DNA of 64,000 nucleotides from an uncultured Nitrososphaeraceae archaeon (GTDB lineage Archaea > Thermoproteota > Nitrososphaeria > Nitrososphaerales > Nitrososphaeraceae), in NCBI GenBank assembly GCA_963825865.1, contig CAWGVG010000022.1, positions 42,050 through 106,049 of the forward strand, read 5' to 3'. Positions 1 to 64,000 of this stretch are shown one piece after another. The notes beneath the pieces were generated by a model. The model ran no database searches, was not told the origin of the DNA, and was given only the letters and a program-made list of their open reading frames with translations. Each line of letters begins with the position of its first letter. Position 1 is the stretch's first letter. The translations under genes and the position numbers were made by a program.

Positions 1-190
1 TACTATTGTACCTGATTTCCTCTTCCTCATGACAGGAAAAACTTGCGGTGTTACACGTATTACTCCAAAAAAGTTATCTCTTGTATTGATATATCCTCAA
101 GAGATAAAAAACAAAAGTCCATATCCTGCGTTGTTTACCAATACATCGATCCTCTCTTTTTCTGCTATTATTTTGCCGATTGCATAGGAT
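1..190 (-). pseudogene. SDR-family oxidoreductase fragment (runs off window edge)
   Basis: Minus-strand translation gives RIDVLVNNAGYG...VFPVMRKRKSGTIV, containing the SDR NNAG motif. No N-terminal TGxxxGIG was found upstream. Confidence 0.6.
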
Positions 191-933
191 ACGATGATGA
201 CCGATCAACCTATACAATGTCAATTCAATGTCACCGAGATAGCAGATCAGGCACAGTATGATGACATTAACCTACCGTGATTAGAGTTAAAGCAACCGGT
301 GTAATTATTATTAGAGAGGACTGGTGTAGCATTATAATGCAAGTCTGCAATCGTCTCCGCTGTTCATGGCAAATGGGAAGTCAAAGAAGTAACCGACCCC
401 ACATCCATCTACTAGTTCTTAGACTTCACTTGAAGGTGCTAATAGCTTCTTTTTCAAAAAATGAGTGTGGTAATACTATCTATCCGATCAATATCAAAGC
501 ATTATAAAAGGTTAAATTATGAAGAATATACATATGATAAATCATATCCATATAGTATTTCTAAACTGCACTTATGATAAATCATATAATGTGCTGACAT
601 AAGTAAAAGAATAACTTCTGGTAACTTTGACATATGTGGAAAGAAAAAATTAGATCAAACATCCATATAATAGGTATGGTCGTGGGATTAGCTCTGGTTA
701 GCAGTCTATTTGTAATTCCGCTGCATGAACACTGGTAGATTGTTCAGGACACTACTTTTTTCACAAAATTGAAGATCATATTTCATGATATTTTGATAAT
801 ATGAAATCGACAATAATAAATCAATCAACAAAAGGATGTGAGTTCTCATGTTTTCAGACTGTTGAATACTAATACTACAACAGCAACAATCTAATTTCTG
901 TGGCCGCTCAAGAACAATTACTAAAGACAAAGT

Positions 934-1577
934 ATGAGTCCATTAGAATTTGCCAGGTGAGGTTATTCTAGTCTCGGCATCCGGTGTACTATCGCCTGGA
1001 CCATTATTTTTTATCAACATCATCTATGGGAGCAAACAAGGGATTACTGACAGGAATTAAAATTGCATTCGGACATACAATGGTAGAATTCCCATTAGTC
1101 ATAGCATTAGCTTTGGGTTTATTTACATTTTCATACGTTTTTCTAAATAATGAAAATCTAAAAATAATTAGCATCATTGGAGGTATTGCAATAATTGTCT
1201 TTGCCTTTACCCAAATAATTAGTATCACAAAAGTTAAGGATGATAAGCAAAATGCATATGTCGGAATTAGCAACAAAAAAGGACCAATTTTATTAGGAGT
1301 TATATTTAGCGCTTTAAATCCCTTTTTTCTAATATGGTGGCTCACAATAGGCTTAAAGCTGATTTCCGATTCAATTCATTTCTTCGGTTTTGTCATTGGA
1401 ATTCTTTTTTTGTTTTCGTTTCACATATGGATGGACTATGCTTGGTTAGTAATAACATCGTATCTGATATATAGAGGCGTCTCGGTATTAAAAACTAAAT
1501 TCTATTCTGCATTACTTATTTCAACAAGTACCATTCTTGCTTTCTATGGAGTCTATATCATTCTAAAGATATTTTGA
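934..1577 (+). CDS. LysE/RhtB-family amino acid exporter (5' end frameshifted)
   Basis: From ATG 934, MSPLEF..VILVSASGVLSPGPLF joins ORF 984-1577 (GHTMVEFP, LNPFFLIWW, multiple TM helices). Confidence 0.8.
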
Positions 1578-1654
1578 TGGCCGTCTGCAAAAGAAGACAA
1601 CAGGGCAGGCGTTCTATCAGCAAAAATATGAGTTCTTGGGCTGCAATGTCATGT

Positions 1655-1830
1655 CACTCAATAGTATTCTCTTCTTTGGCAAATATACTATCAATCATTT
1701 CTAGAAAGTTGTAAGGATAGTTTCCATTGTCTCTGCCTCGCATCCTCACATCGCCGCTGATAAAGTCAGGGTTTTTCTTTGTGACGTACAGTATACCAGT
1801 TGCACGTTTTACTAGTATAATTATGGGATA
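1655..1830 (-). pseudogene. Fragment of hypothetical protein, possibly DNA-methyltransferase-like
   Basis: Minus frame reads ILYVTKKNPDFISGDVRMRGRDNGNYPYNFLEMIDSIFAKEENTIE. It looks protein-like, but the family guess is from memory only. Confidence 0.25.
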
Positions 1831-1849
1831 ATATCCACTGTTATCCCTA

Positions 1850-2133
1850 GAATAAGCACAAGCTAGAAGATATCAAGACAAAAGGGGAGTGCTGCTTTAA
1901 TCACATAATTTGCTCGCCAACAAAGGAGCGATTGGAAAAACCAATTTTCGACTACCATGAATTGTTGTATGAGGCTTTGCTTTCACCAGACTTTTGCAAT
2001 CCTCTGAATCATAGTCAAGGATAAACACCTGTGGATAAAGAAGACGACAGGATTAGGAGTTTCCGAATTCTTTCTCAGGTTTATGGCATGGCTCTGTTTG
2101 AGAAACTATAATTATTGCAAGAAAGGAATATGA
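1850..2133 (+). pseudogene. Terminase-large-subunit-like / helicase-like ATPase N-terminal fragment
   Basis: KTKGECCFNHII..PTKERLEKPIFDY.. then, after a frameshift, KHLWIKKTTGLGVSEFFLRFMAWLCLRN. The latter resembles the variant Walker A (KxxxxGxS/TE) of terminase ATPases. Confidence 0.45.
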
Positions 2134-2141
2134 ATTAAATC

Positions 2142-3809
2142 ATGAAGGCATCAGACCTCTTTGTAAAATGCTTAGAATCTGAAGGTGTTGAATTTATTTT
2201 CGGCTTACCAGGAGAAGAAACTAATGATTTTATGATCTCTATGTTGGATTCGAAGATCAGATTCATTTTAGTAAGGCATGAACAAGGAGCTGCTTTTATG
2301 GCCGATATCTACGGCAGGCTAACTCAAAAGGTTGGAGTATGTCTTGCTACCTTGGGACCAGGTGCGACAAACCTTACTACTGGAGTTGCAAATGCAAATA
2401 TGGACAGATCTCCATTATTAGCAATTACTGGACAAACAAATTCAGATCTTTTACATAAAGAATCTCATCAGAACATGGATGCTGTAACCATGTTCAAATC
2501 CATAACAAAATGGAGATGGTCCATTCGTAGTGCTGACAGCATTCCAGAGATTGTTAGAAGAGCGTTCAAAATTTCCTTGGAAGAAAAAGGAGGAGCAGTA
2601 CATCTTGAATTGCCACAAGATATAGCTAAAAAGAAATCTGATATCAAGCCAATAAGAACACAAGAGTTCTTTAGAGCTATACCCAATAAACATTTGATCA
2701 AGGATACAGTAAAAATGATTTTGAATGCAAAAACGCCTTTAATATTAGTCGGCAATGGCTGTATAAGAGGAAATGCCAGTTTACTCTTGAGGAAGTTCGT
2801 GGAAAGAACAGGAATATGTTCAATGAATACATTCATGGCAAAGGGAATTATATCAGATAAATCAGAAAGGCATTTGCAAACAATTGGAATCAAAGAAGCA
2901 GATCATGCTTTGATTGCAATGAAGGAAGCTGATTTAGTTATTGCAGTAGGATATGATCTTGTAGAATATAGTCCTAAGAACTGGAATGGGGATTTGAAGA
3001 AAAAAATTATTCACATTGATTTTACGTCTGCTGAAGTTGATACGTACTATACTCCAACAATTGAAATTGCTGCAGATATTGGACATACCATAGATGCTAT
3101 TCTGGATGAACTAGACAAACAGAAAAGTGAAAATCCTCATATGCAGGGATTTCCACATAACGAAATCCCAGAACTGTTTAAGAAAATTAAAAAGGAGGTA
3201 GTTTGGAGAAGTGTTGAAAAATTCAAAGATGACTTTTCATATCCAATAAAGCCTGAAAAATTAGTGCTTGATGTAAGAAATACACTTGACGAAAGTGACA
3301 TTGTCATATCAGATGTGGGAGCTCATAAATTGTGGATAGCAAAGGTATACAATACATACACTCCAAATACATGCATAATTCCTAATGGTTTTTGCTCAAT
3401 GGGATTTGCACTTCCAGGTGCTATTGCAGCTCAGCTTGTAAAACCCAGGCAGAAAGTTGTTGCAATGTGTGGGGATGGTGGATTTTTGATGAATATTCAG
3501 GAATTGGAAACTGCGGTTCGGTTGCAATTACCAATTATAATCATTGTATGGTGTGATTCTGATTTTGGCATGATCTCTTTAAAACAAATAGATGAATTTG
3601 GAAAAAGTGCATTCACTAAATTTAATAACCCGGATTTTGTTAAACTTGCAGAAAGTTTTGGAGCATTCGGTTACAATGTTAAGTCTACTAAAGACTTTCC
3701 AAAAATATTGCAAAAAGCAAAGGATTCGAAAGATCTTCCAGTCATAATATCAATTGGTGTGGATTATTCTAGAAACCGCATTTTGGTAGATAATACCTTT
3801 AAAGTCTAG
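2142..3809 (+). CDS. ilvB: Acetolactate synthase large subunit (TPP-dependent)
   Basis: FGLPGEE, RHEQGAAFMA, TLGPGATN and the TPP motif GDGGFLMN are present. Intact, 555 aa. Confidence 0.9.
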   Translation: MKASDLFVKCLESEGVEFIFGLPGEETNDFMISMLDSKIRFILVRHEQGAAFMADIYGRLTQKVGVCLATLGPGATNLTTGVANANMDRSPLLAITGQTNSDLLHKESHQNMDAVTMFKSITKWRWSIRSADSIPEIVRRAFKISLEEKGGAVHLELPQDIAKKKSDIKPIRTQEFFRAIPNKHLIKDTVKMILNAKTPLILVGNGCIRGNASLLLRKFVERTGICSMNTFMAKGIISDKSERHLQTIGIKEADHALIAMKEADLVIAVGYDLVEYSPKNWNGDLKKKIIHIDFTSAEVDTYYTPTIEIAADIGHTIDAILDELDKQKSENPHMQGFPHNEIPELFKKIKKEVVWRSVEKFKDDFSYPIKPEKLVLDVRNTLDESDIVISDVGAHKLWIAKVYNTYTPNTCIIPNGFCSMGFALPGAIAAQLVKPRQKVVAMCGDGGFLMNIQELETAVRLQLPIIIIVWCDSDFGMISLKQIDEFGKSAFTKFNNPDFVKLAESFGAFGYNVKSTKDFPKILQKAKDSKDLPVIISIGVDYSRNRILVDNTFKV

Positions 3810-4434
3810 TTTTTGCCAATTTTTACTAATATTCGTTTCTTTTGATATTATCTTTCTATTAATAGTGGTCTCTTCACAAGAGCATAGCGTGTAAAAGTTT
3901 GCAGGAAGAGTCTGATCAATAGGTCTTGCTTCACACTATAGGAAATAGATATAGCAGCAAATCAAAGAATATAAGGAATTCAAAAATCTACTCACTCAAC
4001 TTTCAACACACCATCAACAGTCATTTCCTTCAATTAAATATAAAAAGCGATATCTTTTTTTAACAAATTTCAACATGGCTCCATCAATGAAGATTGAAGT
4101 TACTGCGGATTTATCAAATAGGATTTACTGCTAACTTATTTCGTATAACTATCGACCAGATCAGTGTAGGAGTAGTTATTCATGTACCTATTGATGTTGT
4201 TTTTGTCAGGGCTAATGTATCATGGTATATTGCGCGGAATCTTATTGAGGCTGACGCTGCTGAGGATATGAGAAGAGTATGTATGTATGTTTGTGTTTGT
4301 ATATAGAAATTCGCTATAAAAAATATCTTGAAATAGACTTCCTCCATGACTATTAATTAGTTAATCATAACTCTTCTTCCCTTGACTGCATATGATTATT
4401 AGCTCATAATGTAACTTTATGACTTAGTAGATAT

Positions 4435-4776
4435 ATGTATATGATGCCCGACGAAAATAATATAATTGTTGTGGACGTTATAGTTGCCAATTGCCAGATT
4501 AGAGCTTTAAGGCCAGTCTTTGACTCTAAAAACGCTATGCCTAATTCAGATGCTGAAAAACTTGTGTGGCTGAATACTACGGATTCAGACCGACTGAACA
4601 GGCGTGTTCTAGGAAGTCTTAGCGGCAACGCCTTGAAGAAAGCTCAGAAGCTTGTAAGTCAGAACAGCGGGACTAACATCAGCGGAGAGTACGGAATCGC
4701 TGCTTGTTTCCGAAGAAGATTTCAGAAGGATAATCTAATACTAATACCCATAGACATCGGCTATAGATTATTATGA
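4435..4776 (+). CDS. Hypothetical protein
   Basis: 113-aa ORF with plausible composition and an AT-rich upstream region. No motif recognised. Confidence 0.4.
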   Translation: MYMMPDENNIIVVDVIVANCQIRALRPVFDSKNAMPNSDAEKLVWLNTTDSDRLNRRVLGSLSGNALKKAQKLVSQNSGTNISGEYGIAACFRRRFQKDNLILIPIDIGYRLL

Positions 4777-4815
4777 ACTTTGCCTGCTGTTTTCAGTATA
4801 AAGTTTCTTTATCGT

Positions 4816-4951
4816 GTTGTAGACGACGATAAAGAAAAAGGTGTCATTGAAATTATCGAGCAAATTCTAAATTGGGAAAGATCTTTATCTGGCCAATTAC
4901 ACGTGCTATTGATATTGAGTCTGGTGTGTAGAAGGTAAACAGGCGATTTAA
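4816..4951 (+). pseudogene. P-II nitrogen regulator C-terminal fragment
   Basis: VVDDDKEKGVIEII/ANSKLGKIFIWPITRAIDIESG..AI*. Similar at the DNA level to the P-II gene at 44158-44493. Confidence 0.7.
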
Positions 4952-5095
4952 GCTGCTTTAGTTATTGTAAATTTAACTTTATTAAATAACTGCTTGAGTT
5001 ATGTTGATGATGCCGTAAGCTACTTCAATTCCCTATATATAGCCTAACTACATTTATTTATTACCTATAATAGCTGTGTGTAGGAGACAAAGATA

Positions 5096-5858
5096 ATGTC
5101 TGACTCCAATATCTACTATAAGAATTACAATAACAATCATTATTATCCTTCTTCTTCATCATCATTTTCAAGCTGCGAAAAAGAAGGACTATACAAGGCT
5201 ATACTTTCTAGGCGGGACGTTCGCTCTCATTTTATTAATGATAAGAACATTCCTAACGATGTTCTACTAAGAATTCTAAATGCTGCCTCATCATGCGCCA
5301 TCAGTAGGCTTCTCACAACCTTGGAATTTTATTTTAATCAAGGATAGGTCAATAAGACAACAAGTTAAAGAATCTTTTTTGACGGAATATAAAAAATCAA
5401 TTTCAATGCTTGACAACGATAAAACCAGACAGGAAAAATATCTATCATTGAAACTTGAAGGCATAATGGAATCTGCGATCAATATTTGTGTTACATATGA
5501 TCACACTAAGTTTGGCCCATTTATTTTGGGGAGAACATCCATAGCTGAAACTGGTGTATATAGTGTCTGTTGTGCTATCCAAAATCTATGGCTTGCTGCA
5601 AGAGCCGAAGGTATAGGAGTAGGATGGGTAAGCATTCTTTCAAATGAAGATTTGCAAAAAATTCTATTGATACCTGAACATGTTAGACCTATAGCATATT
5701 TATGTCTGGGTTACGTTGAAGAATTTGCAGCAAAACCAGACCTAGAAAAGGCAGGATGGCTTCATAGAATAGAGTTAAGCGAAGTTATCTGCTATGAGCA
5801 ATGGGGATGCGAGCAGAGGTGCGATTTCTCCATCAGATTCATGGTCAGAGTTTTGTAG
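5096..5858 (+). CDS. bluB: 5,6-dimethylbenzimidazole synthase BluB (frameshift near 5285)
   Basis: LYKAILSRRDVRSHF, HHAPSVGFSQPWNF, YLSLKLEGI and SVCCAIQNLWLAARAEGIGVGWVSIL across ORFs 5096-5347 and 5280-5858. Confidence 0.9.
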
Positions 5859-5995
5859 TATTATCGAGTAGAGATTAAAAATGCTAAATATAATAGTAAA
5901 GAAGCAGTTGAAGAATCATTTACATTCCATCCTGAAGTTATTGCTCGAAGCAGCAAAAAATTGAAAAGCCTTTATTTTTTTATGGCGTTATCCTC

Positions 5996-6286
5996 TTAAC
6001 TGATAGGAGTTCGTGAATACTTAATTTTAAGAAATAGAAGCACTACATTGAATGACACACTTACGGTATTGCCAGTCGCAATAATAATGTCATTTTTTCC
6101 TATTCCATATATAATCCAGAGTGTCAGCCCGACTATTAAGGCCAAGATAAGCCAGATAGATAAATCATCTGTTTTCTTTGTTTTGATCCCTTTAATTATT
6201 TGAGGTACTGTACTTGAAAGTGTAAATAATGTAGCACATATTCCAATGCCATATAACAAAAAATCAAACATTATAGTAACATTCAA
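5996..6286 (-). CDS. SemiSWEET / PQ-loop transporter
   Basis: Three TM helices with VPQIIKGIKTKKTDDLS and LWIIYG. Confidence 0.85.
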   Translation of the reverse strand: MNVTIMFDFLLYGIGICATLFTLSSTVPQIIKGIKTKKTDDLSIWLILALIVGLTLWIIYGIGKNDIIIATGNTVSVSFNVVLLFLKIKYSRTPIS

Positions 6287-6788
6287 CTTCTATCGTTTAT
6301 ATTAGATTGTCAGTCTTAACATACAATCAGTTAATTTTAATTAAAATTCTTTTTCAGAAGCACCAGCATAACGGAAATCATCAAACCAGCTAGCCATATG
6401 AGATTTCACATACTTCCTATCTAGAAATGATACGCAGATTGAATGTGATTTACTGTTCTAATGTTCATTGCAGATTCCATAATGACATATAAAATATAAA
6501 GGCAACATATATGGTGATTTGTAAGATACAACTCATACCGTATTTGAGCCTGTTGTCTAGGGGTTTTATTGCTATTTTATACGTTTAGTTATTGGCTGCA
6601 TAGTTGCGCTATTTGTAAGTCTTCCAAAGATATCACTGCTGAAATTATGTGCCTTGGTAGATAAGTACTAAGTAGCAGCGGTATTAACATTTTCTCTTGT
6701 TGAAGAGGCTTTCAATCTTTAAATTGCATATCTCCTCCTTTAACTTCCATGGGAAGAAAGGCGACTAGAAGTGAGTAACTCTCGTTCA

Positions 6789-8756
6789 TTGACAACAGCT
6801 GAACTTATCAATAATTTCCCATTTACATCCCAACGTGAGAATCAACTAAGAGTACCTGAATGAAATTTGTAATGCTTTCAATTCAGACTACAAATACATC
6901 ATATTAGAAGCTCCTACTGGCTTTGGTAAGAGCCCTGTGGCTATAGCAGTTGCTATGACTTTGGGCTCAAGCTACATATGTACTTCTACCAAGGATCTGC
7001 AGAGTCAATACTCAAGGGATTTTCCATATCTTAAAGTAGCGAAGGGAAAAAACAACTTTGCTTGTTTAGTAAAGGAAGATTTTATTAAAAATGGCATTTA
7101 TAGATGTGGAATTTGTATTTCAGATAATTTGAATGAATGCATCCATACAACAGTAGAATATGGTCCCTGTATGACTAATGAATCCTTCAAAAATAGTGGC
7201 TGCAAATACAGGTCCTTTCTAAAAGATTATAAAATAAGCAATAAGGGAACAAAAGATGAACAAGTATTCATCGATAACGATAACAAAAACTACTATCAAA
7301 AGGAATACTCGCAATGGTTGCACCTAAGGAATCTAAAAGAAAAAAATCCGTGGAAACCATGCGAATACTTTAACCAGTTGAACATGGCCTTAACCTCCAG
7401 TCATTCTATATTCAATTACTCCATTTTCTTAGCACTTTTGCCAAGCAAGAAAAGTCTACCAGAAAGAGAATTGTTGGTATTGGACGAAGGGCACCTATTA
7501 GAGACAGAGATTGTAAAGTTCAGAGGACTAACTATATCTAAAAGAAGATGGAAGCGATATATTTACGATTTAAAGATTATTGATTATGGCTATGATGATA
7601 TAGAAAACTGGATTGACTTTCTTGTAGAAGTTGAGACAAAAATGCTTACCTTGACTGGCAATAATTCTTTGGTAGAATTGTTGTCTATAGAACGAGAAGT
7701 CAAATACAACTATCACTACTATCAAGAACGAGCCTCAAAATCAAATGACAGGAACAAGAAGGTAGTCTCTGCATTTGAGTTATTTGAAAGCGATGATGAA
7801 ATTGCACAGAAGTATGCTGACGTAGATGTATCAAGAAAATCAGTAGCAAATATTGGGGATGAGCTTGCTGTTGATGCGATTAGGGATACAGAGAAACTCA
7901 CAAGAGCAATAAACAATATTCTCTCAAACTCCGCCGATTGGATAGTATCAGAGATAAAGAAAGAAAATTATGAAGTAGTTAAAGTTGAATTAAAACCGTT
8001 AGATATATCAGCATATTGTAAAACTGTATTTGAAAAATGCTCAAAAACATTGATTATGAGTGCAACAATCCTAAATGCTAAAGCATTTTGCAGAAGTGTT
8101 GGTCTAATTGGAGAAGATAATAAGGTGAAATTCGTACAAGTTCAATCTGATTTTCCATTAGAACACAGACCTATTTATCCTCTTAATATTGCATATCTTA
8201 ACTATAGCAACTTAGAATCTACAGAAATAAAATCCAATGTTGCAAGGACTATTGACAATCTAATGACATTGCATAAAAATGACAAAGGAATAATCCATAC
8301 TACATCTTATGACCAATTGAATTTTATTAAAGAAAATATATCACAGATAAATGCACGAAGGTTGTTAGTAACTGATCCAGAGATACAAAGAGATGAGGTC
8401 ATAGCTCAACACACTAACAGCAGACAAAACCAACTGTTCTTATCTCACCATCATTACATACAGGTCTTGATTTAAAAGATGACCTGTCGAGGTTTCAGAT
8501 AATAACCAAGGTACCTTATCCCAATAAAAACGATAGATGGATTGATGCAAAAAGAAAATCTGATGCAGAATGGTATTATTGGCAGACAGCATTAAAATTG
8601 GTACAAGCTTATGGTAGATCAGTAAGATCAAAGGAAGATAAGGCTAGAACATACGTATTAGATTCTGCTTTTAATTCTTTTGTAAAGAAGAACATTGACA
8701 TTTTACCGGAATGGTTTATTTTAGCAATTCATGGTATTAGAGTTAATAAAAGTAAT
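6789..8756 (+). CDS. DinG/XPD-family SF2 helicase (frameshifts near 6857 and 8425)
   Basis: Walker A EAPTGFGKS lies upstream of ORF 6937. Also DEGH, MSAT, Cys-rich Fe-S region and a C-terminal GLDLKDDLSRFQIITKVPYP...QAYGRSVRS in the next frame. Confidence 0.88.
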
Positions 8757-9194
8757 AATAAATAATCAGTCAATAGGTGTAGATAAGACTAAAAGTGTTG
8801 AAGATCGACAGAATACTTAACGCTGACACATACTTATCGCTAGGGTTCCATTCTAGAGATAAGCTCAACACTTTGCTTCCTAAACTTTTTCTACAGAAGA
8901 AAAGAACCTGCAACTCGGTATTGCCTCTTCTGTTTGTTCTGGGAAAAGCATGTAACATTCCTAATTCTTCCTTCCGATGCTGATATATATCCAAATCATA
9001 TAGATCTTTATTCTTCTTAGGTGAGCCTTGCGCATTTTTGGACTGATGTATTAGGCGCCTTGTAGAAGAAGATATATTTTTACCTAACTGCCAATATAAA
9101 AATAAAAATCTATACAAGTTACTTTAATAATAATATACGTAATTCAAAGTATTTGAGAACGAATTGCATTATTGGGTAGGTTCTTTTTGTCAAG

Positions 9195-9857
9195 TTGTTG
9201 ATGGATATAAACCTCTATTCCCCAGATGGAGTTATCGCCGTATCTGATATTATAACACTAATTGCAGATATTGGAAATCAAATACCAGATAAATCCTGGA
9301 TGCTTTACCTGCTTGAGGTCTTCAATATACAAAATATAGCAGTTGAATTGAACCTCATATGCCAGTTTGATAACCAAAGTTACTTTGAGGCCATATTCCA
9401 AGGAATTAACCGATATAGATTTAAAAGTGTTTTACCAACGCTAGGTCATTCTTACCTACGCCAAATTGTTATGGATGCTCAGAGCAAATATATCAAATAT
9501 ATTCTAAGCGATCAGAATACAACACAATCAGAAACTTTCGATTTACCATTAGCGAACATGAAGTTTGATTTTATAGTAATAAACCATTTTACTGGAATAG
9601 AATGGTGGAATAAGATTGGTAACATTCCATATCCTCTAAGACATATGGTTGAAATATCACAATTAATGTTTGGTTTAAGTGATCATATAGATTCAGAGTC
9701 TATAACCTATCTGCCACATAATGCGTTGCTACCTAATAAGGATGGCTCCGGTATTAGATACCCTATTTCGTTTCAGAATATCAGAATCAAGGATGGGTGT
9801 ATTTGCTATACAGTACAATCAGGTGATTGTTATACCGGAATGCGCTATAATTGTTAG
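9195..9857 (+). CDS. Hypothetical protein
   Basis: 220-aa ORF. No family recognised. Confidence 0.5.
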   Translation: MLMDINLYSPDGVIAVSDIITLIADIGNQIPDKSWMLYLLEVFNIQNIAVELNLICQFDNQSYFEAIFQGINRYRFKSVLPTLGHSYLRQIVMDAQSKYIKYILSDQNTTQSETFDLPLANMKFDFIVINHFTGIEWWNKIGNIPYPLRHMVEISQLMFGLSDHIDSESITYLPHNALLPNKDGSGIRYPISFQNIRIKDGCICYTVQSGDCYTGMRYNC

Positions 9858-10087
9858 ATTTAAGCAGAAGTACCAGATAGTAGTATAGAGGCAAACTAGT
9901 TCCTGCAAAGCCGACAGTACGACATAAATATATCAAATGCGGAGAGCCTCTCGGCCATAATCGATTTAAATTTAAGTCTATAGCAATATTTGTTTATCAA
10001 ACGCTAGTTGCAGTAGCTTCCCGATTAACAAATATTTTAATCCACTATTTCATACGTGGATTATAAAGTGTGTGTATTTCGTTTGAA

Positions 10088-10516
10088 TTAATAGAGATCA
10101 GAGTCATCTGTTAATTTTTTTGCTGATTGGGGATCCTTATCTGTGTAGTAGCTAACCATACCTAATTTGAGCACCTTTAGCGATAGTAGTGCACATTTGA
10201 TCCTTGCAGGTCCAAGATTCATCAGCCCGATATTTTCTAAAACATCTTTCTTTGTGAGATCTTTTACTACAGTCAAGGGTTTGTCCATTACCATCTCGGT
10301 AAGCATAGAAGCACTTGCCTGGCTAATTGCACATCCTCTACCTTCAAATTTTATCTCCTTAATTTTGTCCTTTTCGACTTTTAAATGAATGTCAATTTCA
10401 TCGCCGCAGAGAGGATTACTGTCGTGAATACTTACATCTGCATTTGATAATTTGCCCTTATTTCGAGGATTTCTATAATGATCCAGAATAATTTCACGGT
10501 ATATATCGTCACTCAA
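10088..10516 (-). CDS. sufU: SufU/IscU-type Fe-S scaffold / sulfur transfer protein
   Basis: YREIILDHYRNPRNKG, NPLCGDEI, GCAISQASAS, ARIKCALL. Confidence 0.92.
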   Translation of the reverse strand: MSDDIYREIILDHYRNPRNKGKLSNADVSIHDSNPLCGDEIDIHLKVEKDKIKEIKFEGRGCAISQASASMLTEMVMDKPLTVVKDLTKKDVLENIGLMNLGPARIKCALLSLKVLKLGMVSYYTDKDPQSAKKLTDDSDLY

Positions 10517-11758
10517 ATCCTAAACAGCCTCCTTGCTTCCTCGAGTGCATTTATGAGTATATCAACTTCTTCTTTGGTATTATAGATATAAAAACTTGTG
10601 CGGGACGTCGCTACCACATTTAATCTCTCCATTAATACTTGTGCGCAGTGGTGGCCAGATCTGATTGCAATTCCATGATCGTTCATTATAGTAGCAAGGT
10701 CATGTGGATGAATATCACCAATATTAAATGATACTATTCCACCTCTATGATTCGAATTGGACGGACCGTAAACAGTTACGCCCTTTACGCCCGTAATAGT
10801 TTTGATGGCATAATTCGTAATATCGATTTCATGCTCTCTTATATTGTTCATACCAATTTCGTTAAGATAATCAATAGCAGACTCCAAATCCAATTACATC
10901 TGCAATGTTAGGGGTACCACCTTCAAACTTGTATGGAAGGTCATTATATCTTGTTTCATATTTGTGAACTTCCTTTATCATATCCCCTCCCCCTATGAAT
11001 GGTGCCATTTTGTCAAGTATCTCCCTTTTTACATATAGCACCCCCACACCTGTTGGTCCTAGCATTTTGTGAGCAGAAAATGCCATGAAATCACAGTCCA
11101 TGTTCTGAACATCTACTGGCATGTGAGGAACAGATTGAGCTCCGTCCACCATTACTTTAACACCTTTATCATGTGCCATTTTGATAATTTTGTTTATAGG
11201 TACTATTGTTCCAGGTACATTTGACATCTGGCTTACAGAAATTAGTTTAACTTTATTGCTTTCAATATACCTTTTGTAATCTTCCATTTTTAGGTATCCA
11301 CTATCGTCAACACCAACGTACAGTAGTTTACCTCTTTTTTCCTGAGTAAGAATTTGCCAGGGAACTATGTTGCTATGGTGTTCAATTTCTGTGATTACCA
11401 CGTAGTCATCTTTCTTGACATTTGCACGGCCCCATGAGTATGATATTAAGTTAATTGCTTCGGTTGCATTGCGGGTAAAAATTATTTCGTCAGTCGAATT
11501 AGCATTGATGAATTTGGCAATCTTTTCTCTTGTTCTTTCATAGGCAATGGTTGCTTCTTCTGCCATCTGATGAACCGCTCTGTGAATATTTGAGTTGTAA
11601 TCCATGTAATAATCACGAATTGCATTAATTACAGACATTGGCTTTTGAGTAGTAGCAGCATTATCAAGGTAGACAAGCGTTTTGTTTCTATTAATCTTAC
11701 GTTTTAATATGGGAAAATCTTCTCGAATTTTGGAAACATTGAGAGCAATTTTCTGCAT
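10513..11758 (-). CDS. sufS: Cysteine desulfurase SufS (frameshift near 10880)
   Basis: YLDNAATTQKP, EHHSN, FSAHKMLGPTG, RSGHHCAQ. Confidence 0.92.
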
Positions 11759-11771
11759 TATGATTAATAAT

Positions 11772-12092
11772 TCACTCCATTAAGATATAAACCCAGTTGT
11801 CTTGTATCTTTACGCTGTAAGTTTTTAAAGGCTCTTCTGCAGGGAGATTTTGGGGAATACCATCTTCTAGTTTGAAAACAGACATATGTAGAGGACAGGT
11901 AACAGTTTTTTCATTCTCATTCATAAATCCTGTTGACAGGTCAGCATAAGCATGAGTGCATATTCTGTTTGTCGCATAAATTTTGCCTCCTACTTTGGCT
12001 ATCAAAATATTTTTATTCGCCATAATCAAAATCTAAGAGATCGGCCAATTTTTAACGAATCTTTCCTTACAGGCCTTTATCCATTCTGTCAC
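11772..12092 (-). CDS. Rieske-type [2Fe-2S] ferredoxin (5' frameshifted)
   Basis: CTHAYADL and CPLH motifs. N-terminus VTEWIKAC from GTG 12092. Confidence 0.85.
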
Positions 12093-12119
12093 TATCAGTA
12101 TGATTCGTTACTCAACCAT

Positions 12120-13547
12120 CTATCTATATTTATAGTGTTTTTCGAAAATATCTTGTGTTTCCCGGTATCTAGACTTTTCTACTTCAAGATTTGTTCCATT
12201 GCTTCGTCAGTCTTAAGCATAAGAGGTTTTCCAGACCATTTATTTTCAATTAGATAATTAACCCATGCCCTAATAGTGGGCCCCATTTTTCTAGATAGTG
12301 GCTCGAGGAATCCATTTACAATTTCTCGTTTTGCTAATTCTCTACTTAATCCTCTGACATTAGATAAAAGATCTGTGCCTCATCGATCTGTGCAACTGAT
12401 GCAGAATGTGTTGCTTTTACTTCATTGGTCTCAATTTCCAGTCCTGGAATTGCATCTGATTTAGCACCTTTATCAAGTAAAATTGCATGACCTGCAAAAT
12501 AAGACTCTGTTGCTTTAGCGTTTTTGCCAATCTTAATCATGCCTTTGAATAATGACTTTGAAGTGTCTTTCATTACAGATTTGACCAGTACCCGTCCTCT
12601 TGAATTCGGACCATAATGAATGAGATTAGAAGTAACATCAAATGATTGATTCCAATTCCAAATATAATTTCAAAATCCTCTGCAGAAGAACCTGGGTCCT
12701 TTCATTATGCTATCAATCTTATATCTTGACAATTGCGTACCAAACATCCCAAGATACCACGACATTTTACCATCTCTCTCAATAAAGCCCTTCTTATTGG
12801 AGAAATTGACGGTATCTCCACCCATCGCTTGCAACGTTACCATATCAATATGAGCATTTGGACCAACATGACATTCCATCAACTCAAAGTATGCCTGTTG
12901 AACATCTTTCCTATTCTACTCTTGGAGGAGCATAAATCTCTTGGACAACAGTTGCTTTAGAGCCCATATCGCCGACAATTATGTTCCGTGATATTGAAGA
13001 GGTCCCATCGTCTGCAAAGAACTAATAATTCTAATTGGATCCTCGATTATGACATTTTTTGGAATATAAACAAAAACTCCGGAATGAAAAGCAGAGGCTT
13101 CTAATGCAAGGAACTTATCTTCAGCTATATTGTAGCTGATTGGTGAGTAGTTGTTTCTTGATAAGATCATCGTATTTCATTAGGCTTCTCTTAAGATCAG
13201 AAATGATAACTCCCTGATTCAAAATTTTATCAGGAACGAAATTTGATTAACCGAAGAGCCAATTTGGACGATGCTAGTTCCTCATGCTCTAGTTCATTAA
13301 GCCTGTGTTGAAGCTCTTCGTGGGCTTAGGCATGTGAGAAGTCTTTTCGACAGGAATGGGAAGATATATCTGCTCGGTGTCGAATACGATTTACATCAGA
13401 GTATTTTGTATAAAGTGGAGACACTTCTGAAGGAAGAGATCAATATTTGGACAATGCCTTTTGTCGTATTGCAGCAAGCCACTGGGATCCTTATTTTCTT
13501 TGATTATGATTCAATATGTTGTCTGAAATAGAAGATAAACTTACCAA
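12120..13547 (-). CDS. sufD: SufD family Fe-S assembly protein (many frameshifts)
   Basis: Fragments SEVSPLYTKY, SGVFVYIP, SLFKGMIKI, AIPGLEIETNEVKATHSASVAQIDEAQIFYL, ending DIFEKHYKYR*. Confidence 0.85.
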
Positions 13548-13623
13548 AGTTTAAACACTTCTCTTCTTAAAAAATTTAAAGGAATATAGAATGATCCCTT
13601 TTTTGTATGGATATTCTCTACGT

Positions 13624-15023
13624 CTATCCTACTGATCCTTCCATTTCCATTTTTACAAGTTTGTTCAGCTCTACTGCGTATTCCATCGGTAATTCCTTTG
13701 CAAACGGCTCCATGAACCCACCAACGATCAAAGATAGTGCATCAGATTCGGAAAATCCTCTACTCATCAGATAAAAGATTTGGTCCTCTCCTATTTTCCC
13801 TACAGTTGCTTCGTGAGAGATAGTGGCGTCTTCTTCATTTACCTCTACGTATGGATATGTATCAGTCCTTGAGTTTTCATCTAACAGTAGCGCATCACAT
13901 CTAACATTCGACTTTACACCTGTAGCCCCCTTTGCAACATGAAGCAATCCTCTATATGTTGTTCTACCTGAATCCTTACTAACTGATTTGCTTGTAATTC
14001 GCGAAGTTGTATTTGGTGCAAGATGTACTGCCTTGGCCCCTGCATCTTGATGTTGACCAGACCAGAAAATGCAACTGATACGACCTCTGCGTGAGCATTC
14101 CTTCCCAGCATATAAACACCAGGGTATTTCATAGTTAGTTTGCTTCCAAAATTTCCATCAATCCATTCAACTGAAGCATTCTCATACGCATATGCTCTCT
14201 TCGTTACTAAATTATACACATCTTTGCTCCAATTTTGGATCGTGGTATATCTGATCTTGGCACCTTTCTTTGCGATTAATTCAACAACTGCAGAATGTAG
14301 TGATTCAGTTGTATAGACTGGTGCAGTACATCCTTCAATATAGTGAACTTCAGAACCCTCATCTGCAATTATTAAGGTTCTTTCAAATTGGCCGATATTT
14401 TCAGCGTTAATTCTAAAATATGCTTGCAGAGGAAGATCAACCTTTACATTTGGTGGAACATATATGAATGAGCCACCAGACCAAACAGCACTATTCAAGG
14501 CTGCAAATTTGTTGTCTTCTGGTGGAATAACCTTTCCGAAATGCTTTCTCAGAAGTTCCGGATGTTTTTTTACTGCAGTATCTGTGTCAGTAAATATTAC
14601 ACCTTTTTGTTCTAAATCTTCTCTTAAATTGTGATAGACAACTTCCGATTCGTATTGGGCGCCAACGCCTGCAAGGAATTTTCTTTCTGCTTCTGGAATT
14701 CCTAGTTTTTCAAATGTATTTCTTACAGAGTCCGGAACATCATCCCAGCTCTTGCCTTGCTTCTCAGAAGCCTTGGCGTAGTAGTATATATTCTGAAAGT
14801 CAATTTTTGACAAATCGCCGCCCCAATCAGGCATAGGCTTGCTCATAAAAACATCATAGGATCTCAGTCTAAAGTCCCTCATCCAGTCGGGCTCACCTTT
14901 CATCTTGCTAATCTCTTCAACGGTGCCTCTAGATAGGCCTTTTTTACTTAAATAAACATATAATTCTGTAGAGTCCTTAAAGTCGTACTTGCTATAATCC
15001 ATATTCAGCTTCTCAGTTGTCAT
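13624..15023 (-). CDS. sufB: Fe-S cluster assembly protein SufB (frameshift near 14055)
   Basis: [54 protein letters not shown]. Confidence 0.95.
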
Positions 15024-15229
15024 ACTATATATAACGGCGTTATGTATTATATATATTTTTGTGTACATTATTTCATATCCATAACAAAGTTATAAGTATC
15101 TCGTTAGCTATACTTTATATGTCCCTTTTAGGTGTAATAAGCATGCGATCAGGCTAACATCTATTGCCAAATATGAGCAAATGAACAGATAGGCTTCAAG
15201 ATAAAATCAAAAGAGAATCTGTGGATGTA

Positions 15230-15323
15230 GCAACTCATGGGATTAGAACTCCAATAGTGCCGATTTTGAACTTAAGCGAGTCTGTTTATAGATCGTGATT
15301 TGGCCAATCTGAGCTACAGGTTT
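15230..15323 (-). pseudogene. Degenerate intron-containing tRNA-like relic
   Basis: Reverse complement reads CCTG-TA-GCTC-AGATTGG..., an anticodon-like CTATAA plus about 18 nt of hairpin insert, and a T-arm-like TGGAGTTCTAATCCCA. The stems are mismatched. Confidence 0.4.
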
Positions 15324-15355
15324 TCGGCCTTACTCCAAACGGCTTTGTTTACATT

Positions 15356-16492
15356 TTAACGTGTGTGATTATATATAGAAGAGTGTGTCCCACCATAAAT
15401 TATCTCCTTTATCATTTCAGAATTTAGAAAATCATGAGGAAAACCCAATTCTATCTTGCTTATTTCATTTAACCTTTGCAATTGCTCATCTGATAATTCA
15501 TATTTTAGACACGCCAAATTATCCTTTATCTGTGATTCTTTCCTTGAGCCAATGATTGGTATTATTTTGCTCTCTCGTGGTAGATTTTGCTGTCTAATCC
15601 AATTCAAAGCAACCTGTGCTGGCGTACATCCAATCTCTTTAGCCGTCTTGCTAACTTCTTCGACAATCAATAAATTTCTCTCATTTAGGAGCGCATTTAC
15701 TAAATCAGGGGACGTAGACTTGAACATATTTAGCCTACTATTGCCTTCTGCCACTGCCACAGTTGATGATAACATATTTTGTTGCTGACGTGGTTGTTGT
15801 TGTTGTTCTTTGTTCTTGTTATACTTACCTGTAAGAAGACCGTTACCTAATGGTGACCACGCTGTCACTCCAATATCCAATGCACTAGCCATTGGCAACA
15901 ATTCGCGTTCTGGGGTTCTTTCAATTAAACTATATTCAATCTGTAAGCCAGTAAATTCAGTCCAACCTCTAAGATTTGCAAGAGTATTAGCTTGTGAAAC
16001 TACCCAAGCTGGAGCGTCAGAGATACCAGCATAGAGAATTTTCCCTGCCTTTATCATATCATCTAAAGCACGCATCATCTCTTCAACTGGTGTCGTTTGG
16101 TCCCATGCATGCACCCAGTAAAGATCTACATAATCCGTATTCAATCTTTGTAGGCTTGCCTCTAAAGATTGCATCATACTCTTGCGATGATTTCCACCAG
16201 CATTAGGATCTCCTCTTCTTGTATTTGATGTATATTTAGTTGCTAAAACAAATCGATCTCTGTCAGATGCGATAAATTCACCAATGTATTTTTCGCTTGT
16301 ACCTTCAGTATATTTGTTAGCAGTATCAATAAAATTACCACCTGCATCTACATACGCATTAAAGATTTTACGACATTCGTCTTTGGATGCACCCCATCCC
16401 CACTCTTCGCCAAACGTCATTGCTCCAAGACAGATTTCTGAAACTCGGAGTCCACTCCTTCCTAATAGATAATACTTCATGAGAAATTTCAC
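15356..16492 (-). CDS. Aldo/keto reductase
   Basis: GLRVSEICLGAM, FIDTANKY, LATK, DYVDLYWVH, WSPLGNGLLTGKY, IPIIG. Confidence 0.92.
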   Translation of the reverse strand: MKFLMKYYLLGRSGLRVSEICLGAMTFGEEWGWGASKDECRKIFNAYVDAGGNFIDTANKYTEGTSEKYIGEFIASDRDRFVLATKYTSNTRRGDPNAGGNHRKSMMQSLEASLQRLNTDYVDLYWVHAWDQTTPVEEMMRALDDMIKAGKILYAGISDAPAWVVSQANTLANLRGWTEFTGLQIEYSLIERTPERELLPMASALDIGVTAWSPLGNGLLTGKYNKNKEQQQQPRQQQNMLSSTVAVAEGNSRLNMFKSTSPDLVNALLNERNLLIVEEVSKTAKEIGCTPAQVALNWIRQQNLPRESKIIPIIGSRKESQIKDNLACLKYELSDEQLQRLNEISKIELGFPHDFLNSEMIKEIIYGGTHSSIYNHTR

Positions 16493-17485
16493 ATGTCGTT
16501 ATAAATAAAAAGTCTTCCTATCAGAAATATCTCAATTAGTCGATATTTTTTTTGCTGAAATACAGACCAGTTGATTAATCTATCTATCCATCTCTAATTA
16601 TCTTTTCCTTACCTACCCTAGTGTTATCTTTATTCTATGCTGATAGCCATATGTCAGCGTATTTCAAAAGTGGCGTTTGGCCAAAGACACTGTGAAAATA
16701 TAAAATGTGTAATGCACTTTAGTAATTCACTAGTGACACAGATATCAAGGAAAAGAACTTTTGCAAAAGATGTAAGATAGTATTGTAAATCACTAGCATT
16801 TCTAGATAAGATTTCTTAGATGTCTCTGTGGGGGAAGGGTACTTTTAACATATGACTGTGACCATCCCATGTGACTGAGTTACATGCTGTAAATAATTTC
16901 AATCTCACGGAGACACATACAAAAAAACTACAATCATACTTTTCGTAATTCTGTAAACAGGATCTGACTTTGTGCGTATTAATTTTCTATTGAGTTCAGT
17001 TTGAAATAAGTGGCAACAGAGGAAAGCAGGTAGTAACAAGGAGGTAGCAGGACTAACAAATTGGTAACATGTGGTAGCAACTTTATCATTCTTTTTGCAT
17101 TTTTTCAACCACATTGTAGGTTTACCTGAAAAGATGCTAAAGATATACCTATTCGTATCGAATCTTGAAGTTGAACCACAAAAAGTAATTTGTGAGTTTT
17201 TTTGTTTGTTTGTACTTTTGAGTCTGCTGAATCATGCGTCAGTATTGAGGTTGAGGGTACGTGTTATTCAACGTGATTATACTTCCAATATTTGATTAGT
17301 TTTTAGCTCCTCTATCCTTAATTGAACTATTTATCGCTTCTAGAGAAAAATCTGCATTCTTATAAATAAATGGAAAACAACTCAGATGTTCCTATAAGAA
17401 TTTAAAATACAAGATGTATTCTCCTGTTTCTAAAATGAAAAATGATTTTCTATCTTTTAAATAATTAAAAAACTTTTTATCTCCA

Positions 17486-17887
17486 CTATGGCAAAGTCAC
17501 ATTAAACAACTTCTTTAGTTGGGAGATGTGGTCTGGATTTATATTTGCCCTAGGCACTCTTTTTATAATCAGTTCCCATGCGTCATAAAAATCCATGCCG
17601 AAATACTTTACTAGAACACCAAGTGCAATAGCATTACTGCGAGAGATTCCAGCTACACAGCATATAACAACCCTGCCGTGTTTTTGAATCAGCTCCCATG
17701 CAAGATCAATCTTCTTGTCATAGTCTTCTAGAGAATTAGAGCCATCATCATATAAATCTCGTACATCAGCTACAGGCCATCTGTCATTTGTTATTCCCAC
17801 AGTTTGATAATCAACGTCTTTTAATTCATGATAACTAAATTCACGTATGCCTTCTGTGGCTAGCTTATTTTCAATTATCTTGAACAT
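17486..17887 (-). CDS. Dual-specificity (CX5R) protein phosphatase
   Basis: VVICCVAGISRSNAIA P-loop and RVPRANINP. Confidence 0.85.
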   Translation of the reverse strand: MFKIIENKLATEGIREFSYHELKDVDYQTVGITNDRWPVADVRDLYDDGSNSLEDYDKKIDLAWELIQKHGRVVICCVAGISRSNAIALGVLVKYFGMDFYDAWELIIKRVPRANINPDHISQLKKLFNVTLP

Positions 17888-17955
17888 AGTCAGTCTAACT
17901 AGTTATTAATGTCAATAACTGTTTTTGTTTGATAATAAATAAGTAGAGATAATTG

Positions 17956-18150
17956 ATGGTAGATAAGTTGGCTTCTAACATTGCTATACGTAGGAACATG
18001 GCTGGTGTTCATTATCGGAGTGATTATGTTGATTCATTGAAATTAGGTGAGCAGATTGCAATAAGCATCTTGGAAGATCAGACTTAAGTATAATGAGAAT
18101 TATAAATTTTCATTTACTGCGTTCAATGTAATGCCAAAGACGATAGGAAA
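17956..18150 (+). pseudogene. Vanadium-dependent haloperoxidase C-terminal fragment
   Basis: KLASNIAIRRNMAGVHYRSDYVDSLKLGEQIAISILEDQ, then YNENYKFSFTAF after a frameshift. Confidence 0.75.
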
Positions 18151-18222
18151 ACTATATAAAAAGGGTTCAATAATTATTTGTCTTTTTTCGTTATCATCTA
18201 TATACCTTCACATATATGCTTT

Positions 18223-18447
18223 TCATCGTTGTTGAGCCATTTTATTATTATCGTCATTATCCTCTTTAAAATGAGGAGCAATCGCCTCTGCGACAAGCTT
18301 AACTAATTTATCTCTGTTGGGACTTGAGTTTGTCAGGACAATCTCAGTGAATCCTAAATTTACATACTTTTGTAATTTTTCCATAGCTTCTTGACCATTT
18401 GATACTACAAGTAGCATATTTTCTAATGTATCATCACCAATAACTTG
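18223..18447 (-). pseudogene. LLM-class (F420-dependent) oxidoreductase C-terminal fragment
   Basis: VIGDDTLENMLLVVSN..EKLQKYVNLGFTEIVL..AIAPHF. Confidence 0.55.
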
Positions 18448-18485
18448 TCATTATTGTCACTCCGATAACTTATATATCTAACTAT

Positions 18486-18731
18486 CTGTGGCAAAAAGAG
18501 ATCGAGCCAAGTAATTCATTAAGAAAATGGTTTGGCCACGACCTGAAGAAATGGAACGAATTCAAACATCGATATTATAAAGAATTAGATAAGAAAAAAG
18601 ATTCAATTGGTATCGTTTTCAGGAATGCGAGAGAAGAAAGATCAGTAATCTTGCTTTATAGTGCAAAAGATGAGAAATTCAACAATGCAGTAGCTTTAAA
18701 GGAATATCTTGAAGAGAAGATGAAAAAGTAG
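18486..18731 (+). pseudogene. DUF488/YeaO family C-terminal fragment
   Basis: LWQKEIEPSNSLRKWFGHDLKKWNEFKHRYYKEL...LLYSAKDEKFNNAVALKEYL*. Confidence 0.75.
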
Positions 18732-18915
18732 AACATAACCTTAGATTCCAACATATAGCCAATCTGTAAGTTATAGATTCTATCTGTAAATTCTCATTCA
18801 GCGAGTCTATAAGTCTTCCAGGTTGATGAAAAAGACGACTATCCTGAAGCAAGTGAAGCCTTCCAAACTTGACCGAAAAGTCTTTAACATTGTTAACGAG
18901 TTATTGGTACCAAAA

Positions 18916-19111
18916 ATGACATTAACCTTGAACTGCAAAGATGCAGGAGAATCCTGTTTGCACGCATACAATGTATGGAGAAACTGAAGAAGAACTATTG
19001 CAAAACGCCAAGAAACATGGTATGGAAGTACATGGCTATACAGAACAATCATGGAATGAAGAAGTTGCAAAGAATGGTGAGCATTTCCGCAAGCTAATAA
19101 AGAAAAACTAG
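18916..19111 (+). CDS. DUF1059 small metal-binding protein (one frameshift)
   Basis: MTLTLNCKDAG..CTHTMYGETEEELLQNAKKHGMEVHG. Close paralog of 46229-46423. Confidence 0.8.
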
Positions 19112-19261
19112 CTAAATCCTTTTTCTTTTTGTTTGTTTGTTTCTGTCTTTTCACTAAATAATTATCTTATAAAATTGAACTCACTTTGGATCGAGGTTAA
19201 TATTATATCTAATATTATATCTTTCTACTTAGTTGTCTGTCACATGCATATAAAAAGAAAC

Positions 19262-19345
19262 ATGAGGTTTGGGTTACAGCACCCAAGCTTTAGTTTCGAT
19301 TACAGCATACAGATACCTCTCAGGTTGTTGATTCCTTAAAGAGCA
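19262..19345 (+). pseudogene. LLM-class oxidoreductase N-terminal fragment
   Basis: MRFGLQHPSFSFDY..SQVVDSLK, truncated where it meets the end of the proteasome alpha gene. Confidence 0.5.
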
Positions 19346-19353
19346 GGTACTAG

Positions 19354-20041
19354 TTAGTTATTTACCAACTTCCTAAATGAACCGTCTTTCAGCTGTGATG
19401 ATTCCTGCCTCCACCAACGGTCTTTCTCCTAATGCTTTTTCTATTGCTTTGTTGCTCAATTGAATCGCTTGGTCAGTCCTCATATCTGCACTATATTCTC
19501 TCTGGATTACATCAAGGGCAATATCTGAATACTGGCCTATTGCAAAGCCAGCTCCTCTAAAGAATGTTCCACTTGGGTCTACTTGGTATAGCTGAATCCC
19601 TGTTTGGTCTATTCCAGCAATTATTATCGATGCTGCCTGCGGCCTTATCGCATATATTGTATAGTTATGCAAGTAAGAACTGAGATGTTTTGCAAGCGAG
19701 CTTATGTCTATTGGGCTTTCATAGGTAAGCCTGTGCTTCTGAGCTCCCAATCTTATCTCGTCAATTAACTGCAATATATCACCTATGTATCCTGAGCCAG
19801 TAGCACCTATATGTCCATCAATTGCAAATATCTTCTCAGCAGGTTCCACTAAGGGTTTGGTAGGCTTGATGTGGCTAGATATCAATGCAAAGGTTGGTGT
19901 TTTTATTCCTATAGTAGTTGAACCTCTACTAACAGCTTCTAAAGCACTATCTACTAGTACCAGCCTACCTTCAGGGCCGTAGTAGTAAGGGTATCTAGTG
20001 TTGTTACCAATACCTCCAGCGCCACCACCCATTTCCGCCAT
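19354..20041 (-). CDS. Divergent 20S proteasome alpha subunit
   Basis: GPEGRL..ALEAVSRGSTTIG, EKIFAID, LYQVDPSGTF, AIG. A probable frameshift at the 3' end would give DGSFRKLVNN* ending at 19354. Confidence 0.9.
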
Positions 20042-20043
20042 TT

Positions 20044-20627
20044 CTAATGAGTCACCTCCTCTTTAACTACTAACAAGTTTGGCATCACCAGTACATCGAT
20101 ACCATTTCCTGATCCTGGGTCTCGTTCCATTGCTGCTGCTACAGCCTTAGTGGCGATTTCTTTTGCCTGTTCATTGGTTATATCCTTGTTGTATACACTT
20201 TCAAGCACTCCATATGCTATGGGAGAACCCGAGCCAGAAGATGCAAAGTCTTCACTAGTTATTGCGCCCTCATATCCGCTGCAAATACATGTCCACCTTC
20301 TCGGTCCACACCAGCCACTAACAATTCTACGAAGTATGGCTGGTAATTCTTAAGACCAGAATATGCAAGGTTTGCAATTAGCCTTGCTGATTCCTTTACT
20401 GTGAGTGGAAACCCCCTACGCACTCCATTAGCCTCCTTTCAGCTTTTGCAACTTTAATCATATACTCCGCATCTGATAGACTGCCCAGCTATCGCTACTG
20501 CAAGAGTATCATCTATCTTTGCTATTTTCTGCGTTATCTTTGAACCTATGAAAAAGCCTTTGCTTGCTCTCTTATCTGATCCAAGTACAACGCCTTCTTT
20601 TGTTTTAATGCCAACTATTGTTGTCAT
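20044..20627 (-). CDS. Divergent 20S proteasome beta subunit (frameshifted, absent from ORF track)
   Basis: MTTIVGIKTKEGVVLGSDKRASKGFFIGSKITQKIAKID..AIAG, ELLVAGVD, ASSGSGSPIAYGVLE, AMERDPGSGNGIDV. Confidence 0.9.
20048..20060 (-). promoter_or_regulatory. Shine-Dalgarno site of the alpha subunit gene
   Basis: GGAGGTGA about 10 nt upstream of the alpha ATG, inside the last codons of the beta gene. Confidence 0.7.
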
Positions 20628-20879
20628 TCTCTATTTTTCCCTAACTCCTGTAATACCATAGGAAAGATAAGCATTAATTGACTAGGATTTGCAGAAGTAA
20701 GTCACACATATACACATGTAGTAGTGGTGAAATCGCTATTGTGAAGGCCTCGACATTGGCTATGCTTGGCTCCAAAAGTAATCATGACAAAGGATGACCA
20801 TCTTTGCTGAGTGTATGTGTCTGCATATATGATAATCATTGCAAACTGTTAGTCACAAACTTTCTCCTGCAGGAATTAA

Positions 20880-21230
20880 TGCCAAATTAATCAAGAAGAT
20901 TGACTGCGTATTCTCGTTCAGCGATTCTAGGAGTTTCATATCTGTAAGCTTCAGCATATCAACATCTGGGCTGGCGTTTTTCCGTAGTTCTTTGCTACCG
21001 CCAGGATATTTGGGTGGTTAAGCTTCTTACCTATGGGCTGCGGTCTGTAAGCTTCCAGCTAAATCCTGTTCTTCTCGCAGAAACGTAATAAATCCTCCGG
21101 CTATAGAAATGGTTGAAATTCTACCGTTCACTGCAGGCACAACATCAGAGTTCCAAAGGATCTCTTCCAGCTGGTCTATCGGGTAATCACTCACCCCAAT
21201 CGCCCTGGCTTTACCCTCATGCAATATCTG
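20880..21230 (-). pseudogene. Aldo/keto reductase (2,5-DKG reductase-like) fragment with internal stops
   Basis: EGKARAIGVS..VVPAVN, VEFQPFL*, LEAY, AKNYGKTPAQ. Confidence 0.75.
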
Positions 21231-21452
21231 AACTTAGCCTGTCATGTCTCTAGACCAAGCTAACTTGCTAGACCTAGCCTTGCAATGACCAGTGGGATCC
21301 ACATAGGCCAAACTCAAGAATCAGCAAGAATATGCGTGTATAGTTTGGCTTTGTATTCCTCTATTCATTTAGCACACAAAGCAATTTAATTTGTAAAGTA
21401 TAACTGTGACAAATCCTGTCGCACCTTGCCCAGAATCTCTGTTACCTTGTCA

Positions 21453-21690
21453 TTACTGGTTGTTTTTAAATGACATAGTCGGAGTCATCTTCATCAAGGT
21501 GTCTATTGTCTTTATCATCCCTTTGGCCAGGTCTTCTGCAGAGTAGGTTCTACTCAACAAATTAAGATATGTCTCTCCAACATTTAAGATATCGTTCTCA
21601 GTTAAACCAAGTTGGAAAAGTTTCGTTAGCATGTTACCTACGAAGGGACCAGCCCCAAGAATCTGCAACATATTTTCTCGCTTCTCCTTG
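21453..21690 (-). pseudogene. C-terminal fragment of hypothetical protein
   Basis: Short ORF with no convincing start context. Protein-like helical composition. Confidence 0.3.
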
Positions 21691-22188
21691 AGTATCTCTT
21701 GCCGAGCCTACAGTGATTATTACATTTTCCAATTTATACTTTGAATCATATGTCATAGTTGATGCAATAGGAAAATTATGTCAGATAATAATGATAAACA
21801 AGAAGAACACGATGAAATGATTCCATTTTTTAGCATCAGCTTCTAGAGACTTTGATAAAGATCTGATTATTAAACCTGATTTTAACATTCTAGTAGGTTG
21901 TACTTTTGGCTCTAAGAGCACTACAAGTCCATGAGTAAAGATTCTTCCTGCAGTTATCTTTATGAGCTGCCAGACCCATTTTATCTAATTCGTTTGTAAA
22001 ATGCTGGTTCATGAGTGTTGTTCTTAATTTGAGTCGTCCTGTTTCGTTCTCTTTATCCAGGCTTTTTATATCGATGCCTATTATTTCTATCTTCTTACGC
22101 CAAGAAGAAGTTGATATTGACGCCTATAAGAATAATTCATATTGCGCGACCTATCTATCCCAATTTGTTACATAGGTAATTTTTAATA

Positions 22189-22347
22189 ATGATCCAAGAA
22201 GACGAAAGATGTCCAGTATGTAATCAATGCTTTCCAAATGTTCCTGATCACATCAGCAATGTGCACGGAATTGATATAAACCTGGCAAAGTGGATATTAC
22301 GATTGCAAGCTAGGATAGAATCCTTGGAAACACATGAGAAAAAATGA
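22189..22347 (+). CDS. 52-aa C2H2-type zinc-finger microprotein (below ORF-track cutoff)
   Basis: MIQEDERCPVCNQCFPNVPDHISNVHGIDINLAKWILRLQARIESLETHEKK*, with CxxC-x9-HxxxxH and a coiled-coil-like tail. Confidence 0.55.
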   Translation: MIQEDERCPVCNQCFPNVPDHISNVHGIDINLAKWILRLQARIESLETHEKK

Positions 22348-22577
22348 CATGTCATATCATCGATTGCCAGATATGTTGAACAATATATGCAATATATATA
22401 CATGTAAATATATGCATGCCTTATATTGTTTGTATATATATACATTTATATATATATTGAACATACTGCTAGAATTCGTATTGGAAGAGGACCAAATGCA
22501 ACCAACTTTTGATAATTCATCTATATGTTATTCCAGCATCCCTTCAGTTCATTTATTTCTTAAAAATCTTTAGATGG

Positions 22578-22733
22578 TTGGAATGTCTTGGAATCGATTT
22601 GGAATGGAAAAAAATATTGGAATGATTTAATGATTACCTCATGTACCTATTTACTCTTTTCCAAATGCTTTCCAAACAGTTTTCCAAGCTTTTCCAAGGC
22701 TTTTTGTTGGAAAAATAATTATTCCAGTTGGAA
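22578..22733. repeat. Inverted array of TTGGAA/TTCCAA repeats
   Basis: TTGGAA at 22578, 22588, 22599 and 22617. TTCCAA at 22659, 22670, 22682 and 22692. Further TTGGAA at 22707 and 22728. Confidence 0.85.
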
Positions 22734-23163
22734 AAAATAAAATGTTTACTGCTAGTATTACTTTAGTTTACATACGGAGTAAAAGTAATACAGAATGACA
22801 TGTATACTTTAGTAAACTAAATAAAAAATGTAGAGATTATCTATTAATCCCAATTACTTATGTCTTTATTAGTTCGTCAACCTTTGTCTGGAAGATTCCA
22901 ATCTTTTGTTCCAGTCAATTCATTTACGATTTTATCCCTATTTTGTTTTTTCTTTGTCATTTATGTTTTGTTTCACCTCAAGTATTCAATGAATTACCAG
23001 TTAGCGACCAGAAGAAATTTCTGTTTCAGCTTTGGAATACAATTATAAAGAATTATGAAATGATTCATGGTGCACAACTTTCAAATTCATTTATTCTCTT
23101 AATGCTCAATGAAGCCAAGGATGCCAAAGTCCCAGAACTTGGGACTGTGGGTCTCAGAGAAGA

Positions 23164-23290
23164 GAGCAGATTATCAAATTTCTAGATACGAAAATTAAAA
23201 CCATCGAAGAAGATCCTGATGCGAGATGGATTACTACATGGAATCATTACATAAGCCGTATAAAATATTTTTTTAGATGGCTCTATAATG
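23164..23290 (+). pseudogene. Tyrosine recombinase/integrase N-terminal (core-binding) fragment
   Basis: EQIIKFLDTKIKTIEEDPDARWITTWNHYISRIKYFFRWLYN resembles the TxNxYxxxxKxFFRWL helix of integrase core-binding domains. Confidence 0.6.
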
Positions 23291-24146
23291 CATATAGTAA
23301 GAAAAATTCGGAAAGTTTTTCTGCTGCTTCGCACATAATGACCGAATACAACAGTAACAACCTTCTATGTATTGTCAAAGGGCGCCGGTACCCCCTTTTG
23401 TTGCACTTAGGATTAATTAGAAAGTAACAAAAACTGAACATGTACACCGCCTCATTCCTCTTTTAACCAAAGAGAGATAGGAAAACCTCTTTTCTGCTGA
23501 ATGATTGCAACAGTATATAACAAATCTTCTAAAGAGGAAAGAGAAATATTATTCAAGTATTCAAAAGGCCATTATCTTCTTGGACAGATTTTCCTTTATC
23601 AACAATTTATTCATAATGTAATCTTAGGAAAACCTAAGGATCTTGTAAACTCTCTCTCTTGATTAGTATTATAATTTCATCTTCTATTGTGTCTTTGTGT
23701 GGTACTTGTGGCAATAGTCTCCTGATGGTAACTTCGGTTGTGATGATAATGGAAAGAGATGAGGAGGACAATCAGGCTACAGTTTGACAGTCATTTTACC
23801 ATCTGCATCCATTCGGTAAGCCAGTGAATATACGGATAACAACGGCAAATGGATATACAGACTTTATGATTATGCTTGATTTTTATCGCCAAGGTTGTTG
23901 CTTGAGTAGTGATTCTTGATTGCAACAGAAGAACAGATATCAAACATGAGTCTATCTTTTCCTTTATGTCTTTATATTTTAATGGAAACAAACAAATGCA
24001 AATTTCCTATGATATGGTAACGGATCATGAACCCGAAACATTTAACGTTGATATTCTGATTGGCCATGAGTTGGGCATATCTGAATCTTATTGGCTCATA
24101 CAAAGAAGTATGTGCACAGTCTATTGACAATAAATGGAGTGGCTTT

Positions 24147-24884
24147 TTACTCTACCACTCTTCTATTTCCCCTTTTTTTGCCACCCAGTTTTGCAATAGA
24201 TAATTTTTGTAATTTGGGCATTCTTAAATCTGCTGGCATTTCCTTGTCTCCATAATATGGTACTATGTTATGTTTAGATACTTGGCTTCTAAAGCGTATA
24301 GGAAGTCCATGCCATACTGGATTTTGGCCATATAATTTGTTCAAAGACTTTATAGCCATATCTGTTGTTGCAGACATATCATTTGATGACTTCACTAGTG
24401 CTATTGTTGCACCTGCAAGTATATGCGCCGCATAAACCGTTTGTCCATCTGGACCTGGCTCTAATGATGGTTCGGTTCCATCTAGCAAATTATTGGTAAT
24501 TCTTGTCGTCAAGACTTCATCTACATTAGCCCAAGTATTTACATCTGATAAAGCATGGCCACCCAAAGTTAGCAGAAGTGAATTAGCAATTGTTTCACCC
24601 ACTATCTTTATAGTTTCACGCATTTGTTTATAAGGAACTGCAACATCGATATGCCATTGGCCATCTAGGTTTTGAGAAACAAGGTAAAATCCGCTTTTAT
24701 TTTCTATGTATTTATCAGCTATACTTTCAATCACATCAGCCCATTTATTTGCAATATTGACATCCAATTCCTTAGTATTGCATATAACATCTGCAACTAA
24801 AAATATCCTAAGACCATCTATTGGATGAACATCGCCTGATGGACCTGCTGTTATGAGCTTTCCTCCTCTAAGCGGAATTAACAA
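24147..24884 (-). CDS. Hypothetical protein
   Basis: 245-aa ORF with protein-like composition. No family recognised. Confidence 0.6.
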   Translation of the reverse strand: MLIPLRGGKLITAGPSGDVHPIDGLRIFLVADVICNTKELDVNIANKWADVIESIADKYIENKSGFYLVSQNLDGQWHIDVAVPYKQMRETIKIVGETIANSLLLTLGGHALSDVNTWANVDEVLTTRITNNLLDGTEPSLEPGPDGQTVYAAHILAGATIALVKSSNDMSATTDMAIKSLNKLYGQNPVWHGLPIRFRSQVSKHNIVPYYGDKEMPADLRMPKLQKLSIAKLGGKKRGNRRVVE

Positions 24885-25222
24885 GGCTGCCTAGACTAAT
24901 AGAAAGATTAAATTATCTTATCTCTTTTATTCTCTCCTCTCCTAATTCATCTTTGTCTTCATAATCAGATTCAGGCTGTATGTGAGGGATATCGAGCGAA
25001 GACAAACCCGCATATTGTCATGGTTTCTGCACCATACAAACCATTTGATGTATTAGAACAAATAGAGATCCAAATTCTATATTCAAAAAATTATCATATC
25101 ATTATTCAGTCGGATTAGGTAAGGACGTCAAGAACTATATATCAAATATTGAAATTGATATATTCCACACACCTTAAGTTATTTAGATCTTTTTTAGGAT
25201 AGCAGTGTTGTAAACCTGGTTA

Positions 25223-25465
25223 ATGATTTATGAGTGTCAAGGAGGTCATATAAGTTTCAGCAAGGATGACCTGAATACATGTGGAATGAGAGGATGTAAT
25301 AAATCAACTGTCATAATAAGTCCAATCGATATCAAATGGTTTTATAAAATTAGCGAAAAAGGACTATCTATTGATAAAAAAGATCTTCATAAGATAATTG
25401 AAGATCCAAATATGCCAAGAGATGTTAAAAAAGAAATAATAAAGATTTTCCCACATTTGTCATAA
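25223..25465 (+). CDS. Small Cys/His zinc-ribbon-like hypothetical protein
   Basis: YECQGGH...CGMRGC, 80 aa. Confidence 0.65.
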   Translation: MIYECQGGHISFSKDDLNTCGMRGCNKSTVIISPIDIKWFYKISEKGLSIDKKDLHKIIEDPNMPRDVKKEIIKIFPHLS

Positions 25466-25884
25466 TGGCGTATGGATTTTTGGTAAAGTGTATCTTACAT
25501 TCACTCCAGGAATTGTCCACGTATATTGTTCTTGTAATTTTTTGCTACTATATCTGTGCTATTATATCTAATTCCTTATTTTATAGCTCTATATGAATTG
25601 ATTAAGGACTTTAAAAAGGCATGGCTATAGCAAGAGAGAAGTGAATTCAAATTAGTCATGAATTCAGAATTCTCAACTTAAGGCTTGCCTATCGTGTTTT
25701 ATAATAAGTATTTTATGATATATGAGTACAAAAAACTGCCTTTGCTATTTGTTAAGTCATTGTGCCAAGACTCTTTTTGCAGACATTACAAAATTGCTTT
25801 TCCTTAATATCTATATCAAATATTGAATTACTAAAGTGCATCACACATCTTATATCTTTACAGTGATTCAAGCCAAAGACACAC

Positions 25885-25993
25885 ACAGCAAGGAGAAAAC
25901 AGAATAAAAGATGTAGCAACGAAGATTGGCTTTTCTCACTTCAAAAGAGTGCTTGAGACACCACTAAACATAGTTTATGAGGCCAAACCATAG
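25885..25993 (+). pseudogene. SAM-dependent methyltransferase C-terminal fragment
   Basis: GENRIKDVATKIGFSHFKRVLETPLNIVYEAKP*. Confidence 0.5.
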
Positions 25994-26417
25994 TTAGATT
26001 ATGGATAGAATGTAATAAAAAGAGGAAAAATAATTCCTCTTCTTTATTTTTTTACATTCTTTTTTTTATTCAATAGCCTTTAAAGAAAGCAAAAGATTAT
26101 GCTAGATTCAGGGGTAAAATGATAGAATAGCAAACATAGATAGAAATGAAATTCCATATGTATTGCATTTCATAAAACAAGCATATGAAAAAGGCTAAAA
26201 GAGCCTAATCTCTATCCCGTATCCTTTAACCTCTAAAAAACTTGGTTTGCTGTTATTGCCGTCGTTATTTCGCCAGTTTTCTGTTCTTGTTTTTCTTCAG
26301 TTACTTTATCAGACTTTTCATCTTTATTGTAATCAGGCTCCTTAGATTCCTTGTTGTTGTTACTTAACTAGGTATCTTTTTAATAATAGGACAAGTAACA
26401 GAATATGAGAAACTACC

Positions 26418-27378
26418 TTGAAGATGGGTATTGTTTTACCTATAGCAGGAGAGCAGGCTACAAGAGAAAATATAATTCAAATAGCAAAACAAGCTGAGAA
26501 AGAGGAGTTTGATTCTTTATGGGTTTGGGAAAGACTTGTGGTGCCATTAAAGTCACAAACACAATATCCATTAACTCCTGATGGATATGTAGGTATGGCC
26601 TTCCAACTGAGTTTCACAATGCTTTTAATAACTTGGAGACACTTAGTTTTGTAGCTGCAAATACAGAAAAGATTGCATTAGGGACATGTGTTATAGATAT
26701 GCTATTCCATACTCCTGTAATATTAGCAAGAAGATTTGCAACGCTTGATATTCTTTCGCGAGGAAGAGCTATATGTGGACTTGGCATTGGGTGGTTAAAA
26801 GATGAATATCAAGTTTCCAATATACCGTTTAAAGAAGAGGTAAAAGAGCAGACGAAGATATTCAAGTGTTAAAAAAGATAATGACAGACGATGTTGTAGA
26901 ATTTAAGGGGGAATTTTATAACATACCTGCTTCTAAAATAGGACCTAAGCCACTTCAGAAGCCACATCCTCCTATTTACATGGGAGCATTTAGTCCAAAA
27001 GCATTTAGAAGAATTGTAAATTATTCAGATGGGTGGATAGGTATGGTTGTTGAAACTCTTGAAAATTTTGAGAATACAATGAATACGATAAAGGATATGG
27101 CTGTTAAAGAAGCAAACAAAGATGCGAATAGATTCAAAATAGTTCTTTTGACATATCCAAAGGTGGAGGAGGATTCAAGTTCATCTAAAAAAGAAGAAGA
27201 AGGTCAAAGGCCTGCTCCATTGACTGGCACCATAGATCAAATAGGTGGTGATCTCAAAAGAATTAAGGATATGGGAGTAGAACATATCATATTCGGCTAT
27301 GATTTTTTGCCCATAGCTAGAGATGATATCAGCAATATGATTGGTATTACAAAACAGCTTTCTAAATTTTGTAGGTAA
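26418..27378 (+). CDS. LLM-class F420-dependent oxidoreductase (2 frameshifts)
   Basis: FDSLWVWER, LSFVAANTEKIALGT, LDILSRGR..GLGIGWLKDEY, PKPLQKPHPPIYMG. Confidence 0.88.
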
Positions 27379-27426
27379 AGTACAGAAACTATAAAAATAA
27401 GAAAAATGAATTTTTCGTTATTACCC

Positions 27427-27766
27427 TCATTGTTTCCAATTAGCTACCAACTCATTAAGCTGCATATCCGATTGAGCAATATCCAAACCATGTCCTTTCT
27501 TCAGATGTTCACGAAACTTTACAGCCCATGGTTCACTGGACGTAGCTAATACTTTAAATGAATGTTCAGGATCGTCTGTCTCATAACTGGCAACTGCGAA
27601 ATCTCCCTGTGGCAAATGTTGGACCCAAACCTGTTCACGTGATATTCCTGCTCGCCTTGAAAACTGCATCATGCTCTTTATTGTTAACGATATTTTCATC
27701 ATTCCATTTTCTCATTAGTTCTAATCCTCCAGGAAGTATAGGAACCGTAAAACAATAATTGGCCAT
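27427..27766 (-). CDS. Conserved hypothetical protein (frameshifted)
   Basis: MANYCFTVPILPGG..EHDAVF joins GISREQVWVQHLPQGDFAVASYE...HGLD. Confidence 0.6.
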
Positions 27767-28059
27767 ATTTTATTGAATATTGTCGTGTATTTAAACAAAT
27801 ATCTTCCAGAAAAATTAACTTTGAGAACTTTTTCAAAAAACCTGATTTGTTGTTATAGTTATAACTATGCCAAACGAGCTTGTACCCCATCCTGGATCTA
27901 ATCCCATCACTCCTTGAATAAGAGGAGGATTTGTTGCTACATAGTCAAGATAATATTCTATAATGTCATACTCGTTTGCAATTGCAGCATCTATATCAGC
28001 AGGATCGAATACATTGCCAATACCTCCCAGATACTTTAGGTTGTATTCCCGCCCAAAAA

Positions 28060-28175
28060 TTGTTACAAAGGAAAAGGGCGGTATCTGATCGTCTATGCAT
28101 ATGCTTACCCTATTATCTCGCTGAATATTGTTTGCTTTGACTGATGTGTCACCAGTGGTAAAAATGATATCCCCT
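28060..28175 (-). pseudogene. PPOX-class F420-dependent enzyme internal fragment
   Basis: GDIIFTTGDTSVKANNIQRDNRVSICIDDQIPPFSFVTIFG. Confidence 0.7.
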
Positions 28176-28234
28176 ACCTTACCTCAAATTAAAAATGGTA
28201 GCTGCTCCTGTATTGGAGGCATCCACCAATTGAA

Positions 28235-28790
28235 TTATTCAGTATTCTTTGACCCCTGCATTATTTCGTAAAGGAACCATTTGCGACGCTCTGTCTTGTC
28301 CAAAATGTCCTGGAGCAGGTTGCTAGTAGGAGAGTCTCGGTTCTCATCGCATACATTTATTGCATCGCGTATCATCTTCGCTATATGGCCGTTGTCTTCC
28401 ATCAAGATCCGAATCATTTCTCCAGGAAGTACCAAGCTTGCTGTTGTCATCTTCTATGGTTTGGAGCTGACCTATGTGACTTATACTTCGTATTGTTATA
28501 CCGCCTACTCTTCGCACACGTTCTGCCATTATGTCGATTGACTCCAGTATTGCTTCTGCGTGCTCATCGAACAGTTCGTGATAGTCTCTGAAATGTGAAC
28601 CATAGAGATGCCAGTGGAAGTTCTTTGTCTTGACATAAAGCGCAAAAGCATCTCCAATAAGTGGATTGACTGCATTAGTTATAGCTTTAGTCTCCTGTTG
28701 AGAAAGATCAGTCTTTGTAGCAAGTTGAGTAGGTACAGGATGCGATTCAATTTTGGTTTTTGTTGATTGCATTTCTTTGTACTCCTTCAA
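28235..28790 (-). CDS. dps: Dps ferritin-like DNA protection protein (frameshift near 28440)
   Basis: LYVKTKNFHWHLYGSHFRDYHELFDE, DIMAERVR, DKTERRKWFL. Confidence 0.88.
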
Positions 28791-29139
28791 AACCTCACTG
28801 GGTTAGGTGTCTATTGCTTAATACACTTTCTACCATCTAGCCAAACTTTTGTCAGATATCTGTTCTAATGATAATACACCATAGTAAATCTCTAAAAAGG
28901 TCATGAATTTCTTTCTCACCTAATGCTACCGAAATAGACTTCATCTTTAGATAAAGTTTTGTTCTAGCTGCTGGAACTGCTTTTTTACACTCTCTGCCGC
29001 TTCTTCTAATTTGCGCATTTCAGTATCCATTTGGACTCTTCTATCTCTTACCAGTCTGTCTACAGCTTCCCTTGTATACCTTAGCCTGTAGATTTTGGGC
29101 CTCACATTCTGACTTCAACAACTTTTTCCTTTCCTATTT

Positions 29140-29305
29140 CTTTCATCAAAGACTTCCTTTTGCTGCTGACAAACCGTTGAGTGCTGCCTGGAAATCCAGC
29201 ATAGACTGCCATTTGTATTATAACTTCAATAACTTCTGTCCACGAGCAGCCGACATTAAGTGCTCCATTAATGTGCACCTTCAATTGTGGTAACGCATTG
29301 CCCAT
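29140..29305 (-). pseudogene. Carboxymuconolactone decarboxylase (AhpD/CMD) C-terminal fragment
   Basis: PQLKVHINGALNVGCS..EVIEVIIQMAVYAGFP. Confidence 0.75.
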
Positions 29306-29541
29306 TGCTTAATTTCAAAAGGAGATCTAAAAATGACTACTAAACGAAAACCTATTCTCAAGAATCAGATATGATTGTGGCTGCAGTTACTTTTTGAAAA
29401 TGCTACAGAGGAATGGAACTGTAAGTTCAATAGATGAACGTGGATCCCACTTTGGGATATGCCAAAAACACCACGATAAGTTATGGGATGATATGGTAAA
29501 GTATGGTTATGCATTTGGTGAAAGGCGAGCAGACAGTAGAC

Positions 29542-29603
29542 GCAAGAAAGTGTAACCTATGTAGGTAATCTAAAGTGTAATCTATCACTGAAAAGGTACA
29601 ACA
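29542..29603 (+). mobile_element. Orphan right end of an IS481-family element
   Basis: 29 nt identical to 38064-38092 (GCAAGAAAGTGTAACCTATGTAGGTAATC), ending in the same GTACAACA|CTT terminus. Confidence 0.8.
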
Positions 29604-29686
29604 CTTTAGTCCTGAGGGATTTGAGCTTTGCTGGTAGAAACGTTTCACCTACTTTATGTTCGAGCTGAAGAAAGAGCTCAAAGACT

Positions 29687-30922
29687 TTATTTGATAATGT
29701 ATTGTCTACCTTTCCAGTTAACAGCATTTTTCTTAGTAGCATCAAGAATTGACGATACGAATGCAAAAAAGATGATCACACCAGCTAAAGGAGAACCTAG
29801 AGTATACAACATGTTTTGAAAAAGGGCGTACTTTGATTGTATGGCACACGTAGAAAATAAGAGAGCAATGGTTGCCATATCAATTAATAGCAAAAAGTCG
29901 TTTACAGAGACAGAATAACTATCAATGAAGAAAAGAGTAGTATTAAACAACAAAAATGGTAACAGAATAAAAGGCAGCAATAACAGAAGGAATGAAGAAA
30001 TAGTCATCAACAAAGCACTAGTTCTTTCCCTTTGATATAGTGGAATCATTAATCTACGAAGCCCATCTAACAGAGTATTAAGATCTCTTGCCCATATTGC
30101 TTCGACATATCTTTCTCCACGAACTACTTTCAATTTGAATTTCTCTTCTTTTACTTTTCTTCCTAAGGCACCATCTTCTACGATTTCGGATTTTACTGCT
30201 TTATGAGTACCAACTGCTTCATAGGTTTTTCTAGTTATTATAAAAAAACTTCCAAAGAGATATCCTGTCTTACTTTTTGGATTATTTGCACGTAATGCCG
30301 AATACTTTGCATATGAAAGAGTCCAAAGTAGGGGCAATGTTATCTTCATCAAAATATCCTCTTCTGATAATATCCTGGGTATTGCAGTAAGAGCATCAAG
30401 ATTTTGTTTTATCAAGTATGTTACTGCTAAAGACATTGTAGAGCTTGAATGTACTGTATCTGCATCTGTGAACAGGAATATCTCTCCTGTTGAGTTTAGG
30501 TAGCCTTGATAACACGCCCAATTCTTTCCAATCCAACCTTCTTCTTGTTTAGATTCTGCATTAATTGCTACCACTTTAGAATTTAAGATATGATACCTTT
30601 GAATTATTTCATCTGTTCCATCAGATGAGGAATCGTTAATAGCAACTATTTCAAAATTAGGATAGCTTTGATTGAGTAAACTATCAAGACATTTTGCAAT
30701 ATATTTTTCTTCGTTTCGCGCAGGAAGAATTACACTTACTTTGGGAAATTCATCCCTAATAATAGCATCTTGTTGTTGATTTATAGATTCTAATTTTGGC
30801 AATCGTTTGAAAGATATTATCGTATAAATTAGGAGGTACAACCATGCAGAGAAAATAGCAAACATTAATACACTTAATATAATGATAACTAAAGTTCCTA
30901 AATCGTAAGCATACGCATTCAT
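29687..30922 (-). CDS. Family 2 glycosyltransferase, membrane-bound
   Basis: VSVILPARNEE, NDSSSDGT, GWIGKNWAC, FTDAD, EIVEDGALG. TM helices at both ends. Confidence 0.9.
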   Translation of the reverse strand: MNAYAYDLGTLVIIILSVLMFAIFSAWLYLLIYTIISFKRLPKLESINQQQDAIIRDEFPKVSVILPARNEEKYIAKCLDSLLNQSYPNFEIVAINDSSSDGTDEIIQRYHILNSKVVAINAESKQEEGWIGKNWACYQGYLNSTGEIFLFTDADTVHSSSTMSLAVTYLIKQNLDALTAIPRILSEEDILMKITLPLLWTLSYAKYSALRANNPKSKTGYLFGSFFIITRKTYEAVGTHKAVKSEIVEDGALGRKVKEEKFKLKVVRGERYVEAIWARDLNTLLDGLRRLMIPLYQRERTSALLMTISSFLLLLLPFILLPFLLFNTTLFFIDSYSVSVNDFLLLIDMATIALLFSTCAIQSKYALFQNMLYTLGSPLAGVIIFFAFVSSILDATKKNAVNWKGRQYIIK

Positions 30923-30976
30923 TTCGTAAAAGGGTTACACTGGTCGTATATAAATAAGGAGAGCAGAGAGCAGATA

Positions 30977-31546
30977 GGCTTTGTAGAAACCATCGATTAT
31001 TATAGTAAGATTAGTTAATCTGTCGGTATTGTAGGCAATACATCTAAATGATAATTCCCTGTTTTGTGTTCTCACTAGTCTTAAAGTAACATATTCTCCA
31101 AACAGTCTCTTTATGACAGATATTATCGTTTCATCCTTGTTAGGTTGATTGTATAATAATTTGGTATACTCTCGCTTCATCTGCTTTCTATATCTACCAC
31201 GCGTCCTCCATATCGGAACATGCGCATATCTAGGAGGAATAACGCAGTATGCTTTTAGATCCTCTCTCACTAAAATATGATTCTCTTCACTGTCATAACC
31301 TTTGTCAGCTACTGCTACAGATAGTGGCTTGATTTCTGATGTTCTTGTTATAATTGATTTAAAATCTATATTGTCATGTTTTGTAGGAGCTCTCCTTATC
31401 TTGATAGTACTTGCCATCGAAAGAAGCAGAAGGCTCTTCCGTCCACATTTTGCGTATGATTTGTATTGCCTCTTCCAGCCTGAGCAATCTCTCTTGGTTA
31501 GATGGATAACTTTTATTCGACAGGCACGATATTGTCGGCAGCTCAT
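30977..31546 (-). mobile_element. IS5-family (IS903-like) transposase, 5'-truncated
   Basis: ADKGYDSE and the YNQ..K.ETI.SVIKRLFGE signature. Terminal GGCTTTGTAGAAACC at 30977 resembles the IS903 end GGCTTTGTTGAA. Confidence 0.82.
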
Positions 31547-31587
31547 AGTTTTAGAACAATTATTAGGAATAATGCCTATATTTAACT

Positions 31588-32007
31588 ATGAGTCAAGGAA
31601 GCAATAATAAAGTAACCGATCCTTCTGTTCGAAAAATCTTCGAAGGTAAGAACTTTGTTTTTATATCGTCAATTATGAGAGACGGCTCTCCTCAGGTTAC
31701 ACCAACATGGGTAGATATTGAAAATGGCAATATTCTTGTTAATACCGCAATAGGTAGAATAAAACATAAGAACATTTCGCGAGATCCTCGAGTAGCGCTG
31801 GCAATAGCTGACCAAAATAATCCATATGATATGGTTACTGTAAGAGGAAGAACAATAGAGCAAGTAACTGGAGATGCCGCTGAAGAACACATAGATAAGA
31901 TGGCAAAAAAGTATATTGGTAAAGATAAATATCCTTTTAGGTCACCAGGAGAAAAGAGAGTCATATTAAAGATAAAGCCTGAAAAGGTATTTCATATGAA
32001 GCAGTAA
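31588..32007 (+). CDS. PPOX-class F420-dependent oxidoreductase
   Basis: DGSPQVTPTW, GRIKHKNISRDPRVAL, IDKMAKKYIG..YP...EKRV. Confidence 0.9.
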   Translation: MSQGSNNKVTDPSVRKIFEGKNFVFISSIMRDGSPQVTPTWVDIENGNILVNTAIGRIKHKNISRDPRVALAIADQNNPYDMVTVRGRTIEQVTGDAAEEHIDKMAKKYIGKDKYPFRSPGEKRVILKIKPEKVFHMKQ

Positions 32008-32075
32008 GCAGTAACAATAAAGATTAATTTATTTAGAAGATCAGTAGAACGAAAGATGTTTTCTTCTCATTAAGA

Positions 32076-33265
32076 ATGAATTTGAAAGTAAAGAAGAAAA
32101 ACAACCAGAACAATATAAAATTTGGTTGTTACATATACCAAGATGGTTTAAGATATAAAGATGTATTACGTATTACATTAGAATGCGAAAGATTAGGATA
32201 TGATTCAATATGGTTAAAGGATAACTTTATTCCTTGGATTCAGGATTATCTGATATCGCGATTAAATAATAACAATAATAACGTCAAAGGTAGAAGCCTT
32301 TCAAAGCATCAATATCCACAACATCAACTTAATCAACTGCAGCAATATCAAGAACCACATGAAAGAAGGGTAATGCTTGAATGTTGGACTGTGCTCTCTT
32401 CACTTGTAGCCTTAACTAGAAAAATAAAACTTGGCGCGATATTAGTCAATCCATATCGTAACCCCGCAATTGTAGCAAAAATGGCTACTACTTTAGATAA
32501 CATAAGTAATGGAAGATTGGAACTTGGACTAAGTGCTGGTTGGTATCAAAAAGAAGCAAAAGCATACGGAGTGGCATTTCCATCAGGTTCTACTAGAGTT
32601 GAGATGTTAAAAGAAAGCATTATAATAATAAGGAAAATGTTGCACTCCAGTAACAACAATAAAAACAATAATAATGCCAAACTTTCTTTTAAAGGAAAAT
32701 ATTACAATATATCAAATGCAGAATGCAATCCAAAACCAATCCAAAAACCATATTTACCGATCTGGATTGGCGGAGGAGGAAAAAAGACTCTTGATATAGT
32801 AGCAAAATATGCCGATGGTTGGAATTATGGGCTTTGCTCTTTTGAGGAGTATTTACAGAAAACATCTTTTCTAAAGCATTATTACAATATTGATAATAAT
32901 AATAATAAAATAATAAAGTGACCGTCAGAAATTATAAAGATATAATCAGAGGGTGGCATGGTATTTTACTTCTGGGTAAAGATGAAGAGGAATTGAAGAA
33001 AAGAAAAAACAAATTATTAGATAAAAAAGGAAAATGGAAAGGTTCGAATCTTATTATAAGTGGAACACCTAATACAATATTAAATGAAATAACCAGATAC
33101 TTGAATATCGGTGTAACATATTTTACGATATACTTTCCAGATTTACCAGATACAAGGTCTTTACAATTATTTGCAGAGCATATTATTCCTAATGTTAGGA
33201 GTCTTGACATGCGGTTTTGCTCTAAACTGATGATGGTGGCTAACCTTGGAATAATATTGGCTTAG
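32076..33265 (+). CDS. LLM-class flavin/F420-dependent oxidoreductase (split near 32918)
   Basis: GYDSIWLKD, LECWTVLS, YRNPAIVAKMATTLDNISNGRLELG, PKPIQKP.PIWIGGGG, GTP..I. Confidence 0.88.
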
Positions 33266-33506
33266 TAAAATACAAGATAATTAGATATGTGTATAACTAA
33301 CTCCTATGTTAGTTTGTTTCAACGAATCTTCGATGTGTTATATGGAGCATCAGTTTAATCTTGTCGGTTTCTACAAATGTATCTTTTTAGATATCATTGT
33401 ATATATGCACAATCGTTTCAATCCTTTATCTCAGTCAGTATCTAACATAGCTCCATTAACAGCGACCAGTCTAGCTGTTGGCCAGTTCGTAAGCCCCATT
33501 GTTTTA

Positions 33507-33800
33507 CTATGAACAGGGACTCTTCGAAGCGTCTATCTTTTTGGATTCACCATATATTTCGTAGTAAACCAATTCATGAATCGGCAGACGGTTCTTTCTC
33601 TTACCTTTCAACCTACTTGCAGGATATCCAAAGCCTATTATGACAGAAGGACTCAGCTGGTTTGGAATTGCAAAGTCCTTTCTAAGTTTTTCTTCCCTTA
33701 TTCCTGTAAACAGGCCTGACCCTATGCCATGATTCCAAGCGGCCAGTTGCATATTTTGTAGCACCCTTCCTGCATCAATTAAATGAAAAGTTTCCATGTA
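33507..33800 (-). pseudogene. Nitroreductase C-terminal fragment
   Basis: IDAGRVLQNMQLAAWNHGIGS...IIGFGYP...KNRLPIHELV. The N-terminal part of ORF 33507-33974 is unrelated sequence. Confidence 0.75.
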
Positions 33801-33930
33801 TGTATACATACATATGTTATTCCGATACAAGCATCGGTCCCTGTCAGTTACGCCATCATACTTACACCATTTAAGTAATTCAATTGACAGTTCCTCAAGT
33901 TTCATTGTCGAGTTCGAGTTTATCTGTTCG

Positions 33931-34014
33931 GCTGATCTGATTGCAAGAGTTGAGGACGAGCTTGTCGCCGGCAAACTGGACAGCGAATTCCCGCTCTATG
34001 TTTGGCAGACCGGC
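33931..34014 (+). pseudogene. Class II fumarase (FumC)-like 28-codon fragment
   Basis: ADLIARVEDELVAGKLDSEFPLYVWQTG matches the FumC FPLxVWQTGSG region. Confidence 0.65.
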
Positions 34015-34101
34015 TGGAGTTGATATGTGGTAACAGATAGATAATGAAGATCCAAATATGCGAGATCTGTTTTATAATGTAGAGGACATAAAAAACAGCA
34101 T

Positions 34102-35004
34102 ATGGCTACTACTACTGATGAAGTAATGCAACACGAATTTGTAAACGTTAATGGAATTAGAATGCATTATGTAACAATGGGAAACGGTCCATTAATCGTG
34201 TTTTTGCATGGATTCCCTGAGTTTTGGTATTCCTGGAGACACCAAATTCCTTTCTTTTCAAAGCACTTTAAAGTAGTTGTACCGGATATGCGTGGATATG
34301 GTGAAACTGAAAGACCTACGAAAATAGATGAATATAGAATAGAAAAGCTAGTTACAGATATTGTAGAACTAATTCATTCTCTAGGACAAGAAACGGCAAC
34401 AATAGTAGGGCACGATTGGGGAGGTGCAATAGCTTGGTCTATTGCAATGATGGCATCTGGAATAGTAGAAAAGTTAATTATTATGGATGCGCCTCACCCT
34501 GCAGTATTTCAAAAGAATGCATTTAGAAACTATGAGCAAATGCAAAAGAGTTGGTACATGTTCTTCTTTCTTTTACAAAATGTGCCTGAGAGTATGCTAA
34601 GCCGCAATAATTTTGAATTGCTCAAATATGTATTTGAAATATCAATAAAAAGAAAAGAGAAGTTTACTCAGAAGGATGTCGAAGGCTATGTCTCTTCTTG
34701 GAGCAAGGAAGGAGGGATAACTGGAGGAATAAATTACTATAGATCTAACCTAAATGCAGAATTTTGGGGAAGTCTTGATCAAAGCATTCCATTTCCAAAG
34801 ATAAAATCTCCTACATTGCAAATATGGGGAGAAGAAGATATATTTTTAGGAAAGGAGCTAACAGAAGGAACAAATGAATTTGTTGATGCACCATTCTCAT
34901 TGAAGATTATACATAACTGCGGTCATTGGATACAGCAAGAAGCACCAGAAGAGGTCAATCAGATTATAGATGAATTTCTTGATTATAATTTAAATAAAAA
35001 TTAG
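34102..35004 (+). CDS. Alpha/beta hydrolase, epoxide hydrolase-like
   Basis: HGFPEFWYSWRHQ, PDMRGYG, GHDWGG, SWY, NYYR, GHW..QE. Confidence 0.92.
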   Translation: MATTTDEVMQHEFVNVNGIRMHYVTMGNGPLIVFLHGFPEFWYSWRHQIPFFSKHFKVVVPDMRGYGETERPTKIDEYRIEKLVTDIVELIHSLGQETATIVGHDWGGAIAWSIAMMASGIVEKLIIMDAPHPAVFQKNAFRNYEQMQKSWYMFFFLLQNVPESMLSRNNFELLKYVFEISIKRKEKFTQKDVEGYVSSWSKEGGITGGINYYRSNLNAEFWGSLDQSIPFPKIKSPTLQIWGEEDIFLGKELTEGTNEFVDAPFSLKIIHNCGHWIQQEAPEEVNQIIDEFLDYNLNKN

Positions 35005-35042
35005 CGTAAATATCTGCATCATACTTAAGTTACAAAAAGAGC

Positions 35043-35303
35043 GGGTTTGAAGTTGACGCTTTCACTGATCCCGCGAAAGCATTAGCAAATTTTAAAGATG
35101 GTATTTATGACCTGTTGCTTCTCGATGTTAAAATGCCAAAGATGAAGGGATTTGAACTATGTCAACGCATCAATAAGATAGACAATAAAATAAAGGTCTG
35201 TTTTATGTCAGCATTTGAATCATATGCTGAAGAATTTGAAACGGCATTTCCCAACCAAAGTGAAAACTGTTTCACAGGTGGTGTTTTGTCCTTATTATTA
35301 TAA
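35043..35303 (+). pseudogene. Receiver-domain response regulator, 5'-truncated
   Basis: GFEVDAFTDP..ALANFK..YDLLLLDVKMPKMKGFEL..KVCFMSA. Confidence 0.75.
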
Positions 35304-35591
35304 GGATAATCGCTCTACCAAGAATTCTGCAGATCTCTTCAAAGCTTTTACAATGTTGCTATACTTAGTAAAGATTGTCAGAAGGAGTATGAAAAATGCA
35401 TGGTTGGATTAAATGCAATTACAAGGGAAGCATGGAATACAGAAGATAAAGACTGCTATAGGAAAAGGAACGTTTGAGATCGGCCATAGACAGCATAGCA
35501 ACAGATCGAAACATATCAGCAGCAGTTTTTACAAATCAAAAATATGTTTGACTACCAATAAAATAAACGGTTTCAGTTAGAAGAATTAAGA

Positions 35592-36191
35592 ATGGTGGTT
35601 TCTGTGGGGGACATGAATGATCTTAGTACTAAGACTTCAGAAGGTTATTATTATAATGAATCTAAAATGATACTCGGTTCCTTTGACCCAAAATACTATG
35701 ATGAAATTATAACAAAACTAAATCTTCAGACAAGAGAAGAATATGAACGTGCTTCGCAATACCCGCAGAAACAAAACCAACAAGAACTGCATAGTCAAAA
35801 AAAGAGGAGGAGGAGAATACTTCTAGTTGATGATGAGCCTGACATCTGTATAGTTTACCAAATAGTGTTACAAGATGCAGGCTATGAATGTAAATCATAT
35901 ACCGATTCAGTCAAAGCTCTACAAGAATTCAGAGTTAATTATTATGATTTGATTCTACTTGATATCAAAATGCCTGTACTAAATGGATTTGAGCTATGTA
36001 AAAAGATAAGGGAAGTTGATAGGACTGTACATATCATTTTTATAACAGCTTCAGAGGCATATTATGAGAAGTTTAGAGGTCAGCACTTTTTGGAGCTAGG
36101 TAAGATTAACCATATTCAAAAGCCAATTGGAAATGAAGAGCTAGTACAGATAGTAAATATGATAATAGCGAATTCAATAACTATAGACTAA
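35592..36191 (+). CDS. Response regulator receiver with N-terminal extension
   Basis: ILLVDDEPD, LLDIKMPVLNG, IIFITA, IQKP. Confidence 0.88.
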   Translation: MVVSVGDMNDLSTKTSEGYYYNESKMILGSFDPKYYDEIITKLNLQTREEYERASQYPQKQNQQELHSQKKRRRRILLVDDEPDICIVYQIVLQDAGYECKSYTDSVKALQEFRVNYYDLILLDIKMPVLNGFELCKKIREVDRTVHIIFITASEAYYEKFRGQHFLELGKINHIQKPIGNEELVQIVNMIIANSITID

Positions 36192-36241
36192 ATTTAAACA
36201 CATACTTGGTTGGCAGCATCTATTATTGACTATAGGACATT

Positions 36242-36433
36242 TTAGTAACACATAGTACAAATGAATCCTTTGAGTTTCTCTCTCATGTTTACCATATCCT
36301 TTTTTGTCTTACCATGCTTTTTGATATCATGCTCTGCAGCGCTTCTTATAACTTCTTCTTCAGTCTCTCCTGTCACAATATAATCACAGTAGTCGTAGCA
36401 CCCAACTTCACGACATGACAATAACTTTTTCAT
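36242..36433 (-). CDS. DUF1059 small metal-binding protein
   Basis: LSCREVG..CDYIVTGETEEEVI..AAEH..KKHG. Confidence 0.8.
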   Translation of the reverse strand: MKKLLSCREVGCYDYCDYIVTGETEEEVIRSAAEHDIKKHGKTKKDMVNMREKLKGFICTMCY

Positions 36434-36832
36434 ACTTCGTATATAGCATCTAAGAATAAGTTACTATTATAGTCAAGTAAAGCTTAGTTATGATTTATAC
36501 AAATGGTTTATGATTGATTAATTGATTAAACAATGGATATTAGATATTAGAGCTATCCTAAAAATGCTGGAAACTCATCCTACTTATTTTACATTTCCTA
36601 ATTTGTCAGAAAATACATTGACGAAAGGCTGCCCGAAGAATATGAGAAATGTCTTGTTGGTTTGACAGCAATATTAAGAGAGGCATGTAATGCTCCACAG
36701 CAGTCAGATGAAAAGAGAGAAAAAATACAAGCTTTATCGCGCGCGATTGTCTAATAAATGAATGAATCTAAAACCAAAAATTGTAATTATTGTTTTTTGA
36801 TTTTGTTATCTGAAAGGTTTGAAGTAAAATAA

Positions 36833-37300
36833 CTATTTCACTACCATTACAGGACAATGTGCATAAGTTACGACATTTATAGCAACACTTCCAAGTAGTA
36901 ATTTCTTAAAACCTGATCTTCCTCTTGTTCCAACAACGATCAGATCAACGTCTTTATCTTCAGCATAATCTACTATACCTCCTGCTGTATTTGTAGAAGC
37001 AATAATTTCTGTTTTTATCTGAATATTCTTTTCATTTGCTTTGAGTTTAACTTTATCCAAATATTTCTGAGCTTCTTTGTTCATGTCTATTGTATAGTAA
37101 GCTGCTGTTGTCATTTCTCCAGTTGATCCAAATAAATCAGCGTCAGCTGGGTGTATAACATGCAAAGCATAAAGAAGTTCTGCATTATATTGTTCAGATA
37201 TAGATACAGCATAATCTGCTGCATCCATTGACGCATCAGAGCCATCTATTGCAATTAATATTTTGGAGAATATTGTCTTTTGACTAGCAGCAGTTGACAT
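36833..37300 (-). CDS. Universal stress protein
   Basis: KILIAIDGS, DLIVVGTRGRSGFKKLLLGSVA..VV..AHCPVMVVK. Confidence 0.93.
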   Translation of the reverse strand: MSTAASQKTIFSKILIAIDGSDASMDAADYAVSISEQYNAELLYALHVIHPADADLFGSTGEMTTAAYYTIDMNKEAQKYLDKVKLKANEKNIQIKTEIIASTNTAGGIVDYAEDKDVDLIVVGTRGRSGFKKLLLGSVAINVVTYAHCPVMVVK

Positions 37301-37455
37301 ATATGTATGTACTTTTAGTTAAAAAAGAAGATCTATTAAAATTCATGTCTTAGAGTCATCATAGGTTCAGATCCTATCTCTTGTTGACATGCCATGAATA
37401 TACTATATATATTATTAAAGAACTATTACTTCAATACCTTTGATCATACATGTAT

Positions 37456-38331
37456 ATGTCTGCTGATCAGAGACTAACCAAATTTACAAAAGAAGGTAAG
37501 GATTGGGAAAGGAAAGCTACCAGTATACCTGGCATATTCTTACTTAGGTTACCTGGGCTAAGGTCAACTGCTCCTTCCTTTATACTTGGACCATTTTACG
37601 TACGCTGTTCTAGCACAAGAAATTACATGATAAGCTGTATAGATGACTGTTCAAGAAAAGTTGCTAGCAAGTGGTCTGAAAGAAAGAGGAGCATTGATGT
37701 TTTGAATGTACTAGAGGAGTGGATTATGGATAACGGAAAGCCCAGGAAAGTTATGCATGACAACGGTAAGCAGTTTACATCTAAACTATTCAAACACTTT
37801 CTATATAAGAATAACATAAAGGATAAACCAATTCCAAATTCATATCCACAGTTACAAGGAAAGATAGAAGCATATAACAAGATTGTAAAGAATGAGTTCT
37901 TGACAGTTGAAGAAATAACAAGTATTGATGATGGAAAACTAAGGTATGATATGTTTGTCAAAGCATATAATGAAACTAGGGAACATGGTGGAATAAATGG
38001 TCTTACTCCTTCTGAAAGGTTTGTACAAAGGTTAATTAAATCTAAGACATATACAAAAAGGAAGCAAGAAAGTGTAACCTATGTAGGTAATCAAAATTGT
38101 TACCCATCTGTGTAAGTACAACACTTAGCTATTAAAATAAATCCTGTTGATTCGACTGGTTCTGTTACCAAGAAAAGAGGAGTTGTAATTAGGTCTAGTT
38201 ATGAGCTAGCGCAAATTAATAAACTGCTTTCAAATCCAAAACTTCCTCAGTTAGCAAAAAGTATGGACGAAGTAAATCCTGAAGTAAAACGACTTACGGC
38301 TACAAAGGAATCAGATATTTTTGAGATCTAA
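37456..38331 (+). pseudogene. Conserved hypothetical gene interrupted by an IS481 fragment
   Basis: MSADQRL...GLRSTAPS (to about 37580) rejoins in frame with LAIKINPVD...KKRGVVIRS...DIFEI* (38125-38331). Confidence 0.75.
37581..38123 (+). mobile_element. IS481-family element, left half deleted
   Basis: rve-type core ILGPF, IDDCSR, HDNGKQF, YPQLQGKIE, YN..REHGGINGLTP. Subterminal TGTAACCTATGT-like repeats and a terminal ...ACA. Confidence 0.85.
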
Positions 38332-38371
38332 TACTACTGGTAATAATTATAATGATGACCAAGAAGTTAAT

Positions 38372-38963
38372 ATGGCTAAGCCATCAGACGTTCTTAGACG
38401 CCTTGAAAAGATGGCCAAAAATGAATTTGTTCCATCTATAGGCCCTGTCAAAGGTAGAATCATAACAGAAATTATCAAAAAATATAATCCAAAAAACATT
38501 CTTGAGGTTGGCACTTTGTATGGTTACTCTGCTATACTGATGGCTGCTGCTGCTGATATGCGTCATGCAGAGGGAAAAGTAGCAACTATAGAAATAGACC
38601 GATCAGTTGCAGATATCGCAAGAAAAAATATAGATGATGCTGGCCTTTCAGAGATAATAAATGTTATAGTTGGTAATGCTTTAGAGAGTAATTCCCAAGC
38701 TTGATTTGAAATTTGACTTGTTATTTTTAGATGCAGCCAAAGATGAATATTTGACATACCTGAAGTTAGCTGAAGACAAGGCTCTGAATAAAGGTGCTGT
38801 AATTGTTGCAGATAACGTAGAAGTCTCCAAAAATGAAATGCTAGATTATTTGGAGTATGTAAGGAGTTCTGGTGGAATATACAAAAGTGAAACTATCGAA
38901 ACTACATTGGAGTTTACTCCAAATGTACGAGATGCAATAGAAGTAAGTATTAAGGTTACTTGA
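38372..38963 (+). CDS. O-methyltransferase (frameshift near 38690)
   Basis: PSIGPVKG, ILEVGTLYGYSA, FDLLFLDAAKDEY, GAVIVADNV. Confidence 0.88.
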
Positions 38964-39010
38964 TGATGAAATAATATCTTCAGCATTTGTCCATGATACT
39001 AATAAGAGGT

Positions 39011-39661
39011 CTAAGGGCCGCTCCAGTCAAAAGGAATATACTTACTCGACCTGCCATTCCACTCCCATTTAAAGCCCATTGCATCCACCTCATCAGTTAC
39101 AGCTTTTCCCCATGTTGCAACTGCTCCAGGTCCTACCTCGCTTCCAGGTGGGTTAAGTGTTATAACCCGTTTGCCAGTCGGAGTCATAGGTCCACTTAAG
39201 GCTTCAGCCTTCGCAACCACCTTTCCCGGTATCTCTGCGCTCCAATGACCAAGATCGTCTGCGACTTCGAATTTGATAGGAGCAAACTCTAGTCCACGGA
39301 CCTCTCCTATCAGCTTGGCAAATTCGGCCATAAAGCCACCAGCCTTTCCGGTGAAAATCATCTGCAGAGCTTCTCGCTGTTGTTGATTGGCTAGCTCATC
39401 AAAGAATAAGCCAAGATTTATTTTTGTCTTTCCGTCACCTGCCCAGATATTACCCGTAAAACTTCCCAGCCCTAATACGTTTAAACCATCTAGAGCTGTT
39501 TCACCATATTGTCCCTTATGTATATGGTATACAAGTACTGCATCGCAATCACCAAAAGTCGGAGTCTGGGCGAACTCGCATGGACATGGTATGTTGCAGT
39601 TGCAGACGTCAAACCAACCTCCCGAAACCATCCACTTCGGTATATTAGTAGTAGTCGCCAT
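39011..39661 (-). CDS. DUF1326 domain protein
   Basis: W..SG.WFDVCNCNIPCPC..AQTPT.GDC, A...QREAL..IFTGKAGG, FDWSGP. Confidence 0.85.
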   Translation of the reverse strand: MATTTNIPKWMVSGGWFDVCNCNIPCPCEFAQTPTFGDCDAVLVYHIHKGQYGETALDGLNVLGLGSFTGNIWAGDGKTKINLGLFFDELANQQQREALQMIFTGKAGGFMAEFAKLIGEVRGLEFAPIKFEVADDLGHWSAEIPGKVVAKAEALSGPMTPTGKRVITLNPPGSEVGPGAVATWGKAVTDEVDAMGFKWEWNGRSSKYIPFDWSGP

Positions 39662-41433
39662 ATCGCTAAGTACCAGGATAACTATTTTAGCATTACATGT
39701 ATTTTGATTTGGGTCTTTAAAAATGACCCCGGACCATATCTACCAAAACAACCGACAAAGACCCTCAATATCTCTTCCTCAGGTAGGAGGCATGACTCTA
39801 TCTACTACCATCTAGGGGCTCTTTTGCTTCAGGAAAAGTAACCATTTATCTACTTTCTCGCCAATTGTTTTTGTCATTGAACATTTTCTCTTCTCTCCTT
39901 CCTCTTCTTGCATAGTCATTCATTCTATATCGGTTCATCAGCTGGCGGCTTTGCGCTTGAAGCGGCGTCTTTGGTGTTTCATTTTGATGACTAACCATGT
40001 TTCTGTCTACTACCATCCATATGCGATTGAATTAATAGAGCTATTTTCTTATCTATGAATAATACTTGCAATATAGGATCAAACCATTTCTCCGTTTCTA
40101 TGTTATTTATCCATTAGGCGTTTATCAGCCCAGTTTCAAAGTGATTTTATTTTACGAAAGATTTTGTAAGTAAATATGGATCTTGACAATTTGTTGGCTT
40201 CATGAATCTGTGTGCTAAAAATTGGATAGAAGTTCTTATGCTCGTTGACTGCCTAGGGAAAAGGGAGATCATTTGAAGGAGCGTTACCCGGAGCATTGCC
40301 TGAAGGAGAAATAACGGGTTTACTGCAAGATGGTGTTTGTCACATTTCCTATCAGAGCACCACCACTAGGGGCGCTAGTATTAGAACTTGTACCGGGTTT
40401 GGTGAAGGTGCCTGTCGAGGCGGCACAGGAGCTTGCGTTCATGGTTGAGCTGATGCAGATGACGATGGCACAGAAGAAGCTCTAGCATTTGTTAAGATAG
40501 GAGTTGCGGCCATATTATTCTGTGCATTCTACTACATAGGTGCTCCCAAATAATAGAGTTATTTCTATTGCAATACGGCGACACTTTCCAGACATGTCTG
40601 GGTAACTGAAACTGGACATTACGTGTTTTGACTTTCCTTTCCTCGTTTTGTCCTCACCTTTTCCATCTTGTTTGCAATTCTTTCTTACTCACACGATTGC
40701 TGTCTCCTTTCAATATCTTGCACTCTTGCTGTCAAAACCATAAGCTGATCTGATAGCCGTGCTATGGCATCATCTTTAATCTTGTCACGATTTCTCAATG
40801 ATCTTCTGATAAATGCTGAATCTCAAGGAAATAGATCATTAAGCTTAAGTGTCTTAATACAATAAGACTTGACTCTTTAGTCCTTCATGGGTGACAAAAT
40901 TGAGTCGAATTTGTTCTGAATCGGCAGCTGCCTTTCATGTACTGATAAAGACCTGAATTATTTTATTTATCACTTTTTATCTTCACTGACAAGGTTACTG
41001 CTGCGTTTGCAGATTCTTGAATATGATCCCTAGATTCGGTTACAGACATTATAAGTTTCATGTTTTCTGATTTTCTTCTAGTCACGTTCACATACGCTTC
41101 AAATCCTATCAACTTCTACTACTAGCAGAAGCAGGAAATTTAGGGCAGCGATCTATCTATCTATTTATCTTTAAGACAACTTGAGACAAAAGGCCTATAA
41201 TGCAGGTCTGGAAAAAAGCAACTCTCAAGCAGATTACCTAAAATCACAAGCAAACAACAAGCCATAAACTCGTTTTCAATGATAATCATCTTTCTATCAT
41301 ATACAGATAGAATATCTTCGCCATTTGATGTCAAGTCTCATCAATATGACTGAAACTGAGAGAATAGAGGATTCGGAAGTTCTACACTTTGCTTTCTCTG
41401 AATGAACGTTCAAGAAAATAAAATGTTAGAAAC

Positions 41434-41634
41434 TCAAGCCATTTGTCGTGGTGCTAACTGCGATGGTGGTTGAGTATTCAGAGCATTTGGAACGTTTGGA
41501 TTTACATTTGGGGCTGCCGTACCACTACTTGTGTTAGGGCATGCTTGAGCTGATTGAATAGCAACACTACCTATCACTACAAACGCGCTTGCAAACACTA
41601 ACGCTAGAGCAGCTATTAGAACTGTTTTATTCAT
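41434..41634 (-). CDS. Small secreted peptide/protein
   Basis: Signal peptide MNKTVLIAALALVFASAFVVIGSVAIQSAQA, followed by a P/N/S-rich tail. Confidence 0.6.
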   Translation of the reverse strand: MNKTVLIAALALVFASAFVVIGSVAIQSAQACPNTSSGTAAPNVNPNVPNALNTQPPSQLAPRQMA

Positions 41635-41790
41635 TAGAAAATATCCTCGATTATATTATATAAAGGATTTGGTGGTAAATAGGAAACTAATAAAGCCAAG
41701 CTAATATTGTTTTTGACTTTTATCGAGCCCAAATATCATGTCAAATTTGATTCACATACTCTTGTGAATATGCAAATACCCATTGAGGGA

Positions 41791-41970
41791 TTAGTTTTGC
41801 TGTGATGATGATTCCAACATTTTTGCTTTATTAAAACACTCTTGGGCAGCCTTTTCTACGCCTAACCTAGAAAGACAATTACCTTTCTTTTTCCATGTAT
41901 ACGCGTCATTTGGATCTATCTCCAAGCAGTTATCATAACATTCTATAGCTTGTTTGTATTCGCCTAGCAT
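41791..41970 (-). pseudogene. TPR repeat protein (short or fragmentary)
   Basis: LGEYKQAIECYDNCLEIDPNDAYTWKKKGNCLSRLG...AQECFNKA. Confidence 0.7.
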
Positions 41971-42208
41971 GTTAAGTTATTGTCTTTTTCGTTCATAATA
42001 TCATGCCACTTATCTGTCCTAACAAGACTTTGAAGGCATTATATACTATTCAATTTTGGAAAGTTTTACAGAGCTATGATTAAGATGCTTATACTGATTT
42101 TGTTAGCTGAAGTAACGCCTCGCCGTAACGTGGTCTTATGAGTTCAAATATGCTGCTTGACGCATCTGACGGCGCATTTGAGCTAAAGCAATGTGTAGTT
42201 AGGTTTAA

Positions 42209-42514
42209 TCATGGAATAGAAATACCTACAGCCTTTAATTGATTGATTACGTAGCTCACCTCAGCTGCAGTAACTCTTGTTATCGTAGAATTCTTTCTAT
42301 GCTGCAGCATTGCATTTACAAGTTGAGATATCATTTCTGCATCATAAAAAGCGTTAGATTCAGACAGTAATTCTGCCACTTTAGGTACATCGGTATTGCT
42401 AGTTATCTTTCCACTAGTTATTAGCCCGCCAAACTTCTGAACTGATTCATATACTCCAATATTATATGCTATGAAAGCAATCTTTTCAGGAGGTAGAATA
42501 TCAATAGACTCCAT
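42209..42514 (-). CDS. Hypothetical protein
   Basis: 101-aa ORF with ATG start and protein-like composition. Confidence 0.65.
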   Translation of the reverse strand: MESIDILPPEKIAFIAYNIGVYESVQKFGGLITSGKITSNTDVPKVAELLSESNAFYDAEMISQLVNAMLQHRKNSTITRVTAAEVSYVINQLKAVGISIP

Positions 42515-42622
42515 AATACATCTAACTGATAATAGTCTGTATCATCTATACTTTATCCCGTTTTTCCCATAGTATAATCAATAAATACAAACTACATATT
42601 TTATACAAACTTACATGATATA

Positions 42623-42915
42623 ATGCCTTCCAAACTTCCTGATAGTGTTAAGTTACTAGTGGTACAACAATGGCTAACTGGTGCACAAAGGGATAAAATC
42701 GCAGCTGATAATGGCCTTAGCGTTGGAGCTGTAACAAAAAGTCAACGAATGGAGACATGCATTAGGTTTTTCTGCAGCAGACGAATTAAGGGAGCTGGCT
42801 GTTACATTAAAGAAAATTGGTATATCTGCTGCTCAATGTGCTCTAGGTTTCAGAACTGCAATGACGATGAATAGGTTAGGAGTAAAAGAGGATAACTTTG
42901 AACCATTTATGTCAT
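42623..42915 (+). pseudogene. HTH / coiled-coil protein N-terminal fragment
   Basis: VVQQWLTGAQRDKIAADNGLSVGAVT (HTH), then after a frameshift ELRELAVTLKKIGISAAQCALGFR. Confidence 0.55.
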
Positions 42916-42929
42916 CATTGTCGCTGTTA

Positions 42930-43265
42930 CCAAGATTCCATTTCTTTATAAGCTGATTATTCGCAATTGTGAAAGAATCTTGCGACATGATATAGTCAGA
43001 CTGATGGTTGAGTCTAAGGAAATAATACTTTCTATTAGGTGCGCCCAGATGGCTCTTTTCTTCATATGTTTTAAAAGCCTCCCTCTTCTAGCGCTTGTAT
43101 GTGGCGCAATATGGATTGTTGGCCTATTCCTATCTCCTTTGCTAACTGGTTAAACTACATCGGTTCCTCTGAGAAGAGCTGAGAGTATTTTTCGCCGGGT
43201 TACGTTACCAAGAACATCTAAAATAAAATTAGGGTTTATTTTTTTGTTATTTTATCTGCAATCAT
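42930..43265 (-). pseudogene. ArsR-family winged-helix regulator (degraded)
   Basis: ILDVLGNVTRRKILSAL, FNQLAKEIGIGQQSILRHIQALEEGG, GAPNRKYY. Contains stops and frameshifts. Confidence 0.7.
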
Positions 43266-43430
43266 TACAAATGCGAAGTTAACTATGTTAAGTAACATTC
43301 AAAAGATAAATGAACGGGTTGAGTTTTAACTATTTGGGAGTGATTAGGTAATATTATTAAATTCATAAGAAAAAGAATAAAAAATCCATTAACAACAGCA
43401 GCGGATGACAGCAGGAATAATGGTGGTAGT

Positions 43431-43700
43431 TTGAATTCTAAAGTAAAACAGATTATTATTTTAGGCATAATCCTATCAGTAATCGGTATTGCTGGTGCGA
43501 TTTATTACGGATTGCAATTTGTAAAAGAAGAAGTAAATGCAGGCGGGACGTTTCCCTATACTACGCCATCTCAAGTCAAAAACATATCACCTATAGACTT
43601 GGAAATAGTATTTGTCTTTGTCATGTTGGTAGGATTTGGAATAGTCACCTATGGATTCGTTGAAAGAGTAGATAAACCATTTGATTCATATCCAACATAA
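43431..43700 (+). CDS. Small two-TM membrane protein
   Basis: Two hydrophobic segments in an 89-aa ORF. Confidence 0.6.
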   Translation: MNSKVKQIIILGIILSVIGIAGAIYYGLQFVKEEVNAGGTFPYTTPSQVKNISPIDLEIVFVFVMLVGFGIVTYGFVERVDKPFDSYPT

Positions 43701-44157
43701 ATATGCATTTCGTAATCACTTGTAGTTGCTGCGAGCACCAGAAACATAGAATGACTAACCTTTTCTCATTGGTGATGATTTCTACTGAGCCACCTTAAAT
43801 GTAGTTGTACCAGCAAGCTCTAATTCTTGTCATACGATATTTATCAATTAAATTCTCTGCCAGTCTTAGAACTGATGAATAATTATCAATCTGTTTATAT
43901 CTTCTTCTGTATCTTTTGCAGTTGCTAGCTTTGATATTTTTATACAATTCCTTTACATCTTTACTCCCATTTTTCCATACTGATTAAGCTATTTGTACCG
44001 CAATGCTCGGAGGTAATTTTTGCATAGCCTCTTCATTGAATTTTATATGGTAAAACATTTCTGTAAAGGTTCATAGCTTAATGACATAGAATGCAGACGA
44101 AATTAACAAATTGAAAAGAGCTGTAATGCGAGCTGCACAGATTCTTGTTCTTTCTAT

Positions 44158-44493
44158 CTAAATCGCCTCTTCATTTTCTGCACCTGATTCGATGTCAATT
44201 GCACGTGCAATTGGCCAGATAAAGATCTTTCCCATTTTTAGAATTTGCTCTTATGATATTGATTGTATCCTTTTCTTTATCGTCAGGTACGACCACTTCA
44301 AGTTTGTATTTGTCACCAAATTCGGGCGTGTACATTTCTGTTCCTTTAGAGGCGTGGAGTTTCTCTGCAATAGTCTTACCTCTGCCTTTGACTTTTAAAT
44401 AGTAATGCCGCCAACGTTAATCTTTTTCAAAGCATCACTAATGCGTTTGACGTCGTTTTGAGGAATTATTACAGCTATTTAGACAAGTAGCAT
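44158..44493 (-). pseudogene. P-II family nitrogen regulator (early stop and a frameshift)
   Basis: ISDALKKINVGGIT, VKGRGK, T-loop LHASKGTEMYTPEF, KLEVVVPD, GKIFIWPI..AIDIESG.ENEEAI*. Confidence 0.85.
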
Positions 44494-44984
44494 ATCTTTT
44501 AATCTTTTATATTAAAAAATAGTGGTTTATTTGTAATAAAAATGAAAAACTACTTATATTTACTTAGATGATACCAATTGATTGTTCATCGGTTGCTCCG
44601 GATGCTTCTTTTCTATCTTTATCTAATTAATTTTGTGATGATTGTCTCAATCTAAAGATGCAACCTCTTAGCATTGAGCTGGGCTATTAACAGTCAGAAA
44701 GACAAGTCCAGTATAACAAGGATTGAAACTTTACTGACCCAGTATTAATGCAGAGTAAAAAAAGGTAGAAAGAGCTAACCCTGTATTATCGTGACAGATA
44801 CGCATTGATCTAATAGTTGCGCAATAAGATTATCAGAAAGTCGATCTATTCGAATTGTCTTGAATCGTCAGGAATAAAATAATGTCTCATTTAATCACAT
44901 AAAAATTGATAGATAGAAGATTTTTTCTAAATTAAGTATTTTAATATTTTTATGTCGGGCGTAGAATCTCTAATATATAGTAGT

Positions 44985-45543
44985 ATGTATCCACAGAAGT
45001 CTCCTGGCTGGCTTAGGGCTGTACAAATAGGTTTAGGAATTCTAACTATCGCTCTATCTATATTCGCTCTGGCATTTCCAGGCGCACCTATATTTCAGAT
45101 TATTTGGTTACTTGCATAGTATTATTCTTTGTTGGAATAGAAGAAATTATCGTTGGGATATTTTCACCTAGAAAGTCCAGATGGTCAATCTATAGGACTT
45201 GGGATACTTGTTCTTATTTTTGCAGGTATAGCAATGTCTTTCCCTGTTGCAGCAGCTATAACTATAATTATATTCATTGGTATTGCTTTTCTGATTAATG
45301 GTATTGCTAGAATAATAGAAGGGTTCTCAGGTAAGCATTCTGGTATATCACGAGCATTTCTGATCGGAGTAGGAATCTCTGGCTGTAGTACTTTCCGTTG
45401 CTGTGCTGGTATCTCCATTTTTTGGTGCAAGACTAGCAGGAACCATAATTGGAATAGGTCTTCTTGTAACTGGAATCCAAATGATTTTCGCAGGAATTCA
45501 AGGAAGACGTGCACAAACCGCCGGCAGCGATATTACCAGATGA
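44985..45543 (+). CDS. HdeD/DUF308 membrane protein (frameshifted)
   Basis: SPGWLRAVQIGLG, repeated TM hairpins FP..A, GIARIIEG, GIQMIFAG. Confidence 0.75.
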
Positions 45544-45649
45544 ATAAATTTTAATAGCTCAGAACAGCATTACGAGTAGACCAGTTCTTGCCAGAAATGT
45601 ATATTATATCATTTATATCTTTTTTACCAACTGAACTATTTTTTGAATA

Positions 45650-46030
45650 AGTCCTAAAGTGGAGCCAGTATGATAGCATGTAGATAATATCAAAGTACAT
45701 CTGAATTTGGGCAGAGCTCCTACTATAGAATTTCTTCCTAGCCCAATTGATGGAGACAGCCCCTGGCAACTATACGGGTTGCTGCTGAACGAATGCAATG
45801 AGGCAGGCTAGAAAACTAGAGCAGACTTTAGGCATTGAAATCTGCAGACTCGATATAGAAACAGGTGCAGAATGGGTAGTTTACGACCCAATAGCTAAGC
45901 TTATCTGTGAATACAATGGTCAGATAACAGTAGACGGGTTAGCAAAGATTAATGCTTCAAAGCCTTCTCGTAGAGGTGAAATAGATTACTTTGACCCAAG
46001 GTTTGCTGCAGAATATATCACTATTAGCTC
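45650..46030 (+). pseudogene. Fragment of uncharacterised protein, possibly mobile-element replication related
   Basis: KVHLNLGRAPTIEFLPSPIDGDSPWQLYG.. joined by frameshift to EWVVYDPIAK..KINASKPSRRGEIDYFDP. Lies directly upstream of a repeat array. The function is a guess. Confidence 0.35.
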
Positions 46031-46076
46031 TGTTAGAGTCTGTATGAAAAAACTGCACAATGGTTCATTTATTCAT

Positions 46077-46153
46077 CGTCAAATAATGCGTCAAATGAGT
46101 CAATAAGCAGTCAAATAGCTCGTCAAATACGCCGTCAGATCAGTCAAATAGCA
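46077..46153 (+). repeat. Tandem phased GTCAAAT array
   Basis: GTCA(A/G)AT-like units at 46078, 46090, 46099, 46110, 46122, 46134 and 46143. Confidence 0.85.
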
Positions 46154-46228
46154 TATTTGAACTCAAAAGACCGTATAACGACATGGTGTTACGCCAGATA
46201 ACAAATCCAATACCAGAATGCCAAAAAA

Positions 46229-46423
46229 ATGACATTGAGCCTAAACTGCAAAGATGCAGGAGATCCTGTTTGCACCCATACAATGTACGGAGAGACTGAA
46301 GAAGAACTGTTGCAAAATGCCAAAAAACATGGTATTGAGGTCCATGGATATACAGAAGAGTCATGGAATGAAGAGGTTTCTAAGAACAAAGATCATTTGA
46401 GTAAACTTATAAAAAGAACATAA
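46229..46423 (+). CDS. DUF1059 small metal-binding protein
   Basis: LNCKDAGDPVCTHTMYGETEEELLQNAKKHGIEVHG. Confidence 0.85.
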   Translation: MTLSLNCKDAGDPVCTHTMYGETEEELLQNAKKHGIEVHGYTEESWNEEVSKNKDHLSKLIKRT

Positions 46424-46700
46424 AATTTCCTCACCCTCTTCTTTTTTATTCAAAGTGATTATCATAATGCCTTATCATCAATATTGGCTAACTTACCATA
46501 GAGTTCAGTTATAGCGAATCTGTTTTCTAATAATCGGTGAAGACGTTAACCTCTTGCCACTCGTAATTACCCATAAGAGACAAATGCAAGTATCCAAAAA
46601 ATGTTACTGATCTCCTGACGATATAGATTCTCATTTGGAATCGATTGATTATTGCAATGTTTATTTATTTCTGTAACTTTCCAGAATAAGCCTAATAATA

Positions 46701-47189
46701 ATGAAAAAAGGATTGCAGAAGAAAAGACGAGTAATAACTGCTATTGTCGGTATATCTATAATTTCGATTGTCATATATTTAATTGTCATTCTACAATTAC
46801 AAAATATTAGAAGTCAATCGTTTATAGAATCGTTTGAAAGCCTAGTTTCCAAAGCGCATATGCTTACACAAAGCTACCAAAGAGAGGTTGGAAAATGGCA
46901 GGCAAAACTCTATGACAACAAAACTATGATTTCAATTACAAATGATTATTTGCCAAAGTATAAACTCTTAGTTAATGAATCTAAAACACTTAGTCCTCCT
47001 ACCAAACAACATCAAAACGCTGTAGAGTTATATACAAAGAGCATTGAGGCGGAATTAGAGAGCAATATCGATTTTCTCAATTACTTATCCACGGGTAATT
47101 TGGCGAAAAATGAAACCTCTTCCAGATTATTATCAGATGCTTTAAGATATGAAACTGATTCATTTGCTGCTTTTAAATCAGCCAGATAA
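46701..47189 (+). CDS. Membrane-anchored helical hypothetical protein
   Basis: Basic N-terminus, one TM helix and a helical external domain. Confidence 0.7.
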   Translation: MKKGLQKKRRVITAIVGISIISIVIYLIVILQLQNIRSQSFIESFESLVSKAHMLTQSYQREVGKWQAKLYDNKTMISITNDYLPKYKLLVNESKTLSPPTKQHQNAVELYTKSIEAELESNIDFLNYLSTGNLAKNETSSRLLSDALRYETDSFAAFKSAR

Positions 47190-47659
47190 TAAAGTCGAGT
47201 TATCTTCGTTCTTTGTATTGCCTATTGTCTGGATTACAACAACAAATCGTTGCCTGCAGAATTTTCGATAGCACTGAAACATCAAATTCCCATAATAAGA
47301 TGGATCACAGTTAGGAAGGTAATCAGACATTAGCATAACGGATTTCATATCGTGTAGGTTTGTCATATTACTATAGCAAATGCGATAGTTGAACTGTAAT
47401 AACTATTGATTACAGGTGATACTCCAAAAATATGGGTGATAGATTCATCAAAGATGGCAGATTCAAACCTGAAAGGTAAATATGAAAGGTAAATAGATAA
47501 TGAATCGAATGTGGGCTTATCAGTGTGTGAGTAAATAGATACAATAACTGCAACAATTCATATGTGTAAGAGTATTCCTCATAATCAGAGTAGATACAAT
47601 ACCTATCAATATAATATAGTTTATATTAATTATAATGGCGCCTCGATACACAGAATACC

Positions 47660-49081
47660 TTGACTTTGAAGCGAATATCAACTGGTGTTCCAGGTTTAGA
47701 TTCTCTTATCGAAGGTGGAATCCCAAAAGGAAATACTGCAATGATCGTAGGAAATCCTGGAACTGGTAAAACAATATTATGCTCACATTTTGTTTATGAA
47801 GGTTTAACCACTAAAGACGAAAATGCATTATACATTTCATTTAGTGAGTCCAAAACACAATTTTATGCCAATACGGAAAGGTTTGGAATGGATTTTGAGA
47901 AATTCGAAAGACAAAATAAGTTTACATTTTTGGGTCTTGCTTCATTCACAAAGGATGGAATACAAGATACACTTGAAGAGATCTTAGCTACTATTAGAAA
48001 TACCAAAGCCAAAAGAGTAGTATTAGATTCATTTTCAGCAATATCCTTGGCATTTGAAGACAAGAGCGAAGCGAGGACCACAGTTCAAGTGCTTTTAGGT
48101 AAAATAATGAGATCAGAAGAAGTAACCACAGTGCTGATTATAGAAATTCCGTACGGGAGTAATAACATAGGTTCTGGGATAGAAGAATCTGTTGCAGATG
48201 GTATTATACAACTTGAGCAGGTAGAAGACAATGCTTCACCAATAATTCTCCGAATCTTAAAAATGAGATGTACTGCAATTAATAGAGAACCTCATATTTG
48301 TAGAATAGGCAAGAATGGAATGAAATTATATCCCAAACAAAGATTAAGATTGACCTATCGAGCAGTAGAGGAACGAATAACTAGCGGAATACCTGGATTT
48401 GATGAAAGAATTGGTAATGGACTTATTAGAGGCACAACTACTGCTATTATAGGAGCGGCTGGTACTGCAAAATCGACTTTTTCATTTCAATTTATTTCTG
48501 AAGGCATAAGAAAAGATGAGCCTGGAATATATTGTACATTAGAACAGCCTGCAGACGAGATAAGAGTAATGGGTAAAGGTTATGGATACAACATGGCAGA
48601 ACTCGAAAAAAAAGGATTATCAATATTTGTAAAAAATGCAGAGGATGAGAACCCAGATGAATTCATTGCAAACTTGGCAGATGAAATTAAAAGGACAAAA
48701 GCAAAACGTCTTGTGATAGACAGTCTCTCTTCTTTTAAACACAAGTATAATAACGAGCTGCATACAATTACTAAACGTATTCTAAGCCTAATACAGGAAT
48801 ATCAAATTACAACAGTACTTACCATTCTTACAACTCAGAAAAGCGGGTTTGAGATAACTGAGGAGGATTTATTTTCTCTTTTACAAAACATAATAGTTCT
48901 TAGATTTGTGGAGGTTCAGGGAAGGATGAAAAGAGTCTTGCTGGTATTAAAGACCAGAGGATCGCAACATGACAACTCTATACTAGAATTTAATATATCA
49001 AAGGACAATGGAGGAGTTGAAATAACTGGTCCTATAGATGAGGAGTACATCGGAATATTAACAGGAATAGCTTATAAATGA
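47660..49081 (+). CDS. Double-domain KaiC-like (RAD55/GvpD-type) ATPase
   Basis: STGVPGLD..GG, GNPGTGKT, RVVLDS, ILKMR. Second domain SGIPGFD, GAAGTAKS, RLVIDS, VLKTRGSQHD. Confidence 0.92.
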   Translation: MTLKRISTGVPGLDSLIEGGIPKGNTAMIVGNPGTGKTILCSHFVYEGLTTKDENALYISFSESKTQFYANTERFGMDFEKFERQNKFTFLGLASFTKDGIQDTLEEILATIRNTKAKRVVLDSFSAISLAFEDKSEARTTVQVLLGKIMRSEEVTTVLIIEIPYGSNNIGSGIEESVADGIIQLEQVEDNASPIILRILKMRCTAINREPHICRIGKNGMKLYPKQRLRLTYRAVEERITSGIPGFDERIGNGLIRGTTTAIIGAAGTAKSTFSFQFISEGIRKDEPGIYCTLEQPADEIRVMGKGYGYNMAELEKKGLSIFVKNAEDENPDEFIANLADEIKRTKAKRLVIDSLSSFKHKYNNELHTITKRILSLIQEYQITTVLTILTTQKSGFEITEEDLFSLLQNIIVLRFVEVQGRMKRVLLVLKTRGSQHDNSILEFNISKDNGGVEITGPIDEEYIGILTGIAYK

Positions 49082-49155
49082 CAATAAAAAGGGAAAAGAT
49101 ATGAAAAAACAGCTTTTAATTTTAGTCAAAAAGAAGAAAAATTTGACTAAAGATT

Positions 49156-49500
49156 ATGAGGAAACAAAGTTTGGCCATCCAAAGTAAATTCAGGGAGGCC
49201 TATGAGCAAGCAGTTGTGGAGGGACTATCCGTTCTGGGAAAGCAAATTTCATTAGTTATATCTTCTTATGTTGAAGAGAAGTATTCAATTCGTATAAGTG
49301 ATACTGCAGATAATCCAAAAGCTCTCTCCGATGCACTATATGCTACAATAGATGGAGGCACAAGAATTGTACAAAGGCGAATTCTTCGCTCACTTTATAA
49401 CAGGATTGGAATTGAACTTCCTTTTACCATGACAATAAATTTTGAAGATAAAATTCTTAAGATAAAAAAAGAATATGAAAAAAAGTACATTTCCTCATAA
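49156..49500 (+). CDS. Small helical protein resembling DUF3227/NitrOD5-type KaiC-associated domain
   Basis: AVVEGLSVLG...Y.EEKY.I...P..LSDAL..IDGG.RIV.RRI...LY. Located directly after the KaiC-like gene. Confidence 0.55.
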   Translation: MRKQSLAIQSKFREAYEQAVVEGLSVLGKQISLVISSYVEEKYSIRISDTADNPKALSDALYATIDGGTRIVQRRILRSLYNRIGIELPFTMTINFEDKILKIKKEYEKKYISS

Positions 49501-49576
49501 ATAGAAATATTATATAATTAATTGATGTCAATGTGATATTATTATATTATTAGTTTGAAATTTGAAATGCCAAAGT

Positions 49577-51366
49577 TCAACTCTTTCCATCTAACTTGTT
49601 CGCAGGCTCTGTTTTTTTACCCAAAGGTAGACGAAATGTAAATGTTGCTCCTCCTATTTGTTGTTTGTTGTTTTCAGCCCATATCTTTCCACCATGTGCT
49701 TCGATAATGCTTTTGCATATAAATAGTCCTAATCCCGTTCCTTGAAAAGATTTGGTAGCAAATTTTGAAAATAGTCTCGGCATGATCTCTGGATCTATTC
49801 CTGAACCTGTATCCTGGATACTAACAATGACTTCTTGGTTATCTTTGTCTTTAGTAGTAGTAATAGATATGATCCCTTCTGTAGTAAATTTATTGGCATT
49901 ATTTAACAAATTGGAAATAACTTGGGTGAGCCTCGTTCGATTCTGCTTCAACTATAATGTTATCTCCTCTAGGTTCATATATTAATTTTATTTTATCTCT
50001 CTTTGAGTCTTTAACAATATCTAATAGCAGATCATCCATAGCAGTTAAGATTATATTATTTATGTTTAGTTCTTCTTTGTTTAAATTTAATGTATTGCTT
50101 TCTATTTTAGTAATGTCTAGAATGAATTTTGACACTTGCTCTAATCTTCTTGCGTTGCGAAGTATAGTCTTTATGCCATTTCTTTTATTATCATTATCAT
50201 CATTATTATCATTTTCTTTTTCTCTCTTTCCTCCTTCCGTTACTTGTTCTTCTTCTTCTAGTTGTGCTTCAAGCAATTCTGCATACCCTAAGATTGGCAT
50301 AATTGGTGTTCGCAGCTCATGTGCCGCTATGTTAATAAACTCCTGTTGTATTTTATCACGATTCTTCAACTGCTCGTTAGCTTGTGCAAGTTGCTTATTT
50401 GATTCTGCTAGATTGTCCTTTACTACGATTATGGATTCTAGAATTTCCCTTTCATTCCAAAGGGCCTCAAGAAGTGAACCAAAGTTCTTTACAAGAAATT
50501 TATTATCAGAATACACTGCAAGAGCTTCAACTCCCTCCTCACCTATAGTTAATACTTTAGAGTTATCGGTGAGCAAAATGCTTCCTTGAATTCCCGAAAT
50601 ACTTTTAATTTGACCATAACTTTTGACGGCAGAAATTAATTGTTTTGTAGATGCGTCGTCGTTTCTCCCTTCTTCAGAGTAAAGAATCATTACATTCACG
50701 CCTTTGCTTTCTGCCTGTTTTATACTATCAAGCAGTCCAATTTCAGCAAGATTTTCAAAGTACCTAATTGAACTAACCGCAATGAGAACCTCTGATCTAG
50801 CATGTTGAATTTCAGATATAAGTAGAGATTCAGCACGCTTACGATCACGAATAACATCTATACTGAAGGGTTCAACTTCTCCTTCAATTTCTCTAATCTT
50901 TTCTTGTGCTGATATTGTTTTATTCCAAAAAGTATCAAATACGTATTGCTGTTGTTCTACAATTTCCTTAATGTTGTTATGAATAATTTGTGGAATATTT
51001 TTTTTTGCTTCTTTAGAAGTTTTAGTAGAAATAGAAAGATGTGTTGTTTCATTTAAGATGAAATTTCCTTTGAGTCCGTCTAAATGCCGAAGCTCGGCCA
51101 TTTCCATTAATTCCTTGCAATAAGGGATATTTTGTTTAGTAATTTCGGTAACATATCTTAATTTTATCCCTCTACCTTTGGCATCACTAAGGATTCTTTT
51201 TAAACGCCCCATCTCCTATGGTCTCAGATAGCACTGCATAATTACCACAAATATCTATTTCATCTTTTGATTTAGATACTAATCGCAAAATAGCATCAGT
51301 TGCATTTTGGACACCATACAATATCCTAGTCTTTTTACTATCTGTATTGGTAGATGAGTTCGTCAA
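49577..51366 (-). CDS. Cytoplasmic sensor histidine kinase (frameshifts near 51215 and 49935)
   Basis: FINIAAHELRTP, QVISNLLNNA, DTGSGI, GTGLGLFICKSIIEAHGG. N-terminal RYVTEIT/ELRHLDG input repeats. Confidence 0.9.
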
Positions 51367-51499
51367 CTAATGATATCATTGGTAAGTTATTATCCGTATA
51401 AAACATTATGATAAAATTTTTTTCACATATGATGCAATCAAAGGATAAAAGGCAAGAATCCAATACATTATTTAAATTTGCTATCTCATCACTTGAGAA

Positions 51500-51733
51500 T
51501 CTCAGGTTAATGCAATACTACATATATTGGAGATTTACCTTTGGAAAACAATTTGAGTGGTTGTGACGATACAGACATGGATTCCACGGATTCCTTCTCT
51601 TTACTACTCTATTCAAAATAGTTATAATGTCACGGGGACATATTCTTGCCTCTTCAGCTATTTGACGATAAGTCTTACCTTGATTGTATAATTCTAAAAC
51701 CAGCTTTTCTTTTTCCTGTCTAGTTAATGCCAT
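51500..51733 (-). pseudogene. HTH protein N-terminal fragment
   Basis: EKEKLVLELYNQGKTYRQIAEEARICPRDI..ILNR, then a second HTH start (LFSKGKSP) in another frame. Truncated. Confidence 0.6.
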
Positions 51734-51782
51734 CAAATACTTCATATTTACGATAAATATAACAAGAGCGAGACTTAGATAT

Positions 51783-51840
51783 TGCTATCATCTGTTATCA
51801 ATTTATTATCATTGTTATCATGACAGTATCGCTAGTATCA
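51783..51840. repeat. 10-bp-periodic TATCA array
   Basis: TATC(A/G) at 51786, 51796, 51807, 51816, 51827 and 51836. Confidence 0.75.
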
Positions 51841-52070
51841 CCGCAAAGACATGACTGAAGTTTTGTCAAACCGTGTTTGAATATATTACTGTTACCACAT
51901 TTTTGAAATGACATATATGCAAGTATCGAACGGAAAACTGCTAATTTGCTAAGGTTGCATTGTGTTTGTTAAAATTTCATATTTGAAGTGGCTTATATCA
52001 TAATTTTTGTATCATATACAGAAATGTGTATGTTGCAGACCTCTACCATTACTGCTGTTATTATTAATAC

Positions 52071-52448
52071 TTAGTTAGATTTTGTCATTATTTCATTTAG
52101 ATGTTTCAATAGCTCCTGGTTTCCCATTGGCTTTCGCATAAAGCAATTTGTATCTAACTCATTAAATATATCTGCATATGCTCCATGGTACATTTCACCA
52201 GCTGTCAGAAAACATACTTTAACTTTATCGTCTATTTTTTTTATTTCCCTATATAGTTGAAAGCCATTCATATTTGGCATTTTAATATCTAAGATTAACA
52301 GATCATACAATCCTTTTCTGAAATTCTCCAATGCTGACAGACCACTATTAAAGGCATCAACTTCAAAACTATTCCCTTCTAAAGCCAACTTTATAGATAA
52401 ATTAACGTCTGGTTCATCATCAACTATCAAAATTTTTTTTCTTTTCAT
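52071..52448 (-). CDS. Stand-alone receiver-domain response regulator
   Basis: ILIVDDEPD, LDIKMPNMNG, CFLTA, RKP. Confidence 0.92.
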   Translation of the reverse strand: MKRKKILIVDDEPDVNLSIKLALEGNSFEVDAFNSGLSALENFRKGLYDLLILDIKMPNMNGFQLYREIKKIDDKVKVCFLTAGEMYHGAYADIFNELDTNCFMRKPMGNQELLKHLNEIMTKSN

Positions 52449-52480
52449 TGTAGTTGATTGGTTTCATTTTTAACGTTGTA

Positions 52481-54663
52481 CTAGTCATGCCAAGCTGCTG
52501 CTGTCTGCTGTTTACTTGTTGATGGTAAAGTAAATGAAAAGGTAGCACCTCTTTCACCATACATATTGTTATTTTCAGCCCATATCTTGCCACCATGGGC
52601 TTCTACAATGCTTTTGCAAATATACAACCCTAATCCTGTACCCTGATAAGATTTTGATGCAAACTTTTCAAATAACCTAGGCATTATCCCAGGGTCTATA
52701 CCGATACCTGTGTCCTTGATACTAACAAGAGCCTGACCATCAACCTTTTCAGCATTAATATTTATAATTCCTGTTTTCCTCTTCGTTGATCTTTGTTTTG
52801 GTAAATTTAACAGCATTATTTAGAATATTGGAAACAACTTGAGCTATTCTTGTTTTATCCGCTTCTATGAAGATATCGTGAGGCTGATATGCTAATTTTA
52901 TAAGGTCTCCTTGTTGGCTCTTCTTAACAATGTTTGTTATTATATCGTCTATAGTATTTGCTATTACATCATTTAAGTTGAAAAACTCCTTCTTCAAGTT
53001 TAGTGACTCGCTTTCAATTTTTGTAACATCTAAAATGTCCTCAGCAAGTCTATGCAATCTCCTTGCATTCCTCATTATAACATCTAGTAATTCATCTTGT
53101 TCTGCTGCTGATTCTTCTATCTCTGCTATTATTAGAACGAAGAAGTTCTCCAGTTAAGCCAAGTATTGGCTGGATAGGTGTTCGTAATTCATGGGCTGCT
53201 ATATCGATAAATTCTTTTTGCATTCTATCATGTGTTTTTAGCTGTTCATACATCTTGCTTAATTTTTGATGTAGTTCTGTCTGTTTCCAAAGACTGTCAA
53301 ATATAGAAGCATATGCTAAAGCAATTGGTTTGCTATTAGAATATGGAGCTAATCCTGCTGCATCATACGAATTATCTTTTAAATCGTCCTTTGTCTCGAT
53401 AATTAGAGATTCTTTTCTATCAACTACTAGAATTCCAACTGTACTTTCTAAACTCTTGTCGACGCTTCCAATATCTAGCTGAGGCAATACCAAATTTACT
53501 TCGTTTACTAATTGTATTACCTCATTTTGATCAGCAGGAATTAATATTCTAACTCTTACACCACGTTCTACTGCGTCTTTGAATAAGTGCATTATACCTA
53601 ATCTTGTTTGACGACGAAATGCGTGGATTGAGGAAAATATTCTCAATACCTCCTCTTCTGCTGATTTTACTAAATCATAAGCTCGTTTTATCGAATCTGT
53701 AGGATTTTGCAATAATTTCTATGCTAGTCGATTCAATGCCTTCTTCAATATTCCTATTCTACCTTTAGCATCAATTCCATTTTTCCATAATTCTTCAAAT
53801 ATATAATAAAAATGGTTGACATATACTAGGTTCATTACTAAGTAATAGACTTTGAACATTTTTACCACCTTCCATCTTTTCTATAGTAGTCTGCTATTTC
53901 TTTATCTGAAACACCAAAACTCATAGGTGGCAGATTTTTAACATGTCTTATTTTGATACCTGCATCCAGAAGTATTTTAGCTAAATTCATATTATCTTTA
54001 TCTATATTACTTATGTATCTGATACCCTTGTGCTCCCCTTTCTTTTGCTTTTCCAATAACTATTTTGTTTATTTCAAAAAAATGATTGTAACTATATTGC
54101 ATTCCTCCAGCTGTCAAACATGTACATAATTCACTTGAGCTGGCAGTTAAGCGACCGATTTCTTTGACAATTTCTTGATCATCCTCAATTATTCTAGTCT
54201 CGTAATGTACTGTTCCTTCTTCTATCTCTTTAATTCTCTTTTCTGCAAGTATTGATTTATTCCACAGAGTCTCGAAAATATTCCGTTGCTGTTCTACAAT
54301 TTCTCTTACATTAGTATAGATAGCTTGTTGATGGGGTGCCTTCAAAGTTATAGATCCTAAATACTCGTTTTCATTGAGTATGAAGTTAGCTTCAATTTCA
54401 TTCATATGGCGCATCTCAGCAATTTTCATTAAATCCTTGCAATAGTGAATATTTTCCTGTGTAATTTCAAAGATATATCTTTGTCTTGTATATTTCCCAT
54501 TTTTAGCATTCATTATTGCTTTTCTAATTGATTCAAAAGAAATGATTAATGATGGGAATCTAGAGTTGCCACAGATATCTATTCTATGCTCTGCATTATA
54601 GGAAATATCCAATATGGCATTTATGACTTCAACGCGATGTAATACCCTAATCTTTTTGTTCAT
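52481..54663 (-). CDS. Cytoplasmic sensor histidine kinase with three tandem input domains (several frameshifts)
   Basis: ORFs 54007-54663, 53862-54056, 53092-53712, 52755-53075 and 52481-52816 join up. Motifs AAHELRTP, NILNNAVKF, DTGIGI, GTGLGL. Confidence 0.88.
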
Positions 54664-55524
54664 TAGTGAAGTTGTTCAACAGTAATAAGGATATTGGTAA
54701 ATATAAGATAGAGGGTAATATGAACTCTGTTGCTTAACGTACCTAATATTGGACACATTGCGACCTTATTGCAAAAGTAACAATGTTCAATGATCCAATA
54801 TACAAATTTGATAATATTACTGTGAGCGATGGTGACTTTTCTATAAGGCGTCTGTTTCTGGACTTCGGTATACCTCAAGTCATTGTTAAAGTAGTTTCAA
54901 AGGATTACTCGATAGCATTAGACTAATTTAACATCTCTGTACTATAGCGAAATAGCGACAATAGATAAGTCAGCATGTATATAATAAACCCAGCTAGTGT
55001 TAGGAGATTTGGTTTATTGTCTAGTTGATATTTCAGCTGTTTCTTCTTCGTGTTTCTCTTCTCCTTGTTTATCGTCATAATCAGACTCGATTCTTTATTA
55101 TTATTATTATTAATAACTGTGAAGACAATTTCAGTTTCTCTTCCTTAGACTTGTCAGATACAAACCTTATGGCATCATCTAGCAGTGTAGCATTTGGAAA
55201 TCTAATGTTTACCTTGTAGCAATATCAATAATCTCTGAATATAATTACTATGCTCAAATTTGATTCACACACCCTTTGACCCCGCTCCGCTATTGATGCT
55301 TTTAACTAATGTAGAATTTATTATAAATTTTCAATTAATAATAAATGTTAAGTTGAATTTATCGTATTGTATAAACATTATTCTGGTGATAATAATTACT
55401 ATGTTATAAAAATAAAAATATTACTTCTATGTATCATTAATCGTGATACTCGTTAAAATAAATCATAATGTCATTGATAGGATGATATCAATATGACCGC
55501 AACAACGCTAATTTCGCCTATAAG

Positions 55525-57000
55525 GTGTTGAGCCTGTTTCGGTCGCTGACTTCCAAAATTATTTATAAAATAGCACTTTTGGCTGCAATTATCATTGTCT
55601 TTATCATTAGCAGTTTTGCAATGCTTGCATATTTCCAATCCCAGCAAACTCTTTTAGGAAATTCAATCAATATTGCAGGTAAAAACAGATTTCTTACAAT
55701 GAACGTACTATTTCAAACATCAGAATATTTAAATGGGGTTTTTTCTTCTTCCTCCCCTTCCACCTCTACGCTTTCCTCATCTACTTCACATAATAGCATA
55801 TCCAAGCTTAATGATGCTATTGATAAATTAGATACAAACTTATTGGCTTTAAGAGAAGGCGGAAAGACTTCTAATGTAGAATTAAAACCATTGCCATCAA
55901 AGTTTTTAGATTCATGGAAGATAATTAATAATAATTGGGTTAGTTTTAAAACTTTTATTACTTATAAGGTGGTTAAGCCAGCTCAGCAGCAACAGGCAGC
56001 AATTGTTGCTTCAACAACAACCTGTATTAAAAACAACTACTACCACTCTATCTAGGAATGTTACTGGTGCTACAGCTTCAGCAGCAGGCAGGGCAAAAAT
56101 ATACCAATCTACAAAAACAGAATTGGAATCGCTGGCTGCAAACCTAATCAACTCATCAGATAGGATGGTAACACAATTAGGAGTTGATTCAGCAAAAAAT
56201 TCCCTGAATGTAATGCTGTTAGAGATCTTTTTTGGAATAATGAACATAGGCGTAGTTCTCTTAATAATTTATTTTGTGACAAAAATTCTCAAACCAATAA
56301 GTGCACTTACTCAAGCAACCTCTGAAATAAAAAAAGGAAATCTTGACGTTTCAATTGAACAAGGACACAAAGGAAATGACGAACTTTCAGTTCTAGGCGA
56401 ATCATTTAATTCTATGGTGCAATCTATAAAAAACTACATTACAAAGCAAAATCAATTAACGTCCGAACTAAAAAAATTAAATGAACAGCTCAAATACAAA
56501 GATCAGTTAAAAGATGAATTTATAAATATAGCAGCACATGAATTACGTAATCCCATACAGCCAATACTTGGTTTATCTGAAATTATTCGTTCCCGTAAAG
56601 CAGCTTCTAATAATATAACAGGTAAAGGAGATGATGAAGAGGTCTTTAATGTCATTATCAGAAATGCAAAAAAACTACAATGTCTTTCAGAAAATATATT
56701 AGATGTTACAAAAATCGAAAGTCAATCTTTGATATTAAATAAAGAAAGATTCAATCTTAGCGATATAATATCAAATACTATTGAAGATTGTAAAAGTCAA
56801 ATTGAAAAGGTAGGAAAGCAAAAATCGATATCTTTGTTATACAAGAGCAAGAACAAGAACAAGAACAGTGATTCGGAAAAGCAAGATATTATTTTAGTCC
56901 AAGCAGATAAAACAAGATTAACACAAGTCATTTCAAATTTAATAAGTAATGCTATTAAATTCACGGAGAAAGGAACCGTAACTATCACCACTACTACTGA
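55525..57000 (+). pseudogene. Membrane HAMP histidine kinase, truncated within the HATPase domain
   Basis: TM, INIAGKNRFL sensor, second TM, HAMP (KPISAL..DELSVLGESFNSM), AAHELRNP, NLISNAIKF. The G1/G2 boxes are replaced by unrelated sequence after about 57000. Confidence 0.85.
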
Positions 57001-57337
57001 TTCAGTAGTATTGCAACAGTCTTCTTCGCATTGGAAAACAGCATGGCACTTTACAGCCTGCAAGATACATGACAAATCGATAAAGCCTTGTTTCTACAAG
57101 CAAATTGGCTTATTGAAATAAAGAGAAGTGATGAAGAATAGGCTATCGACAATGACAAGTATTGGGAGAATTGACAAAATTAGAAGGTGGTGGTGCTAAT
57201 AGTCTTAAGCTTTCAGGTGCACATGGTGTTATTTTTGTCAGAATTCAGGTCTTTAACCTTTAGAAGAAAATAATTTCACATTATATTGTCTCATAGAAAG
57301 TATTAATTAACAAATCCCTTAGATATCATGTGTCATT

Positions 57338-57470
57338 ATGTCTAGACGTTCAAACAAAGCAGTAGTAGAAATATTAGCATCATCTTCCAAGAATGAAGAA
57401 ACTTCCATTGAATTGGATAGAAAGATTACTTTAGCAACTGAAGGTTTTACTACTAGCAAGTTTTGCTTTA
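57338..57470 (+). pseudogene. Probable integrase N-terminal fragment
   Basis: ELDRKITLATEGFTTSKFC, recalled as the N-terminus of the same integrase family as 23164-23290. Not verified. Confidence 0.35.
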
Positions 57471-58017
57471 ACAATCTACCAATATTCTTAAAAGGCCTTC
57501 TTGAAAAAAGATTTTCAACTCTCAGATAATCTTGTCAATCTTTAAGGAATTTCAAATATTATTATAATGATTCTGTTCACTCTGCATATAGGATAGGCTT
57601 AATTTCAGGCACTATCTTTTATAGAGGAGAAGAGGAATTAAAGTCTGAGAAGTGCTTTGAAGAGTTTTGAATGAACAAATATATAGCAAAAAACAAGTGG
57701 GTGAGTCTAATCACATAGCATGTATGGTCCTGATATATCTACACACCCAAAACACAGTCATGAAGGCATAGGAGGTATGCTTTATGACGCTAGAAAGGAC
57801 TTAGTTGCGAAGTTGAATCTAAGAAGGATGGAATGTTACTCTAAAAGCAGACAGATTAAGATTGACCATCGTAAAGAGATTTTCTTTAGTAATTATGCAA
57901 TACATCTAGTATTCATGAGTGCTTATTGCTACAGAAATAGTAGTAGAAGTAGAAATACATAATAGATGATTATATTTTCTAACTGAGAGCCACTATAGCT
58001 TCAAGAGAATGGACGAT

Positions 58018-58335
58018 TTAATTGTGTTTTAGCTCTACAATCAAACCATCGAGCTCTTTGGTAGTCATTATCTTTGAGACTTCAGCTGCTAATTGGGGCT
58101 CCTTGACTTTATCAACTATTCGTGCAGTACCTTCGTATGTATCATGCTTTAGTGTAAACAACACCCGTGGGTCGTGGATAATATTTTGAACCCAATGTGC
58201 ACGCTCTAGGAGCTCTGACATTATATAATATCTTTTATTATATTGTACAAACCAAATCTCTATTCTATGCTGTTTGCCTGTCTTCCATCCCTTAGTAGTT
58301 AAATAGAGAAACTGTGGATTAGGATGAGATCCCAT
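58018..58335 (-). CDS. Deazaflavin-dependent nitroreductase (DDN)-like protein
   Basis: LYLTTKGWKTGKQHRIEIWF, AHWVQNI..DPRV. Confidence 0.82.
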   Translation of the reverse strand: MGSHPNPQFLYLTTKGWKTGKQHRIEIWFVQYNKRYYIMSELLERAHWVQNIIHDPRVLFTLKHDTYEGTARIVDKVKEPQLAAEVSKIMTTKELDGLIVELKHN

Positions 58336-58610
58336 GCTTTTGTAATAGGTTTAAAGCTATAAGACATTTGCCATACTCAAAAGGTTAAGAGGACGAAGCT
58401 CTAACTACTTCAGACTTTTCTTCAACTACATCAATTGGTTTAATACATATTATATAATCAGAAAAAAGCTACGGTGACTTTTTTGGGCAATTGAACGGAC
58501 AAACTAGTGATAGTCTGTTTCAACTTTCACTAGTTTGTATTCTCTGTATATTGCCTACAGCTACTTTTACTTTGAATACTATTTGCTCATCTCTATAAGA
58601 AAAAGTTTGA

Positions 58611-59459
58611 TTAGGCTGTATTCTTATCTGCATAGAGTTTGTAGAGTTGTCCGGTCTGACTGTTAACGTATTTCCACTGTTCAATACTAAATTTGACTTC
58701 TTTGAACTTAGTTCTCATTTGAGGGTTCAAAGTGTTATAGATATCTTCTCCTATAGTAATTGTATTTGCATAGGTCAATGAAGTTATTTTTGCAGATATG
58801 TTCATAGAATAGCCAAGAATATCAATCAGGGAGCTTTTATCATGTCCATACTGGACAATTACACTCTCTCCCTCATCTAGACCAATTTTGACTTTGAGTT
58901 CTGGATATTCATATTGATTTAGTATTGGATTAATTCCTTTTTCGATTACGGTTATCATAGATTTTGCACATCGTACCGCCACATCGCAGGCAAGCAATTT
59001 GTTATAGATAGATGGAAAGAAAGCAATTACGGCATCTCCTACATATTTTAATACATAGCCTTCATGGCTCTGTACTATGTAAGACATTTCATATAGAAAT
59101 GCTCGAATTATGGTAACCATTTTATTAACTGGCAAAGTCATGCTCATCTTGGTTGAGCCAGCTAAATCAGCATACATGATCGCAAGTGGAATCTTTGAGT
59201 TTATATAATTAATGAGAAACTCTTGAGCAGGTTTTAAGTTTGACTCATATTGATAACGCCTTTTCAATGCTCTCGACAACCTTTCCTGAGTTTGAGCCAC
59301 AAGTGTTTCTGAATTAACCGCCCCTGCCATTGGCTTCTTAGGACGATCACCTTCAGTCATAATTATATTAGCAGTTGGTTTAGCATTTTGCTCATCTGTC
59401 CTTTTTTTCCACTTTTCTGAATTTTGTTTCTGGTCTACACTAGCTGCTTTATCGGGCAA
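58611..59459 (-). CDS. Class III adenylate cyclase
   Basis: MYADLAGST, LKYVGDAV, KIGLDEG, DILGYSMNISAK. Confidence 0.9.
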   Translation of the reverse strand: MPDKAASVDQKQNSEKWKKRTDEQNAKPTANIIMTEGDRPKKPMAGAVNSETLVAQTQERLSRALKRRYQYESNLKPAQEFLINYINSKIPLAIMYADLAGSTKMSMTLPVNKMVTIIRAFLYEMSYIVQSHEGYVLKYVGDAVIAFFPSIYNKLLACDVAVRCAKSMITVIEKGINPILNQYEYPELKVKIGLDEGESVIVQYGHDKSSLIDILGYSMNISAKITSLTYANTITIGEDIYNTLNPQMRTKFKEVKFSIEQWKYVNSQTGQLYKLYADKNTA

Positions 59460-59628
59460 ATGGCAATTCTATTTTAATAATCATTGGTAAGATTTAAACA
59501 TCATCGGGTCAAACATTTGTAACTAAAAATGTCTGCCACGCTAATCGACTATAGATGGCAATTTAGATCATCTAAGATTAACAACTATTTTTTAGTATAT
59601 AGATGAAATGATATAGAAGGATTGCAAA

Positions 59629-60917
59629 ATGAGGACATCTAAGAAGAGAATAGTTATACTTGGAGCAGGCTACGCGGGAATATTTTTAGCCACCAACATT
59701 GCTCGATATGTAACAGAGAAATCAGGCGAAGTAATACTCATTGATAGAAATCCTTATCATCAGTTGCTTCAAGAGATTCATTTAGTAGCGGCAGGTTTCA
59801 GAACAGCAGATGAAGTAAAAATTCCAATTCTAACATTAATAGATCGAATGAATATAAAATTCATTCAATCTATCATAAAACAAATAATGCCAGATAAAAA
59901 TCTGGTTGCATTAGAATCGACTGAAATTAACTATGATCTTCTTATTGTATGTTTAGGCGCTTCTACAAAGTATTTTGATATTAAAGGAGCGAGAGAAAAT
60001 ACTTTACCGTTACGCTCTATTTCTGACGCTTCATTGATCTATGAGAAGGTGAGAGCTCTTATAAAATCAGATAAGAAGCATAATATTGTAATTGTGGGAG
60101 GGGGAGCCACAGGTGTGAGCCTTGGCGGAGCACTATCGGATTTTGTAAATGAGAGCAAAAAATCAGATAGTCTTTCTATAACAATTACAGAAGCACTGCC
60201 AACTATCCTCTCAGGATGGGATGAACGATTAGTTAAGAAAGTAAATGAAGTATTACAGGAAAAAGAAATAAGAATAATGACAAGCTCTGGAGTTACTAGA
60301 GTTGAAAATGATGGGTGGCGGTAGTAGTATTTATCTTGGTGATAGCGGATCAAAAATTCATTCATCCCTTATTATTTGGACTGCAGGAGTTAAAGGCTAT
60401 GATATACCAATAAGTCCAGAAGTTGAAAAAACTAAAGATGGCAAAATAATTCTAAATGAATTCTGTCAGATTGGTCGCTATCCAAACATATTTTCAATCG
60501 GCGATATAGCCGCAGTGAAAGATGAGAATGGTAAATTATACCCGCCTTTAGCTCAGATTGCAGTTAGAGAAGCAAAATATCTTTCAAAACTTATACCCAA
60601 ATACGTTATTACTAATCATGCTGATTTAAGCTCATTTACCACTGGTTGAAAAATTCCAATATAATATCAAGGTACAATTAATCTCCTTAGGAAATGATGA
60701 CTATGTAGGATTGTTTAACACCCATGTGATAAGCGGCAACCTTGCAAAGTTGGTGGAGGAATTTTCAATGAGTGCATATATCAATACACTCGAAAGTGGT
60801 GGAAGAGATATTATGAATACAAGTTTATATGGAGACGACATATTTTCACACCTAGTATCCGGAATAACCTTTGCACGTTTCACCTTCATGAAATGGTTAG
60901 AAAAAAAGACATCGTAG
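59629..60917 (+). CDS. NDH-2-like NAD(P)/FAD-dependent oxidoreductase (frameshifted)
   Basis: ILGAGYAG, YDLLIVCLGA, VGGGATG, IWTAGV, IFSIGD, PPLAQIA. Confidence 0.88.
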
Positions 60918-61289
60918 GCTGACAAATATTGGCAATATCTACCTGCTACTCCAAAAAGCCAACTGTAACCCTATTATACAGACCAGAATAGGGGACATTA
61001 TAGAGGATAAGAATTGCCTCTACATATATTGTGATTGTTGTCATCACCATGCAATCTCCCCTTCGATGTATAATCACTACTTCGAAAATGAGCAACTATT
61101 AAATCGGATAATCTGGCAGCACAATCTTCATTATGTTAAAACAGAACAAAACAATATAACCATACGTTGTCTATTTCAAGATTCTATTTACGAACCTTGC
61201 TTTGATACGTAACCTAAGTCATTTTTGCAAAGTAATATATATATAGAAATGTCTTTTTGTCAATATTTGTATATGCACTAGGAGATCTT

Positions 61290-61646
61290 TCATCCTTCAA
61301 ATCCCCAGCTTGATTTTTTAAAAGGCACAATCTTTACATAATCCTTTCCGCGTAATATCCCAGCAATTCCTTTAATCTCCACACCCCTTGGCGTCCAAGG
61401 ATTGACTGAGACCAAATCGTCTACCACAAACGCCACTTTGTTATTTTGTAGTATGTTTCGAAACTTTAGACTATTTTTGAGGTTCCATCCTCCAAAGTAT
61501 AGGTAGCTTCCATCAAACTCGAAAGCTACAGGTACTACATGAGGTTGCATATTTGAAGAGACAGTGGCAATTCTACCCAGTCGTTGTTCCTTCAGAAAAG
61601 TCGATTCCTTTTCGCTGAACCTTACAGCATCAATCTCTTTCGGCAT
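61290..61646 (-). CDS. PPOX-class F420-dependent oxidoreductase
   Basis: QRLGRIATV...QPHVVPV, KFRNI..N.KVAFVVDDLVSVNPWTPRGVEIKG. Confidence 0.88.
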   Translation of the reverse strand: MPKEIDAVRFSEKESTFLKEQRLGRIATVSSNMQPHVVPVAFEFDGSYLYFGGWNLKNSLKFRNILQNNKVAFVVDDLVSVNPWTPRGVEIKGIAGILRGKDYVKIVPFKKSSWGFEG

Positions 61647-61862
61647 TGAAATTTTTCGTTATTTCCAAATGGCTAAAGGTAGTACGTAAACATTTAGAGC
61701 GTATGTTTACGACAATGACTTCACAAATAACTTTTCTCCTAGGTGATCGACGGTATCTTCATCGTTGCACTTTTAGCCATGCTCAAGTTACAATAGCTTC
61801 TGTCTTTTCCTCCACTGGTGTTACTGTTTATAATTAAAAGCTTACTATTGACTTACACATAA

Positions 61863-62342
61863 CTATACTGAATCACTCATCCTTTCATTATAGTCCCATT
61901 CATACATACTGACTGGTTCAATTTCAATTGCAACTTCATTTTGGAGATGTGTTTCAGATAACAATAACTTATATAATCTTGATGTTTCTTTTCCCTTGCA
62001 GTATTTTTGTACTAGCATGCGAAGAATATCTTCACCTCTATCTTTTAGTATTGATGCATTACCGTAACCTCTAATACCACGATAGGGAAAACGATCTCCT
62101 GCAATCTCAAAGCCACATTTTGGAGAATATCTTAGATATCTTATTATCTTGGATTTATTTTGTGTAGCACAATAAAATTTCTCATCAATGTATACATACC
62201 ATAATGAGACAACCCTAGGATAATCTGAAGTAGATAGGCAGGCCAATCGTATGGGTATATTGCTATCTATCAAATATTGAATCGTATTCTTACTATTCAC
62301 AACATTCCATTTGTATTTACATATACTTGAATTTGAACTCAT
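61863..62342 (-). CDS. Pyridoxamine 5'-phosphate oxidase-like protein
   Basis: IPIRLAC....YPRVVSLWY, CGFEIA....PYRGIRG.G, WDY..RM. Confidence 0.8.
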   Translation of the reverse strand: MSSNSSICKYKWNVVNSKNTIQYLIDSNIPIRLACLSTSDYPRVVSLWYVYIDEKFYCATQNKSKIIRYLRYSPKCGFEIAGDRFPYRGIRGYGNASILKDRGEDILRMLVQKYCKGKETSRLYKLLLSETHLQNEVAIEIEPVSMYEWDYNERMSDSV

Positions 62343-62680
62343 TGTTCTGTCTGCTGCTCTGCTTATGCGGTCATACTAAGATTTATGGAGTTGGTTCGTT
62401 GGAGAACAGCTTGTTATGTCACAATATCCTCAACATCTTTATCTTATCAAAGCTCGTTGCCTATTCATCGACCGTTCCTATCAATGGAAATCTTTGAGCT
62501 TCTTTTGACGTGACCTACAGGTAGATGTTATTAGTGGTATTATTTTCTTATAGAAATCCTGGTTTTCTAGTACTGAAAGCAGCTCCGAATCATAGACTTG
62601 ACGCACCCTGCCCCTAAAAAGCGATTCTAAGAAATTCACTTATACTAGAGTACGACGATAATAATATTGTAATTTCACAT

Positions 62681-63280
62681 ATGTCAAATATTGATGTTTC
62701 AAGCCGATCAACACCCTCCAATCCATTTACACAATTAATATCAGACTTTAGGGGTAAGAATCTTCCATCTGAACAGATTGAAGCCGATTACAATAATACT
62801 CTAAACTATCCTAACAACTATTTCATCGCACCTGAAAGTTGGCATGAATGCTTCTATACTACATCTAGAAAGAACATGCTTTCACTTAGCAGAGGAATCG
62901 AGAACATAGTCAGAGTAAAACCACCATTTAACAGATATGCATTGTTATCTTTGTTTCAAAGGGTCAGCAATTTCAATGATGTAAAGGATCAATATATCTC
63001 GATCGCGCCACTTACAAAGAAGCTGTATTTGATAGGAGGAAGAGAACTGGCTGGTGGGATTAGATTGCCGCCCAATGCTGAGATCATTGATAGCACTGGT
63101 TCTGGTTTGGAAAAGAATTGGGTGATTATTGTACTTGCTCAAGACGAGGGCTGCGCCTTAATTGCCGAAGAATTCGAAGCTGGAAGATACCGAGGATTCT
63201 TTACCACGAATCGGAGTCTTGCCATCAGATGTATGGGAGTTCTAAAAGGCCTGCTAAGTATAAAAGAAGTGGATATTTGA
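62681..63280 (+). CDS. Stand-alone DICT sensory domain protein
   Basis: SRKNMLSLSRGIE, FQRVSNF....Y..IA, LEKNWVIIV, CALIAEE, YRGFFT match the DICT pattern. Confidence 0.75.
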   Translation: MSNIDVSSRSTPSNPFTQLISDFRGKNLPSEQIEADYNNTLNYPNNYFIAPESWHECFYTTSRKNMLSLSRGIENIVRVKPPFNRYALLSLFQRVSNFNDVKDQYISIAPLTKKLYLIGGRELAGGIRLPPNAEIIDSTGSGLEKNWVIIVLAQDEGCALIAEEFEAGRYRGFFTTNRSLAIRCMGVLKGLLSIKEVDI

Positions 63281-63510
63281 TGCATTGCTATACTTTTGTA
63301 TGGCAATTCTTGTAGGTTCTCCTGAAACATGTTTCAGAATTGGCAGTTTTAATGATAAGAGATTTGCAGAAATTTTGTCGTAGTTTTCCTTTATTTGCTA
63401 GGATATTATTATTATTATTGTTTGATATTTCAATCCCTTCTACTCTGTCAACAAATGTAGAGCCGTCTGATCCCATATACAAGTCATAGCTGACTCTATG
63501 GTCTTTATTT

Positions 63511-63798
63511 CTATATGAAAGTAGTATTAGAGGAGATAGTCCCTGTATGCAAAGGATACTTATCTTTGGATTTGGGTTTCTCTAATTTATTCAGCAATTC
63601 ATAACTTGTATCAAGGAAAGCAATAGCTTTCTTTAGAAATCCTTTGAGTTCTGGTATTTCTCTTGGATGTATTCCATAGGATTTGTTGTCATCATCCCAT
63701 TTTAGAAAGTAGTTACCAATTTCTATTCTTGGCTTCTCATAATCTTTAAGTATAAAGTGTTCCTTCAATATAAATTCTGAAATATCCAATAATATCAA
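63511..63798 (-). CDS. Hypothetical protein (possibly fragment)
   Basis: 95-aa ORF. No motif recognised. Confidence 0.3.
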   Translation of the reverse strand: MILLDISEFILKEHFILKDYEKPRIEIGNYFLKWDDDNKSYGIHPREIPELKGFLKKAIAFLDTSYELLNKLEKPKSKDKYPLHTGTISSNTTFI

Positions 63799-64000
63799 AT
63801 GTTCTTCACATGAATATTAAACTAAAAGTTCAAGTACATAATAGTCGAACGCTATTACATGCAGTTCTAAACCCTACCATCATATAGATATAATGATAAC
63901 TTGTTTAAGCGAAAAAACTTAAACTAGCATAGCGACAGATTAAAGTAAAATCTACTTTTAGCATCGATACCAGCACTAATGCGACCCAACCTAAGTATTT

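What the first reader, a model, noticed from the sequence alone, without database searches (positions are those of the whole stretch)
19354..20660. Accessory, divergent beta-alpha 20S proteasome operon
Seen: a beta gene (20627-20044) and an alpha gene (20041-19354) lie 2 nt apart, with a GGAGGTGA site before alpha, amid pseudogene debris. Known: archaeal housekeeping psmA usually sits in the exosome/SBDS superoperon apart from psmB, whereas adjacent beta-alpha order is typical of actinobacterial prcBA. Inference: this is a second, self-contained proteasome core that could assemble independently of the housekeeping one.
Basis: partly seen in the sequence, partly recalled or inferred. Interest (0 to 1): 0.78.

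Follow-up and report, generated by a model that had tools for sequence, protein, structure and literature searches.

The report
Second, regulated proteasome gene pair
This soil archaeon carries, besides its ordinary proteasome genes, an extra beta-alpha proteasome gene pair that belongs to a conserved and apparently undescribed family found in several archaeal phyla, and the breaks seen in it here are most likely assembly errors.

Summary
A beta gene (20627-20044) and an alpha gene (20041-19354) lie 2 nt apart on the minus strand. They carry four single-base indels, three in beta and one in alpha. The genome also has a canonical alpha and two canonical betas on other contigs, so the pair is accessory.

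The indels are probably assembly noise. Frameshifts run through this genome's conserved genes at 0.40 per kb, ribosomal protein L4 included. Contigs from three other studies, over 99% identical to the window, have the lengths and gap counts expected if all four indels are absent.

The pair is archaeal in type, not actinobacterial. In a joint tree it forms its own alpha and beta clades, apart from the canonical subunits. The same pair occurs in Nitrososphaeraceae, Nitrosotalea, Caldarchaeum, Methanomethylicia, Marsarchaeota and soil Thermoplasmata.

Three family traits stand out. Beta starts M-T-T with no propeptide and keeps all catalytic residues in 73 of 73 cases. A TGAC-N18-GTCA palindrome lies 54-79 nt upstream of beta in 84 of 96 loci. 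A MarR-like winged-helix gene usually lies just upstream, though not in this window.

Separate assembly and regulation by that protein are inferred, not shown.

The parts
20677..20705 (-). Inverted repeat GTGACT-N16-AGTCAAT (TGAC-N18-GTCA core), a candidate operator. Its TGAC starts 77 nt upstream of the beta ATG.
   Evidence: one match in the window, 0.03 expected; the core motif lies within 150 nt upstream of beta in 84 of 96 distinct loci, against 43 of 4279 control windows; it is the only one of 3 strict matches in the whole genome that lies next to a proteasome gene.
20673..20679 (-). A/T-rich AATTAAT box overlapping the right half-site. Possible TATA element of the beta-alpha promoter (inferred).
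   Evidence: GTCAAT(T/A)AAT is conserved next to the right half-site in most loci. Its role as a promoter element was not tested.
20044..20627 (-). Accessory proteasome beta gene. It starts M-T-T, with no propeptide. It is interrupted in this assembly by single-base indels near 20480 (extra), 20423 (missing) and 20269 (missing).
   Evidence: A stop codon lies two codons upstream of the ATG. Intact orthologues are 191-197 aa.
20052..20059 (-). GGAGGTGA, a Shine-Dalgarno-like site for alpha, inside the 3' end of beta.
   Evidence: One copy in the window is what chance gives, so only its position supports a function.
19354..20041 (-). Accessory proteasome alpha-type gene. It is open for 222 codons to 19373. 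One extra base near 19390 shifts the last 11 codons (KDGSFRKLVNN), so the true stop ends at 19354.
   Evidence: two metagenome proteins of 228 aa are 98% identical over 218 aa; one ends in the out-of-frame tail that the window encodes and the other differs from it by one residue.
19252..19288 (-). Hairpin followed by the T-tract TTTCTTTTT, about 65-100 nt downstream of the alpha stop. Possible transcription end (inferred).
   Evidence: Read. One search lists the same stem (19263-19292) on the plus strand only. Weak evidence.

Best explanation
The locus is a two-gene operon for a second, paralogous 20S-type proteasome core. It has a catalytically complete beta subunit made without a propeptide, and a divergent alpha subunit. 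Both are archaeal in origin.

The operon belongs to an old family that is inherited, and now and then transferred, as a unit. That unit is: upstream palindrome, beta, alpha, and in most lineages a MarR-like winged-helix gene directly upstream.

Most likely mechanism, all inferred:
1. The winged-helix protein binds the TGAC-N18-GTCA palindrome, which abuts the A/T box of the promoter. This keeps beta-alpha under conditional control, probably repression.
2. Once transcribed, beta loses its initiator Met and exposes Thr1 without any autocatalytic maturation.
3. The two subunits assemble with each other into an alpha-beta-beta-alpha barrel.
4. The gate of that barrel differs from the housekeeping particle, because Tyr8, Asp9 and Tyr26 are replaced. 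The Lys of the activator-docking pocket is kept.

The four frameshifts in the window are errors of this assembly, or at most private to it. They are not decay of the operon in the population.

My odds: accessory, distinct, functional family 0.95. Frameshifts not real in the population 0.9. Own particle rather than hybrid 0.55. Control by the winged-helix protein through the palindrome 0.6.
For: Accessory status:
- The genome has 9 PF00227 matches, including a canonical alpha (C60) and canonical betas (C14, C3).
- Five other genomes that hold the pair each have a canonical alpha, two canonical betas and the adjacent accessory pair.
- Five more, reached through named loci, also have canonical subunits plus the pair.

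Archaeal type:
- NCBIfam scores are given.
- The best solved relative of beta is an archaeal beta (1j2q/6he5, E 8e-42).
- The best solved relatives of alpha are proteasome alpha subunits, eukaryotic and archaeal, at E about 1e-34.

Distinct clades:
- Tree of 113 rows: accessory alpha SH-aLRT 100, accessory beta 99. The internal order is largely the same in both halves.

Selection:
- Accessory beta is 55-81% identical between five lineages. The two canonical betas are 41-57% and 42-66%.
- T1, D17, R19, K33, GSGS and RDxxSG are kept in 73 of 73 betas.

Linkage:
- Beta lies directly upstream of alpha in 79 of 80 named loci. An M-T-T start is seen in 73 of 80.

Cis element.

Winged-helix partner:
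- It lies in 20 of 24 loci, mostly directly upstream and co-oriented.
- It lies upstream on the same strand within 2.5 kb in 45 of 80 loci.
- Its fold matches MarR-family proteins: Z 12.2, rmsd 1.4, 69 residues aligned.
- Among 41 relatives: both pair and gene 16, pair only 2, gene only 6, neither 17.

Alpha features:
- The Lys equivalent to K66 of the Thermoplasma alpha chain is invariant in 16 of 16 sequences. Y26 is replaced by Ser in the window.

Frameshifts as errors:
- 22 frame changes in 55 kb of conserved genes, in 19 of 59 genes, one of them ribosomal protein L4.
- The canonical betas of this genome are also broken.
- Records from runs X15, X2 and X4 (three studies) are over 99% identical to the window and match the indel-free version. 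Over 19186-20128: 942 against 943 bases, 1 gap. Over 20116-20743: 629 against 628, 3 gaps. Over 19289-20467: 1180 against 1179, 3 gaps. Over 19640-20408: 770 against 769, 1 gap.
- An intact 228-aa alpha exists at 98% identity.
Against: - No experiment or expression data were available. Assembly, activity and regulation are all inferred.
- The locus holds 4 indels in 1.27 kb, about eight times the 0.40 per kb measured in conserved genes. Local decay in this one strain cannot be fully excluded.
- One search did not print the positions of the gaps inside the pair. Its indel table was cut, with 51 rows not shown. The match rests on gap counts and net lengths.
- None of the 120 beta homologues listed was near-identical to the window's beta. 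So there is no protein-level proof of an intact beta in the same population.
- In this genome the winged-helix gene is not next to the pair. Homologues lie on contig C15, and one of them is broken.
- Six relatives have that gene without the pair, and two have the pair without it.
- The palindrome is not generally upstream of the winged-helix gene itself (2 of 18).
- The deep position of both accessory clades is unresolved (support 42 for beta). The origin is therefore open.
Confidence: 0.6

Rival explanations
1. The accessory subunits do not build their own particle. They are swapped into the housekeeping 20S, giving hybrid or alternative proteasomes. Paralogous alpha or beta subunits are reported to do this in some euryarchaea, and immunoproteasome subunits do it in vertebrates (recalled, not checked here).
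For: Every genome examined that has the pair also has canonical subunits. The fold family is the same, and alpha keeps the invariant Lys of the activator pocket. A condition-dependent promoter would suit subunit exchange as well.
Against: Alpha and beta are inherited together in 79 of 80 loci and their subtrees are largely congruent. This is what mutual dependence predicts. A beta without a propeptide and an alpha with a changed N-terminus are both altered at parts that, from general knowledge, take part in assembly with canonical partners. This is not decisive.
Confidence: 0.25
2. The operon is a decaying pseudogene pair in this organism, lying in a degraded stretch of the chromosome.
For: There are four frameshifting indels in 1.27 kb. 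ORF cover is only 0.19 in window 16001-24000. The indel density is above the average for conserved genes.
Against: Near-identical contigs from three other studies fit the indel-free version. At three neighbouring sites (21475, 21837, 21970) runs X1, X2 and X15 hold contigs that lack a base the window has; at 21837 and 21970 all the laid depth does, at 21475 only part of it in X2 and X15. Essential genes such as ribosomal protein L4 are also frameshifted in this genome. Between the indels the sequence stays 80-90% identical in protein to orthologues, with all catalytic residues intact.
Confidence: 0.07
3. The two proteins form some other oligomer, such as a beta-only double ring capped or regulated by the alpha-like protein, with a specialised role as a peptidase rather than as a general proteasome.
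For: The lack of a propeptide is shared with the single-subunit homologues HslV, Anbu and BPH (recalled). The alpha N-terminal gate motif is degenerate in the window's lineage. Both subunits fall below the NCBIfam equivalog cut-offs.
Against: Both align end to end with archaeal alpha and beta of solved 20S particles. The most basal members (Methanomethylicia) keep the canonical YDR...QVEYA alpha motif. HslV models score only 20-27 bits.
Confidence: 0.08
4. The pair was acquired from actinobacteria as a prcBA operon.
For: Only the beta-then-alpha gene order.
Against: The bacterial beta model scores 76 bits against 211/202 for the archaeal one. The bacterial alpha model has no match to alpha. 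No Pup-ligase family gene was found in this 82%-complete genome. Both clades sit among archaeal sequences.
Confidence: 0.02

Closest known systems
Canonical archaeal 20S proteasome (PsmA/PsmB; solved for Thermoplasma, Archaeoglobus and Methanocaldococcus)
   Same: Same Pfam family. Full-length alignment to solved alpha and beta chains. The catalytic set Thr1, Asp17, Lys33, GSGS and RDxxSG is present. The alpha Lys equivalent to K66 is kept.
   Different: Separate clades. Scores fall below the NCBIfam equivalog cut-offs. No beta propeptide. Alpha has two small deletions, a shorter C-terminus and, in this lineage, a changed N-terminal motif. The genes are adjacent, whereas the canonical genes are unlinked. 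The pair has its own conserved palindrome.
Actinobacterial PrcB-PrcA operon with the Pup system
   Same: Beta-then-alpha adjacent gene order.
   Different: Weak sequence affinity. No Pup-ligase family gene found. No long beta propeptide. The linked gene is a winged-helix protein, not pup, dop or mpa.
Paralogous proteasome subunits of other archaea (second alpha of haloarchaea, second beta of Thermococcales, inactive beta of TACK archaea); recalled, not checked in a paper here
   Same: Extra subunit genes beside the housekeeping set. This genome also has the TACK-type second canonical beta with Ala-Thr in place of Thr1.
   Different: Here a complete alpha-plus-beta set is duplicated, kept as one operon, spread over several phyla, and forms clades outside all canonical subunits sampled.
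HslV, Anbu and BPH, the single-subunit proteasome homologues
   Same: Translation starts directly at Met-Thr1, with no propeptide (recalled for these families).
   Different: HslV models score 20-27 bits against cut-offs of 137-158. An alpha partner is always adjacent. The passages I read of the Anbu paper (PMC5666114) and the Connectase paper (PMC7980362) describe no such archaeal pair.
CCTF1, an ArsR-family repressor of the proteasome activator PAN in Sulfolobales (PMC13736083; abstract and outline read)
   Same: A winged-helix transcription factor that binds a palindrome in the promoter of a proteasome-system gene in Thermoproteota.
   Different: It targets PAN, not core subunits. Its site is described as an AT-rich palindrome. 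It has no known link to a second core. Any relationship to the winged-helix family here was not tested.

Membership tests
Archaeal proteasome beta subunit (Pfam PF00227; NCBIfam TIGR03634 equivalog) | Pfam Proteasome domain | tested here: met
   the three window pieces score 46.6, 23.7 and 33.0 bits against a cut-off of 22.4.
Archaeal proteasome beta subunit (Pfam PF00227; NCBIfam TIGR03634 equivalog) | Score at or above the equivalog cut-off (224 bits) | tested here: not met
   intact orthologues score 211.2 and 202.4 bits.
Archaeal proteasome beta subunit (Pfam PF00227; NCBIfam TIGR03634 equivalog) | Catalytic residues Thr1, Asp/Glu17, Lys33 and the Ser129/Asp166/Ser169 motifs | tested here: met
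   73 of 73 accessory betas. Searches show them in the window's own pieces.
Archaeal proteasome beta subunit (Pfam PF00227; NCBIfam TIGR03634 equivalog) | N-terminal propeptide removed by autolysis | tested here: not met
   The window has a stop two codons before ATG-ACA-ACA. An M-T-T start is seen in 73 of 80 loci. The palindrome lies 54-79 nt upstream of that ATG.
Archaeal proteasome beta subunit (Pfam PF00227; NCBIfam TIGR03634 equivalog) | Branches with the canonical betas of the same organisms | tested here: not met
   separate clade, SH-aLRT 99.
Archaeal proteasome alpha subunit (NCBIfam NF003075 / TIGR03633) | Score at or above the curated cut-offs (219 and 287.35 bits) | tested here: not met
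   164.7 and 156.3 bits for the window protein; 168.5 and 196.0 bits to NF003075 for two orthologues.
Archaeal proteasome alpha subunit (NCBIfam NF003075 / TIGR03633) | N-terminal alpha motif (YDR ... SPxGRL.QVEYA) that forms the gate | tested here: not met
   the window has NTRYPYYYGPEGRLVLVDSA. Arg, Pro and GRL are kept. Tyr8, Asp9 and Tyr26 are replaced. The Methanomethylicia members of the same family keep YDR/YER and QVEYA.
Archaeal proteasome alpha subunit (NCBIfam NF003075 / TIGR03633) | Lys of the activator (HbYX) pocket, K66 in the Thermoplasma chain | tested here: met
   One search aligns window K70 with chain residue 66. It is invariant in 16 of 16 sequences of alignment A1. The role of this Lys is recalled.
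Actinobacterial PrcB/PrcA | Sequence membership (TIGR03690 and TIGR03691 cut-offs of 191.9 and 139.05 bits) | tested here: not met
   beta scores 75.7/76.0 bits. Alpha has no match at E <= 0.001.
Actinobacterial PrcB/PrcA | Pupylation genes (Pup ligase/deamidase family PF03136) in the genome | tested here: inconclusive
   no match, but the genome is 81.76% complete.
HslV | Score at or above the TIGR03692 / NF003964 cut-offs (157.75 and 137 bits) | tested here: not met
   19.7-27.2 bits.
MarR-type winged-helix regulators (for the linked upstream gene, which is not in the window) | Winged helix-turn-helix fold | tested here: met
   model pLDDT 89.7. Z 12.2, rmsd 1.4, 69 residues aligned to 6pco_A, with many MarR-family chains at Z 10-12. 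Pfam MarR scores 25.3 and 26.9 bits (cut-off 24.6) in 2 of 4 members scanned.
MarR-type winged-helix regulators (for the linked upstream gene, which is not in the window) | Binds a palindromic operator as a dimer | not testable with these tools
   The palindrome was found. Binding is inferred only.

The most novel reading that the evidence does not exclude
The window holds one copy of an undescribed, ancient 'second proteasome' system of archaea. A dedicated winged-helix regulator, through a TGAC-N18-GTCA operator conserved across phyla, switches on a self-contained 20S-type particle. That particle would be built from a propeptide-free beta and an alpha with a remodelled gate. It would serve as a conditional (stress or starvation) protease, and it has moved between soil Nitrososphaerales and soil Thermoplasmata by gene transfer.
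Probability: 0.35. Interest if true: 0.8.

Novelty: new variant of a known kind. Interest (0 to 1): 0.62.

Why it matters
Archaeal proteasomes are the textbook simple model: one alpha and one or two betas. A complete second alpha-beta set would add a layer to archaeal protein quality control, because it is conserved under strong selection in ammonia oxidisers, methanogens, hot-spring Caldarchaeum and soil Thermoplasmata.

It comes with its own operator and a linked regulator, and it needs no propeptide processing. That offers a natural experiment on how proteasome assembly, gating and maturation can be rewired.

It is also easy to test. Intact orthologues exist in cultured Nitrososphaera and Nitrosotalea.

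For genome scanning, the case is a warning. Apparent pseudogene fields in an assembly can be indel noise.

Tried and rejected
- Regulon search. The strict operator pattern gave 3 hits in the whole genome, and mononucleotide shuffles gave 1-6. So no regulon beyond the pair is shown.
- Autoregulation. The palindrome lies upstream of the winged-helix gene in only 2 of 18 loci.
- Hairpin reading of the palindrome. By eye on the instances, the inner positions are not consistently complementary. I prefer a protein-binding site. No formal covariation count was made.
- Homodimer of the winged-helix protein (complex prediction). No verdict, score 0.00. This is not evidence either way.
- C-terminal domain of the winged-helix protein. 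The model has pLDDT 90.6. Foldseek found nothing at E <= 0.001. The best VIA-align Z values were 9.5 (6m1u_A, rmsd 2.5, 92 aligned), 9.3 (1vjh_A) and 8.0-8.6 (KA1 domains, cytokinin-binding protein, phosphoglucomutase domain 4). This is a common beta-alpha-beta4-alpha arrangement, and no function can be drawn from it.
- Synteny. Apart from the winged-helix gene, no neighbour is shared across lineages. Those scanned were IscS/IscU-like, metallo-beta-lactamase, Lrp/AsnC, a THUMP methyltransferase and DUF6512. The window's own flanks share nothing with 11 relatives' flanks beyond the pair.
- Run X1 did not cover the pair, so it says nothing about it.
- Literature. Searches found no description of this pair, nor did the passages read. 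The library lacks most subscription-journal papers. The genome papers of cultured Nitrososphaera species were not among the hits.
Of the ORFs of 200 aa or more near the canonical alpha of one relative, I scanned six. These were PurK-like, SAICAR synthetase, redoxin-like, an RNA methyltransferase, and ribosomal proteins L3 and L4. No exosome gene was among them. This was not followed further.
- CRISPR. There is one CRISPR-DR7 match at 44693-44729, but no repeat family in 40000-48500.
Full report
**What is in the window**

On the minus strand a beta-type gene runs from ATG 20627 to TAG 20044. After two bases, an alpha-type gene runs from ATG 20041. All pieces match Pfam PF00227. GGAGGTGA sits 10 nt before the alpha start, though one such octamer per window is also what chance gives.

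Beta is split into three open pieces, and the last 11 codons of alpha are out of frame. DNA alignment with three orthologues places exactly four non-triplet indels:
- about 20480, one base extra in the window
- about 20423, one base missing
- about 20269, one base missing
- about 19390, one base extra

The first two lie about 57 nt apart and compensate each other. Only about 20 codons, with two stops, are misread there.

**Are the breaks real?**

The whole genome is poor in long ORFs. About half of it is covered by ORFs of 100 aa or more, against 0.52-0.86 in ten stretches of a complete relative.

I queried 122 ORFs from that relative. Of these, 59 had a best match in this genome at 50% identity or more. 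Among the 59, 19 show at least one frame change: 22 changes in 55 kb, or 0.40 per kb. One of the 19 is ribosomal protein L4. The canonical beta genes of this genome are also broken near their ends. An organism cannot live with that, so most of these breaks are errors of the assembly.

The stretch is held by 19 public runs of 9 studies, all soil or rhizosphere metagenomes, and none holds more than 0.81 of its words. I laid four runs. X1 did not cover the pair. Records of X15, X2 and X4 (three studies) differ from the window by 2-6 letters per 630-1180 bases. Their gap counts and net lengths are exactly those expected if they lack all four indels:

| Window span | Record length vs window length | Gaps |
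|---|---|---|
| 19186-20128 | 942 vs 943 | 1 |
| 20116-20743 | 629 vs 628 | 3 |
| 19289-20467 | 1180 vs 1179 | 3 |
| 19640-20408 | 770 vs 769 | 1 |

The table of indel positions was cut, so the positions themselves were not printed. One of these runs could be the window's own sample, but its contigs are still a separate assembly. At three nearby sites (21475, 21837, 21970), runs X1, X2 and X15 hold contigs that lack a base the window has; at 21475 these carry only part of the laid depth in X2 and X15.

Two metagenome proteins of 228 aa are 98% identical to the window's alpha; one ends in the tail that the window encodes out of frame, and the other differs from that tail by one residue. No near-identical beta protein was among the 120 listed.

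The locus has more indels per kb than the average conserved gene, so a private defect of this strain is not excluded. I put it at under 0.1.

**Accessory and distinct**

The genome has nine PF00227 matches:
- a canonical alpha on C60
- a canonical active-type beta on C14
- a second canonical beta on C3, with Ala-Thr where Thr1 should be
- the pair in this window
- a further beta-like fragment beside an integrase on C14
- one weak match

The window's alpha scores 164.7 bits to the archaeal alpha model (cut-off 219). Intact orthologues of beta score 211 and 202 bits to the archaeal beta model (cut-off 224), against 76 to the bacterial one. Alpha has no match to the bacterial alpha model. The best solved relatives are archaeal beta chains for beta and proteasome alpha subunits, eukaryotic and archaeal, for alpha. 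No Pup-ligase family gene was found in this 82%-complete genome. The parallel with actinobacterial prcBA is therefore gene order only.

I built a joint tree of 113 alpha and beta sequences. They came from the window, from unnamed and named genomes, and from 19 unlabelled library representatives. Accessory alphas form one clade (SH-aLRT 100) and accessory betas another (99). Both lie outside the canonical alpha, active-beta and second-beta clades of the same genomes. The deeper placement is unresolved (42 for beta). Within one genome, the accessory subunits are 33-46% identical to the canonical ones.

**Distribution**

- Orthologues of alpha at 53-91% identity, each with a beta just upstream, occur in 18 of 41 genomes of the window's order, counting the window's own (14 of 24 other genomes of its family).
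- In an even sample of the phylum, 27 of 401 genomes have a match at E <= 1e-45. They fall in four families. Names tie these to Nitrososphaeraceae, Nitrosotalea, Caldarchaeum and Methanomethylicia.
- A scan of named species genomes returned 80 loci (the best of 223). These add soil Thermoplasmata, Methanomassiliicoccales and a Marsarchaeota genome.
- All ten genomes checked in full have canonical subunits as well.

In both halves of the tree Methanomethylicia are basal. Thermoplasmata and Nitrosotalea nest among Nitrososphaerales-type sequences. This suggests transfer of the whole unit, but I ran no formal test.

**Family traits**

Beta lies directly upstream of alpha in 79 of 80 named loci. 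It shows an M-T-T start in 73 of them. The rest are cut by contig ends or may use another start codon. In the window, a stop two codons upstream excludes any leader.

All 73 full betas keep T1, D17, R19, K33, GSGS and RDxxSG. Accessory beta is better conserved between lineages (55-81%) than either canonical beta (41-66%). Accessory alpha is somewhat less conserved than canonical alpha.

Alpha keeps the invariant Lys that aligns with K66 of the Thermoplasma chain. It has two short deletions and a shorter C-terminus. In the window's lineage it has lost Tyr8, Asp9 and Tyr26 of the gate cluster, while the Methanomethylicia members keep them. The roles of these residues are recalled from the literature on the Thermoplasma proteasome.

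**A conserved upstream element and a linked regulator**

The sequence GTGACY-N16-RGTCAAT(W)AAT stands 54-79 nt upstream of the beta start. The TGAC-N15-19-GTCA core is present in 84 of 96 distinct loci, with a spacer of 18 in 75 of them. The other 12 have near variants. Among control windows of the same loci, 43 of 4279 have the core. In the window it lies at 20705-20677 (0.03 expected).

The right half-site abuts an A/T box that may be the TATA element. This is the geometry of an archaeal repressor site, but that reading is inference.

A third gene family accompanies the pair:
- It is present in 20 of 24 loci first examined, mostly directly upstream of beta and on the same strand.
- It lies upstream on the same strand within 2.5 kb in 45 of 80 named loci.
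- It has weak Pfam matches to MarR and ArsR-type helix-turn-helix families.
- Its model is confident (pLDDT 89.7).
- Its N-terminal domain matches MarR-family chains (Z 12.2, rmsd 1.4, 69 residues).
- Its C-terminal domain has a common beta-alpha-beta4-alpha fold with no telling match.
- The language-model atlas lists its nearest clusters only as hypothetical or helix-turn-helix proteins of archaea.

In the window's genome this gene is not next to the pair. Two homologous stretches lie on contig C15, and one is broken. Across 41 relatives, the pair and the gene occur together in 16, the pair alone in 2 (87% and 79% complete), the gene alone in 6, and neither in 17. These genomes are kin, so the association is suggestive only.

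The palindrome is rarely upstream of the regulator gene itself. No further copies next to other genes stood out in this genome.

**How it most likely works**

Shown:
- a complete, selected, co-inherited alpha-beta set with an intact active site
- no propeptide on beta
- a conserved palindrome at the promoter
- a frequently linked winged-helix gene

Inferred:
- The winged-helix protein binds the palindrome and makes expression conditional.
- Beta becomes active once Met is removed and the ring assembles, with no maturation step.
- The two subunits build their own 28-mer rather than mixing with canonical ones.
- The altered alpha N-terminus changes gating.
- The kept pocket Lys allows docking of the Cdc48-type ATPases. 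This genome has several, and none reaches the PAN cut-off.

**Comparison with what is known, and novelty**

Public annotation already calls these genes proteasome alpha and beta subunits, or hypothetical proteins. The genes themselves are therefore not new.

I found no paper that treats them as a separate system. I ran seven searches. I read passages of the Caldiarchaeum genome paper, of a Nitrososphaera physiology preprint, and of the Anbu and Connectase papers. The library misses most subscription-journal papers, and supplements were closed.

The nearest regulatory precedent I found is CCTF1. It is an ArsR-family repressor of PAN in Sulfolobales that binds an AT-rich palindrome (abstract and outline read).

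I rate the locus a new variant of a known kind. Interest is moderate to high for people who work on archaeal proteostasis.

Noticed in passing
window 16001-24000 and 40001-48000: ORFs of 100 aa or more cover only 0.19 and 0.18 of these two stretches, against 0.46-0.64 elsewhere in the window. In the first stretch, independent contigs show many single-base differences in length, which points to indel noise of the assembly. The second stretch was not examined.
   Followed up: partly
window 21475, 21837, 21970: At each site, contigs in runs X1, X2 and X15 lack one base that the window has; at 21475 they carry only part of the laid depth in X2 and X15. The gene on the minus strand here is cut into several short ORFs, including an aldo-keto-reductase-like fragment at 21027-21224 as judged by eye.
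   Followed up: partly
window 17489-17887 (-): An intact 133-aa ORF matches the dual-specificity phosphatase catalytic domain (PF00782, 43.7 bits).
   Followed up: partly
window 44693-44729 (+): A single match to the CRISPR-DR7 repeat model, just over its gathering score (38.6 against 37 bits). No repeat family was found in 40000-48500. It may be a lone repeat, a chance hit, or an array blurred by indels.
   Followed up: partly
G000:C14:153182-153358 (locus L007:1498-1932, +): This is a further beta-like gene. It starts M-T-T-V-V-A, and only its first 60 or so residues match PF00227 (48.1 bits). It lies head to tail with a tyrosine-recombinase-like ORF, as judged by eye. It may be a proteasome homologue carried by a mobile element, and it may be broken.
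   Followed up: partly
G000:C15:164396-165040 (+) and C15:99968-100614 (-): There are two copies of the winged-helix gene, with nearly identical sequence upstream for more than 250 nt. The second copy is frameshifted. This is either a duplicated segment or an assembly duplication.
   Followed up: no
G000:C3:130601-131138 (-) and its counterparts in relatives (L058, L060, L064, L067, L070): The second canonical beta of these archaea has Gly-Ala-Thr where active betas have Gly-Thr-Thr. It is probably the inactive beta type of TACK archaea (recalled).
   Followed up: no
L089 (a Thermoplasmata genome, second contig) and G015:C185:9871-10050: One Thermoplasmata genome has an extra accessory alpha with no beta upstream. 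One close relative has a 60-residue alpha fragment with two TGA stops. These look like stray or decayed extra copies.
   Followed up: no
L071 and L075 (Methanomethylicia-like loci): Here beta appears to have a short leader before T-T (a few residues ending in Leu). Alternatively it starts at a non-ATG codon right before Thr1.
   Followed up: no
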